Origin: Mustelus asterias
Lineage: Eukaryota
Direction: 5' to 3'
Length of the DNA: 64,000 nucleotides
Assembly (NCBI RefSeq): GCF_964213995.1
Contig: NC_135805.1
Location: 81,654,001-81,718,000, forward strand
The first letter of the stretch is position 1; each line of letters starts with the position of its first letter. A model generated the notes under the pieces. That model was not told where the DNA came from. It made no database searches and saw only the letters and a list, made by a program, of their open reading frames with translations. Position numbers and translations under genes: made by a program. Below are positions 1-64,000 of the stretch, one piece after another.

Positions 1-650
1 CTCCAAGTGGTGTTCAACATGGGGGAGACAGATTAATCAGCTGAGGGTGGGCGGTGGGGGGGGGGGGGGGGGGGGGGGGGAGGTGGACAGTACATGGTAA
101 TCAGCAGGAGGTTTCCTTGCCCATACTTGACCTGGTGCCAAAGCTTTTTCCGCCACCTCTGATGATGGTGGTGTCTGGGACACTATCTGCAAGGTATGAT
201 TCCGTGAATATGACAACATCAGGCTGGTCTGTGAGACAGCTCTCCCAATTTTGGCACAAATCCCCAAAGGTTTGTAAGGAGGATGTTGTAGGATTGACAG
301 GCCTGGTTTACCATCGTAGTTTCCAGTGCCTAGGTCGATGCTAGGTGGACTTCCTATTTTAATTCCTTTTTGTTGTCTTTGTAGCTGTTGGATACAAATG
401 AGTGACTTGCTAGGCTATTTGAGAGGGCATTTAGGAGTCAATCACATTGGAGTAGCAAGTAGGCCAGACCTGGTAAGGCAGCAGATTTCCTTCCCTAAAG
501 GACATTAGTGAACTAGATGGGCTTTTACGACAATTGTTTCATGGTCATGATTAAACTTTACATTCCAGATTTTTTAAAATGTAATTTAAATTCCAGAATC
601 TGCCATGGTGGGATTTGAATCCTGTATCTTTGGATGACTAGTCCAGTGAT
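1..650 (-). mobile_element. 5' part of a decayed CR1-clade LINE: tRNA/SINE-like head followed by APE endonuclease N-terminus
   Basis: Minus strand reads, across frameshifts, LLTNLWGFVPKLGELSHR..PDVVIFTESYL..HQVKYGQGNLLLITMYCPP. A B-box-like GATTCAAATCCC lies at about 610-621. Confidence 0.6.
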
Positions 651-1018
651 TATTGAGGTATACAAGATGATAAAAGGTATGGATAAAGTAGACGTAGAGC
701 GGATGCTTCCTCTTGTGGGGCATTCTAGGACGAGAGGTCATAATCTTAGGATAAGCGGTTGTAAATTTAAAACACAGTTGAGGAGAAACTACTTCCCCCA
801 AAGGGTTGTGAATCTGTGGAATTTGCTGCTCCAAAGTGCGGTGGATGCTGCAAATTTAAGGAGGAGTTAGACAGATTTTTAACTGGTAATGGGTTGAGGG
901 ATTATGGGGAGAAGGCGGGAAAATGGGGATGAGGAGCATATCAGCCATGATCGAATGGTGGAGCAGACTTGATGGGCTGAATGGCCTAATTCTGCTCCTA
1001 TATCTTATGAACTTATGA
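651..1018 (+). mobile_element. CR1 LINE 3' fragment
   Basis: IEVYKMIKGMDKVD...RTRGHNL...FPQRVVNLWN (CR1 ORF2 C-terminus), then a 3' UTR with a short CTTATGA repeat tail. Confidence 0.85.
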
Positions 1019-1093
1019 AAATACCATTCTGCCACCACCTCACCAACAAAAATGAGAGGAATGAATGGCATATTGACCTTTATTTCAAATAGA

Positions 1094-1410
1094 TTTTTTT
1101 AATTCTTTTGCGTTATGTGAGAATTGCTGGCTAGGCCACCATTTACTGTCCATCCCTAATTGCCCTCGAAAAGATGGTGGTAAGCTATCTTCTTGGACTG
1201 CTACAGTCAATGTGGTGTAGGTACAGCAACAATGCTGTTAGGAAGGCAGTTCCGGGATTTTGATCCAGTGACAGTGAAGGAATGGCGATATAGTTCCAAG
1301 TCAGAGTGTTGTGTGGCTTGGAGGGGAACCTGCAGAGGTTGGTGTTTCCATGCACCTTCTGCGCTTATCCTACGTAGTGGGAGAAGTCACAGGCTTGGAA
1401 ATTGGTGGCA
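1094..1410 (-). mobile_element. LINE 3' end fragment (probably the family seen at 1-650)
   Basis: Minus strand ends GGGCAATTAGGGATGGACAGTAAATGGTGGCCTAGCCAGC...A-rich tail. Similar to the tail at 63175-63243. Confidence 0.5.
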
Positions 1411-2040
1411 AAGAAACATTGGTGAGTTACTTGAAATTGGAGTACAAGAGTAGGGAGGTGTGGAGAGCAGTTTCGATTTCCATACTTAAGGATGAATATG
1501 CTTGCATTAGAGGCAGTACAATGAAAATTCATGAGATTTGTTCCCATGATAAAAGGGTTTGTCCTTTAATGAGATGCTGAGTAAATTGGGCCTACATTCT
1601 TTAGAGTTTATGATAATGAGAGCTGATCTTGTTGAATCATACAAGATTTTGAAGGTGCTTGACTGTACAAATTAGAGGTTATTTCCCTTGGCTGAACCAG
1701 AACCTGGGTGTGGGTGAGGGGGGAGGGAGGTGTGGGGCAGTGTGAACAACCCCTCAGAATAAAGGTGTTATCATAATCATGGGACTGACAGGAGGGAAAA
1801 CATCTTCAGTTAAAGCCAGAATTGTGAATCTTTGGATTTATTTGCCCCAGAGCACTGTGGATCCTCTTTCTTTGAGAATGTTCAAGACTAAGGTTGGTAT
1901 ATTTTAAATGGAATAGTGGGATATGGGGAGTGGCCTAAAAAATAGAGTTGAGGTAGTAGATCAAATATGATTGTATTTAATGAGAGAGCAGTTCAAAGTG
2001 CCAAATGATCCACTCATGCTCCTATTCCTTATGATCTTAT
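1411..2040 (+). mobile_element. Old CR1 LINE 3' fragment
   Basis: Degenerate EYKSREV and ADLVESYKILK motifs; tail GCTCCTATTCCTTATGATCTTAT. Confidence 0.65.
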
Positions 2041-5000
2041 CTGCAATATGTTGTAAAGTACTAAATATAATATTGGCATTCAGCTGCAAAGGGGGAGAAA
2101 TTTGTTTGCATAGCAGCACTGCCAATTGACCAGCGCAGAGCTGCAGGCTGCCACTTGTGTGGCCTGCATGGCGTTCTTCAATGATGTCAATGAAGAAAGC
2201 TGCTAGAAGCAGCACTACGCCAATGACTTTCTCCCTCTTTATGTACATAGTAAGATATTCTGCCATCTTAACATAGACATTAATTAATTAAAATAAATGA
2301 GTTTCTTCATTGTTCAGTAGCAAACAGAGTGATGTCATGCAATCATGCTAATTATCTGAATGATAGTTTTTGCAAAGACTTGAGCAGTTGAACAAACAAG
2401 CAATTGCGAGTTGAGCTTCATGCAAAATAAGCTGTTAATTCCCCATGGCTTATTTTCTGCGATTGCCCAAAATGAATTTATACCCATGTTATTTTGTGGG
2501 TTGTAATCTGCATACTGCCATACATTTGTTTGGCAATTTCAAGAAGGGTGCAAAGAAGGGCCCTCTATATTATAACATGCCACATGCTGCTATGTAAATC
2601 TCAACGTTTGATTTACTGTTTGGCTTAATAAAAAGATTTGCAACCTCCAAAGTGGTTCCAGTAAAAGGCTACAATAAATTGCAGCTGATTATAGCTTCAG
2701 TAGTTCCTGCATTCTCATTAATCATTGCACGTCCTCAGTTTTTGACTGAAGGACATTTTGAAAAAGAAATTGAGGACAGGCTTGTTGCACATTATATAAG
2801 AACTGCTTCATATGAATGGAAAACAAACAAAGTGGTTTATATGTCAACAGTACAGGAAGATTTACTAAAAATATTTTTGAAACGTGAAGATTAGTGTTTT
2901 TTAAAATCAAAATCATTTACAAATTATCAGACTTTCTCCCTTGCATCCTATTGTACTTCAAGCAGCTTTTTTATATCACACCACTATATAAGATTTCACA
3001 GCATATGGACTAACAGTGATTACATTATTAAATGACTGCTCTGAGTCTGAATGTATGTTTTAGTTAATATTTTTCATGACAGTCATGTTCTAAAACTATT
3101 AGAATTATTTATCTCATTGACCTTTTTAAACTTTATAATGAATCATCTCATTTGAATATTGTATTCAATTAATGTAAACCGCAGAAAAACAGCAGTCAGG
3201 GAGAATCAACCCTTAAACATATTCCACACAATGTCAGGAAATCATTGCTATTCAAATACATCCTGGGTAAACTGCAATTTCCAATTCACAATGAATAAAT
3301 TTGTTTTCTGATACGCAGCACAAATATGCGATATTTAGGCTTTTAAAAAGTCAGAATTGTACAAGGACATTTTAGTAAGAGTCTAGAATATGAAAAAATG
3401 GTGTGTGTTTTATTATGTTTTCATTGATTCAGCAAAGGACGCAGCAATCTAATGTAAGTCAAGGTCTATCATTTTAGTCAAATTCAGTTTACAAATCTCG
3501 CGACTAAAGATATTAGATCAGCCTATTTGCGAATCAAAATGAAATGAAACAGAAAATTTCGACTTCATCTGTCGCAGCTTTTGTTTCCCAGCTGGCTCCA
3601 GCTGCATATCAGATATGTGCGTCATTCACTGAAGCAAATTGAAGACGTGAACTGCTTCAGAGTGAGCAAAGGCAATTGAGTGCCATGCTGTGACCTCAGT
3701 AGCTGTCAGTGCTATGCTTGAACATGAATTAGATTTTCATTTTGCTCTCAGGCAGACAATATCAAGGCTTTTGTTGGGCCTGTGCATTGGAACATTAAAT
3801 TGGCCATTTTCAAGTCCCATCAGTCTGCCCTTCAATGTCTTTCCTTTTGTTTCTTCTCTTATCCAAATGCACGCATACATATCACATATTTTCTTCCTTT
3901 ACTTTTGTACTAAAATGCTGTATAGGATTTTAGAAAGATCTTATGGGATCTTACATGAAATATTTTAAGATGCAGTAAAAACCATTTTGTACTCTGCATG
4001 GAAATCTATGGTTTCTAGAACTTTATTGATTTTGTATTATGTCTTACCTGGGCACAAGGCCCAGCTGATGAATGCATATGGAATGCAGGAACAGGAAAGT
4101 TGCAGGTTAGATTTTCAATCTGTGTTCATCTAGTTAATCTTTGCCAGGGCTTTAGGAGGAGATAACCTCAACATCCCTAGGCTAGGAAGGGACACAAAAT
4201 ACTCACTAGTAGCGTTTTGTCACCTCTTAGTCATAAAGTCTTGGTTTTATAAGTCCAACTCTAAAGACTTGAACACATAGGACTGGATTTAGTGTTCCTA
4301 ATATTAGGTGCCTAACTTGGCACCATTGGGCCTTCCTGAGGATTTAGGATTAGGTGGTGGAATTCCCACCTCCTGAGAGCTGCCGGCCAATCCGAGATCA
4401 GCAGGTCTCCACTGCCCATGAGTGCCACCCGAGAATGTGGCTGCTGCTGGTAATGAACCCACCTTGGGTCCAGGACACAGGTAACTAAAGGCAGGATAGG
4501 AATTGCGGAGGAGGGGATCACCAGCAACTAGTGGGAAAAGAGATGAGGTGAAATGGCAGGAGGGTTGCCACTTAGCAGGCACTCCCTTGTTGATGCTGAG
4601 CCCATCAAATAGACAGGGCCTTTGAAAGGCCCCAAGTAAAAATTTTTCTCTAAATTTTGAATTACTGATTAGTGGAACCAAAATATCAGTGTTAAAAGAG
4701 AGTGAATGATAGTGAGGAACTTTCGGTGCACTTCATAGCCAAACAGATGTTAAGTTAGAAGATTGATGGACCCGACCTTTATTCCCCCAGCTTTCCATCC
4801 CAAGATGTAACCTCAATTTAGCAAGACTGTTCACATGTCTCCTAATTATTCCTTTAATTAAATCTTTCTTATAGGAATTCTGTCATTCATTCTCAGTAAA
4901 AGCTGGGGAAAGATAAATGAAAACATTGTTGAGAAGAATTGCACAGAAATCATGACACAAAGTTAAAATTCAAGAGAGATCTTTCTCCAGAAATTATTTT

Positions 5001-5539
5001 TTTCAATCATAAAACATAACTTGGCTGCTCTTCTGGTATAATATGATAAATCTGGCCCGGGATCAGACCAGAGTAAAAGCTGTGCAGTGCTGTACACTGT
5101 ATGCGTAACCTGTGTGATTATTTATCTGTACTCCAAGAGTGTGCCGTAGGATCTTCTCCAATTATATTAACAGATATCAGATACTATTAATCTTTAACAT
5201 TCCAAAATAAATACTTGTGTTGCCTTGCATCTAACTTTCAACTTAATTATCCCCATTTATAAACACACGATGGTGCCATTGAGACCGAATCACCTTATTA
5301 TTTTACTTTGTATCTGTCCCACCTTGATTTTTTATAGAACATTTGAAATGGAAGTTGTGTTAGAATATAAACTTAAATTGTGTCCCTGTATGGAACAAGC
5401 TTATTAGTCTCTCATCTGTTCCAGCAGACTTTGCTAGTGAGGATTATGATAGAAAAACATAGAAAAACAACGGCACAATACAGGCCCTTCAGCCCACAAA
5501 GTTGTGCCGAACATGTCCCTACCTTAGTGATTACTAGGC

Positions 5540-8500
5540 TTACCTATAACCCTCTATCTTACTAAGTTCCATGTACTTATCTAAAAGTCTCTTAAAAGAC
5601 CCTATCGAATCCACCTCCACCACTGTTGCTGGCAGCCCATTCCACGCACCCACCACCCTCTGAGTGAAAAACTTATCCCTGACATCTCCTCTGTACCGAC
5701 TCCCCAGCACCTTAAAACTGTGTCCTCTTGTGGCAACCATTTCAGCCCTGGGAAAAAGCCTCTGACTATCCACTCGATCAATACCTCTCAACATCTTATA
5801 CACCTCTATCAGGTCACCCCTCATCCTTCGTCTCTCCAAGGAGAAAAGGCCGAGCTCACTCAACCTATCCTCATAAGGCATGCTCCCCAACCCAGGCAAC
5901 ATCCTTGTAAATCTCCTCTGCACCCTTTCTATGGCTTCCACATCCTTCCTATAATGAGGCGACCAGAACTGAGCACAGTACTCCAAGTGTGGTCTGACCA
6001 GGGTCTTATATAGTTGCAACATTATCTCACGACTCCTAAACTCAATTCCTCGATTGATGAAGGCCAGTACACCATACACCTTCTTAACCACAGCCTCAAC
6101 CTGCACAGCTGCTTTGAGCGTCCTATGAACTCGGACCCCAAGATCCTTCTGATCTTCTACTCTGCCAAGAGTCCTACCATTAATATTATATTCCGCCATC
6201 GTATTTGACCTGCCAAAATGAACCACCTCACACTTATCTGGGTTGAACTCCATCTGCCACTTTTCCACCCAGTCTTGCATCCTATCAATGTCTCGCTGCA
6301 ACTTCTGACATCCCTCCACCCTATCCACAACACCACCAACCTTTGTGTCATCAGCAAACTTACCAACCCATCCCTCCACTTCCTCATCCAGGTCATTTAT
6401 AAAAATCACAAAGAGTAAGGGTCCCAGAACAGATCCCTGGGGCATTCCACTGGTGACCGACCTCCATGCAGAATATGACCCATCTATAACCACTCTTTGC
6501 CTTCTGTGGGCAAGCCAGTTCTGGATCCACAAAGCAATGTCCCCTCGGATCCCATGCCCCCCCTCACTTTCTCAATAAGCCTTGCATGGGGCACCTTATC
6601 AAATGCCTTGCTGAAGTCCATGTATACTACATCAACTGCTCTTCCTTTATCCATGTGTTTAGTCACATCCTCAAAAAATTCAATCAGGCTCGTAGGGCAT
6701 GATCTGCCTTTGACAAAGCCATGCTGACTATTCTTAATCATATTATACCTCTCCAAATGTTCATAAATCCTGCCTCTCAGGATCTTCTCCATCAACAGGA
6801 CCTTGGTGAGACCACATTTGGAATATTGTGTGCAGTTCTGGTCACCTCACTATAAGAAGGATGTGGAAGCGCTGGAAAGAGTGCAGAGGAGATTTACCAG
6901 GATGCTGCCTGGTTTGGAGGGTAGGTCTTATGAGGAAAGGTTGAGGGAGCTAGGGCTGTTCTCTCTGGAGCGGAGGAGGCTGAGGGGAGACTTAATAGAG
7001 GTTTATAAAATGATGAAGGGGATAGATAGAGTGAACGTTGAAAGACTATTTCCTCGGGTGGATGGAGCTATTACAAGGGGGCATAACTATAGGGTTCGTG
7101 GTGGGAGATATAGGAAGGATATCAGAGGTAGGTTCTTTATGCAGAGAGTGGTTGGGGTGTGGAATGGACTGCCTGCAGTGATAGTGGAGTCAGACACTTT
7201 AGGAACATTTAAGCGGTTATTGGATAGGCACATGGAGCACACCAGGATGATAGGGAGTGGGATAGCTTGATCTTGGTTTCAGATAAAGCTCGGCACAACA
7301 TTGTGGGCCGAAGGGCCTGTTCTGTGCTGTACTGTTCTATGTAACTTACCAACCACTGAGGTTAGACTCATTGGTCTATAATTTCCAGGGCTATCTCTAC
7401 TCCCTTTCTTGAATCAGGGAACACATCCGCAATCCTCCGGAACCTCTCCCGTCTCCATTGATGATGCAAAGATCATCGCCAGAGGCTCGGCAATCTCCTC
7501 CCTCGCCTCCCACAGTAGCCTGGGGTATATCCCATCAGGTCCCGGCGACTTATCTAACTTGATGCTTTTCAAAAGATCCAACACATCTTCTTTCTTAATA
7601 TCTACATGCTCAAGCTTTTCAGTCTGTGCAAGTCTGCACTACAACCACCAAGATCCTTTTCCATAGTGAATACTGAAGTAAAGTATTCATTAAGTACCTC
7701 TGCTATTTCTTCCGGTTCCATACAAACTTGCCCACCGTCACACTTGATAGGTCCTATTCTTTCACGTCTTATCCTCTTGCTCTTCACATACTTGTAGAAT
7801 GCCTTGGGGTTTTCCTTAATCCTGCCTGCCAAGGCCTTCTCATGACCCCTTCTGGCTCTCCTAATTTCTTTCTTAAGATCCTTCCTGTTAGCCGTATACT
7901 CTTCAAAATCTCAAACATTACCTAGCTTCCTGAATCTTTTGTAAGCTTTTCTTTTCTTCTTGACTGGATTCATTACAGCCTTTGTACACCACGGTTCCTG
8001 TAACCTACCATAACTTCCCTGTCTCATTGGAACGTTGCTATGCAGAACTCCAGACAAATATTCCCTGAAAATTTGCCACATTTCTTCCATACATTTCCCT
8101 GAGAAAACCTCTTTCCAATTTAAGCCTCCAATTTCCTGCCTGATAGCCTCATAATTCCCCTTACTCCAATTAAACACTTTTCTAATTTGTCTGATCCTAT
8201 CTCTCTCCAATGCTATTGTAAAGGAGATAGAATTATGATCACTATCTCCAAAATGCTCTCCCACTGAGAGACCTGACACCTGCCCAGGTTCATTTCCCAA
8301 TACCAAATCAAGTACAGCCTCTCCTCTTGTAGGCTTCTCTACATACTGTGTCAAGAAACCCTCCTGAACACACCTAACAAACTCCTCCCCATCTACATCC
8401 CTTACTCTAGGGAGATTCCAATCAATATTTGGGAAATTAAAATCTCCCATCATGACAACTCTTGTTATTATTACACCTTTCCAGGATCTGTTTCCCTATC

Positions 8501-8886
8501 TGCTCCTCAGTAGCCCTGTTACTGTTGGGTGGCCTATAGAAAACACCCAGTAAAGTTATTGACCCCTTCCTGTTCGTAACCTCCACCCACAGAGACTCCG
8601 TAGACAATCCCTCCATGGTGTCCATCTTTTCTGCAGCCGTGACACTATCTCTGATCAACAGTGCCACTCCCCCACCTCTTGTGCCTCCCTCCCTGTCCCT
8701 TCTGAAACCCGGCATTTGAAGTAACCAGTCCTGTCCCTGAGTCATCCAAGTCTCTGTAATGGCCACCACATCATATTTCCAAGTAGTGATCCACGCTCTA
8801 AGCTCATCCACTTTGTTCACAACACTCCTTGCATTAAAATAGACACATCTCAAAACTTCAGTCTGAGTGCTCCCCTTCTCTATCAC
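5540..8886 (-). pseudogene. CR1 ORF2 (APE endonuclease plus RT), frameshifted and split by an insertion
   Basis: Collinear ORF pieces 8437-8886, 7911-8453, 7602-7832, 6484-6795 and 5540-6532 closely resemble the intact ORF at 57756-60659. Confidence 0.9.
6797..7342 (+). mobile_element. 5'-truncated CR1 (subfamily B) nested antisense inside CR1-A
   Basis: ORF 6803-7270 is almost identical to the C-terminus of ORF 37885-40899 (…HTRMIGSGIA). Tail GTTCTATGT; AAC duplicated at 6794-6796 and 7343-7345; the host reads continuously once the insert is removed. Confidence 0.93.
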
Positions 8887-8986
8887 CTGCCTATCTTCCC
8901 TCTCACACTATCGACAAGCTTTCTCTATTTGTGAGCTAACCTCCTCTCTCCCAGTCACTTCAATTTGATTCCCACCCCCAACCATT

Positions 8987-9930
8987 CTAGTTTAAACTCT
9001 CCCCAGTAGCCTTAGCAAACCTCCCCGCCAGGATATTGGTCCCCCTGGGATTCAAGTGCAACCCGTCCTTATTGTACAGGTCACACCTGCCCCAAAAGAG
9101 GTCCCAATGATCCAGAAACCTGAATCCCTGCCCCCTGCTCCAATCCCTCAGCCACGCATTTATCCTCCACCCCCTTCCATTCCTACTCTCACTGTCGCGT
9201 GGCACAGGCAGCAATTCCGAGATTACTACCTTTGCGGTCCTTCTTCTCAACTCCCTTCCCAACTCCCTATATCCTCCTTTCAGGACCTCTTCCCTTTTCC
9301 TACCTATGTCATTGGTACCAATGGCTCTTCTCCCTCCCACTTCAGGATATCTTGGACGCCATCAGAAACATCCCGGATCCTGGCACCAGAGAGGCAAACT
9401 ACCATCCAAGTTTCTTGTCTGCGTCCACAGAATCGCCTGTCCGACCCCCTCACTATAGAGTCTCCTATTACTACTGCCTTCCTCCTCCTTTCCCTACCCT
9501 TCTGAGCTACAGGGCCGGACTCTGCGCTGGAGGCACGGCCACTGTTGCTTCCCCCAGGTAGGTTGTCCCCCCCAACAGCACTCAAACAGGAGCACTTATT
9601 GTTAAGGGGCACAGCCACTGGGGTACTCTGTAGTACCTGACCTTTCCCCTTCCCCTTCCTAACCGTGACCCACTTGTCTGCCACCCGTGGCCCCAGTGTG
9701 ACCACCTGCCTGTAACTCCTCTCTATCACCTCCTCATTCTCCCTGACCAGACGAAGGTCATCGAGCTGCAGCTCCAGTTCCCTAACGTGGTCCCTTAGGA
9801 GCTGCAGCTCGACGCACCCGGCGCAGAAATGGATGTCCGGGAGGCTAGGAGACTCCAGGACCTCCCACATCCGACACCAAGAACAACAAACTGGCCTCAC
9901 ACTCATAATTCCCCTTTCTTCAAATAACAC
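8987..9930 (-). pseudogene. CR1 ORF1 (Zn finger/leucine zipper plus SGNH esterase), frameshifted
   Basis: CxxC..CxxC, heptad ELQLLRDHVRELELQL, VIGDS, IGTND and DGLH split over ORFs 9304-9930 and 8987-9340. Confidence 0.88.
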
Positions 9931-12651
9931 AGGAAAAACTAACTAAACCTCCCCTGCCTCGCCGGTCTCCGCCTAAGCCCGTTGAGCCAAAGCCCTTCAG
10001 CCTTCACTCTGCTCCCTCTCACTCCTCCGCCCGCTCACAACGCTGCCCGCTGGATACAGCGGCCTGCTTTTCAAAGGAAAAAAAACAAAAAAAACCTTCC
10101 CAGGTGTCACTGGGGCCTACTTCCGGTTTTACCCTCCCAGCTGCCTTAGAGAAATAAAAACACTCCAAAAATCGAGTAATTTAAAAACACCTCTTACCCA
10201 CTAGCTCTCCTCTCCTGAAAACACCATTCTAGCTGCTCCAGTGGAACAATGATAGCTTTACAATGCAAACTGTTCTTGACCTATGCAGAAATTTATCCTA
10301 TTCCGAGACCTCCTCTTCATAATAATATACCCATGCCTCAATTTTGCTGCCCTAAGGAAGCAATCATTTTCCTACACTGCATTCAACAGAAGTACAATTT
10401 ATATTCAGGATATGAGAAACGTCAATCAATATCGTGGTAAGATTTTTAAAATTATTTGCCAGCTTTATTTCATTTAGAAATGAGATGGGCTATTATAGGC
10501 ACTTCTTAGTCATATTTAATACAGATATTGGAAGCATATGTCCTTTATTTTATTAATTTACAGCACATTTTCTCTTAACTATGTATGTATGCTAATTTAT
10601 CGGCAAATGAGTCACTAAATACATCTTAGGAACATGCCAAGTTCCAAGTCTACAGTTTATATTTGAACAATCTTGTACCCATCAATATAATCCACCAATA
10701 AATTGTTTAGATAATATGAATGGCATTTGGCCCCTGAGCAGGGCGAAAAAAATCAGCCAACCCTGATCACTATCCAGTGACTCCTGCTGCAAAGTGTTCA
10801 TGTATCAGTGAGGCTCAGCTGTGATGTCCTCCAACACTAAATAGCCTGTTAACATTTCCTAGCCAGGTTCCTGGCCAAAGAATAACCACTTTGATGAGAT
10901 ACCATGCACCTGAATAGATCAGAAAATTTTGTGAAAACTTTATTTGAATGACAAGAAAAGATACCAACACATACATCTATGGACATGTTTGAATGTGCGT
11001 GTGATTGTAAATGCATGCAAAGAAAAAAATGGAGATTAACTTAAGAAAGTAAGGAAGTCAAAAGAGAAAAAGACATTTAATGATAGGAGTGAGACTCTGG
11101 AAAGAGCAATTTAAGGACAAGACGATTGATTGCTGAGTCAGCGAACAGTGCGCCTGTCCCTAAGTATCAAGGAAAATGGGGTATTTCCATTCAACAAGAA
11201 ATTTTATATATGAACAAAGGGGAACTGGGAGATGTGGTATGAAAGGAAATATTAAATGCACATGATGAAAAAACTGCCAAACATTAGGCACTCATTCAAA
11301 GTAGGAGGTGTGACTTCCCTGAAATAACTTGTGCCAATAACAGACATGGTTGTTAAATGTCTTGGACCACAGATTAATAATATGGCCTGGATATTATACT
11401 CCTGGTTAAAACAACAGCAAAAACAGTGGGAGGTGGAAATAGGTGGCCTTAGTGATGGTGCAAATAAGAGGTCAAATATGACACGAAGGTTACAAACAGA
11501 CTGGTTTCACCTCAGACTATTCCTCTGCATACTGTTGGTTGTAAACAGACAAATTTCATCACACAGTTAGCACATTCAGCAAATTTGCATTTCTTAATCA
11601 ATTGTATCTAATTTGGGTAAGTGACAATCTGAATATAGGAGTGCCTGTACACAGCTAAACTGTGGTGACAAACATGAGGGTCCATACCATTATACAGATT
11701 ACACAAACAACATGCTTAGTATTGAACTAGTTGCATTTGCACACCATGCCAGGCATGACAGCAACAACTTGTATTTAACATAATAAAATGTCTCAAGGTA
11801 CACTATAGGGGCATTATAAGAGAAAATATGGCACTGAGACTGATTAGGATAGATGACCAAAAGCTTTGTCAAAGTGATGGATTTTAAGGAGCATCTAAGA
11901 ATAAAACGTGAAGTAGAAAGGCAGAGAGTGTGATGGTCATGTCACGCTTGTAAAAATAATTGGGCCATGGACACTATACTTTTAAAAAGAAAGCTACATG
12001 GAAGGTTGGATTCCTGAAAGTCAGGTGATGTCTGTTTGTGTTTTCTGGACACACAGATGCAATAGGCTGGAATCTCCCAGCTTAGTGCGCCCACTTTGGA
12101 AGAAAGTGCCTGCAAAGGTGGGAGGGGGTTGAGGGGTGTCTGCGGGAAGGAGGTCCAATTCCAATTATCAGATTTTGGAGACAGCCACGGGTTGCTGGCT
12201 GCTGAGGCAGGCAGTATAAAAGGCTCACCTCAGTTCTCTGGGACTCTGTCCCAGTTGTATTAATAACAATAGTTAAAACAAAGCCCAGCGTTCTATGCCT
12301 CTCCCCCTCACACCCCATACACGTTGAAGACACAATTGGCTGAGAGCCTAGATAACCATTAATCTGTTGCATCCAATGGGAATCATTGCTTGATTGACAG
12401 CTCTTTCTCTGTGATACATTCTATCAATTTCATAATATTATTGGCGCAAGATAAAGAGGTGTCAAGTGCTTACAGTTCCTGCTATTGATACATTAGAGGT
12501 CCGGATAATTGATACTTTTATCACACTTTAGTAAAAGCACTTTTTTAAAAACGTAGAAAATTATTAATAACTTTTTAAAAAGATTTTTTAACACACGCTA
12601 TCGTTACTATATGGTTAATTGGTTCTGCGGAGAGTGTATACTTGGTGAATG

Positions 12652-13137
12652 ATGTGGAGATGCTGGCGTTGAACTGGGGTGGGCACAGTAAGAAGTCATC
12701 ATAGAAATCATAGAAACCCTACAGTACAGAAAGAGGCCATTCGACCCATCGAGTCTGCACCGACCACAATCCCACCCAGGCCCTACCCCCATATCCCTAC
12801 ATATTTACCCACTAATCCCTCCAACCTATGCATCTCAGGACACTAAGGGCAATTTTTAGCATGGCCAATCAACCTAACCCGCACATCTTTGGACTGTGGG
12901 AGGAAACCGGAGCACCCGGAGGAAACCCACACAGACACGAGGAGAATGTGCAAACTCCACACAGACAGTGACCCAAGCCGGGAATCGAACCCAGGTCCCT
13001 GGAGCTGTGAAGCAGCAGTGCTAACCACTGTGCTACCGTGCCGCCCTGATGAAGTCCTGATGAAGGAGCAGCACTCCAAAAGCTCATGGTTCCAAATAAA
13101 CCTGTTGGACTTTAACCTGGTGTTGTGAGAGATTTCT
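12652..13137. mobile_element. Penelope-type fold-back terminal fragment with decayed hammerhead, interrupted by a SINE
   Basis: GATGTGGAGATGC..AGTAAGAAGTC terminus; CTGATGAAGGAGCAGCACTCCAAAAGCTC at 13057-13085; 13-bp TSD TACTTGGTGAATG (12639-12651, 13138-13150). Confidence 0.7.
12698..13046 (-). mobile_element. HE1-like V-SINE (tRNA head, V core, CR1-type tail)
   Basis: A box GGTAGCACAGTGG, B box GGTTCGATTCC, V-domain GGGTTTCCTCCGGGTGCTCCGGTTTCCTCCCACAGTCCAAAGA, (TTTCTATGA)n tail. Confidence 0.88.
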
Positions 13138-14896
13138 TACTTGGTGAATGGGCATTGAAGAGCAATAGTTCGGCACGGAGGATATGAAGGGTCATGGGAT
13201 AGGTGAATGGTGCATGGGTTGGTATGTATGGTATGCGGGGTTATGGGTGTGGTTGGAAGGGGAGACAAGCAAGGGTAAGAGTAAGTCCTCTTGAACTTAC
13301 CTCTCTATGGTTCAAGATATCTCTAAAGGGCTGTGAAGTAGTCTGTAAAAAGCTAGCCCAACTTCACAAAAATTGCAGAGGATGAAGATATGCCTATTCC
13401 TGCAATGGAGTCAGCCAGGTCAGGGGCACCGTGAGACTCCATGAAAATGCAGCCTAATATGTCTGGGAAGTTTCCCAGGTGCAAGTTGACTGTCTTCACC
13501 ATTTCAATGGAAGAGGTTTGAAGAACAATGGCTATCAGACCGTAAGGATGGAATGTCAAATAAGCTCTTTCAGTGAGCTAGTCACAACTGGTATTTTGAT
13601 GGATATCAACCATTCTATTGTGTACCAAACACTTCAGTTTCAATCTATTATCTGGACAATGGGATATTTTGAAACTGCTGGCATATAACCAACATTAGCA
13701 GGAGAGGAGGATTCAACACATTATTCTGCAAGAGAACTCAGCTAAGAACTCTGGATAGGCAACACAGGGATCTCACTCAGCAAAGAAGAAAAGAACCCTG
13801 TCTCTAAAAGACAGTCATTTCAGGCAGTTTTCATCTTTTATATTCCTTCTCTACAGAAGTTTAACCACAATTTTATATGAACAAACCAGAAATTTCCACC
13901 CTCCGTTGTCTTCAAAGAACAAGAGAGACAACCCTTCAGGCCTGTATGACTCATTTCTTGTTACATTGTTCATTACAGGTGCATGTTCCATCCCTTGAAT
14001 CCATCTTTTCTCATGTGTCTGTGTTTTGTTGCATCAACATGTCAGCTACAGTGTAAATAAACATTTATCCTTTCATTTGATTTAAACTCACCAGAAAGCT
14101 TGTCTGTGTCTATTCTTTAAAGCCTCAGTGTTCAAAAGATTTAAATCACTTCTTCTCAAAAATATATATATGGTTGCGTATATATGGTTGTGGTCAGCCA
14201 AGAGGCGAACAAAAAAGGGAAAGGTTATCCCACCACCTCTCCCCATCTGTAATCTGAGGTCTACAGAAGGAATTCTAAAGATTCGGTCTTTGGCAGCTGA
14301 AGGCACAAGAATGTGCAAGAAGTCAGAATTAGAGAACTGTAGATATCTTGGAGTTGAAGGGACTAGGAGATAAGTAGGAACTAGGTCATTGAAAAAAATT
14401 GAAAATGAGGATGAGAATTGTAAAATTGAGGGATTGTTTAATCAGGAGTCAATGAGCAAAGGGATGATGGATGAATAGGAATTTCTGAGAGTTAGGATAT
14501 GGGTAGCAGATGTTTGGATGGTATCAAGATTACAGAGAGTAGAACATGAGAGGCTAGCCAGGAGAGCATTGGAATAATGAAGTCTGGAGGTAACAAAGAC
14601 ATGGTTGAGGGTTTCCATATCAGATGAAATGAGGCAAGGGCAGAGTTAGGCGATGTTAAGTAGGTGGAAATCGTAATATGTGTTCGGAATCTCACCCGGA
14701 GGTTAAATATGACACCAAGAATGTGAACAATCTGTTTCAGCCTCAGACAACTTTGGGGCAAGGGTAATTATGCAGTGGCTCAAAAGCAAAGGTACTGTCT
14801 ACTGCCATGTAAACCGTTAGAAATGGATTTCTCCTAGTGTTTTATATTAAAATTAGGAAAGATACATGCATTTGATATACTTTCTGAAAATTCCTG

Positions 14897-15608
14897 TAGA
14901 TTTCAGGAAACATAGTGGAGGACATGCCCCTGTCTACATCAAAGGTGATGCAGTGGAGGTAGTGGAGAGCTTCAAGTTTCTAGGTGTTCAGATCACCAAC
15001 AACCTGCCCTGGTCCCTCCACGCTGATGCTATAGTTAAGAAAGCCCACGAATGCCTCTACTTTCTCAGAAGGCTAAGGAAATTTGGCATGTCCATATGAT
15101 TCTCACCAATTTTTACAGATGCACCATAGAAAGCATCCTTTCTGGATACATCACAGGTTAGCATGGCTCCTACTCTGACCAAGACCACAAGAAACTACAC
15201 AAAGTTGTGAACGCAGCCCAATCCATCACACAAACCAGTTTTCCACCTATTGATTCCATTTACACTTCCCACTGCCTCGGAAAAACAGCCAGCATAATCA
15301 AGGACCCCATGCATCCCAGACGTACTCTCTTCCACCTTCTTCTGTTGGGAAAAAGATACAAAAGTCTGAGGTCATGTACCAACCAACTCAAGAACAGCTT
15401 CTTCCCTGCAGACTTTTGAATGGTCCTATCACATATTAAGCTGATCTTTCTCTTCATCCTATCGGTAACTGCAATGTTATATTCTGCACCCTATCCTTTC
15501 CTTAAAGCTATGTACTCTATGAACAATATGTTTTGTCTGTATAGTTCGCAAGAAACAATACTTTTCACTGTATCTCAATACATGTGACAATAAATCAATT
15601 CAATTCAA
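14897..15608 (+). mobile_element. Rex1/Babar-type LINE 3' fragment
   Basis: DFRK..HAPVYIKGDAVEVVESFKFLGVQITNNLPWS.HA..IVKKA...LYFLRRLRKF; tail TGTGACAATAAATCAATTCAATTCAA. Confidence 0.75.
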
Positions 15609-16779
15609 GAAAGACATAGTCATTTACATTAATTCAGGCAAACATTGCATGTACTTCTTATCAGATATTGATACAAGTAATCCAAAACTCTGAACATTCA
15701 AATTACATTGTCTATCCTTAAATGGAAATAAAACAAACATCCATCCTGCTGCATCTAAATGTTAAATTTATGATACTATTAGGAGAACACATTTGGAAGT
15801 GAGCTGGATGGGTTTATACCAGGGCACTTAAAGTGGTTGATTAGGTCTTGCTGCTGTCTTCAGGGAATTGTCAGAGAAAGGGGCTAGTGCTGAATGTAAA
15901 ACAGCAAAAATTGAAAGGGAACCAAGGGCTGTGGGCAGGCAGGAAGGAAAGTGATGTTTAATCCACAATCAGATCAGTGATGATCTCATTGAATGGTGGA
16001 GAAGGCGCGATGGGCTCTTATTTTTTATGATTCTTATGATCAGTGAATTTTAAAACTTGTATTTTGAAAACTGGATTCAAGTATGTTAACGAAGTGACCT
16101 GCTCTATAATGGGATGTTTGGACCACTGATCGTCACTGCTGTTTAAAATGACTGCCCTTCCCATATATATGTTTTTAACCCCTTCTCCACCCATTCTGCT
16201 TGGCAGGTGGTGGCTGAGAGGTGGAAGAGGCTTAATCTAAAGGCTACTTGATTTTCTACTTGTTGATTGTTTCTTCTGTTATTTTCTTGGTTTTTCTTTT
16301 TTTTTAATCACCTGCTGTTTCATTTTTCTTTCCCCATTTCTCTTAGTCATTCTTTTTTTTCCTCTTTCTGTAATGGTGCCATTTTAATAGTTCCCTGAAT
16401 TCATGCTCCCAACTATATGATTGCACAGTGCCCTTGAAACAAAATGGCACATTGTACTTATTCTGCCATCATCTCTGAAGCAATTTAACACAGAAAGAAG
16501 CCTGTAGAAGTAAACTGATATAGAAAAACAATCCCGTGATGGCACTGAAGATGTTGATCAAGACAATGCAACTACAGTAGTCGCTGAGGGAAAACATTGT
16601 GTGATGAGCCAGCAATGATTCATAAACTAAATGTAAGAGCGCAATATAACAGTTATGGTTCGACATGAATTGGATTCAGTAGATTAGGTAATTGTAGCTC
16701 CAAACAAATCTAGCCTTTTTTTTCAGTCAGAATGTTGTAGGTAAAGGTTAGTTTTATGATGGAAATGTGAATGAGTGCA

Positions 16780-17920
16780 ATGGAAACACTGAAAAGTGGG
16801 TCCAGTCTCTATACAGGGAGTGTTGCCTAAGCAGGAAATAACAGTAACTGAGAGAAAAAGAAATGCTGACAGCAATGGAAGCAATGTGTAAGATAAAGGC
16901 AAAAGAGTCTGTTCTTAAAGTATTACACTACAGAGAGAGTGGCAGATTGAGGCAAATATAAAAACAAGGTAAAAGTAGCTAATAAACCACTCCTCCTCCT
17001 TCACACACCATTAATGACAATGGGATTTGTGTATGATTATGCCTGGTAAAGTATTGCAGTTGTTTGCTATTGCCTTCTGCAGTATGGCTGACCAGGCCTC
17101 TCCCACTCATCATCAGGCACTTTGGAAGGATTTACAGGCTGATACTCAACCATTTTGGACACCTTCCATGGCCATGGACTTGAACTCAGATCTTCCGGCC
17201 AGTGGTAAAGACATGACCACTGCGCACAAGGCCTTCTTCTGAACTAGTCAGGAATAGAATTGGAGCTGGGTTAGAAAACAGAACACTGCAGTAAAAGGAA
17301 TATAACACATTTCTATTAATGCATTTTCAGGAAGCAGGTTAACAAAAGAAAATGGTAGGGCCATTGAAAGATCACAAAGGTAGCACAATATCAAGGGATT
17401 TGCAACTTTTCAAAATGAAATCTCTTCTCTGTGATTATGGAAGAGGTTACAGGTTGTGATCACCAGGATGGAAGTTGAATTTCTATAGTGGGAGAGCAAG
17501 AGAAATTCCGGAGGATGTACAGATGAAGATAAAATAATGAGCTGAAGAGGTTTAAGGAAGATGATGCACAGGCCTCGGTGGATTTATACAGGGACACTTA
17601 AAGTGGCAGATAGCAAATTGATTGGGTTCTGCCACTACCTTTAGGGAATCATCAGTACGAAAGGTTCCTGCTGAGATTTGGAAATAGAACAAACTGAAGC
17701 AAACTTTAAAAAGGAACATTTGGACAATCCAGGAAATTACAAGCCACTGGGAAAATTAGAAGCCATCCTGAAAGAAGGTATAGTGAAACATTTACATAGG
17801 TAAAGGATGGGGATTTTTTCCAACAAAAGACTGGAGTTCTTTGAGGAAATTACAGATTAGTGACAACACAAAACTGTCCGTGTAATGTATTCAGATTTCA
17901 GAAAAGCTTTTATGACTACG
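16780..17920 (+). mobile_element. Ancient CR1 ORF2 remnant
   Basis: Degenerate FKK..DNPGNYKP, LEFFEEIT and MYSDFRKAF motifs at about 17700-17912. Confidence 0.5.
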
Positions 17921-19627
17921 CATAACTCTTGAAAATTACCAGCAAGTGGGTGGGGGTGATGGTGAGGATGAGGTGTATGGGTGGAGTGGGGTTGGGTTGC
18001 AAGTGCACCAAATAATGCAAAAAAGGCAAAAGTTGGAATTTAGTATGAAAAATATTGAATGAATTATCAGATGATTTTGAATTAAGGGAGTAGGCTGCAT
18101 TGATTCTTTCTCGGTAGAGCACCACTGGCAGCGGGATCTTCTGATCCTGCCGCTGTCAATGGAAATTACCATTGAAGCCACCCGATGTCGCTGAGATACC
18201 CGAAGCAGAAGGTGCACCAGTAGCAGGACCAGAGAATCTCACCGGCGTGAATAGCCGGAGAATTCTGGCCATTGTATTCAAGGTCCCAGCAGCACAGAAA
18301 GTGCTATGTTCCACGCTATTTATTTAATTATCTCTGTAGTTCTCAAGTGATTTTCTGCATTTAAAATCCTAGTTTGCATAGGTCTCACTAGTCCATGCAA
18401 TTAATTCATCCATTCAGACTTGAAAACTGTAAAAGGTGAACACTATTTCTGACTGTGCCGCTAACTAATTCTTCTATTAAATGACCATTAACCAATTATC
18501 TCTTTGTGCATAAATGCATTAGAAGTTTGGTGTCATTGTCACCTGCGCCAAACTTCTTTGTCTTTATCAGTGCCAGAAACATTTTAAGGGGAAAGCAATT
18601 TTTTAAACAAGCACTGCCCTCTGCAAGCAGCAGTGATGTCAAATTTAAAGTTGAAATTATGCTATGAACTAGAAATTATAGACCGTAATATTAGTGGGCG
18701 GTGAATCCTATGCTATTTTTGTGGAGGTATAAAATCATTTCAAAGTTTTTGGGACTGTCCCAGTAATTCCTTGTTAATATTGCTCCATTTATAATCCACC
18801 AGTAGACAAGCATTTCCTGACATGAACTGGCCAACTAACACTTATGCATACATACTTCAATTTCCAACATTTCCAAAGGTTTTGGGCTGCACTGAATTGT
18901 CAGACTACAACCCCGAAAATGAGACAGAACAAAAGTTGTGCACAGCTTCCACCCATGTTTTCAGTCTGACCACTTTCTGATGGAAGTGAGGGTTCCCCGC
19001 GGAAGGGAATATGGGTAAATCTGCTGCCTGCTCTTTTATGTCAAGGGATGTCTTTGGGAATATTTTCAGACCATTCCAGGAATTCCACCCTCACCTGCAA
19101 AAGGCCTCAGCACAACTCGTACCCGCTGAAAGCTGGAGTGAGTTTCATTGAGGCCACTGGAAAGGTTGCAAACCTTGTCTGAATTAAGATAATCAATCCC
19201 AGAAGAGATTGATTGTCTTACTGCGTTCTAAAGTTACATCTCTTATTGGAGATGAAGATTATTCACTGTTATTCTATTTGCCTGGCACCCATACAACCTG
19301 GTGGAGCAGCTTTGTGCTATTCTATCATCCATCCTGATCAGGGTGGGTCCCTCAAATGTCTAAAGCCCTGGAGTCATGCTTTGGAAATCCTGTAATGAAA
19401 GCCGCTTCTGTTTGAAGGCTGCTGCTGCCTCTGTGAATTGAGGTTATGTGAAATACCTCCCCCTCCCCACAGCACAAATGGTGGGTGCTGGTTTCGGGAT
19501 TGGGGCCGGGACTTCAGATATCAGGGTGCTCTGCCACCATTTTGACAAAGGTGTAGAGCCCTTCTGATTTAGTGAAAATTTAGCACAGAGTTTAATTAGG
19601 GGTAGCTGTGAATTTCACTCCAGCCTC

Positions 19628-20640
19628 CTCTTCTTCTTCTTTCCTATGGCTGAGTATAGAACAACAATCATAACTTTATTTTAGGGTGGTCAAGCCCGGA
19701 TATTATGTCAGGAATTGTGGGTGTGCATCGCTGTAATGCTTCCTTCATATTTACGAGTTGGGCATTGAGTCGTTATGTATTCCATGGTCTGTTCTGAGTA
19801 ACCACATCGCACAAAGTAGAGTTCTTAATTTTCTATTGATGCATTAGATATCCACATCTGCCATGGTCTGTACATATGTGGTTTAGGGATGTCTATGAAC
19901 TTTGTGGGAGGTTGAAATGAAAGACCTTATGTGTCAGATCTTTGAGCTGTTTGCTTGTAACTTCTTGAGAGGTCCATTCATTTTTCCAGGATTCTTAAGG
20001 GTTGAAATCGCATTACATGAGGTTAAGTGCATGAATCCAAAAGGGCTTATGTAACTTCAAGTAGAGATGAGAGACATTGGTGAGGTCCTGATGGATTGGG
20101 AGGTGTTCATTTTCTCCACCTTATGGAGAAGGTGCTTCGCCAGCTTATGGAGGGTCTCTGCACTGTGATAGATCATGGGGTGGGGGTTTGTGTAATGTGT
20201 ATCAGCACGAGTAGCCAGAGTGTTGGGTTTAACTTGAGGATTCTAGTGATGCATCTCATTGCAGTGTTCATTTGAACATCAACCAGTCGAATGCGGCTAC
20301 TTCTAGTCCATACACGGTGCACAGTACTCAGCTATGGGGTATTCAAGGACCATACTAGAAGTCCATTGTACAGGTGCTGAGGCCCCCCAAACATGCTGTT
20401 TGCCAGTTTATAGATCAAGGTGACTCTTGACGTTGTCTTGGTGGCTACCTTCTTCGGGTATTTGTGGAAGGTTCGTATGTGGTTCAGCTTCACTTCAAAG
20501 TAAGTCAGATTGGGGTCATGTTGTACAGGGTTGTCGCAGAATGTCACATTGAGGGCGTGTTTACCATTCTTGCTATGAAGATAAAATGGGGTGACAGTTG
20601 TTTTGAGGGTTTGGTTTGAGCCTCCTTTTATGGAAGTGTT
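19628..20640 (-). mobile_element. Decayed Ingi/Vingi-like LINE 3' part
   Basis: Minus strand HDPNLTYFEVKL..RTF, AEYCAP and WTRSSRIRLVDVQMNTAMRCIT; (GAA)n-like tail at about 19628-19642. Confidence 0.55.
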
Positions 20641-21369
20641 CAGACTAACACTCTAAATAGCCTCTGGCAATAGAATGAGCCCATTAGAAGTTCAACCCTT
20701 TTGCCTTTTTGCAGATTTACTGGATATAAATTTCAGAAATACACTTTCAGAATGTATATCTTTTCAACTTTTCCAAAACATTTTACTGCTACACAAATGA
20801 AGACAAGAACATTTTAGTTCTTGCAAATGAGCAAATTAATATTTGGCCAAGATAATAGATGTTTTCGAACATACTTACAGTAACAATATTTCATCCATGA
20901 GAGGAAAGTGGAGGCCTCAGCATCTCTGAAGAATTAATATATTTGAAGAGAATATTAAAGACTAAAGAAAAATGTATTTCTTTTCACTGCTCCACCTTTT
21001 GAGACTAAGACAAGAGTAAAGGGAGGCAGGACAGGGCAAGCATTTACCCGACACTAATCAGAATATCATTAAGTAACTCCCATTGGTTTCAAATGCTGTG
21101 ACATTGGCAGTGAACATGAGTTATGCAAATGCATTTGCAAATTATTCTCAGGATACCGGATGAACAGAGAAGTGGAAACAGAATCCTGATTAACCCATTT
21201 CTGCCCATTGATGAATGGGTGGTGCAAAGGATCTTTGGAAATTAGTCATATGCAGATGCTAAAAATTAGGATGGCCACAAATCTGTATTAATTTCCTAAA
21301 CCATTTGATGGAATTTCAAAGGTTCCAAGAAATGCTAATGAAGATGAAAGGCAACAAAACGATGGTGAA

Positions 21370-21740
21370 GAACAACAATCATAACTTAATCTGTTATCCG
21401 TTTAAAAACAAATGTGCATTTAGGCAGCATCCTAACACATCTCTCAGAACGTCTCAAAGTGCTTAATTTACAATGAAGCACTTTAAAGTGCAGTCCCTGA
21501 TGGTAAGTTGCTGAATGCAGCAGACATTTGCTCATAGCAAAATCCCACAAACAGCATTGAACCAAATGATCAATTAATAGTTTTTGTTGCTGTCTTGTTG
21601 ATAAAAAAAAATGTTGATGGGGATACAAGGAGAACTTCCTGCTCGTTCTCAAAATTTGTCGGTGGATCATAAATATCCATCTCAACAGGTAGATGAAGCC
21701 TCAGTTAGATACATCATTCAAAGGGACAGCATGACACTTC
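21370..21740 (-). mobile_element. Deu-domain SINE (SacSINE1/AmnSINE-like)
   Basis: Contains GGAGAACTTCCTGCTCGTTCTCAAAAT..GGATC..ATCCATCT..AGCCTCAGTTAGA..CATCATTCAAAGGGACAGCA, resembling the Deu core as recalled; L2-type tail. Confidence 0.55.
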
Positions 21741-23500
21741 CTTTTTGCTATAATTAACGTCTTCTCTCACCCATAAAAATGCAAGGGTGTTATAATTGAC
21801 CTCCGAGCTCCATTAAAGAAACAAAAAAATAATTGAAATTGTTGATGTTTGTCACTATCTGGTGGCTACTTCTGGAAAATGCTTGTGTGTAATTGGATGT
21901 AGGTAGAGGATTGGGTTGCAAATGATAATTCCGTCACTAGATAATCACCAGGATTCTCTGATCTCCCTGTGGCACTTTTCTTAGTGGCAGGATCTTCTGG
22001 TCCCGGTGCTATCAATGGGATTTCCTATTGATTCCACTCCATGCCACCAGCAAGCACGCAGCGGAGGTGCACTGTTGGCAGGACCAGAAGATTACGCCCA
22101 ATGTGTCAACGTTTACTGTCTGGGTCCACACAGAAGAATGGTCATTTGAGCAAATCGTGGAGGCTGGCCAGCATCCATATTATTAAGCACTAAGTAGGGC
22201 TGGGATAGAAAATAGACCACTGAGGGAGGGAATACAATTTTAAAATAACATTTCTTTTGAAGAAGGCACTTCAAAATTCTCCTCAAGCTATGTAAAGCAT
22301 GCATCGCTGTTACTTTCAGCAACTTTATTGACCAGCATTGTATTAACACAAAAGCAACATGCTATGGATATTATAAATCTGAAATAGAACATACTAGAAA
22401 TATTCAACAGGTGTGACAGCATCTGTGGAGAGTTAAGGGCATGGATTTTATATTTCTCAGTGGGGTGAGGGAGGTGCAACTAAAACTGAGGGGTCCTCTC
22501 CTCACTATAATAGTGCATCTTAGCAGACATAGGATGGCCAACTGATGGCAGTCCAGCAGGAAAGAGGTCAATCATATATGCAGAGGGAGCTTGCTTCCCG
22601 ACTACAAACCCTCACAGCGATTATCAGGGCAATTTTCTCATGCCTGTTTTTAGATGCCACAATATTGGGACTTTGAGTAAATATTTTTTTAAAGTGATGA
22701 ATTTTTGTTGCAGCTACATTCACAGAGGAAAATCAATCACACCTTGGTGTGAATAAATAAATTGTGGTCTGAGAATCAGCACTGTAGACTAGAAATCATG
22801 TGGCAGTGGGGTAATGCCATGGTCAAGGCTAGAATTATAAAGTCCCCTGCCCTCAGAACCAGTCTTTATTACACATTGTAGGCACAAAGAGGATTTTAAA
22901 TAGTCATTAAAAGTCATACAGATGCTGCGAACTTCCCCAGGAGAATCTGCTGGCACCATCAATCATGGTCCTGGTGGCAGGCCTTTTCAGTTGCCCTTGT
23001 GCTGCCTTGTTTTAACTGGCATAAAAGACTCCTAAACTTTTTCATGTCCGATCCCAGAAAAATGCACCAGGTAATGAAAAATTGCAGACGATTAGGCTGT
23101 TAATAAGCTGAATAGCTTGTTAATTAATGACTTCTAAATGACAGGCGGGCTGCCATTTTTGGAGCTTACTCGCCTTGATGTTGGGTTGCTGACCCAATAT
23201 CATGGCACATTTTTCATCAGCATGGGAGGGCACTGTGCCCCAGTTGGAAATCTAGCCCAGTGTTTCAGGTTGGTTCTGACAAGTTGTCAGCTTGAAATGT
23301 TAACTATGTTTCTCCACAGTTACTGCCTAACCTGCAGTGTATTTCCAATTTTTTATTCTTGTTTTACATTGCATTCACCATTGATACTAAGTTTCATCTT
23401 TACTGCTTGGATGTTTATCTGACAGTGGAATTAAAAGTTTTTGTATTCTACGATGAGCTGGTGATCTCTTCCAATCTATTACCATTCAGGTGGTAGCCAT

Positions 23501-23722
23501 GATGTGGAGATGCCAGCGTTGGACTGGGCACAGCGTTGGGGTGGGCAAAGTAAGAAGTCTCACAACACCAGGCTAAAGTCCAACAAGTTATTTGGTATCA
23601 CGAGCTTTCGGAGCTCTGCTCCTTCATCAGGTGAGTAGAAGATGAAGGAGCAGCGCTCTGAAAGCTCATGATACCATATAAACCTGTTGGACTTTAACCT
23701 GGTGTTGTGTGACTTCTTACTG
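23501..23722. mobile_element. Penelope-type fold-back terminal fragment
   Basis: About 80-bp inverted arms (23549-23628 / 23641-23722); CATTCAGGTGGT repeated at 23483-23494 and 23723-23734. Confidence 0.75.
23598..23634 (-). ncRNA. Minimal type I hammerhead ribozyme
   Basis: Minus strand UCAC-CUGAUGA-A-GGAGC-AGA-GCUCC-GAAA-GC-UC-GUGA: intact core, stem I UCAC/GUGA, 5-bp stem II, palindromic AGCU in place of stem III, as described for Penelope-like element hammerheads. Confidence 0.75.
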
Positions 23723-24124
23723 CATTCAGGTGGTGAAAGTGAAAACTTGTGCTTTGGTTTTAATGGCTTGCTACAATTATCTGTTATCAGAACTACTTTT
23801 CCCTTCAAATACTGTCTAACTCAAGAAGTCATTGCAGCTATTAATAGGCTCAGCCTGGGTTTCCAACATTCTTCCAATTGCAAGGATAAGACTCCAAATT
23901 GTTCTATGTAAACAAATTTCATTACTTATATTTTGTATTGATTTAGAAAGTTCTAAATATATGAATGCTGATCATTATTCATGTGAATGTGAAACTGTAC
24001 TTGTACAATTTTGCTGGATGCAAATTTTGATATCGTCAAAAAACATTGTTTAAACATTGAAATATTTGGATTAAAATTGTGAACTAAATCAGGATTTTAA
24101 GTTTGCTTTCTTTGTGTTTGTTAA

Positions 24125-24391
<267 letters not shown>

Positions 24392-25790
24392 TGATAAGAT
24401 GTGTTTAATTAGTGCAATTAAGGTAGAAATTAGACAGCTGCACTGTTTAAAACCCACAATATGAGCAGAATGGGGTCTGCTTTTGGGGACAGATATCTGA
24501 TGCAAAATTTATGTTTCAGGTATCCCTGGTGGGCACCTAAAAAAAAATTAGTCATTACATTTGTAAATAAAGGACCTTGTGGCTTATTCGCCCCTTACGA
24601 ATCCTTAGGTTTTTCTTCTGTTGATTTTAATGGAAGAAAAACCAGATGATTGCTGTTACTATGGGGTGAACGTGCTGCCAGATTTTCCTTTCCATGTGCT
24701 GCCCAGATGATGTTTAACACCTGGGCTGTAAAGACAAAAATCTACCGACAGGGTTTAAAAATGCTGCCTTTTTATCCGGATGCTTAATTCAGGCCAGGTT
24801 TGGATAACTATTACATAGGTACTGTCTCGCTGAAAAGTTTTTGGCAAATCTTCTTAACCCATTGCTGTAAATCATATTGAAATCATATCTGAACAAAATA
24901 GAAGTACTGAATTATTTTTCATGAAGTTACAGTTAATACTGAGTATGGTTTTGTGAGCTGTAATTGAGACTGCCCTAACACATGTCAATTAGAACTTTAT
25001 GACCAACAGAATCCAAAGATTTTTCCCATTAGTGTGCATTGGATTTGAAACCAGATCTCAAAGTTGAAAGGATTGCGTGCCAATGCACTGTAAAACCCTG
25101 TCCTCCACTGTTTTATTTTCAACTTTATAAAAAAAATCAACTGTGCTTATTTCTAAGTGATTCATTCAGTCTTTAGCTTTACTACACAAATTTTCTTCTC
25201 ATAATGAAGTAACCAACATAATAATTTCAGCAGTACAGACCAAACTGTTGATACAAGGTTAGCACATTGCTCTACCAATTAACATGACACTGTTGCATGG
25301 TGTCTTGTTCAAAGTTACCATGAAATGTACGTCAAGCAGGTGCCAAAGGTAATGTTCGATGAGTGATCTTTTTCATAACAATTCATCACCTTTTGTGCCT
25401 TGACCGTAGCCATCTTTGGTGACAAGAATTTTGTTATTTTAAAGATTCTCAGAAACCACAAGTTTTTAATTTGTCCAGCATGGTGGTCTGGCAACATATG
25501 GAATAATTTTATAAAATTGCACTTCTGTCACAAAGAAATTTCTGGAAAGTATTCCTCTGGTGTTTTGACAATAGAAAGTGATTCACTTCATAATTCTCTG
25601 CACACTTTAAGTTACTATCATTAGCGGGATGAGTGGCAGTGTGGGTGTGGTGAGGTGAGGAAGTTGCAGATAGTTGATTGCAAAGGGGAAGAGGCCACTT
25701 TGCTACAAGGAGAAAGGAGGGTTCAAGGAGTGAGTCCGTCACATCCTCTTATGTTGCCCCTTCACTGCCTAGTGCTCTTGCAGAGGCAAA

Positions 25791-26888
25791 GGGTCCGATT
25801 TTACCATTTTGATTCTAAGTGCCGAATCTGGGCGCAATTCAGATCCGACTTGCCCCCATACGCACTTAGCCTGAAAAAAAAATCGCGGGGCTTATTGCAC
25901 CCGAAATGCTGCAGCTCCGATTGGAGCTTTGATCTGCGCATGTGCGGTGAAAAAAAATAGAAAAGCGCGCCCCTGTCACATCGCTCCCGGGCTGCAAAAA
26001 GCGGATAATGGGGCCCGGAAGCAAAAGGCGGGAGCGATGGCCCCCACAGATATCGCCCCACCCCCACAACATAACTGTCTCCCTTATCCACCCACCCCCC
26101 CCCGCTACCCAGACCGATTATGACCCTCTGCCCCCCCTTCTCCCTCCACCGACCGCCCACAGAGTGGCAGCGGGCCCCCCCTCCACCCCCCCCCCCACCC
26201 CCCCCCCTCCATCCCCACCAGAGAACGATCTGGCCTCCGCCCGCCCCCTTACCAGAGAGCGATATGGCCTCTCTTTCCCACCCCCCCACCAAAGAATGAT
26301 CTGGCTTCCCTTCTCCCTCCCCCCCACCAAAGAATGATCTGGCCTCCCTCCTCCTGCCTCCTCCTCCCCCCACCAGAGAATGATTGGGCCTCCCTCCTCC
26401 CCTACCACCCAACCAGAGATACATCTGACCCGCCTCCCTCCCCCCCCCACCAGAGAACGATAGGACCTCCTTCTTCCCCCCCCCCCTTCACCCTCACCAG
26501 AGAATGATCTGCCCCCCCCCCCCAACCACCGATCTAAGTCAGAGAGCCATTGAAAGCTCTGAACTTACCTCTTCAGAAGCTGAAGCGCCCGAAACAGACC
26601 TTTGCCGAGCGTGTCTGTTTCGCGCCCAATCTGGACACGCGAACGCGATGGTAAAGGGGGAAATGCTGTTAAAGTTGGACGGGCAGCCCATTAATTCAAT
26701 TTAAATGCATGCAAATGCATTTAAATCGCCGTTACGCCCATTTTGGGCACAGTTCAGATCGCGGCTATTTTTGGGCCTTGGTAAAGTGGGCATCTGCGTG
26801 GACGTGGATCGTGCTAATCGCCTCATGCCCGACTTTACCAAGTTTTCACGCCTGAAAAAGGGCACGACGCAATGGTAAAATCGGACTC
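25791..26888. mobile_element. CpG-rich non-autonomous DNA transposon with 18-bp TIRs
   Basis: GGGTCCGATTTTACCATT at 25791; AATGGTAAAATCGGACTC ending at 26888 (17/18 match). No coding capacity. Confidence 0.8.
26140..26530 (+). repeat. C-rich minisatellite, about 35-40 bp unit (CCCCCACCAGAGAATGATCTGGCCTCCCTCCT)
   Basis: About 9 imperfect copies of ACCAGAGAA(C/T)GAT separated by C runs. Confidence 0.8.
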
Positions 26889-27422
26889 AGTGTCAGAAAC
26901 ATTGAAGCAAATTGCATATCTTACATTCGGGAGAATGTATGTGGCATATGAGAACGTAAAAAGAAAATACATTTTGTTGCTAAATGGTAGGAGGAAATAA
27001 AATACATATACATGTCTATATATAAACCCCACAAAAAGGGTTAAGCCAATGAGTGCTAAATCGTTTTCTAAATGTATAATATATTTCCTCGACTCTCCTT
27101 TCGGATGACATTGTGGCTGGAAGTGGAGAGGGACTTCTGTCTGCCAGTCTGACTCCTTTATGACTCTGATCCATTTTCCTGCCTGAGGACGATGACAATA
27201 GCAAGTTAGATTCTTCCTGACTGCTACTCGACATCTCAACATTACTTCTCTGCCATCAATACAAGAAGGCATTTTGGAATATTTCCATGATCTTGTGCTC
27301 CCAACATGGAGCAATGCTCAGAGGGAGCATCAGTTTGCAAAATCACCCCTCTGGTACAAAAGTACAGATCAAAACCAGAGATTTCAAGCTTTTGAATTCC
27401 ATCAAAGAGGCCACCAAGGACG

Positions 27423-27673
27423 TGTGGTGAACCACTGTTACTACATGTATGTGCCTGGACACACCCGTGCTGCACCTGGCCCAAGATCCCTCCCTTTCCA
27501 CCTGAGACTCCTCCCTTTCCACCCAGAGTGGGGTATAAAGGTGATGGTCCCTCCTCCTTCCCTCAGTTCAGACCAGGTCAGCTACAAGAGTGTGCTCCTG
27601 TTCTCTGTGAATAAAAGCCTATTAGTTTTCCCTCACTCTCAGAAGTCTTCGCGTCGTAATTGATAGTGCATCA
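27423..27673 (+). repeat. 5' LTR
   Basis: TGTGGTG...GCATCA; TATAAAG at about 27534 and AATAAA at 27610. I count 9 substitutions against the 3' LTR. Confidence 0.95.
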
Positions 27674-27702
27674 ATTTTATCCACAGAGAAAAAAAAAACA
27701 GA

Positions 27703-28781
27703 ATGGAGCAGCTTTTAAAGCCTACACTCTAAATTTGGATCCGTAAGCGCTGGGGGCAGCCAACGGCTTTAATCACTGGCTGAAGTGCTTCGAAGCCTTC
27801 CTCGGAGCCTCCACGATCGTCCGGTCCGATGCAGACAAGCTGCACGTGCTCAACGCCCGGGTAAGCGACGCAGTTTTCACCACCATCTGTGACGCAGAAA
27901 CGTACGCTGATGCGCTAGCGCTCTTAAAGAGCCAATACAGCCAACAGACGAATGAAGTCTACACCAGGCATCTGCTAGCTACACGTAAACAGCGGCCGGG
28001 CGAATCAAATGCACAGTTCCTCCGCGAACTACGTGCGCTCGGCAGGGCCTGTAACTGCAAGGCCGTATCCGCTGCGCAGTATACAGAGGACATGATCCGC
28101 GATGCCTACGTTACGGGCATCGCATCCAACTACATTCGACAGTGCCTGCTAGAACAAGGTGGGCTAGATCTTCCAAAAACTGTAGCGCACGTTGAATCCC
28201 TCGAAGTAGCATCACGTAACCTCGAGGCTTACACGCCCGACCACGCGACATCGTGGGCCTCACAGCCAATATCATCCCAGTACCTAGGAGGGCCTCCGAC
28301 TTATGCCACACAACGCCCCACCAGTGACTCAACGGCCGCGGCTGCGGCAGCCCCAAAGTGTTACTTTTGCGTCCTAGCGAAACACCCCCGACAACGCTGC
28401 CCGGCAAGGGAGGCGTTCTGCTCAGGGTGTGGAAAGAAAGGCCACTACGCGAAAGTCTGCAGGGCGAAGTCGAAATCGAATAGCGCAGCATGCGACCCAA
28501 GGGAAAAGAAAACACGATCGCCATCAGCCGCGTGGGAGTCAAGGGGGCCGCCATCTTGGACACCAGCGACCATGTGTGAGCCCGGGGAGCTGCCATTTTG
28601 GACGCCGTCGGCCCCGTGGGAGTCAAGGGGGCCGCCATCTTGGACGCAGCCGACCGCATGCGAGACAGGGGAGCTGCCATCTTGGACGCCGGCTGATGAC
28701 TCTTCGGGATCTATGGTGGCAGCGATCCAGCTGGGCCAGTCTCGTCCACATCAGCTCGCCAGGTCTATGATGGACATATAG
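27703..28781 (+). pseudogene. Gypsy gag (frameshifted near the start)
   Basis: ATG at 27703; KQRPGES; zinc knuckles CYFC...H....C and CSGCGKKGHYAKVC. Confidence 0.85.
28520..28695 (+). repeat. 42-bp tandem repeat (84-bp dimer x2) at the end of gag
   Basis: GC(C/T)GCCAT(C/T)TTGGAC starting at 28547, 28589, 28631 and 28673. Confidence 0.85.
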
Positions 28782-31356
28782 GTAAACGGCCGTGAGGGAA
28801 ATTTTTTGTTTGACAGCGGGAGTACGGAGAGCTTTATCCACCCCGATACTGTGCATCGCTACGCCCTTTCGGTACGGCCAGTCAAACAAACCCTTTTACT
28901 TGGCCTCAAAGTCCCGCTCCGTGGATGTCATTGGGTACTGTGTGGTGACTCTTACCGTTTGGGGTACCGATTACGCAAATTTTAAGCTCCTGGTGCTCCC
29001 ACACCTCTGCGCTCCCGTACTCTTAGGCCTCGATTTCAAGACACATCTTAAGAGCGTCACGCTACAGTACAACGGGCCCCTTTCCCTGATCTCGGTCTGC
29101 AACCCTCAGTTCCTGGACTACCCATTGCGCACCACCTGTGGTCTTTCGACCCTCCAAGTCACCCCTCCATCGCTATTCGAACACGTCACCCCCGATTGTA
29201 AGCCCATTGCCACTAAGAACAGATGGTACAGTGCGGGGGACGGGACCTTCATTAGGTCCGAGGTCCAGCGGCTCCTGACGGAAGGGATCATTGAGGCGAG
29301 CACCAGCCCCTGGAGAGCGCAGGTGGTAGTGGTCAAAACTGGAGAGAAACACCGGACGGTCATCGATTATAGTCAGACCATCAACCGGTACACGCAGCTG
29401 GATGCGTATCCCCTTCCGCACATATCCGACATGGTCAATCGGATTGCGCAATATAGGGTGTTCTCCATGATCGACCTCAAATCGGCCTACCACTAGCTCC
29501 CCATCCGCCCGGAGGACCGCAAATATACAGGTTTCGAGGCAGATGGCCGCCTCTACCATTTTCTTAGGGTTCCCTTCGGCGTCACCAACGGGGTCTCGGT
29601 CTTCCAGTGTGAAATGGACTGAATGGTGGACCAGAACGGGCTGCGGGCTACGTTTCCGTACCTGGATAACATCACCATCTGCGGCCATGATCAGCAGGAC
29701 CATGATGCCAACCTTAATAAATTCCTCCGTACGGCCGCTCTCCTAAATCTGACCTACAATAAGGAGAAGTGTGTCTTCCGCACTCACCACCTCGCCATCC
29801 TGGGATATGTGGTGGAAAATGGGGTCATCGGCCCCGATCCCGACCGCATGCGCCCCCTTATGGAACTCCCCCTCCCAACCACGCTTAAAGCACTGAGGAG
29901 ATGCCTGGGCTTCTTCTCATACTACGCCCAGTGGGTCCCTAATTACGCGGATAAGGCCCATCTGCTTATCAAATCCACCCTTTTTCCCCTGTCGGGAGAG
30001 GCCCGCTCGGCCTTCAACCGCATCAAGGCGGACATCGCAAAGGCCACGATGCATGCTGTGGACAAGTCAATCCCCTTTCAAGTGGAGAGTGATGCGTCTG
30101 ACTTCGCCCTGGCCGCCACCCTCAACCAGGCAGGCAGACCCGTAGCCTTCTTCTCACGAACCCTTCAGGGCTCGGAAATCCGACACTCCTCAGTCAAGAA
30201 GGAGGCTCAGGCCATCGTCGAAGCAGTGCGACACTGGCGCCACTACCTAGCTGGCCGACGGTTCACCTTGCTCACGGACCAACGTTCAGTGGCTTTCATG
30301 TTCAACAACGCGCAGAGGGGCAAGATTAAGAATGATAAGATACTGAGGTGGAGGATTGAGCTCTCCACCTACAATTATGATATCTTATACCGACCCGGGA
30401 AGCTCAATGAGCCTCCAGACGCCCTGTCTCGCGGAACATGTGCTAGCGCGCAGGTGAACCAACTACGGATTCTCCACAATGACCTCTGTCACCCGGGGGT
30501 CACCAGGGTCTATCATTTTATTAAAGCCTGTAATCTGCCCTATTCTGTTGAGGATGTCCGGTCTATAACCAGACACTGTCCGGTCTGCGCAGAATGTAAG
30601 TCGCACTTCTATTGGCCGGATCGGGCACACCTCATAAAAGCCACCCGCCCTTTTGAACGCCTCAGCGTCGATTTCAAAGGGCCCCTTCCTTCTTCTGACC
30701 GCAACATCTATTTCCTCAACGTGCTAGATGAGTACTCCCGATTCCCCTTTGCCATCCCCTGCTCGGACATGACCTCAACCACGGTCGTCAAGGCCCTGCA
30801 CGGCCTCTTCACCCTGTTCGGGTACCCCAACTATATCCACAGCGACCGGGGATCCTCATTCGTGAGCGATGAGCTGCGTCAGTACCTGCTCTCCAAGGGC
30901 ATAGCCTCAAGTAGGACTACCAGCTACAACCCCAGGGGTAACGGACAGGTGGAGAGGGAGAACGCGACAGTCTGGAAGGCCGTTCTTCTAGCGCTACAGT
31001 CTAAAGGCCTTCCAGTCTCCCGCTGGCAAGAGGTACTCCCCGATGCACTACACTCAATCCGGTCCCTCCTCTGCACAGCCACCAACGCCACCCCCCATGA
31101 GCGGATGTTTGCTTTCTCGAGGAAGTCCTCCTCGGGAATCGCACTACCGTCGTGGCTGGCGTACCCAGGCCCAGTTCTGCTCCGGAGGCATGTACGACCC
31201 CATAAGTCGGATCCCCTAGTTGAAAAAGTCCAGCTCCTCCATGCCAACCCCCAATATGCCTATGTGGCATACCACGATGGGCGGGAGGACACGGTCTCTA
31301 TCCGGGACCTGGCGCCTCCGGGTGCCCCGGAGCCCACGATGACCCCACACCCCTAA
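28782..31356 (+). pseudogene. Gypsy pol (protease, RT, RNase H, integrase) with frameshift and premature stops
   Basis: FDSGST protease; SPW/IDY/DLKSAYH and YLDN in RT; ESDASD RNase H; HHCC and DFKGP/SDRG/GQVER integrase. In-frame stops at 29494 (TAG) and 29620 (TGA). Confidence 0.92.
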
Positions 31357-31667
31357 ATCCCTCTGTTCAGGTAGCACCAGGTCCACTTACATCTTTGCCT
31401 ATTGTACGCAGCTCGCCTGAGCCCCCGGAGTCACCACGCAGGACCAGACCAGAAGGGACGACGGCGGATTCGAGCAGCTCCACCCTGCCATCGGAAGCAA
31501 CCCCCAACTGGTACTGCGGCGGTTTCAATGACTAGTCAAGCCGCCCGACAGGCTGAACCTGTGAAGGGACGACACCTCACCTCAGCTTGTGACTTTTCTA
31601 TGTATATATACTCCTGTACATATGGTTCCACCCACTCCACCGGACTCTTTTTTAAAGGAGGGGTGAA

Positions 31668-31918
31668 TGTGGTGAACCACTGTTACTACATGTATGTGCC
31701 TGGACACACCCATGCTGCACCTGGCCCGAGACTCCTCCCTTTCCACCTGAGACCCCTCCCTTTCCACCCAGAGTGGGGTATAAAGGTGATGGTCCCTCCT
31801 CCTTGCCTCAGTTCAGACCAGGTCAGCTACAAGGGTGTGCCCCTGTTCTCTGTGAATAAAAGCCTATTAGTTTTCCCTCACTCTCAGAAGTCTTTGCGTC
31901 GTAATTGATAGTGCATCA
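31668..31918 (+). repeat. 3' LTR
   Basis: Direct repeat of 27423-27673, preceded by the polypurine tract. Confidence 0.95.
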
Positions 31919-33009
31919 GGACGTTATTGCCGATAAGAGCAAAGAGAATATAGGGAGAATGGAAACAAAGGCAAGTGCAAATGTCTCCCCTTCTTATCCC
32001 CTACTTACACAATCACAAAACCATTGCACTTGGCATTTTGTAACCTAGACTCTTTTTGGAGGTGTCTTGGAGCCACAATTCTAACACATTCCATTTTTAT
32101 AATTATGAGCTGGAAAAACAACCAGTCATCACTGGCTGTGGCCCAGAACGAGTCAGCATCCAATAGCATATTGCTGACTAACATTTCCAAGCCCCAGCAC
32201 AACTACATGTATCTCAAAGGATGCAGTTAGTGGACTTGAGGAGGTAACATTGAGCAAGTCAGAATGTATATATTAGAATGGAGAAGCAAGTGCTCATGGT
32301 AGAGGAGCAGCAGGATACTGTTGCTCAGATGCCCATATAAATGTTATGAATGGCTTCCTGTATTTTGGAAATTCAGTGAAGTGAATTTGTACAAATGTAT
32401 CAAACTTGCACTGCAATTCAATGGAAAATGAATTGCAAAAATTGCCATGCTTAACAATGCTTCAGTCACTTGTTTGGTACATATATGTAGGAAGCAAATT
32501 GGTTGATACTGCGGATATCCCCACATTAGTTAGGAAAAGAACGGAAGCACAACAGTAGAGGAAGGATGAACCTTGGCTACCACTGGCAGTGGCATCTCTA
32601 TTTTTAATTTGCACTGACCCAAGAAAAGGACAGTGATGAAAGACAGCAAAAAAAGGAAAAGAAAACAGAAGAACAGACCGAAAATGATTAAAATTTGTTT
32701 GTCCCTGTTACACGGAGCTTATTTTTGGCACCACATTTAAATCTGTGCATGCGACCTTGGCTAGGACTTGCACCAGTAGATTAGGAAACAAAAACATTTG
32801 CTGGAGATCTTTGTCTCAGTCCAGTCTGAATGCACACTGTTCAAAAGAAGACCATGTGGATGTAACAGCAAATCACAGAATCAGCGCTGGAGGGGTTTCT
32901 CAAAGCTGATCAGGCGAGATTGCTGTATGGCCAATTTCATGGATTTATTAATTTCACCGGTGGAATTATATTGCTCGTGGGATATTATAACCTTTGGGGT
33001 AGATTTTAT

Positions 33010-33132
33010 GGGTGGGATTTTATGGCCTCGCTTGTCCTGAAACCGTAAAATCCTGCCCGAGGTCAGTGGACCTTTCCATGGTCCACCCCCCGCTCCGATT
33101 CCTGTGGCAGGCGGGACGGTAAAATTGCAGCC
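33010..33132. mobile_element. Short MITE
   Basis: GGGTGGGATTTTA...TAAAATTGCAGCC with TAT on both flanks; a related reverse copy lies at about 55285-55387. Confidence 0.55.
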
Positions 33133-33189
33133 TATGAATTTGTGCTCCCATTGTGGAACATTACTTTCGAGGAGCTCATATTGAAAATT

Positions 33190-35200
33190 CTGTGATTTGG
33201 TGGAAAGTATGCCAACCTGCCAGTGCCACAACAAATGATCCTTGCCTTAAATTTCTTTGACACCATACCTACGTCATCGCAACAGATCAAATACTGGACT
33301 CAGAGGGATCCAATATTGTCCAGAGTTAAGCATATGGTTCTTCATGACTGGTGTTATGATAGAATAAACAATGAAAACATTATTGTGATAACCCCCATGA
33401 GGTCCATGGGGAATCATTGATTGATCTCCTTGTGGGGCTTGTTGAGTATGAGTTCCCCTAGTAACAGGCCTGCTGAACTGTAATTCCAGGCAGAGACTAG
33501 CATGTATACGCCACGGTAGTGGTTTTACTTTGCATTCTATAAAAAGTTATGTTCCTTTCTCGTCATGCTTCCTAAGTCATTCACTTATCAAACAAAGATG
33601 GTGTCCTTCTATGGGGAGCGAGGGTGGTTGTTCCCATGCCTGGCAAGAAGTTATTATTGGAGGAACTGCACAGCATGCACGCAGGAATGTCCGAGATGAA
33701 AATGTTGGCTTACAGCTATGCGTGGTGACCTGGGTTAAACATAGACATAGAAAGCATGGTTAAACACTGTGACCAATTCCAGGTACAACCAAAGTTACCA
33801 TCAGCAACCCCAATGCACCCTTGTGAGGAGCCAGGTCGTCTGTGGGTGAGACTCTACGTTGATTTTGTAGACCCATTCTTGGGCACAATGTTCCTATTTA
33901 TAGTGGTCACGCATTCAAAATGGCTACACATCTATGAAATGAAATCCATGACCTCTTTTGCAACAGTGGAAAAGTTTAGGCAAACCTTTGCCACCCATGG
34001 TTTGCCAGAATTGTTGGTTTCGGACAATGGGACGGCATTCACCAGCAAGAAGTTCCAGCATTTCATGTCGTCAACTGGCATTAAGCATATACATATTGTG
34101 CCGTGCCACCCCTCCTCGAATGACTAGCTGAGAGGGCTGTGTAAACCTTTAAATCAGCCATGAAAAAGCAACCACCAGCATTCCTATAGACCAGATTAGC
34201 ACATTTTTTTGTTACCTATAGAACAATGCCCCACATGACCACCAGAGTAATTCCTGCTGAGTTGCTGCTGGGTAGGCATATTCAAACCAGATTGAACCTG
34301 GAGTTTCCAATTTTGACGGGGAGGGTGGAAGCAAAGCAGAGTGTGTAAAGTATACATCATGATTCAACAGATCCTGAGAGAACATTCAAAGTGGATGATC
34401 TAATATATGCTAAACATTTTGGGACTGGTCACAGTTGAGTCCCATGGGTTAAGTTTAAGTTTATTTATTAGTGTCACAAATAGACTTACATTAACACTGC
34501 AATGAAGTTACTGTGAAAATCTCCTAGTCACCTCACTCCAGCGCCTGTTCGGGTACATTGAGGGAGAATTTAGCATGCGCAATGCACCTAACCAGCACAT
34601 CTTTGGACTGTGGGAGGAAACCAGAGTACCCAGATGAAACCCACGCAGACAGTGGGAGAACATGCAGACTCCGCACAGACAGTGACCCAAGCCGGGAATC
34701 AAACCTGGGTCCCTGGCACTGTGAGGCAGCAGTGCTAACCACAGTCGTGGCCAGGATGGGTTCAGCATTGAATGAAGTTGAAATTCAAGGTAAATTATTG
34801 AAGAAGCATCCCGATCACTTGATAAGAAAGGACTCACCTGGAGAACCAGTGGGGCAGTCCGCTCAGAATGTGCCCACCAGTGATGTTGTTGTGGTTGAAA
34901 GCAGTATGGAAATGAGACAGCCTGAGGAAGGGTTGTGTAGAGTTCCTGTGAGAACTGGAGAAGTGATCTGCACTGATGCACCTTTGGAAGTCGGAAGTCC
35001 AATTTCTGAAAGTCAATTTACCCCTGTTATTGTGAGACCTCCTGTTCAGTTGTGTCGCTCCCAGAGGGAGAGGAAATCCCCTGACAGAGTGACTTTATTA
35101 TGGACTATGCTAAATAATTAATTTATGGTGTTATATTGTAAATAGTTGAACATTTGTTGGAATGTGTTAATAAGAAAATTAAAGGGGAAGGGATGTAATA
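33190..35200 (+). mobile_element. Decayed Gypsy integrase region with polypurine tract and start of the 3' LTR
   Basis: WTQRDPIL; WVRLYVDF..PFLG.MFL..V..HSKW; HGLPELLVSDNGTAF; PCHPSSN; AAAGGGGAAGGGA followed by TGTAA at about 35181-35198. Confidence 0.8.
34450..34745 (-). mobile_element. V-SINE with non-CR1 tail
   Basis: Same tRNA head and V core as 12698-13046, but the tail is TTCACAGTAAC...TGTGACACTAATAAATAAACTTAAACTT. Confidence 0.82.
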
Positions 35201-35202
35201 GT

Positions 35203-35496
35203 GAGACAAAGAACAAAGAAAATTACAGCACTGGAACAGGCCCTTCAGCCCTCCAAGCCTGCACCGACCATGCTGCCCGACTGAACTAAAACCCCCTACC
35301 CTTCCGGGAACCATATCCCTCTATTCCCATCCTATTCATGTATTTGTCAAGACGCCCCTTAAAAGTCACTACCGTATCTGCTTCCACTACCTCCCCCGGC
35401 AACGAGTTCCAGGCACCCACTACTCTCTGTGTAAAAAATCTGCCTCGTACATCTCCTTTAAACCTTGCCCCTCGCACCTTAAACCTGTGCCCCCAA
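35203..35496 (-). mobile_element. CR1 3' fragment
   Basis: GHRFKVRGARFKGDVRGRFFTQRVVGAWN; (TTCTTTG)n tail. Confidence 0.88.
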
Positions 35497-36229
35497 GTAA
35501 TTTTAAGGTGTACAGTAATTGTCCACAAGATATTATACTTTGTGTGGTATCTATGTCAAGCCCAATCCTACCCTTACCCAATATCCACAAGCACTCATTT
35601 TCCAGCAGGTTTCACTTGCTAGTATTTAGCAGCAGAAACACAGCATACCATTTCCCCTCCCAAGCCACATTTGTTGCTTCAGTTGTGATCAGCTACCTTG
35701 GGATTGTGAAAGTAATTTTAATAGAGACCCGTTATGAGCATGTAGGGTGCTTTTATAATCCTCAAGAATATAAATTTAAAGTCCCACGTGAGTATTCTTA
35801 ATTTCAAACTCCAATTTGAACCCATCATTTGCGAGTCATAATACTGAAGGAACTTTTTTTATCTCTGTAACGCAAAATAAGCATTATAAAACATAATAGT
35901 GTGTAACTTTTGCAAGATTAATGAATGGAACATGATGGTGGAGCGTGTTCAAATTCTCAATATGCGCTGCTGCTGGATGAAGACCCACTTTAGAAGTGCA
36001 AAATTACCTGATATACATGTTCAAATTCATCATCAACCACCATATTGAAGTAAAATCTTGTCAGATTGTTTTTAGTCCTAAACATAATGCTTTTCCGCAG
36101 CAGTGAGATAGAATGTGGAAGCTGGAAAAAGTAATTACCTCTGGTTTCTAGCTGGAAGGACCAGGCTTATAATGTAACATTGAAAATAGTTCACACAAAC
36201 CTTGGAAGTGAATGGCTGCTGTCACCTGA

Positions 36230-36589
<360 letters not shown>

Positions 36590-37884
36590 TGAGGACAATG
36601 ACCTTTTTAACTGAGAAGTGTCTTACATTCACGACTGGTCATTTCATATCTTCTGCATTGTATTCTCTACAAAAATGATGTTTTTTTTACCTGCCTCATG
36701 GCCTGCCAGGTTGACTGCCAAGCTGGCATTGCCAGGGCAGGCCCTCAGGAGAGGCCCATGGGGAAGGTTCCGCTTATGTGTGGTGGGGGGGGGGGGTGCG
36801 CTCATGGATGCCGGTGAGTGGAGGGCAGAGGGGGGTGCCCTGCCCTGTCAGAGTGACGGCATAAACCATTCCCCCAGATTCTCTGTGCACTGAGTGCTAG
36901 AAAATCTGGAGTGAAAATGCCAATGTGCATCTGGAGAGATACACACCAGTTTACAGTCTAATTGTCATAGTCTCCTTCAATCTGAATCTGATATTCTGCC
37001 AGATTTTGGGAAAATCTTGCTGATGATTTTTCATTCCATAGGCTCTCTTTTCTAATATTGGGTCATTTCATTTGTCCTCTGATTTTTCCACATCATCCCT
37101 GACTACTTGGCTTCAGATATTCTGGTCAGCAGCAAAACTTCCCATGCATTTACTCTGATCCCGGTCAGCTTGAGATCTTGCAAATATGAGCGACTTGTTG
37201 GTGTCGTGCTGATAACAAGCTTGCCATACAACATTTCCATTTGGTGCACATAACCCAGCCATTAGAATCATCGCTGACTTGACAGCAAGCATGTTGGGGA
37301 TCCTTGGATACTTGTGGAATTCAATTTTTAGTACTCTGTTCTTGCCAGGAGATGCCCAGTATTCACTTGAAGCAGATGGAAGCTATTCAGCAACTTTCTT
37401 TGACTTGCATAAATTGTCCGTGCTTCAGTACTGTGAGGAAGGTTGCTGAGAACACAAACCTGGTACACCCCGAGATTTGTATTTCCAGTTAGTTTGCTAT
37501 TGGTCCACACTCATCTCCTCAACTTTGACATGACTGCTGTGACCTTGGCAATCTTGGTGCTGATTTCTGCATTAATGGACAGGTTTCTGTTAATTGTTGA
37601 TCCAAGAAGCTGACAACAACCTCCAGAGTGAGGTTGTTGATGGAAGGTGGAGTCACTACATCCTGGCCCATAACTTTAGTCTTCCTGACAATGATTGTCA
37701 GTCCAAGCTCCTTGTAGGCCCAGGGAAACTCATCTACAGACTGCTGCAGGTGAACTGCAGCATGGGATGCCAGCATTTCATCATTAGCAAACAGCAACTC
37801 ATAGAACATAGAACATAGAATAGTACAGCACAGAACAGGTCCTTCGGCCCACGATGTTGTGCCGAGCTTTATCTGAAACCAAGA

Positions 37885-40800
37885 TCAAGCTATTCCACTC
37901 CCTATCATCCTGGTGTGCTCCATGTGCCTGTCCAATAAACGCTTAAATGTTTCTAAAGTGTCTGACTCCACTATCACTGCAGGCAGTCCATTCCACACCC
38001 CAACCACTCTCTGCGTAAAGAACCTACCTCTGATATCCGTCCTGTATCTCCCACCACGAACCCTATAGTTATGCCCCCTTGTAATAGCTCCATCCACCCG
38101 AGGAAATAGTCTTTGAACGTTCACTCTATCTATCCCCTTCATCATTTTATACACCTCTATTAAGTCTCCCCTCAGCCTCCTCCGCTCCAGAGAGAACAGC
38201 CCTAGCTCCCTCAACCTTTCCTCATATGACCTACCCTCCAAACCAGGCAGCATCCTGGTAAATCTCCTCTGCACTCTTTCCAGCGCTTCCACATCCTTCT
38301 TATAGTGAGGTGACCAGAACTGCACACAATATTCCAAATGTGGTCTCACCAAGGTCCTGTACAGTTGCAGCATAACCCCACGGCTCTTAAACTCCAACCC
38401 CCTGTTAATAAAAGCTAACACACTATAGGCCTTCTTCACAGCTCTATCCACTTGACTGGCAACCTTTAGAGATCTGTGGATATGGACCCCAAGATCTCTC
38501 TGTTCCTCCACAGTCTTCAGAACCCTACCTTTGACCCTGTAATCCACATTTAAATTTGTCCTACCAAAATGAATCACCTCCCATTTATCAGGGTTAAACT
38601 CCATTTGCCATTTTTCAGCCCAGCTTTGCATCCTATCTATGTCTCTTTGCAGCCTACAACAGCCCTCCACCTCATCCACTACTCCACCAATCTTGGTGTC
38701 ATCAGCAAATTTACTGATCCACCCTTCAGCCCCCTCCTCTAAGTCATTAATAAAAATCACAAAGAGCAGAGGACCAAGCACTGATCCCTGCGGCACACCG
38801 CTAGCAACCTGCCTCCAATCCGAAAATTTTCCATCGACCACCACCCTCTGTCTTCGGTTAGACAGCCAGTTACCTATCCAATCGGCCAACTTTCCCTCTA
38901 TCCCACACCTCCTCACTTTCATCATAAGCCGACCATGGGGGACCTTATCAAACGCCTTACTAAAATCCATGTATATGACATCAACTGCCCTACCTTCATC
39001 AACACACTTAGTTACCTCCTCAAAAAATTCTATCAAATTTGTGAGGCACGACTTGCCCTTCACGAATCCGTGCTGACTATCTCGGATTAATCCGCATCTT
39101 TCTAAATGTTCGTAAATCCCATCCCTAAGGACCCTTTCCATCAATTTACCAACCACCGAAGTAAGACTAACCAGTCTATAATTACCAGGGTCATTTCTAT
39201 TCCCTTTCTTAAACAGAGGAACAACATTCGCCATTCTCCAGTCCTCTGGCACCATCCCCGTGGACAGCGAGGACCCAAAGATCAACGCCAAAGGCTCTGC
39301 AATCTCATCCCTTGCCTCCCACAGAATCCTAGGATACATTTCATCAGGCCCAGGGGACTTATCGACCTTCAGTTTATTCAAAACTGCCAAGACATCCTCC
39401 CTCCGAACATCTATTTCCTCCAGCCTATTAGCCTGTAACACCTTCTCTTCCTCAAAAACATGGCCCCTCTCCTTGGTGAACACTGAAGAAAAGTATTCAT
39501 TCATCACCTCGCCTATCTCTACTGACTCCATACACAAGTTCCCACTACTGTCCTTGACCGGCCCTAACCTCACCCTGGTCATTCTTTTATTCCTCACATA
39601 AGAGTAAAAAGCCTTGGGGTTTTCCTTGATCCGACCCGCCAAGGACTTCTCATGTCCCCTCCTAGCTCTCCTAAGCCCCTTTTTCAGCTCATTCCTTGCT
39701 AACTTGTAACGCTCAATCGAGCCATCTGAACCTTGTTTCCTCATCCCTACATAAGCTTCCCTCTTCCTTTTCACAAGACATTCCACCTCTTTTGTGAACC
39801 ATGGTTCCCTCACTCGGCCATTTCCTCCCTGCCTGACAGGAACATACCTATCAAGGACATCCAGTATTTGTTCCTTGAAAAAGTTCCACTTTTCATTAGT
39901 TCCTTTCTCTGACAGTTTCTGTTCCCAACTTATGCCCCCTAATTCTTGCCTAATCGCATCATAATTACCCCTCCCCCAATTGTAAACCTTGCCCTGCCGT
40001 ACGGCCCTATCCCTCTCCATTGCAATAACAAAAGACACCGAATGGTGGTCACTATCTCCAAATTGCTCTCCCACAACCAAATCTAACACTTGGCCCGGTT
40101 CATTTCCCAGTACCAAATCCAATGTGGCCTCACCTCTAGTCGGCCCATCCACATATTGTGTCAGGAAACCCTCCCGCACACACTGCACAAAAACTGCCCC
40201 ATCCAAACTATTTGACCTACAAAGGTTCCAATCAATATTTGGAAAGTTAAAGTCCCCCATGACAACTACCCTGTGACCCCCACACATATCCATAATCTGC
40301 TTAGCAATTTCTTCCTCCACATCTCTATTACTATTTGGGGGCCTATAGTAAACTCCTAGCAACGTGACCGCTCCTTTCCTATTTCTAACTTCAGCCCATA
40401 TTACCTCAGTGTGCAGATCCCCCACGAAGTGCCTTTCCGCAGCCGTTAAACTATCCTTGATTAACAATGCCACTCCTCCACCTCTTTTACCAGCTTCCCT
40501 ACACTGAGTGAAACATCTATACCCCGGAACGTCCAACAACCATTCCTGTCCTTGTTCTACCCACGTCTCCGTAATGGCCACAACATCGTAGTCCCAAGTA
40601 CCAATCCACGCCCCAAGTTCATCTACCTTGTTCCGGATGCTCCTTGCATTGAAGTAGACACACTTCAACCCACCTTCCTGTCTACCAGTACCCACCCTTG
40701 ACCCTGATACCATCCCCAATACCTCACCACCCTCACTGACTTCTGGACTACAACTCCCTTTCCCACTCCCCTGACAAATTAGTTTAAACCCCCCTGAAGA

Positions 40801-40899
40801 GCCGTAACAAATTTCCCTCCGAGGATATTGGTGCCCCTCTGGTTCAGGTGCACCCCGTCCTGTTTGTACAGGTCCCACCTTCCCCAGAACGTATTCCAA
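37885..40899 (-). CDS. CR1 ORF2: APE endonuclease plus reverse transcriptase (first in-frame ATG at 40713)
   Basis: 1004 codons without a stop; FNARS, ITETW, GDFN, SDH, QHGF, DFSKAFD, PQGSVLGP, KFADD. Confidence 0.95.
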   Translation of the reverse strand: MEYVLGKVGPVQTGRGAPEPEGHQYPRREICYGSSGGFKLICQGSGKGSCSPEVSEGGEVLGMVSGSRVGTGRQEGGLKCVYFNARSIRNKVDELGAWIGTWDYDVVAITETWVEQGQEWLLDVPGYRCFTQCREAGKRGGGVALLIKDSLTAAERHFVGDLHTEVIWAEVRNRKGAVTLLGVYYRPPNSNRDVEEEIAKQIMDMCGGHRVVVMGDFNFPNIDWNLCRSNSLDGAVFVQCVREGFLTQYVDGPTRGEATLDLVLGNEPGQVLDLVVGEQFGDSDHHSVSFVIAMERDRAVRQGKVYNWGRGNYDAIRQELGGISWEQKLSEKGTNEKWNFFKEQILDVLDRYVPVRQGGNGRVREPWFTKEVECLVKRKREAYVGMRKQGSDGSIERYKLARNELKKGLRRARRGHEKSLAGRIKENPKAFYSYVRNKRMTRVRLGPVKDSSGNLCMESVEIGEVMNEYFSSVFTKERGHVFEEEKVLQANRLEEIDVRREDVLAVLNKLKVDKSPGPDEMYPRILWEARDEIAEPLALIFGSSLSTGMVPEDWRMANVVPLFKKGNRNDPGNYRLVSLTSVVGKLMERVLRDGIYEHLERCGLIRDSQHGFVKGKSCLTNLIEFFEEVTKCVDEGRAVDVIYMDFSKAFDKVPHGRLMMKVRRCGIEGKLADWIGNWLSNRRQRVVVDGKFSDWRQVASGVPQGSVLGPLLFVIFINDLEEGAEGWISKFADDTKIGGVVDEVEGCCRLQRDIDRMQSWAEKWQMEFNPDKWEVIHFGRTNLNVDYRVKGRVLKTVEEQRDLGVHIHRSLKVASQVDRAVKKAYSVLAFINRGLEFKSRGVMLQLYRTLVRPHLEYCVQFWSPHYKKDVEALERVQRRFTRMLPGLEGRSYEERLRELGLFSLERRRLRGDLIEVYKMMKGIDRVNVQRLFPRVDGAITRGHNYRVRGGRYRTDIRGRFFTQRVVGVWNGLPAVIVESDTLETFKRLLDRHMEHTRMIGSGIA

Positions 40900-41705
40900 T
40901 TATCCACGTATCTGAAACCCTCCCTCCTACACCATCCCTGCAACCACATATTTAACTGCACTCTCTCCCTGTTCCTCAACTCGCTATCACGTGGTACCGG
41001 CAACGTACCAGAGATGACCACATGTTTCGTCTTGGCTCTCAGCTTCCAGCCCAGCTCCAGAAATTCCTGCTTTAAATCCCCGTCCCTTCTCTTACCTATG
41101 TCATTGGTACCAATGTGCACCACGACTTGTGACTGTTTCCCCTCCCCCTTCAGAATCTGGAAAACACGGTCTGAGACATCACGGACCTTGGCATCCGGTA
41201 GGCAACATACCATCCGTGAGTCTCTTTTGCTGCCACAGAACCTCCTATCTATCCCTCTAACTAACGAGTCCCCAATAACTATCGCCCTCCCGCTCTCCCC
41301 CTTTCCCTCCCGAGCCACAGAGACGGACACAGTGCTGGAGATCCTCTCACTGCGGCTCCCCACTGGTATGTCATCCCCCTCAACCGTATCCAAAGCGGAA
41401 TACTTGTTGCTAAGGGGAACGACCACCGGGGATCCCTGCACGGACTGCTTCCTCCCAGCCCCTCTCACCGTCACCCATCTGTTTTCAATCCTCGGAGTAA
41501 CTGTATTCCTAAAGCTTGTGTCTATGGCCATCTCTGCGTCCCTGATGATCCTAAGTTCATCCAACTCCAGCTCCAGTTCCCTGACACGGTTTTGGAGGAG
41601 CTGCAGATGGGTGCACTTCCCACAGGTGTAATCAGTAGGGACACTGTCGTCGTCCCTCACCTCAAACATAGTGCAAGAGGAACATTGCACTGCCTGCACA
41701 CCCAT
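40779..41705 (-). CDS. CR1 ORF1: Zn finger/leucine zipper plus SGNH esterase
   Basis: 308 aa; CSSC..CGKC, LQLLQNRVRELELEL, IGDS, HIGTND, DGVH. Confidence 0.93.
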   Translation of the reverse strand: MGVQAVQCSSCTMFEVRDDDSVPTDYTCGKCTHLQLLQNRVRELELELDELRIIRDAEMAIDTSFRNTVTPRIENRWVTVRGAGRKQSVQGSPVVVPLSNKYSALDTVEGDDIPVGSRSERISSTVSVSVAREGKGESGRAIVIGDSLVRGIDRRFCGSKRDSRMVCCLPDAKVRDVSDRVFQILKGEGKQSQVVVHIGTNDIGKRRDGDLKQEFLELGWKLRAKTKHVVISGTLPVPRDSELRNRERVQLNMWLQGWCRREGFRYVDNWNTFWGRWDLYKQDGVHLNQRGTNILGGKFVTALQGGLN

Positions 41706-41898
41706 CCCCTCTAGATACCTTGCCAGTACCAGGTAGAAAGTGCAAAAATGAATTCAACTCACCCCTGCTCGCCCTTTCAGCCTAAGCCCTGTGAGCCAAA
41801 GTCTTATAGCTCACACTCTGCTTCCCACACACTCCCCTGCCCGCTCCCGACGCTGCCCGCTGTATACTGCAGCCTACCTTTTATACTTCACGCGCTTA

Positions 41899-42578
41899 AA
41901 AAACCCTTCCCAGACTCCTTTGCTGCCCACTTCTAGTTTTCACTTTAAACTTGAAAAACTGCTGTTAAAGTAAAGGCCAAAAAAATACACACACTACCTG
42001 ACTAATTAAATAAATAAACAATTCAATTAATCCAATTAATCTCTCACCAGCACTGCTGCCTTCAATCACCCCTCTCAGCTTGCTCCAGTGGATCAATGAG
42101 GGGGAACCTCCCAGGTAACTGACTTTTAAAGTTAAAATAAAAACCCTTCCCAGACTCCTTTGCTGCCCACTTCTAGTTTTCACTTTAAAAATGAAAAACT
42201 GCTGTTAAAGTAAAGGCCAAAAAAATACACACACTAGCTGACTAATTAAATAAATAAACAATTCAATTAATCCAATTAATCTCTCACCAGCACTGCTGCC
42301 TTCAATCACCCCTCTCAGCTTGCTCCAGTGGATCAATGAGGGGGAACCTCCCAGGTAACTGACTTTTAAAGTTAAAATAAAAACGCTTCCCAGACTCCTT
42401 TGCTGCCCACTTCTAGTTTTCACTTTAAACTTGAAAAACTGCTGTTAAAGTAAAGGCCAAAAAAATACACACACTAGCTGACTAATTAAATAAATAAACA
42501 ATTCAATTAATCCAATTAATCTCTCACCAGCACTGCTGCCTTCAATCACCCCTCTCAGCTTGCTCCAGTGGATCAATG
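41899..42578 (-). repeat. 240-bp tandem monomers (about 2.8 copies) forming the CR1 5' end
   Basis: Exact 240-nt periodicity; only about 4 variable positions among the copies. Confidence 0.95.
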
Positions 42579-44670
42579 AACTAGGACATTATGCATTTTG
42601 GTCCTGATGCACTGTCTTAGCAACTTGAACAGGGGTTGCTTGTAGATCCCCTCATTTTGAGTCACCAAAAGCATACAATCACAGCATGGAGAAAAATATA
42701 CCAAACTGTATTGGCATTAGGACCCAGCCCTTATTTACCCTTTACGAATCTTAAAACCATCTAATGTTGCTCTGTTATAAATGACAGAATTGTGCATGTT
42801 CTCATAGAAAGGCAAGGAGTCTAGGTGGGGCTGTCTAGTTTCCAGAACAGTTTAAAGAATCCTTCTCTACCAATGAGATCAAAAGCCTCTGAGAGGTCTG
42901 TGAAGACAGTGTAGAGTGGTCAGCATTGTTCGCAGCAACTCTGCTGTAATAGGCAAAGTGAGAAAATCATGTTGATCTGCCAACTCTGAAGCCACACTGA
43001 GACTTTGGGTTGACGTGTGATGTCCAGGTGTGCACTCTAGTCAGAACAAAGACCTCCCACATGATACTTGACAAGATGATGCCTTGGTCATTGTTATAGT
43101 CTCCTTTGCTTTAGCACAAGGTGATTAAATTTGTATTATGCATGTCTTGAGGCACAAATTTTTTCTTAAGCAGAATCTGGAAAGGGTGAAACCATGATCA
43201 GACAGGTAACAAGGCTGGCCCATTGCACTTGGGGTGTGCTGGCACCTGTGGTGGTGGTCTACCCAGGCTAGGGTAGAGTAAAGGATCAGGGCAGCTAATG
43301 AAGTCAAACCAAGGCTTTACTTGATGCAATTTTTCAAAGTATCTCAGCCTGTTGGTTAAGATGAAGCATTGGGTTAAGCCCGGGATGGGGTGCAATGCCT
43401 CATCCTGTCAGCTTGGATCTTTGTCCCTTATGTGGATCCATATATTGGATTCAATTTGAATTGGGTTTTTTTGGATGGAATAAAACTACTGAAAGCTATC
43501 AAAAAAAAGCAAAGGAGTAACAGTTCATGGAGATGCTGCAGCAGTGCCAATTTTCCAAATTTGATGATTTCATATCCAGGAACTTAACCACTGGCAAGAT
43601 GCTGAGCTCTATTATGGCAGGTTCACTGTCCAGCTTCTCCATGATAGAAGCCTGGAATGGCATTGAGAGCTTCTTCAATGACATTGTTCTCTATTGCATA
43701 GCGTTAAAGAGAGTTCTCCCCACAACTTTCCATCCACTTGCTACGTTCAGTAATGATCATCCCAAACTTTGTCTTCAAGAAGGCTGATTTGGCTGTTGCT
43801 GGGCTTGTGACTTTCTTGATTGCCTCATACATCCCTCTAGCATCCCGGGATTCAGCAGTAGATTGTTTGCTGTTGCAGAGTTTCAACTCGTATTGATTGG
43901 TTCAGTGCCGCACAGTCTGTTGAGACTTGATTCCGGCAACTCAGAGAGCACCTAGATTTTGTTTACTGGCGACTTGCTTGTGGTTCTTGAGGGCTCCACT
44001 CTTGGTTGCAGTAACTGGCCCCATTTCAGTCCAACAAGCCTCAAACCAGTCAGTATTCCTCTGATCTCTTTTCCCGTAAGCAGTGAGTGCAGAGTTATGG
44101 ATGATGTTGTGCAGATGATCCCACTTTGACGCTACATTCTAGTCTTTGGCGTTGTTGTCCAAAAAGCCTGTTCAAAAATGTTGAGGAACATAGGAACTCC
44201 AGGGTTCTTTCTGGATCAGTTCTAAGGCAAGTGTTGATCTGAGGACAACCTTTTTATAGGAGTGGTATAGTTTCCTTGGTTGGGGCCTGACCTTGCTATA
44301 TACCAGGTCAGTGTCACAGTCAGCCACATGATACCTATGAGTCAGGAGGACACTGTTAGACCTGGTTATGATTAAATCCAGCTGGTGCTAATAGCATGAT
44401 GTCAGATGCCTCCAGGACACCTTCTGAAATGCCCTGCATGAGAAGTAGCTGTTCATCACACACAGTCCATGGTAACAGCATAGTTCCAGCAAACTCTGTC
44501 CATCTTCATGCACCCTGCCAATTCCCTAGTGCCCTCTGCATATTGACCAAGCTGTCTAGTTGGTACCCACCCTAGCATTGAACTGTCTCAGAAGGTATAT
44601 CCCTCCATGCTGGGAATTCTGCTGATGGCAGCATCAAGTGCCTCAAAGTATTGATCCTTCATATTTAGGG

Positions 44671-45437
44671 TGAATGTGAACATCACGTGGCTGAGGAACT
44701 GGTGCAGGGGGCAGGGTTTCCAATTCTTGGATCATTGGGACCTCTTCTGGGGCAGGTGGGACCTGTACAAGAGAGACGGGTTACACCTAAACTACAAGGG
44801 GACCAATATACTTGCAGGGAGATTTACTAGTGTTATTGGGGAGCGTTTAAACTAGATTTGCAGGGGGATGGGAACCAGAGTGCCAGAGCAGATAGTGGAG
44901 CAGGGGTAAAAAGACAGGTTAGTTCAAGCAAAATCACAAATGGAAGGGTTGAGTGTGGTGGAAATAATCTTTTGAGGTGTGTCTATTTCAATGCCAGGAG
45001 TATTGTGGGGAAGGCAGATGAGCTGAAGGCGTGGATAGACACATGGAAATATGACATGGAGCGGAGGAGGTTGAGAGGAGACTTGATAGAGGTTTATAAG
45101 ATGATGAGGGGGATAGATAGAGTGAACGTTCAAAGACTATTTCCTCGGGTGAATGGAGTGGTAACTAGGGGGCATAACTATAGCGTTCATGGTGGGAGAT
45201 ATAGGAAGGATGTCCAAGGTAGGTTTTTTACTCAGAGAGTGGCTGGGGTGTGGAATGGACTGCCTGCACGGATAGTGGAGTCAGAAACTTTAGGAACATT
45301 TAAGAAGCTATTGGACAGGCACATGGAGTACTTCGGGATGATAGGGAGGAAATAGCTTGATTTGGGTTTCAGACAAAGCTCGGCACAACATCGTGGGCCA
45401 AAGGGCCTGTTCTGTGCTGCACTGTTCTATGTTCTAT
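44671..45437 (+). mobile_element. Internally deleted or chimeric CR1
   Basis: ORF1 end (..DGLHLN..ERLN*), ORF2 start (..WIDTWKYD) joined at about 45058 to the ORF2 end (ERRRLRGDLIEV..), then a GTTCTAT tail. Confidence 0.88.
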
Positions 45438-48400
45438 CAGGGCATACATGCACTTGAGGCTAACTGGGCCATGTTTGTTGACAAGTGAAGAGTAAGAAGT
45501 TTCTCTGATCCTTCAGTGAGACATTCAGTCATTGCGAGTAGATTTATTTTTATTGTGAAACCCACTCCATGTTCATATTTTACCTCTTGAGTTTCCCCCT
45601 GCCAGAAGAATGGGTAGTGTTTCACTTTAAGGGATCCACTTTGAGTGAGCTTCGTTTCATGCAGCCCAGCAATATTTTAAAACGTCATCCTTTTAAAAAA
45701 TTTGTTTTGAAAAAAATGCCTTGATAAACTCAAAAGTGGTAAATTTTAAACTTTCAAAGTGGCAATTCTCGCAGTTTGACAAATACAGCTAAAATGGGTG
45801 TACAACAAAATAACATTTTAACGGCCATATCAACCACTACCTGTGAGTCACCCAATTTTAAATTACTGAAAATGACTTAAAAAATAGACAGAATCATTTC
45901 CTGGTTATAATTGGACGCAGAAGCCAGTTTCTTAGTAAATTTAACAGAAAAATATCTTGGGTAAGCTTTTAAAACCTGTTTCCTTGCATGCAAAAGAACA
46001 AGTTAATTTTAAGAGGCTCCTCAAAGGCATGAAACACACGCAATTAAAGGAAACTCTCAATGGTGATATTAATTCATCCAGGGGCATGGCCAGTTTTGAG
46101 GGTACGGGACCAGCTTCTATTGTGCAATATTTTTTAATTAGCAGAGAAGATCGCAGGAACTTCAGTTGCATTGAACTTAATTTATGTTTAAAATTCTGCG
46201 GTCTTTTGTGCTGGATTGACCCAATTTTGTCGTGACCCGTACTGAGAAAATTACCACAAATGAGCAGAAACAGTTTAATCCGATGCAACCTTTTAACTTG
46301 TGATATTATTATAAAACAGACACAATTCTATGGAAGGAGAACAGCTGAAAATGGAATATGTCATTCAGTATAGATAGGATAAAGCACAGCTTTATGTGAA
46401 TGAGAACAGTTTTGGTCGAATAGATGAAAATTCTTGAAAATAATGTTACAAATACATAGCTAATGTAGTCTTAAGAAATGTCATGCATCTTTTCATCTGT
46501 GCTAATTAATTTGATTTGCTTTGGCTTCTGTTAATAATACTGGGGCTCAGTTTGGCATCATGCCTATAGCCTGAATGATGGAACATTACACTTTGTCTCC
46601 AAGTTGTTAAATGTGCTACATAGCTAACCTCATGAAATGCTTACTTAATTTATTTCCCAAACAAGACTCCAACATAGTTCTGACTCAAATAATATTAGCT
46701 ATGTTCAATTTGAAGTATTTAATGAACAACTGGATAAGATATGACCATTCGTAATTATCTAGCTGTGAGTACTACACATACTTCCATTCCATTGGGTAGT
46801 TACATAGTAGCCATCACTAAATGCCTGATCATATTTTACAGCATAAACTTTCTGCTCGGCAGTTGTATTAGTGGAAGTGAGGCAGATGAGCCCTTCAACA
46901 CACCTCAGAAATGCTTGCCTGCTTCCAGTTTTAGGAGCATTAATATATAGGAGGCAGGGTTCCTTGCCTCTTCCAGGGAGTCGGGCACTTTGGGGAAGTA
47001 TATTGCGCTGCAAGGTTCTACCACAGTGAAAAGCAAGAGGCATCTAGCACTTGGAATCAATTTTTTGGCCTCCTTACCATGTTAATTTTTCCTGATGAAA
47101 CCTCAGTATGGCCATGCTCTGAAAAATAATTAGTCTCCTCTTCGCGATTTAGGCTGAGCTCCTCTTACCAACATCTGAATACACAATTATGGTACCTGCG
47201 GTGTAAGTTGTAGGAATCTCAGTGGAGGCTGTGCTTCCCTCACTTTCATTATTTACCATGTGAAGACCCACAAATGGGCAGGCATAGGTCACAGCCCCCT
47301 GGCCCCCTTATCTGAGGTTTGCCAGTAGAAAGAAACAGGGAACCGGGGATATGTTGTAGCATTAAATATTACTGCCATCACCTTTTAGTACAGCAAAGTG
47401 AAAATGTAGCTCAAAAGACTCTGCAGCTGTGACATTTACAATTTCAAGTGCTGAATCAGGAGGACAAAGAAGTCTGGTTGCAGTCACAGGCCAACAAAGA
47501 CAGCCTCTCATTCATCCTGCACCAAAGGGATATTTTATCTTCTGCCTCTAAATTAAAGTTATAATAGGAGCATGTCTGTGAGTTAAAGAACAGATTTAGA
47601 TGTTGATATAAGATCAGCTTTCTTCCCAATAGTTTTCCTGCACTGATCGATTTTAGCAAGGCTTAAAAGAGATTTCAGAGTTAAGCTTCATGGAATAATG
47701 AATTGTGCTGCAGTTTCACAGTAATGAAAGGTTGCACCATGATAATTTTGGATGATTTTGAAATGGTAGTCTAGGGCTTTTTGATATCTGGTATTGACAC
47801 TGGCCTTTCATTGAGTTGGAGAAAAGCTCTGAAATTTGATGTAACTAAATTTTGACTCTGCAAGCAAAACAGCAGAACCCAACATTGTTTAAATTATCTT
47901 TAAACTTTCTTTGATAGGAAATAGGTTTTGGATTCATTATTGTTGTCCATTGTTGTGTGCGTATGGTGAAGGTTTACCGCAGGAGTCAATTTAAAAACAA
48001 CCTCGGATTTCGAATGATGGAAGGCTGTCAGACCCAATGAGCTCCACATCACATTTTGTCTGCCTTGAGCAGAGTTCAGTCTGTGGGTGCTATGGTTAAT
48101 AGCTTCATACAGTTCCTAGTGGACATGGGTTCAAAGAGGAAAACTTTCCTTCATTTGGCAATCCCACTCAGATAAATCACAAGATGACTGAAATGGAAGA
48201 TACTTCACTAGTACAGAGGCTTGTTTGGTATCCTCTCGCACATTAAGCAGAATTTAGTGGCCGGAGCAGTGGGCCCGTCCATTGGCTGGACAGCTGGTGG
48301 CAACTCCACTGTTCCAGCAGGGATGATTTCGCACTGCATTTTCTGGTGCAGGTCAAATGCCCTGCTTCTGAGACCTGTCAGTCAATCAAAGGCGGGCAGC

Positions 48401-49657
48401 TCTCTAATACAAAAAGAGCCACTGGGAGCAGTGACCACTCCAAGTACTATAATGGAGCCAGAGTCTCTGGATTAAGGTGAATGGAGCATTACGTCCTCTC
48501 TTTTTCCCTTGGGTAATAGTTGGCAGGCAGATTATCAGCCTGTCTAAACAGAATCATGAACTCTCCTTCTGTGGCCATCAAACTCTGGAGTGGGGCTTGA
48601 GCCCACTGGATTCTGGTTCAGAGGCAAGGCTACCGACAGAGCCGTAAGACCTCCTATGCTGGTGGTGAGACCCATTCTTCGAACCTGTGGTAGAGTGCTG
48701 TATCTAACCATGCTGAAGCGGATCTTGGAGTACCTAATGTTGGCAATTCCTGGTTCTATGTGATACTCTGCTAGTGTGAAGAATAGAATAACAACACAGT
48801 GAGGATGGCATTGCAATAGTGAGAGCAGCAGTACCCCAAACTCAGAAACATCATCCCATGTCTTGAACAGATAAATTGTGGGACTAAGACTATATGGGGA
48901 TGAGGCTGCTACAAAGAATTCTCCCTCCCTCTCTCTCTCCACTTGGAATGCTTCAGATTGTTCTCTTCCACCAGGTCACCTGAGTCATAGTGGTAACCTG
49001 GTGGGAAATCTGCTGGAGCCTTGGACCTGGGTTTTTACGTCCCAATGCTGAACCAATGGGGATCCCTCCCGTGCCTGTGCTGCCTATATGGCATTTTCTC
49101 CATGGTCACCTTTTATTCACAGAGATCACAAAGCCTCAGAGAACTCTGCCTGCTCCTCCAATTATTGAGCCGCAGCCTGTGAGCTGCCAGTGGAACATCT
49201 TTGTGACTGTGCTCCCTTCTCTGAGAGGGGCAGTCCACAGAAGCCTTGTCCTCTGACTCTTCCTCCATGCTGCCGTGAGAGATGGTAGGCCAATTCCACA
49301 CTGACTACACCCCCCCCCCCTGATGAAAAATTCCACTCTGGGCTGGAGGCAGGATCACAGTGCCAGGAAACTTCCCGTCTCCTGATTCCCAACTCCAACA
49401 TGAAAACAGACCCACTTCCTGTTCCACCTGCTGCCATTTACACTCAGTGGATGAAGAAGGAAAGCATTATAGCTAAATTATCAAAACATTAGTACTTTAA
49501 AACTACTTGATATCAAAGTTAGTTGATAGTTTACTGCAACATTTCAACATTTTTTATTGTCCTTGTATCATCATACCACTTCTTACTTTCTTTTCTAGAT
49601 CTCACATAATTGACTTAAATTACTTTTTTGATTTCTGCCCTCTTCTTTCCCTTCTGA

Positions 49658-49950
49658 ATCATAGAATGCCTTCAGAAGGCCATTCGGACCATCGAGACTG
49701 GCAACAATCCCACCCAGGCCCTATCCCTGTAACCCCTCATATTTACCTTGCTAATTTACCCCGACACTAAGGGGCAATTTAGCATGGCCAACCAGTCTGG
49801 ACTCTGGGAGGAAACCGGAGCATCTAGAGTAAACCCATGCAGACACGGGGAAAACGTGCAAACTCCACACACTCACCTGAGGTGAGGAATTGAGCACAGG
49901 TCTTTGGCACTGTGAGTCAGCAGTGCTAACCACTGTGCCACCATGCTGTC
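49658..49950 (-). mobile_element. HE1-like V-SINE, diverged
   Basis: Homologous to 12698-13046 in head, V core and CR1-type tail. Confidence 0.8.
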
Positions 49951-52900
49951 CTCTCACATTGCTTTCTCTTTCCCTCCAGCTTCTCAGCACTTTACATTTT
50001 CACTCTTTGCCTGGCCTGCTATATCCAATTTGTGAGGCAATCTGTGCTCATTGTGCTCTCTCTTGATCAGAATTTTAGGCCCAAGGTATCTGTTAAATAA
50101 GTGATGAGGAACAGTTATTTATGGAGAAATAATGGGTTGTGAGTATTAGCATAACTTGGCAATCACGGTTCACCATCATCATTAATATTATGCGGTTTAA
50201 ATAATTACAGAAAGTATTGTTGACCTTGAATAAACCATTTAGTAAGAATTTTTCCCATTGTTTCAACTTTATCCCACTAGGTTGATCTGAGGCGTCCTTC
50301 CTCAAACATAAAACATGTTTTAATATTATGTAAAGTTTTTACTGAAGCAGTTGCTTAGATAAATAATTCTCTCGATATGCTATCAGATTGATTACTTAAT
50401 TCACTATATTGCTATTTATGAGTTTGCAGCCCAATGCGCTTGTCATATTTTCCCATAGTTAGTAGTTTTCTACAATTACTTTTTTCAATATATGATCATT
50501 TCAGTGTGTGCCACTGAGGTAAGTACTTTTAATGTGAAATACATGCCTCTTCATGTCATAAATCACCTGTGCTATCTACTCCCAATCTCTATCCAGTAAC
50601 TATCCAGGCAGAGAAAAAACATAAAGTTCTGAGGTAACCCCCACCATTACCAAATAGGCAGCTGATGCTTCCACTGGGGTGATGTTTTGAAAGCATTCTA
50701 GCAGTGTGGAGTGTTGTCCACTGGGATCACATATCATACTACTCCTGAAGGATGGTACTTGGTTAATGTTTATAATGTATAGCATGTATAATCCATCAGC
50801 ATTTACATAGCAAATCTATAAAACAACAAAAATTAAGCCATTGAGTCAACTCTAAAAGATTTGTAGTGGAGTTGACCATTTTTTATCCCAGTAGACTGCA
50901 TCAGTCTTTTTCACTCAGTTGCGATGGTGTGAACCATTATCGCTCAAACTCCTACCCTGCTATTAATGCAGCCAAGAGGCCAGCCCTGTAAGCCAGGGCT
51001 AGTGCGCAGTTAAATTTCCTCCATCTGGCATTACCCTTAATTATTTGACAGTCTCACCAAAAGCTAATGAAATTATACCCAGAAAAAACAGGGCCTCTGA
51101 ATTAAAATGTTGTGTTCTCCTGCTTCAGCTACTGAACCAAAGTTTTTAATTTGAGGGTTCTGTGGTGGAATGCATTGGCACTGGGTGCACTAAAACTGTG
51201 AATGAGCCCAGCGAGCCTTTGTTGTGCTTGTTTACTGGAAAATGAATCATTGCTTTGGGATGCTTGAGCATATATGTCACTCATTAAACTGTTTTAAAGA
51301 CTGCTGTTCCCACCAAGGTCATGTTTGCCATCAAATATAAGTGCCTCTGGGCCCATTAATAAATACCATTAGCAGACAGATTTCTATTTTAGGAGCATTG
51401 TGAACTTGTTGGTAAAGATCAATCCCTGTTAAATAAAGGAAAGGGGGTGTTTAAATTATTGGAGGGAGATTCTACATGCAATGCATTTGGAAATGAAAGG
51501 CTCCATAAAAATGAGACTTCTGTTCCCATTTGGCAATATGTCTAACAAAAATGCACTAATTTGCCAATTTCTCTGTTATGCCAAAGTATTGTTTGTTTAT
51601 TATACATGTTGCAAAAGGTTGTTTAATTGATTTTTGCCTTCAGTTAAAGGATAACTGTGTATAAATTTGCAAAATGGGCATATAATAGACAAATTAATTT
51701 CAATATAGGCAAGTGTGACGTGGAGCATTTTGAAAATGTTTGTTAGAATAGACATAGATAAGATGTTTCCACTTGTGGGGGAGATTAAAATTAGGGGCCA
51801 TAAATACAAGATGGCTTCTAATAAATCCAGTCAGGAAATGCAGGAGAACAGGGATCAGTTGGGGAGAATGAGCTATTTCTGCAATGTAATCTATGTTAAA
51901 AGAAAGATAGGGGGATGAATTTCCTCGAGGCTTCTCTCTTTGCTCTTCTAAAACTATGGTGGAAGTTGAATGGGAACCCAGGTTATGTTTGTAAATGGAG
52001 GCTTCTGCTGAAGTTATGGCTGTGCCACCTGTGATACTCTGAGGAAATTTGCTCTCAGATAGTCCAAAAATGTTTGAAATATCTAGTCCAGTCAGCTTGT
52101 ACCCACTATCAAGAAGTAGATAATGCCTGGAAGTTGTTTTGTGGGGGAGGGGGGAAATGTTGGGGAAATCGCAAACTATATTTACATCAGGCAACAGCCC
52201 AATTGCAAAGGGGATTTTGATTTTGGAATGTTGAGTTGCTGGCAGTAGACCTAGAGAGGATGCGAGTGCACATGCCACTCTCCAAACTGGATGCTTTTGC
52301 AGGCATCAGGCATGGATAGAGTAATTGAATTTCTAGGCCAAGGTTGAAATTAAGTATTGTTTTAAGAAGCCCATTCATGTTTCTAATGGAAAATGCCTGT
52401 GTAAACTTATCAAGCTTAATGTTTTTGGGAAATATCTCTTTAATGGTGTTTTCAGTGACAATGGATAGTACAATTTTAGGACACTCCATTACTGTTACTG
52501 TGGATAAATATTGGCCCAAAATGGGTCGTGGCTAGGCAACAAATGGCACCTGCTGTTTATTCAATTTGCCCTTGATCATTTAATGTTAATGATATTTTGC
52601 TCTGCAAGTTGTTGGAAGTGTGAAATGGAAATAGGGCATTTCAGTGAGCCATGCCATCAATATATTGCCTGGGGGATTGTGAAATTAACGGTGTGAAAAG
52701 TGAGAAGCAAATGTAAATTATGGTGGCTAATTCAATATCAGATTTTGTACAGAAGAAAAATAGAGAGGGAGCAAAATATTTGATGTAAAGAGAGAGAAAA
52801 AGAATCAGAGAAAAAATTTAAAACATCAATTTTACACTTAAATAAATCTTGTGCAAATATACAAACCTTAAAGAATAAGACTCCACCTTTGTATTAGTTA

Positions 52901-53056
52901 ATTTTCAGTGCCAGAGAGGTTGAATAGCAGTAAATAACCGCATCATTAAAAAGGTACTTGGGCTGGAAATGATGCAACTTTTTTTTGGCAAGTTTAAGTT
53001 CTATCTGCCTCGTAAATAAAGTAACTTCATGCCAGCCAATGTATTTGAATGTGGAG

Positions 53057-53194
53057 TAAGAAGTCTCACAACACCAGGTTAAAGTCCAACAGGTTTATTT
53101 GGTATTTGCTACCAAATAAACCTGTTGGACTTTAACCTGGTGTTGTGAGACTTCTTACTGTGCTTACCCCAGTCCAACGCCGGCATCTCCACAT
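53057..53194. mobile_element. Penelope-type fold-back terminal fragment
   Basis: Perfect 50-bp inverted arms 53055-53104 / 53110-53159; 13-bp TSD TTTGAATGTGGAG (53044-53056, 53195-53207). Confidence 0.8.
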
Positions 53195-55769
53195 TTTGAA
53201 TGTGGAGCCAGGCAGTGAGATGCCATTTTTGTGAAACTAATTGCAGACCAGTGTAACTCTGACTACAACTATTGGATTTCTGCATTTGTCCTCACCTGAA
53301 GTTGTTGTGACATTTATAGAAGAATAATGGCAAGCATAATTAGCCTCACTGTTATTTTGACAGCAAACATTGAATCCACCTAATGACCTTTTGTTATTTA
53401 AAGACGATTTCATGAAAACATTCCAATTACAGATAGCATTTATTAACCATTATCCTCGTCCAGAATTTTGCAATCAGCATTTAGAAATTAAATTTAACAA
53501 TACTTGGGTTCTTAGTTAAAAACGTAGTTGAATCAGAGTAATTGCTAATGAAGCCTTCTTTACAAGTTTGGGAGAGACATAAGAATAATTGTTTTTTCAC
53601 TTTTAATCTTCTCCACTCATTATCCTATTGATTCAGATGGACTTGAAATTTTGAAGCATCCTCTCCTGACATCTGACTTGTAAAATCAAGCACGCAATGT
53701 TCAAATTCTTCATCAATGGTATCATTTGCCGACAAAATGGCCGAGCTGAATGGTCTTTATGTTACTGCTGCCATTTGATCCTTTACACAAGTCCAAAAGC
53801 TAACCTTCTAGATTTGACTTCTTTATGCAAAAATGTAATTGTCTGAGATAAAACAAATTCAGCTTTGTATCTGACTTGAAAATGTGTCGTTGGGCTCATT
53901 TTCTGTCTTTGCTGTGCTGGAGAGATTGCTTCATCCATTTAGGACTTGGGAGTGACTCTCTCCTGGAATATGATAACAAGACTTGGGGGTTAAAATAACA
54001 CAAGCTTCACGCCAGCTTGGCCGAGTGTTGCTCTTCCCACTCTCTCCCCCAGCTCCCCCCTCACAACCCGAGTTAAAATTGGGGCCTCCATATTTTGTGA
54101 AGTATAACTCACCTTCACCTTTTTGAATAGGAAAACAGTAACACAGTCTCATGCATATCATATAAGCTGTGTTATTTAAAATTGACCCTTAATTTCTGCC
54201 AATAAAATATAGTTCCTTCCAAAAGGAAATTTACTGTTCCTATCTTGTAATAATGAGCTATTTTCATGCCAATTTGACTGCATTTCCCACTGTGTTTTGA
54301 AGAAATGCCCAATATAGCTGGTTCATGATCTGAAAGAGTAATTACATCAGTTGAGGAGTCTAAAGCTTAACAGTACTTAATCTTTGTACCTACATTATGT
54401 AGAAGAAAATAGATAACAATGTGAAGATAAATTTCAATGCTGTGCATTGCTGTGCTAAGCATTGCAGAATTAGAGTTGTTATCTTTCAGATAAAGACAGT
54501 GAGGATCATTTTAACCATCAAAAAGGCGTGGGCCTGGGTCAGGTGGGAAGTTAAAATGTTGAATATCTGAAGCAGGAACGAAACTTGCCTTGAATCCATC
54601 CAATTCTGGTTTCAACAGAGGCTGGATGGCGATGGGTGCTGGGTAACCAATCTGCTCCGTGGAGGGGTGTCAATTGCTGAAACCTTAGAAGGAGCCTGGG
54701 TATCTTGTAACAGGATTCCTATTTTGTTGGCCAGATTTTCCAGAACTTGGGAAAACTGACAGGTAGAATGAGATGAGAAGGCCCGAGTCCATCAGGCGAG
54801 TGCCTTTCTCTCTGGCCTCTGACTGAGGAGCCGAGATGCTTCATGCTGATCTAACAATCTATGTGTAAACGATCTATGTGTAAACAACCCCTCCCCTAGC
54901 TCCACAATCTCCCATCACTGTCCAATCCCCCATCACCCCCAATTTCCCATCCTCTTTGATCTCAATCTGACCCCTCACAATCTTCAACACCCTCCCCCCA
55001 CGGTCACCTGACCCTCTCAACCATACTTTACCCACAATTCACTGAACACCCATAAAGTCGACCAAAAAAAATCTGACTGCATCTGCGGAGAGAGAACAGA
55101 GCTAGCATTTCGAGTCGGGATGCCCCTTGAAGAGTCTCTCTCCACAGATGCTTTCAGGCCTGCTAAGATTTTCCAGCATTTTCTGTTTGTTTCAGATTCC
55201 AGTATCCACAGTAATTTGCTTTTAATGAACTCAAATCTTTGCAACCACTAAACATACCTTGGGGGGGGGGGGGGGGGGGGGGGGGCGCAGGAATCATAGC
55301 GGGTGATGGGCGGTCCATGCAAGGGTCCATTGACCTCGGACAAGATTTTCCGGTTTTGGGGAGAGCGTGGCTGTAAAATCCTGCCCTTGATCTTTGACTA
55401 TGGCCTTTCCTGGAGTCTGATTCCCACCTCCCTCAACCCAAATAACAGCAAAACCTGCTAATCTGGTTGGCTTCCAGGCAGGGCATCTGTTTTTTCAAAC
55501 ATGCACTCTCTGGAGTTAAATGTTGATGGCATATGAAGGGACCTGGGCTTTTGGGTTTCTTGATCATCAATGTCTCTCACCCAATTCCAAAACGCTGCCC
55601 CAAAATATTGGGACCATTAAATCAAGGTCTCAGCTTCAAGCCTGTTCAGGTGTATGTAAAAGAATCCGAGGCACTATCCAAGGGGAGTTCTTCCAGCATG
55701 CTGGCTAACATTTATTTCCCAACTAATAACATAAGAAAGGATGGATCAACTGTCTTTCAAAGTTTAAAG

Positions 55770-56046
55770 ATTAAAGTAAAGTTTTAAAAGTTAAAGTTTA
55801 TTTATTAGTCACAAGTAAGCCTTACATTAACACTGCAATTAAGTTACGGTGAAATTCCCCAAGTCGCCACACTCCGGTGCCTGTTCAGGTCAATGCACCT
55901 AACCAACACGTCTTTCAGACTGTGGGAGGAAATTGGAGCACCCGGAGGAAACCCATGCAGGCACGGGGAGAACGTGCAAACTCCACACTCACAGTGACCC
56001 AAGCCCTGGCGCTGTGAGGCAGCAGTGATAATCACTGTGCCACCCC
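55770..56046 (-). mobile_element. V-SINE with non-CR1 tail
   Basis: Same structure and tail as 34450-34745. Confidence 0.8.
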
Positions 56047-56199
56047 TACTTTCATCTCATTTTCTGTGTATGCAACCTCATTTTGTATGAATTGGCTGCT
56101 ATATCTGCCTATGGATTAACAGTGACTACATTTCAATTATAATCCATTGGCTGTGAAGTGCTTGGGAACATCCTTAGGATATCTATATGCTCCTTGTTG

Positions 56200-56885
56200 C
56201 ACACACAGGATTGGGAAATTAACCCTGTACAAAACATTTATCAAGCCACAGTTGAAATATTGGGCTGAATTTTCCTCTATTAATTTAATTGGAACAGGGT
56301 TGTGGGAGTTGAAGCCCAAGCTAGTTGCTACGAGAAACACCCAGCCCATTGTGTCCACACTGGACTCCTTACTTGGGGAAGTATATCGAGACCATGGAAA
56401 TGTTTCAGAAAGGATACATTAAAATGATGTGAGAGGCTTTAATTATGAGGTCATACCAGAGAAACCGAGGTTGTTTTGTTTTAAACAATAAGAGATACAA
56501 TAAAAGTATTCAAAATTATAAAATAAATTCATATATCAATTTTGGAAAAAACTACATCCAATGGTCAGAGAGTCAGTAACTTATCAGCATAAATTTAAGG
56601 TTGTCACCAAAAGATTGTAGGAAGAATGGATGGAGAAGGAGAATGCTCTTTTACACAGAGAATTGTTCAATTTTGAAAAGCCCAGCACAGCGGTGGAAGT
56701 ACAATCCATAAAAGCTTGTAAAAGGAAGTAGATAAATATTTGAAAAGGAATATTTTAAGAGGGAACAGTGAAAGGGCAGGGGATTGAAATCAAGTGGAAA
56801 ACTCTTGCAGAGCGATGGTACAGGCACAATAGGCCACAATAGGCCAAATGGCCTCCTCCTGTGCTTCTATGATTCTATTCTATGA
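56200..56885 (+). mobile_element. Old CR1 3' fragment(s)
   Basis: LYKTFIKPQLKYW, FTQRIVQF; tail CTTCTATGATTCTATTCTATGA. Confidence 0.6.
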
Positions 56886-57755
56886 TTTGCTCACATTTCT
56901 GATATAAAATTAATGCCATGGCCAACTCAGGCTTTTATTATCATGTTGGGAGTCAGTCAGCTTGCGGATATGTGATATTTAGTAAACTAAAGTCATGTCC
57001 TTTATTTCAAAAGTTTACAGTACAGTGATTTAATCCATAATTAGTTTTTTTTAAGCTTCCCCTCCAGGGATGTAAAGCAAACAATTTAGACCAATGTTGA
57101 TTCTCAGTGACACTTTTATTTACAAACTTACAGTTTGCAGGTGGTTGTAATTTTTTATAGCACCTTTGCACACAGTCGTCTGGCACGCTCAGTGCAGATG
57201 GCTACAGAACATTCCTAATAATTGCACAGTCCTGAGGAATTTATTCATCTCATTGGAAAAGCTTTTCCACAGCTCTCTAAAATAATCTGAACTGATAACT
57301 GGATAGGTAGATCTGGCCAAGTAATCTTAATGTTAATGAAAGTTCCTTCTTGAGACATTTTTACCCCAGAAATCTGCCAAGGTTGGTGGGATCAGAGTGC
57401 ATGTTCTTTCATTAACATGCTAAAGTGGGCACCTGGACCATGTAAGGCACATCAAAGATACCTGTCATGAGCAAAACCTCAGAAAGTCAGGCAGAAGTGT
57501 TTGGGCTTCAGGACGGAGAGGAAAGCTAGCTCACTCCACTAGGAACACGATAATCGGCAGCCGCACCTTATAACTGGTCTCCGTAATAATTATTTCCCAA
57601 AAATAACACCCCCTTTAGAGGTTCTGCTTCTGCCACTGTCAACCATATGCCTAGTTTCTGGCCATCCTGCTGCACCCTTCTATTGTTAAGTCAGGCATAC
57701 GTCAGACCTACTGATGTTATCAGCCATTTGAAAATTTCAGTATGCCTTCTGATGT

Positions 57756-60659
57756 TTGAGGGGAAATGAGGGGACTGAGAGCGAGGAGGTTAGCTCGCAA
57801 ATAGATAAGGAATGTAGACAGGGTAAGAGGGAGGTTAGACGAGTGATGGAGAAGGGAAGTGCTCAGGCTGAAGGTCTGAGATGTGTCTATTTTAATGCCA
57901 GGAGTGTAGTGAATAAAGTGGATGAGCTTAGAGCGTGGATTGCTGCTTCGAATTGTGATGTGGTGGCCATTACGGAGACTTGGATGTCTCAGGGACAGGA
58001 CTGGGTGCTTCAGGTGCCGGGTTTTAGATGTTTCAGGAAGGACAGGGAGGGAGGCAAGAGAGGGGGGGGAGTGGCACTGTTGATCAGGGATAGTGTCACG
58101 GCTGTAGAGAAGGTGGACGCCGTGGAGGGATTGACTACGGAGTCTCTGTGGGTGGAGGTTAGGAACAGGAAGGGGTCGGTAACTTTGCTGGGTGTTTTCT
58201 ATAGGCCGCCCAATAGTAACAGAGATGTTGAGGAGCAGATGGGGAAACAGATCCTGGAGAGATGTAGGAATAACAGAGTTGTCGTGATGGGAGATTTTAA
58301 TTTCCCAAACATAGATTGGAATATCCCTAGGGCTAGGGGTTTGGATGGAGAGGAGTTTGTTAGGTGTGTCCAGGAGAGTTTCCTGACACAGTATGTGGAT
58401 AAGCCTACTAGAGGAGAGGCTGTACTTGATCTGGTGCTGGCTAATGAACCTGGACAGGTGGAGGATCTCTCGGTGGGTGAGCATCTTGGGGATAGCGATC
58501 ATAATTCTATCTCTTTCACGATAGCATTGGAAAGAGATAGGATCAGGCAGGCTAGGAAAGTGTTTCTCTGGAGTAAAGGGAAATACAGTGTCATCAGGGA
58601 GGAAATTAGACGGGTAAATTGGAAGGAGGCATTCTTGGGGAAAAGTACCGAAGGAAAGTGGAGGATTTTCAAGGAATGTTTGTCTGGAGCTCTGCATGAC
58701 AACGTTCCGATGAGACAGGGGGTTGTTGGTAGGGTACGGGAACCGTGGTGCACGAAGGTTGTGATGAACCTGGTGAATAAGAAAAGAGAGGCGTACAGAA
58801 GGTTCAGAGAGCTAGGAGGTGTTAAGGATTTAGAGGAGTATACGGGATGTAGGAAGGAGCTTAAGAAGGAAATTAGGAGAGCGAGAAGGGGTCATGAGAA
58901 GACCTTGGCGGGTAAGATTAAGGAGAATCCCAAGGCTTTCTACAAATATGTCAAGAGTAAAAGGATGAGATGTGAAGGCATAGGACCCTTAAAAGGTGAA
59001 GGGGGAAAAGTTTGTGCGGAACCGTTAGAAATGGCGGAGGTGCTTAATGAATACTTTACCTCGGTATTCACGGTGGAAAGGGATCTGGGTGGTTGTACTG
59101 CTGGTTTGTGGTGGACAGAAAGGATCGAGCATGTGGACATAAAGAAAGAGGATGTGTTGGAACTATTGAATGGCATCAAGGTTGGTAAGTCGCCGGGACC
59201 GGATGGGATGTACCCCAGGTTACTGTGGGAGGCGAGGGAGGAGATTGCGGAGCCTTTGGCGATGATCTTTGCATCGTCGATGGAGACGGGAGAGGTTCCG
59301 GAGGATTGGAGGATTGCAGATGTGGTCCCTATATTCAAGAAAGGGAACAGGGACAGCCCGGGAAATTACCGACCGGTGAGTCTAACCTCAGTGGTTGGTA
59401 AGTTGATGGAGAGGATCCTGAGAGACAGGATTTATGATCATCTAGAGAAGTTTAGTATGATCAAAAGTAGTCAGCACGGCTTTGTCAAGGGCAGGTCGTG
59501 CCTTACGAGCCTGGTTGAGTTCTTTGAAAATGTGACCAAACACATTGACGAAGGAAGAGCGGTGGATGTGGTCTATATGGACTTCAGCAAGGCGTTCGAT
59601 AAGGTCCCCCATGCAAGACTTCTTGAGAAAGTGAGAGGGCATGGGATCCAAGGGGCTGTTGCCTTGTGGATCCAGAACTGGCTTGCCTGCAGAAGGCAGA
59701 GAGTGGCTGTGGAGGGGTCTTTCTCTGCATGGAGGTCAGTGACCAGTGGAGTGCCCCAGGGATCTGTTCTGGGACCCTTGCTGTTTGTCATTTTCATAAA
59801 TGACCTGGATGAGGAAGTGGAGGGATGGGTTGGTAAGTTTGCTGACGACACCAAGGTAGGTGGTGTTGTGGATAGTTTGGAGGGATGTCAGAAGTTGCAG
59901 CGAGACATAGATAGAATGCAAGACTGGGCGGAGAAGTGGCAGATGGACTTCAACCCGGATAAGTGTGTAGTGATCCATTTTGGCAGATCCAATGGGATGA
60001 AGCAGCAGTATAATATGAAGGGTACCATTCTTAGCAGTGTAGAGGATCAGAAGGACCTTGGGGTCCGGGTCCATAGGACTCTTAAATCGGCCTCGCAGGT
60101 GGAGGATGCGGTCAAGAAGGCGTACGGCGTACTAGCCTTCATTAATCAAGGGATTGAGTTTAGGAGTCGAGAGATAATGCTGCAGCTTTATAGGACCCTG
60201 GTTAGACCCCACTTGGAGTACTGCGCGCAGTTCTGGTCACCTCATTACAGGAAAGATGTTGAAGCCATTGAAAGGGTGCAGAGGAGATTTACAAGGATGT
60301 TGCCTGGATTGGGGGGCATGCCTTATGAGGATAGGTTGAGGGAGCTTGGTCTCTTCTCCCTGGAGAGACGAAGGATGAGAGGTGACCTGATAGAGGTTTA
60401 CAAGATGTTGAGAGGTCTGGATAGGGTAGACTCTCAGAGGCTATTTCCAAGGGCTGAAATGGTTGCTACAAGAGGACACAGGTTTAAGGTGCTGGGGGGT
60501 AGGTACAGAGGAGATGTCAGGGGTAAGTTTTTCACTCAGAGGGTGGTGGGTGAGTGGAATCGGCTGACGTCGGTGGTGATGGAGGCAAACTCGTTGGGGT
60601 CTTTTAAGAGACTTCTGGATGAGTACATGGGATTTAATGGGATTGAGGGCTATAGATAG
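57756..60659 (+). CDS. CR1 ORF2 endonuclease/reverse transcriptase (first ATG at 57846)
   Basis: 967 codons without a stop; FNARS, GDFN, SDH, DFSKAFD, PQGSVLGP and KFADD motifs present. Confidence 0.92.
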   Translation: MRGNEGTESEEVSSQIDKECRQGKREVRRVMEKGSAQAEGLRCVYFNARSVVNKVDELRAWIAASNCDVVAITETWMSQGQDWVLQVPGFRCFRKDREGGKRGGGVALLIRDSVTAVEKVDAVEGLTTESLWVEVRNRKGSVTLLGVFYRPPNSNRDVEEQMGKQILERCRNNRVVVMGDFNFPNIDWNIPRARGLDGEEFVRCVQESFLTQYVDKPTRGEAVLDLVLANEPGQVEDLSVGEHLGDSDHNSISFTIALERDRIRQARKVFLWSKGKYSVIREEIRRVNWKEAFLGKSTEGKWRIFKECLSGALHDNVPMRQGVVGRVREPWCTKVVMNLVNKKREAYRRFRELGGVKDLEEYTGCRKELKKEIRRARRGHEKTLAGKIKENPKAFYKYVKSKRMRCEGIGPLKGEGGKVCAEPLEMAEVLNEYFTSVFTVERDLGGCTAGLWWTERIEHVDIKKEDVLELLNGIKVGKSPGPDGMYPRLLWEAREEIAEPLAMIFASSMETGEVPEDWRIADVVPIFKKGNRDSPGNYRPVSLTSVVGKLMERILRDRIYDHLEKFSMIKSSQHGFVKGRSCLTSLVEFFENVTKHIDEGRAVDVVYMDFSKAFDKVPHARLLEKVRGHGIQGAVALWIQNWLACRRQRVAVEGSFSAWRSVTSGVPQGSVLGPLLFVIFINDLDEEVEGWVGKFADDTKVGGVVDSLEGCQKLQRDIDRMQDWAEKWQMDFNPDKCVVIHFGRSNGMKQQYNMKGTILSSVEDQKDLGVRVHRTLKSASQVEDAVKKAYGVLAFINQGIEFRSREIMLQLYRTLVRPHLEYCAQFWSPHYRKDVEAIERVQRRFTRMLPGLGGMPYEDRLRELGLFSLERRRMRGDLIEVYKMLRGLDRVDSQRLFPRAEMVATRGHRFKVLGGRYRGDVRGKFFTQRVVGEWNRLTSVVMEANSLGSFKRLLDEYMGFNGIEGYR

Positions 60660-60746
60660 GCCTAGAGGTAGTGATATGATCAGCGCAACTTGTGGGCCGA
60701 AGGGCCTGTTTGTGCTGTGGCTTTCTATGTTCTATGTTCTATGTTC
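57756..60746 (+). mobile_element. 5'-truncated CR1 (subfamily A-like) with intact ORF2
   Basis: Begins close to the ORF2 start with no ORF1; (TTCTATG)3 tail at about 60723-60746. Confidence 0.94.
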
Positions 60747-60957
60747 AAATAGAAGATTTAAATCCAACATTTTTCATAAGATATCAAATGCTTTATCATA
60801 TCTACATCTTTGTATTCAAGAGTGTCTCATAGGAAGAGATCATTCCAATGCTAATGTCAGGCAACCATCACTTACTTTCCTCAGTTATCCAAGGGTCCCT
60901 AGTAACCTCACTGTAACCTGACCACCATTGACATAGAGCTGGATGAGCTGATCCTTT

Positions 60958-61094
60958 GGCCGAAATTCTCCTGTCTCGCCTGCCTCGGGAATCGTAACAG
61001 GTGAGACAAAAAATCCAGCTGACAATTTAAAGTTCCATTGAGGTCGGGCAGGAGCTTCCAGTCTTGGCGGGTGCGCAGCTGGAGAATCCCACCC
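60958..61094. mobile_element. Short MITE
   Basis: Imperfect TIRs GGCCGAAATTCTCC...GGAGAATCCCACCC; similar ends at about 18125-18270 and 21950-22100. Confidence 0.5.
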
Positions 61095-61458
61095 ATACTC
61101 TCCATAACTTGCCTGCTTCATGGAAATCATGCTCTTTCCGAGAATCGAATCTCTTTTGGAGAGTCGGTGCAGACATGGTGGGCCAAATGGCCGCCTCCTG
61201 CACTGTAGGATTTCTATGGTTCTATGCCTGACGTCCAATATCAGTGATACCTTGGGTCTTGCCATTCTCACTCAAAGATTGTACCCTGTGTCATGTATAC
61301 ATGCACAGAAATGGACATGCCTGAATTTCTATGCCACTGAGATGATCTATAAGATTGGCAGAGAAAACTGAAGAAGTTGCTGCAGATCTTGGAGACAGTG
61401 GGTGGATTCTGATTCCACACTTGCTGGTTCGCATGTCTGGCTGTGTGAATTCCAGGAT

Positions 61459-61638
61459 GTGGAGATGCCGGCGTTGGACTGGGGTGAACACAGTAAGAGT
61501 TTTAACAACACCAGGTTAAAGTCCAACAGGTTTATTTGGTAGCAAATACGATTAGCTTTCGGAGCGCTAGGAGCAGCGCTCCGAAAGCTAATGGTATTTG
61601 CTACCAAATAAACCTGTTGGACTTTAACCTGGTGTTGT
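61459..61638. mobile_element. Penelope-type fold-back terminal fragment
   Basis: About 65-bp inverted arms meeting inside hammerhead stem II (AGCTTTCGGAGCGCT|AGGAGCAGCGCTCCGAAAGCT); 13-bp TSD TGAATTCCAGGAT (61446-61458, 61639-61651). Confidence 0.8.
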
Positions 61639-62864
61639 TGAATTCCAGGATAGCAGGCAGGTTCCTGATTAGGCTTGCCACCAGGCACTGCTACTGTGGG
61701 AGGGGATTGTGAAGGCAACTCCATTTTGAGATTCCCTCGGAAAACTTTTAAACTTGTAAAAATTATCTGATGAGGGCCAAGTGTAGGTGGTCTCATGGAC
61801 TCCACACACCTGCTGGGCTTTGGCCTCAGTAGGGGCCCTCCAAGTATTAGGAAGATCCCAGCTGTTAGAATAGCTGTTTGGATTCTCAGCCCAGTATACA
61901 AAATGAGGCTGACAGCTTGGACAGCGATTACAATATAAGAACACCTGTGCTCCAGAGGAAATATTTTGTTTGATTGACAATTCTGTTTTCAAACAGGCAA
62001 AAGTTATTGATGATTACTTTTTCTTACACATTCCATAAAATACTATGGTGTTCATTGATTCTAGAAAGTGCACAGAAGGTCAAGAGGCATGGAAGTTCCA
62101 GAGTTTGGCATAGGGATCATGAGGGTATATAGGGGCAGATTGGGTAGAGGGACATCGGAGTATGAAAGGCCCGAGTGGATGGGTGGAAGGGAAGCACTTG
62201 GCATAGTGGGGCATGAGGGAATGTAGAGGTTGATGGGGGCATGAGGTGGTATTGATGGGAAATGTTTGGAGGAGGAAGAGGAGGTGAAGGATGAGGGTTG
62301 GAGCACCTTTACGTTTTTTCTTTTCATTGGAATAAGGTCCCACATCATTGAGGCAGGGCTTTTAAGCAGCCCAACTCCGCACCAGGCAGCTCCTGCGCTT
62401 GACTGCACACTCCTTCGTGGATCAGCCGGCCCAGTTCCAGCTCACAATGAAGATCCCGCCTTTGCAGGCACTTTCCCTTGAGGTGGCACCCCCCCACCCC
62501 CTCCCCCCCCCCGGCTCCGTCTCGAGGATGAAAATCCAAGTCATGATGTCTGCCATGTAACAGGTCCTATCCCATGACTCGTGCTGTTAAAAGGAAAATT
62601 GTTTCAGAGTTGAAAGTCACAAGAGTGGGCTATGGGAATACCTCAGTAGAACTCATTGCTTGTTGACCTGAAAAAAGTGACCTTTCCACAAAGAATGTAA
62701 GTATGGGTATCTGCACAGCTTCCTATTGATTTGAAGCAAAATTCTTCAGTATTTCAGGCTAGTCTCAACTGATTTGTTGGCTCACCGACTTTACCCACAA
62801 GAATCAAAACTTCAAATAATAGTTGCAATTTTATAAAAGAGGCACTGCCTTCAGGAATAAGCTC

Positions 62865-63243
62865 TGTTGTGTAGTGGTTATGGTACTAGAATAGCAATCT
62901 ATTAGATATGTTCAACTCCCACAATGCCAAGTTATAACATTGAATTTAATTAATCTAGCAATTTCTGGTCTGCCACCGAGAAAGCATGACCACAAAAGCT
63001 GGCAGGTTGTTCAAAAACTGTTTCTGCGGGGAAGGGAAATGACAACTCCGGCCAAATCTGCGTATGCAGTCCACAAAATGTGGTTTGTTTTTTAATATCC
63101 CTTGGAGCAGCCCATTAATGTACTGAGTTGTAAAAAGAGATCAGTATCAAGAAATAGGACCAACACTACTTTCTCAGCAACCAAAGGTAGATAATAAATG
63201 TGACCTTACCAGCATTTCCCACATCCTGAGAGCAAAACAAAAC
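62865..63243 (+). mobile_element. Old tRNA-headed SINE-like element
   Basis: A-box-like TGTAGTGG, B-box-like GTTCAACTCC; body similar to the reverse complement of 410-650, tail similar to the reverse complement of 1094-1165. Confidence 0.5.
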
Positions 63244-64000
63244 ATAGATATACATGGAGGACAGGAGGAATTTTATTCCTGATGATCCCACATGGAGTTG
63301 ATGTGATAGTCTGTTTCAATGTGACTTATGCAGCATGACTCAGGGCAGGATCTCTGTGCAGCCAAACAGTGTGTGCTCCTGGGAAGGCTGGCAGATTGGT
63401 CCGCTGGCCTCGATAATGGTGGTACTGGTGAACCGTGGGCATAACCTGTGTCACCAGAAGCAGCTCACTGGTTTCCATGGGGACTGGGGGTGGATGTGGG
63501 TAAAGGGGCCAGCAAGCTTGACCGGCTCTGATGAAGACCAAGGGCTTCAGAAGAATCTCCCCAGTTAAACATTGGGAAGACCAAAGCGATCATCTTTGCC
63601 CTCTGGCCCCATGGGATCAGCTCCATTCCTCTCGCTTGCCACGTGTCTCACGCAGAATCCGGAGGGTGGCGGGGGTGGGGGGGGGGGCGGGGGGGGTGAT
63701 TCTCCCATCCTGCTGCACTGATTTTTTAGTGCAGCAGGCCAGGAGACTTGAGCGGTGGCCATTTCGCGGGCTACCCGCTGGGCGCCATGGCCTCCACGCA
63801 TCTCCCAGTGTCGGACTTCCGACGCCGTCAGATCCATGCCAGAAATGGGTGCGGAGCTGCCTAATGTATTCAGCAGCTCATTTTAATATTTCTTTGACCA
63901 CCCATTTAATATCACATTAAGCTAAGTGTCCATTTTTTGATTACACCTCTCTGAAGTGCTTTATGACCTTTTTCATGTTAAATACAGATTCATTGTTGCT

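Follow-up and report, generated by a model that had tools for sequence, protein, structure and literature searches.

A clade of animal Ty3/gypsy elements without a chromodomain probably primes itself in a Tf1-like manner, using a segment of its own LTR RNA and not a tRNA. This reading, drawn from sequence comparison, is carried by a complementarity between the primer-site region and the LTR, by its fixed place 1 nt past the LTR, and by covariation of the two arms over 21 families. Since one arm occupies the position of a tRNA site and its letters track the element's own LTR, it is best read as the binding site of an element-derived primer. Self-priming had been proposed in an initial annotation of one copy, and is now strongly supported by the clade-wide covariation, the fixed 1-nt spacer and the negative controls.

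The window, i.e., the whole stretch of 64,000 nt that was analysed, contains a decayed 4.5-kb Gypsy element. Its LTRs (27423-27673 and 31668-31918) are 251 bp each and differ at 9 positions (96.4% identity). The TG...CA LTR pair, the target-site duplication, the polypurine tract and the order gag-PR-RT-RH-IN are those of Ty3/gypsy elements, and the top solved-structure match is the Ty3 Gag-Pol (PDB). The gag of the window element is 49-80% identical to 11 named Mustelus proteins; its nearest named proteins are from Mustelus and Scyliorhinus for gag and from sharks and rays for pol, which makes a cartilaginous fish the likely host. The features of the element are as follows:

27418-27422, forward strand: left target-site duplication, GGACG
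27423-27673, forward strand: 5' LTR, 251 bp, TG...CA
27534-27539, forward strand: TATAAA, candidate TATA box
27563-27568, forward strand: initiator-like TCAGTT, with its A (27565) 31 nt past the TATA start; candidate upstream transcription start
27601-27616, forward strand: LTR segment complementary to the primer site, the predicted self-primer; predicted cut at 27616/27617
27604-27609, forward strand: initiator-like register shared by the clade (position 11 = 27606; 4/6 matches here); second candidate start
27610-27615, forward strand: AATAAA poly(A) hexamer within the predicted primer
27617-27669, forward strand: predicted inner stem, 27617-27627 with 27658-27669, directly 3' of the primer duplex
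27674, forward strand: one-base spacer, unpaired, that separates the LTR end from the primer site
27675-27690, forward strand: non-tRNA primer-binding site, with one mismatch (27681) private to the window copy
27703-28781, forward strand: gag, disrupted close to its start, with two CCHC knuckles
28782-31356, forward strand: protease-RT-RNase H-integrase with stops and frameshifts; RT motif YLDN; no chromodomain
31654-31667, forward strand: polypurine tract and spacer preceding the 3' LTR
31668-31918, forward strand: 3' LTR, with a second copy of the partner segment at 31846-31861
31919-31923, forward strand: right target-site duplication, GGACG

The C-terminal tail of gag (28519-28686) is built of three to four tandem repeats of 42 nt (...GPPSW-like units). 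Elsewhere in the window we noted a C-rich minisatellite (26129-26526) about 1 kb upstream of the Gypsy element, a 240-nt tandem repeat in three copies (41899-42618), and LINE copies with endonuclease and RT at 37885-41753 (reverse strand), 57753-60659 (forward strand) and 5540-8907; an upstream ORF of the first of these bears a GDSL esterase domain.

As the initial annotation had stated, no TGG follows the 5' LTR where it ends at 27673, and a primer site of the tRNA type is thus absent. One base past the LTR, positions 27675-27690 are the reverse complement of LTR positions 27601-27616 at 15/16 positions, a match that covers the AATAAA; the distance from the TATA box to this partner, which had been put at about 65 nt, is 67 nt (TATAAA at 27534 to 27601). 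A 15/16 match was reached by 0/3000 LTR shuffles and by 0/3950 internal 16-mers, and inverted matches of at least 15/16 within about 250 nt upstream occurred at 17 of 9086 sampled window positions. A fourth match to the 16-mer, at 49111-49126, has no LTR flanks and extends over 19 nt only, and was taken as chance.

A host tRNA, half-tRNA or other small RNA could in principle be the primer, with the LTR match being secondary, and half-tRNA primers do exist in Copia lineages according to excerpts of PMC6317226 (all PMC articles are cited here from excerpts). The site, however, lacks the TGG and was overlapped by no Rfam match (two weak matches lie upstream), and in the survey described below it varies among 21 families and within a family, always tracking its own LTR. 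We therefore consider a host RNA primer hardly credible, and the element-derived primer remains the preferred reading.

Loci of the clade were sought with an alignment of 26 pol relatives, and comprised 10 from host DNA in bacterial assemblies and the best 80 of 520 metagenome matches. Among the resulting 91 loci (the window and 90 others), most of which were short of upstream DNA, 43 gave a gag-start match and 38 were scorable; the rearranged locus L050 was dropped. A flanking repeat pair was present in 28 of the 91 loci, and for 22 the agreement of the 5' and 3' LTRs alone sufficed to fix the LTR end. In 21 of these 22 elements the duplex scored 10-19 at the primer-site position, against maxima of 6-10 for the internal-sequence null; the remaining one, L015, showed 14 bp after its LTR end was reset to the repeat boundary. 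Several of the bacterial genome assemblies contain much DNA of animal hosts, in which LTR elements are numerous (152 matches in the assembly G001), and three loci (L001-L003) represent whole elements that were assembled as circles.

The duplex-bearing set consists of 35 loci in 21 families (20 besides that of the window), whose pol sequences are 43-66% identical; in 13 of the 35 (truncated, circular or single-LTR loci) the LTR end was picked partly by the duplex, and the LTR-side anchor was always picked by best pairing. None of the 35 has a TGG-type tRNA primer site, and the spacer between LTR and primer site is one base throughout, an A in 31 of them. Three scorable loci (L040, L041 and L055) had no duplex, and no LTR pair was found there either; L040 and L055 belong to the clade by the tree described below. 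Over the first 12 positions, pairing is complete in 26 loci, with 11 pairs in 7 and 10 pairs in 2 more.

The compensatory change that the initial annotation had proposed to test for was found both among the 21 families and within the window element's own family. Watson-Crick pairing at positions 1-12 amounts to 97% within families and 62% across families. At positions 4-12, 183 of 189 cells are paired, compared with a maximum of 135 in 20000 permutations, and at positions 13-16, 58 of 84 compared with a maximum of 48 (not strict probabilities, because the families are related); pairing at positions 17-20 is at chance level. Positions 1, 2, 4, 5, 6 and 10 are paired in all 21 families with 2-4 pair types each. 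With a free anchor, 12/12 pairing was reached by 2 of 420 cross-family pairs versus 16 of 21 own pairs.

Individual loci suggest how the arms are kept matched. In L011, position 7 is changed in both LTRs and in the primer site relative to five sisters that are 97.7-99.1% identical, and in L026 a change is present in both LTRs while the primer site is still of the old type. If the primer is copied back into the primer site in plus-strand synthesis, which would keep the arms matched, a new variant should be present in the two LTRs before it reaches the primer site; L026 would then be the predicted intermediate and L011 the completed state. Copying would be incomplete in L013 and L049, because both have inherited the same mismatch at position 14.

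The arms lie only 23-67 nt apart, so that correction of one by the other through template switching is conceivable, and an inverted repeat could be kept at the DNA level in this way or by a DNA role at the LTR end (e.g., in integration), with no part in priming. Decayed copies nevertheless retain single-arm mismatches (the window copy, L010, L014 and L044), the arm stands in place of the tRNA site and is not seen in the other clades of these hosts, and the element would still require a primer. A DNA-level origin is thus highly improbable, and priming by the LTR segment remains the preferred reading.

Copies of the window element's own family were obtained as contigs of four public sequencing runs from three studies, aligned to the primer region. 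At 27681, every covering contig in all four runs (41, 24, 15 and 9 contigs) has the pairing base, and the mismatch is therefore private to the decayed window copy. A change at 27606, seen in three of the four runs, is matched by a change of its partner at 27685, seen in all four, and loose contig ends suggest two more matched changes (27605/27686 and 27608/27683); these matched changes lie on short, unphased contigs and hence were not seen on one molecule.

As controls, 20 regions were taken from the genomes behind the clade loci. Other Gypsy lineages in the same host DNA yielded 15 LTR-like pairs, all of which score 5-8 and are without a primer-site duplex; TGG occurs within 6 nt of the called end in 9 of the 15, and six have doubtful LTR calls. 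The sole in-clade element with an LTR pair in the control set scores 14. The same host DNA (L091-L110) holds many Gypsy elements of Gmr1-like order, i.e., with the integrase before the RT, and with TGG-type primer sites.

A quick tree of 44 RT-RNase H rows, which left out L009, L061, L075 and three named proteins and contained no labelled chromovirus, joins the 27 clade rows at an SH-aLRT of 100 on a long branch, apart from the 17 other Gypsy RTs of the same hosts. The Chromo family was found in none of 26 members at E values up to 0.1, and none was listed among 120 relatives. Relatives of the pol protein (54-90% identity) come from sharks, rays, Hydra, Nematostella, Xenia, Anneissia, Argonauta, Trichinella and Seison, and the hosts of the named relatives thus include cnidarians, a crinoid, a cephalopod and a nematode; a search of viral contigs gave no relative. 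The RT catalytic motif reads YxDN, with Asn for the second Asp, in 63 of 81 readable proteins and YxDD or FxDD in the other 18.

Several known groups were considered as a home for the clade. The Gmr1-like group was set aside: the order is RT-RH-IN, no integrase was found upstream of the RT, and in the tree the IN-RT elements of these hosts are placed apart from the clade. The tRNA-primed Gypsy clades, among them Mag and CsRn1, were set aside on the absence of the TGG-type site in the 35 loci. The clade was also not filed under the Tf1/sushi group of chromoviruses, because two tested features of that group, the chromodomain and the three-duplex pretzel, were not found. A motif search, Atlas and PDB provided no name, and the RT motif was absent from the four supplements of PMC6238403 that were searched; that the clade corresponds to Cigr-1 or to a MolGy clade is only a lead.

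According to RNA folding predictions, the LTR segment would fold onto the primer site within the element RNA. The fold of 27601-27690 has a z-score of -3.5, no shuffle out of 200 being equally stable, and the predicted pair probabilities of the local duplex are 0.9-1.0 at most positions. Across the 21 families, the stem directly 3' of the primer exceeds all of 2000 shuffles. By the same kind of comparison, neither side duplex of the Tf1 pretzel stood out from shuffles across these families (244/300 and 219/300), and one of them is predicted in the window copy only. A second hairpin spanning the LTR end (27658-27676), described in the initial annotation, is indeed present in the sequence but probably does not form: at -2.6 kcal/mol it is outcompeted, since it competes with the main duplex and with the inner stem 27617-27627/27658-27669, which had been overlooked and whose formation excludes it in the folding. 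In RNAs that start at 27565 or 27601 this hairpin is predicted to pair with a probability of about 0, and in an RNA that starts at 27606 with one of 0.04-0.15. With a start at 27565, positions 27593-27600 are predicted to pair with 27699-27710 over the gag start codon; such pairing of upstream-of-primer sequence with the leader was not above shuffles across the clade. In 19 of 21 families the first ATG follows the LTR by only 15-50 nt, and it is often situated at the duplex edge (in L012 the duplex runs into it); translation and priming may therefore compete.

An element-derived primer might also act in trans, as a trimmed premature poly(A) RNA, or over a long range from the copy in the 3' LTR (31846-31861). 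The segment is present in both LTRs, the covariation is blind to cis versus trans, and the hexamer stands at the 3' end of the primer in most families, all of which would suit such a source. On the other hand, the prediction strongly favours the local fold, the conserved stem begins at the first base past the primer, as for a cleavage junction in cis, and poly(A) cleavage takes place 10-30 nt downstream of the hexamer and not at the hexamer itself. We regard supply in trans or from the far end as very unlikely, and prefer the local fold.

The junction at which the RNA would be cut is conserved. In 18 of 21 families the last three primer bases are AAA, each of these positions being an A in 20 of 21, and RCCT is what mostly follows. 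AATAAA or ATTAAA is found in 14 of 21 families, its last base 0-1 nt short of the end of the duplex, and in two more the weaker variants AGTAAA or TTTAAA are found. Five families have none of the 13 listed hexamer variants in the partner: L063 resembles a mutated ATTAAA, GTTAAA is present in L012 and L015, and no similar sequence is seen in L037 and L087.

It might be argued that concealment of the 5' poly(A) signal, as in HIV-1, is the chief role of the duplex, and that priming occurs by other means. Besides the frequency of the hexamer, the predicted folding speaks for such a role: in the window copy, five of the six AATAAA bases are predicted to be paired at the 5' LTR, whereas at the 3' LTR the hexamer is predicted to be mostly open. 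The pairing is nevertheless 12/12 in L012, L015, L037 and L087, whose partners lack a listed hexamer, and since the pairing persists in L037 and L087, where no hexamer is recognisable, occlusion cannot be its main reason. Hiding would further leave unexplained that the arm is always 1 nt past the LTR, that TGG is absent, and that L011 carries a double change. Hiding as the main function is very unlikely, and self-priming remains the reading that we retain. As a second function of the duplex, however, hiding of the 5' signal is plausible from the predicted folds, although not universal. The initial proposal that one structure could serve both roles is accordingly supported in part, strongly for priming and as a plausible second role for occlusion.

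In the HIV-1 5' poly(A) hairpin, the AAUAAA lies in a stem close to the RNA's 5' end, within R, and the primer is a tRNA. The clade resembles this arrangement in that the AAUAAA is predicted to be held in a stem near the RNA 5' end; it differs in that one arm is outside the LTR, at the primer site, and for this reason the local fold is specific to the 5' end. A sequence similar to a 5' splice site (CAG/GTCAGC, 27574-27582), noticed by eye between the upstream initiator and the primer segment, could bind U1 and thereby dampen the 5' poly(A) signal. In sushi LTRs, the AATAAA is unusually close to the LTR end (excerpts of PMC3601003).

The initial annotation had also set the partner apart from the transcript's 5' end, a claim on which the evidence is divided. 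The window copy speaks for that claim, with TATAAA at 27534 and TCAGTT 29 nt further on giving a predicted start near 27565, 52 nt before the cut, whereas an initiator-like peak at position 11 of the clade points in the opposite direction. Of the 21 families, 19 have a G at position 10, 14 have an A at position 11 and 15 have a T at position 9. The match to the initiator consensus TCAKTY, as given in excerpts of PMC3601003, peaks at position 11 with 3.95/6 (best other register 3.1; 0/20000 random registers), a register that was noticed before being tested and whose conservation could have another cause. Only 3 of the 21 families have a TATAWA in the 110 nt that precede the cut (at 65, 68 and 83 nt), and TATA spacing therefore does not fix the start. 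Judged from these motifs, the odds are about even between a primer of about 11 nt that begins at the initiator-like motif and has the Tf1 length, and a longer 5' extension from an upstream start. Since pairing is above background up to position 16, some transcripts probably start further upstream than position 11. Two starts are possible in the window family in view of the precedent of Tf2, in which alternative starts decide whether the RNA is copyable (excerpts of PMC5341516).

Taken together, the following course may be proposed. With the LTR segment folded onto the primer site, the RNA would be cut directly 3' of this segment, presumably by the element's RNase H as in Tf1, and the freed LTR piece would prime minus-strand DNA in place of a tRNA. 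In most families this primer would end in the poly(A) hexamer, so that the duplex would also hide the 5' signal, and the stretch from hexamer to poly(A) site, left by a cut behind the hexamer, could act as the repeat in the first strand transfer. This repeat would measure 10-30 nt, which would make for a workable layout. We offer a wider interpretation only tentatively, as possible rather than probable: a widespread animal Gypsy lineage may have come to self-priming independently of Tf1/sushi, with the poly(A) signal as the 3' end of the primer, the duplex hiding the signal, and the cut behind it freeing the primer and leaving the repeat between signal and poly(A) site. In the cartilaginous-fish family, starts near 27565 (TATA-driven) and near 27606 (primer-proximal) may then separate the messenger from the copyable genome.

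Self-priming is on record for Tf1/sushi, Tcn1 and TAR/Houba, and has so far been proven in the fission-yeast element Tf1. Like Tf1 and Tf2 of Schizosaccharomyces pombe, Tj1 of S. japonicus and the Tf1/sushi group, the clade has the Ty3/gypsy domain order and an LTR-complementary primer site just past the 5' LTR, with no tRNA site. The duplex is of a length similar to that of Tf1, whose primer consists of the first 11 bases, cut by RNase H (PMC7175516), and whose cDNA end bears a DNA copy of the primer site (PMC11042837). All fission-yeast Tf-type elements carry a chromodomain, and the Tf1 pretzel has side duplexes (PMC10085805); the clade, in contrast, has neither the chromodomain (0/26 members) nor conserved side duplexes, and shows instead a local hairpin directly past the primer. 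It further differs from Tf1/sushi in that its primer usually ends in a poly(A) hexamer, and in its hosts, which are the animals given above for the named pol relatives.

In plants, self-priming has likewise been predicted from sequence for Tcn1 (gypsy) and TAR/Houba/Osr-1 (copia), on the basis of at least 10 complementary bases starting 0-5 nt past the LTR (PMC6317226), a pattern that the clade also shows; Tcn1, which is grouped with Tf1/sushi, and TAR, a copia element, belong to other hosts and other lineages. With Mag A/B/C, CsRn1, Gmr1, Cigr-1 and MolGy the clade shares a compact size, a 5-bp target-site duplication and gag CCHC knuckles, but unlike the Mag elements of Culex, which have tRNA-Leu/Ser/Arg primer sites (PMC3286476), it has no tRNA site.

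In the excerpts of the literature searched (PMC3601003, PMC6317226, PMC4600332, PMC3286476, PMC6934838, PMC5445492, PMC11042837, PMC6238403, PMC7175516, PMC10085805, PMC5341516 and PMC8556966), we found no description of self-priming in an animal non-chromovirus Gypsy clade, nor of a primer that ends in a poly(A) signal. Within these excerpts, tRNA-free priming is confined to Tf1/sushi and a plant copia lineage. A broad animal clade that lacks the chromodomain and has a different side structure would thus, if the reading is true, be a second case of self-priming among gypsy elements. One review considers hairpin priming to be ancestral and tRNA priming to be late (PMC3601003), and whether self-priming is ancestral or has evolved repeatedly would become testable on the tree. 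The 21 natural variants define the likely cleavage junction (AAA followed by RCCT, with G at position 10) sharply enough for biochemical tests. LTR finders that demand a tRNA site would miss or mis-score such elements, and in the host, self-primed elements would be expected to escape silencing by tRNA fragments at the primer site.
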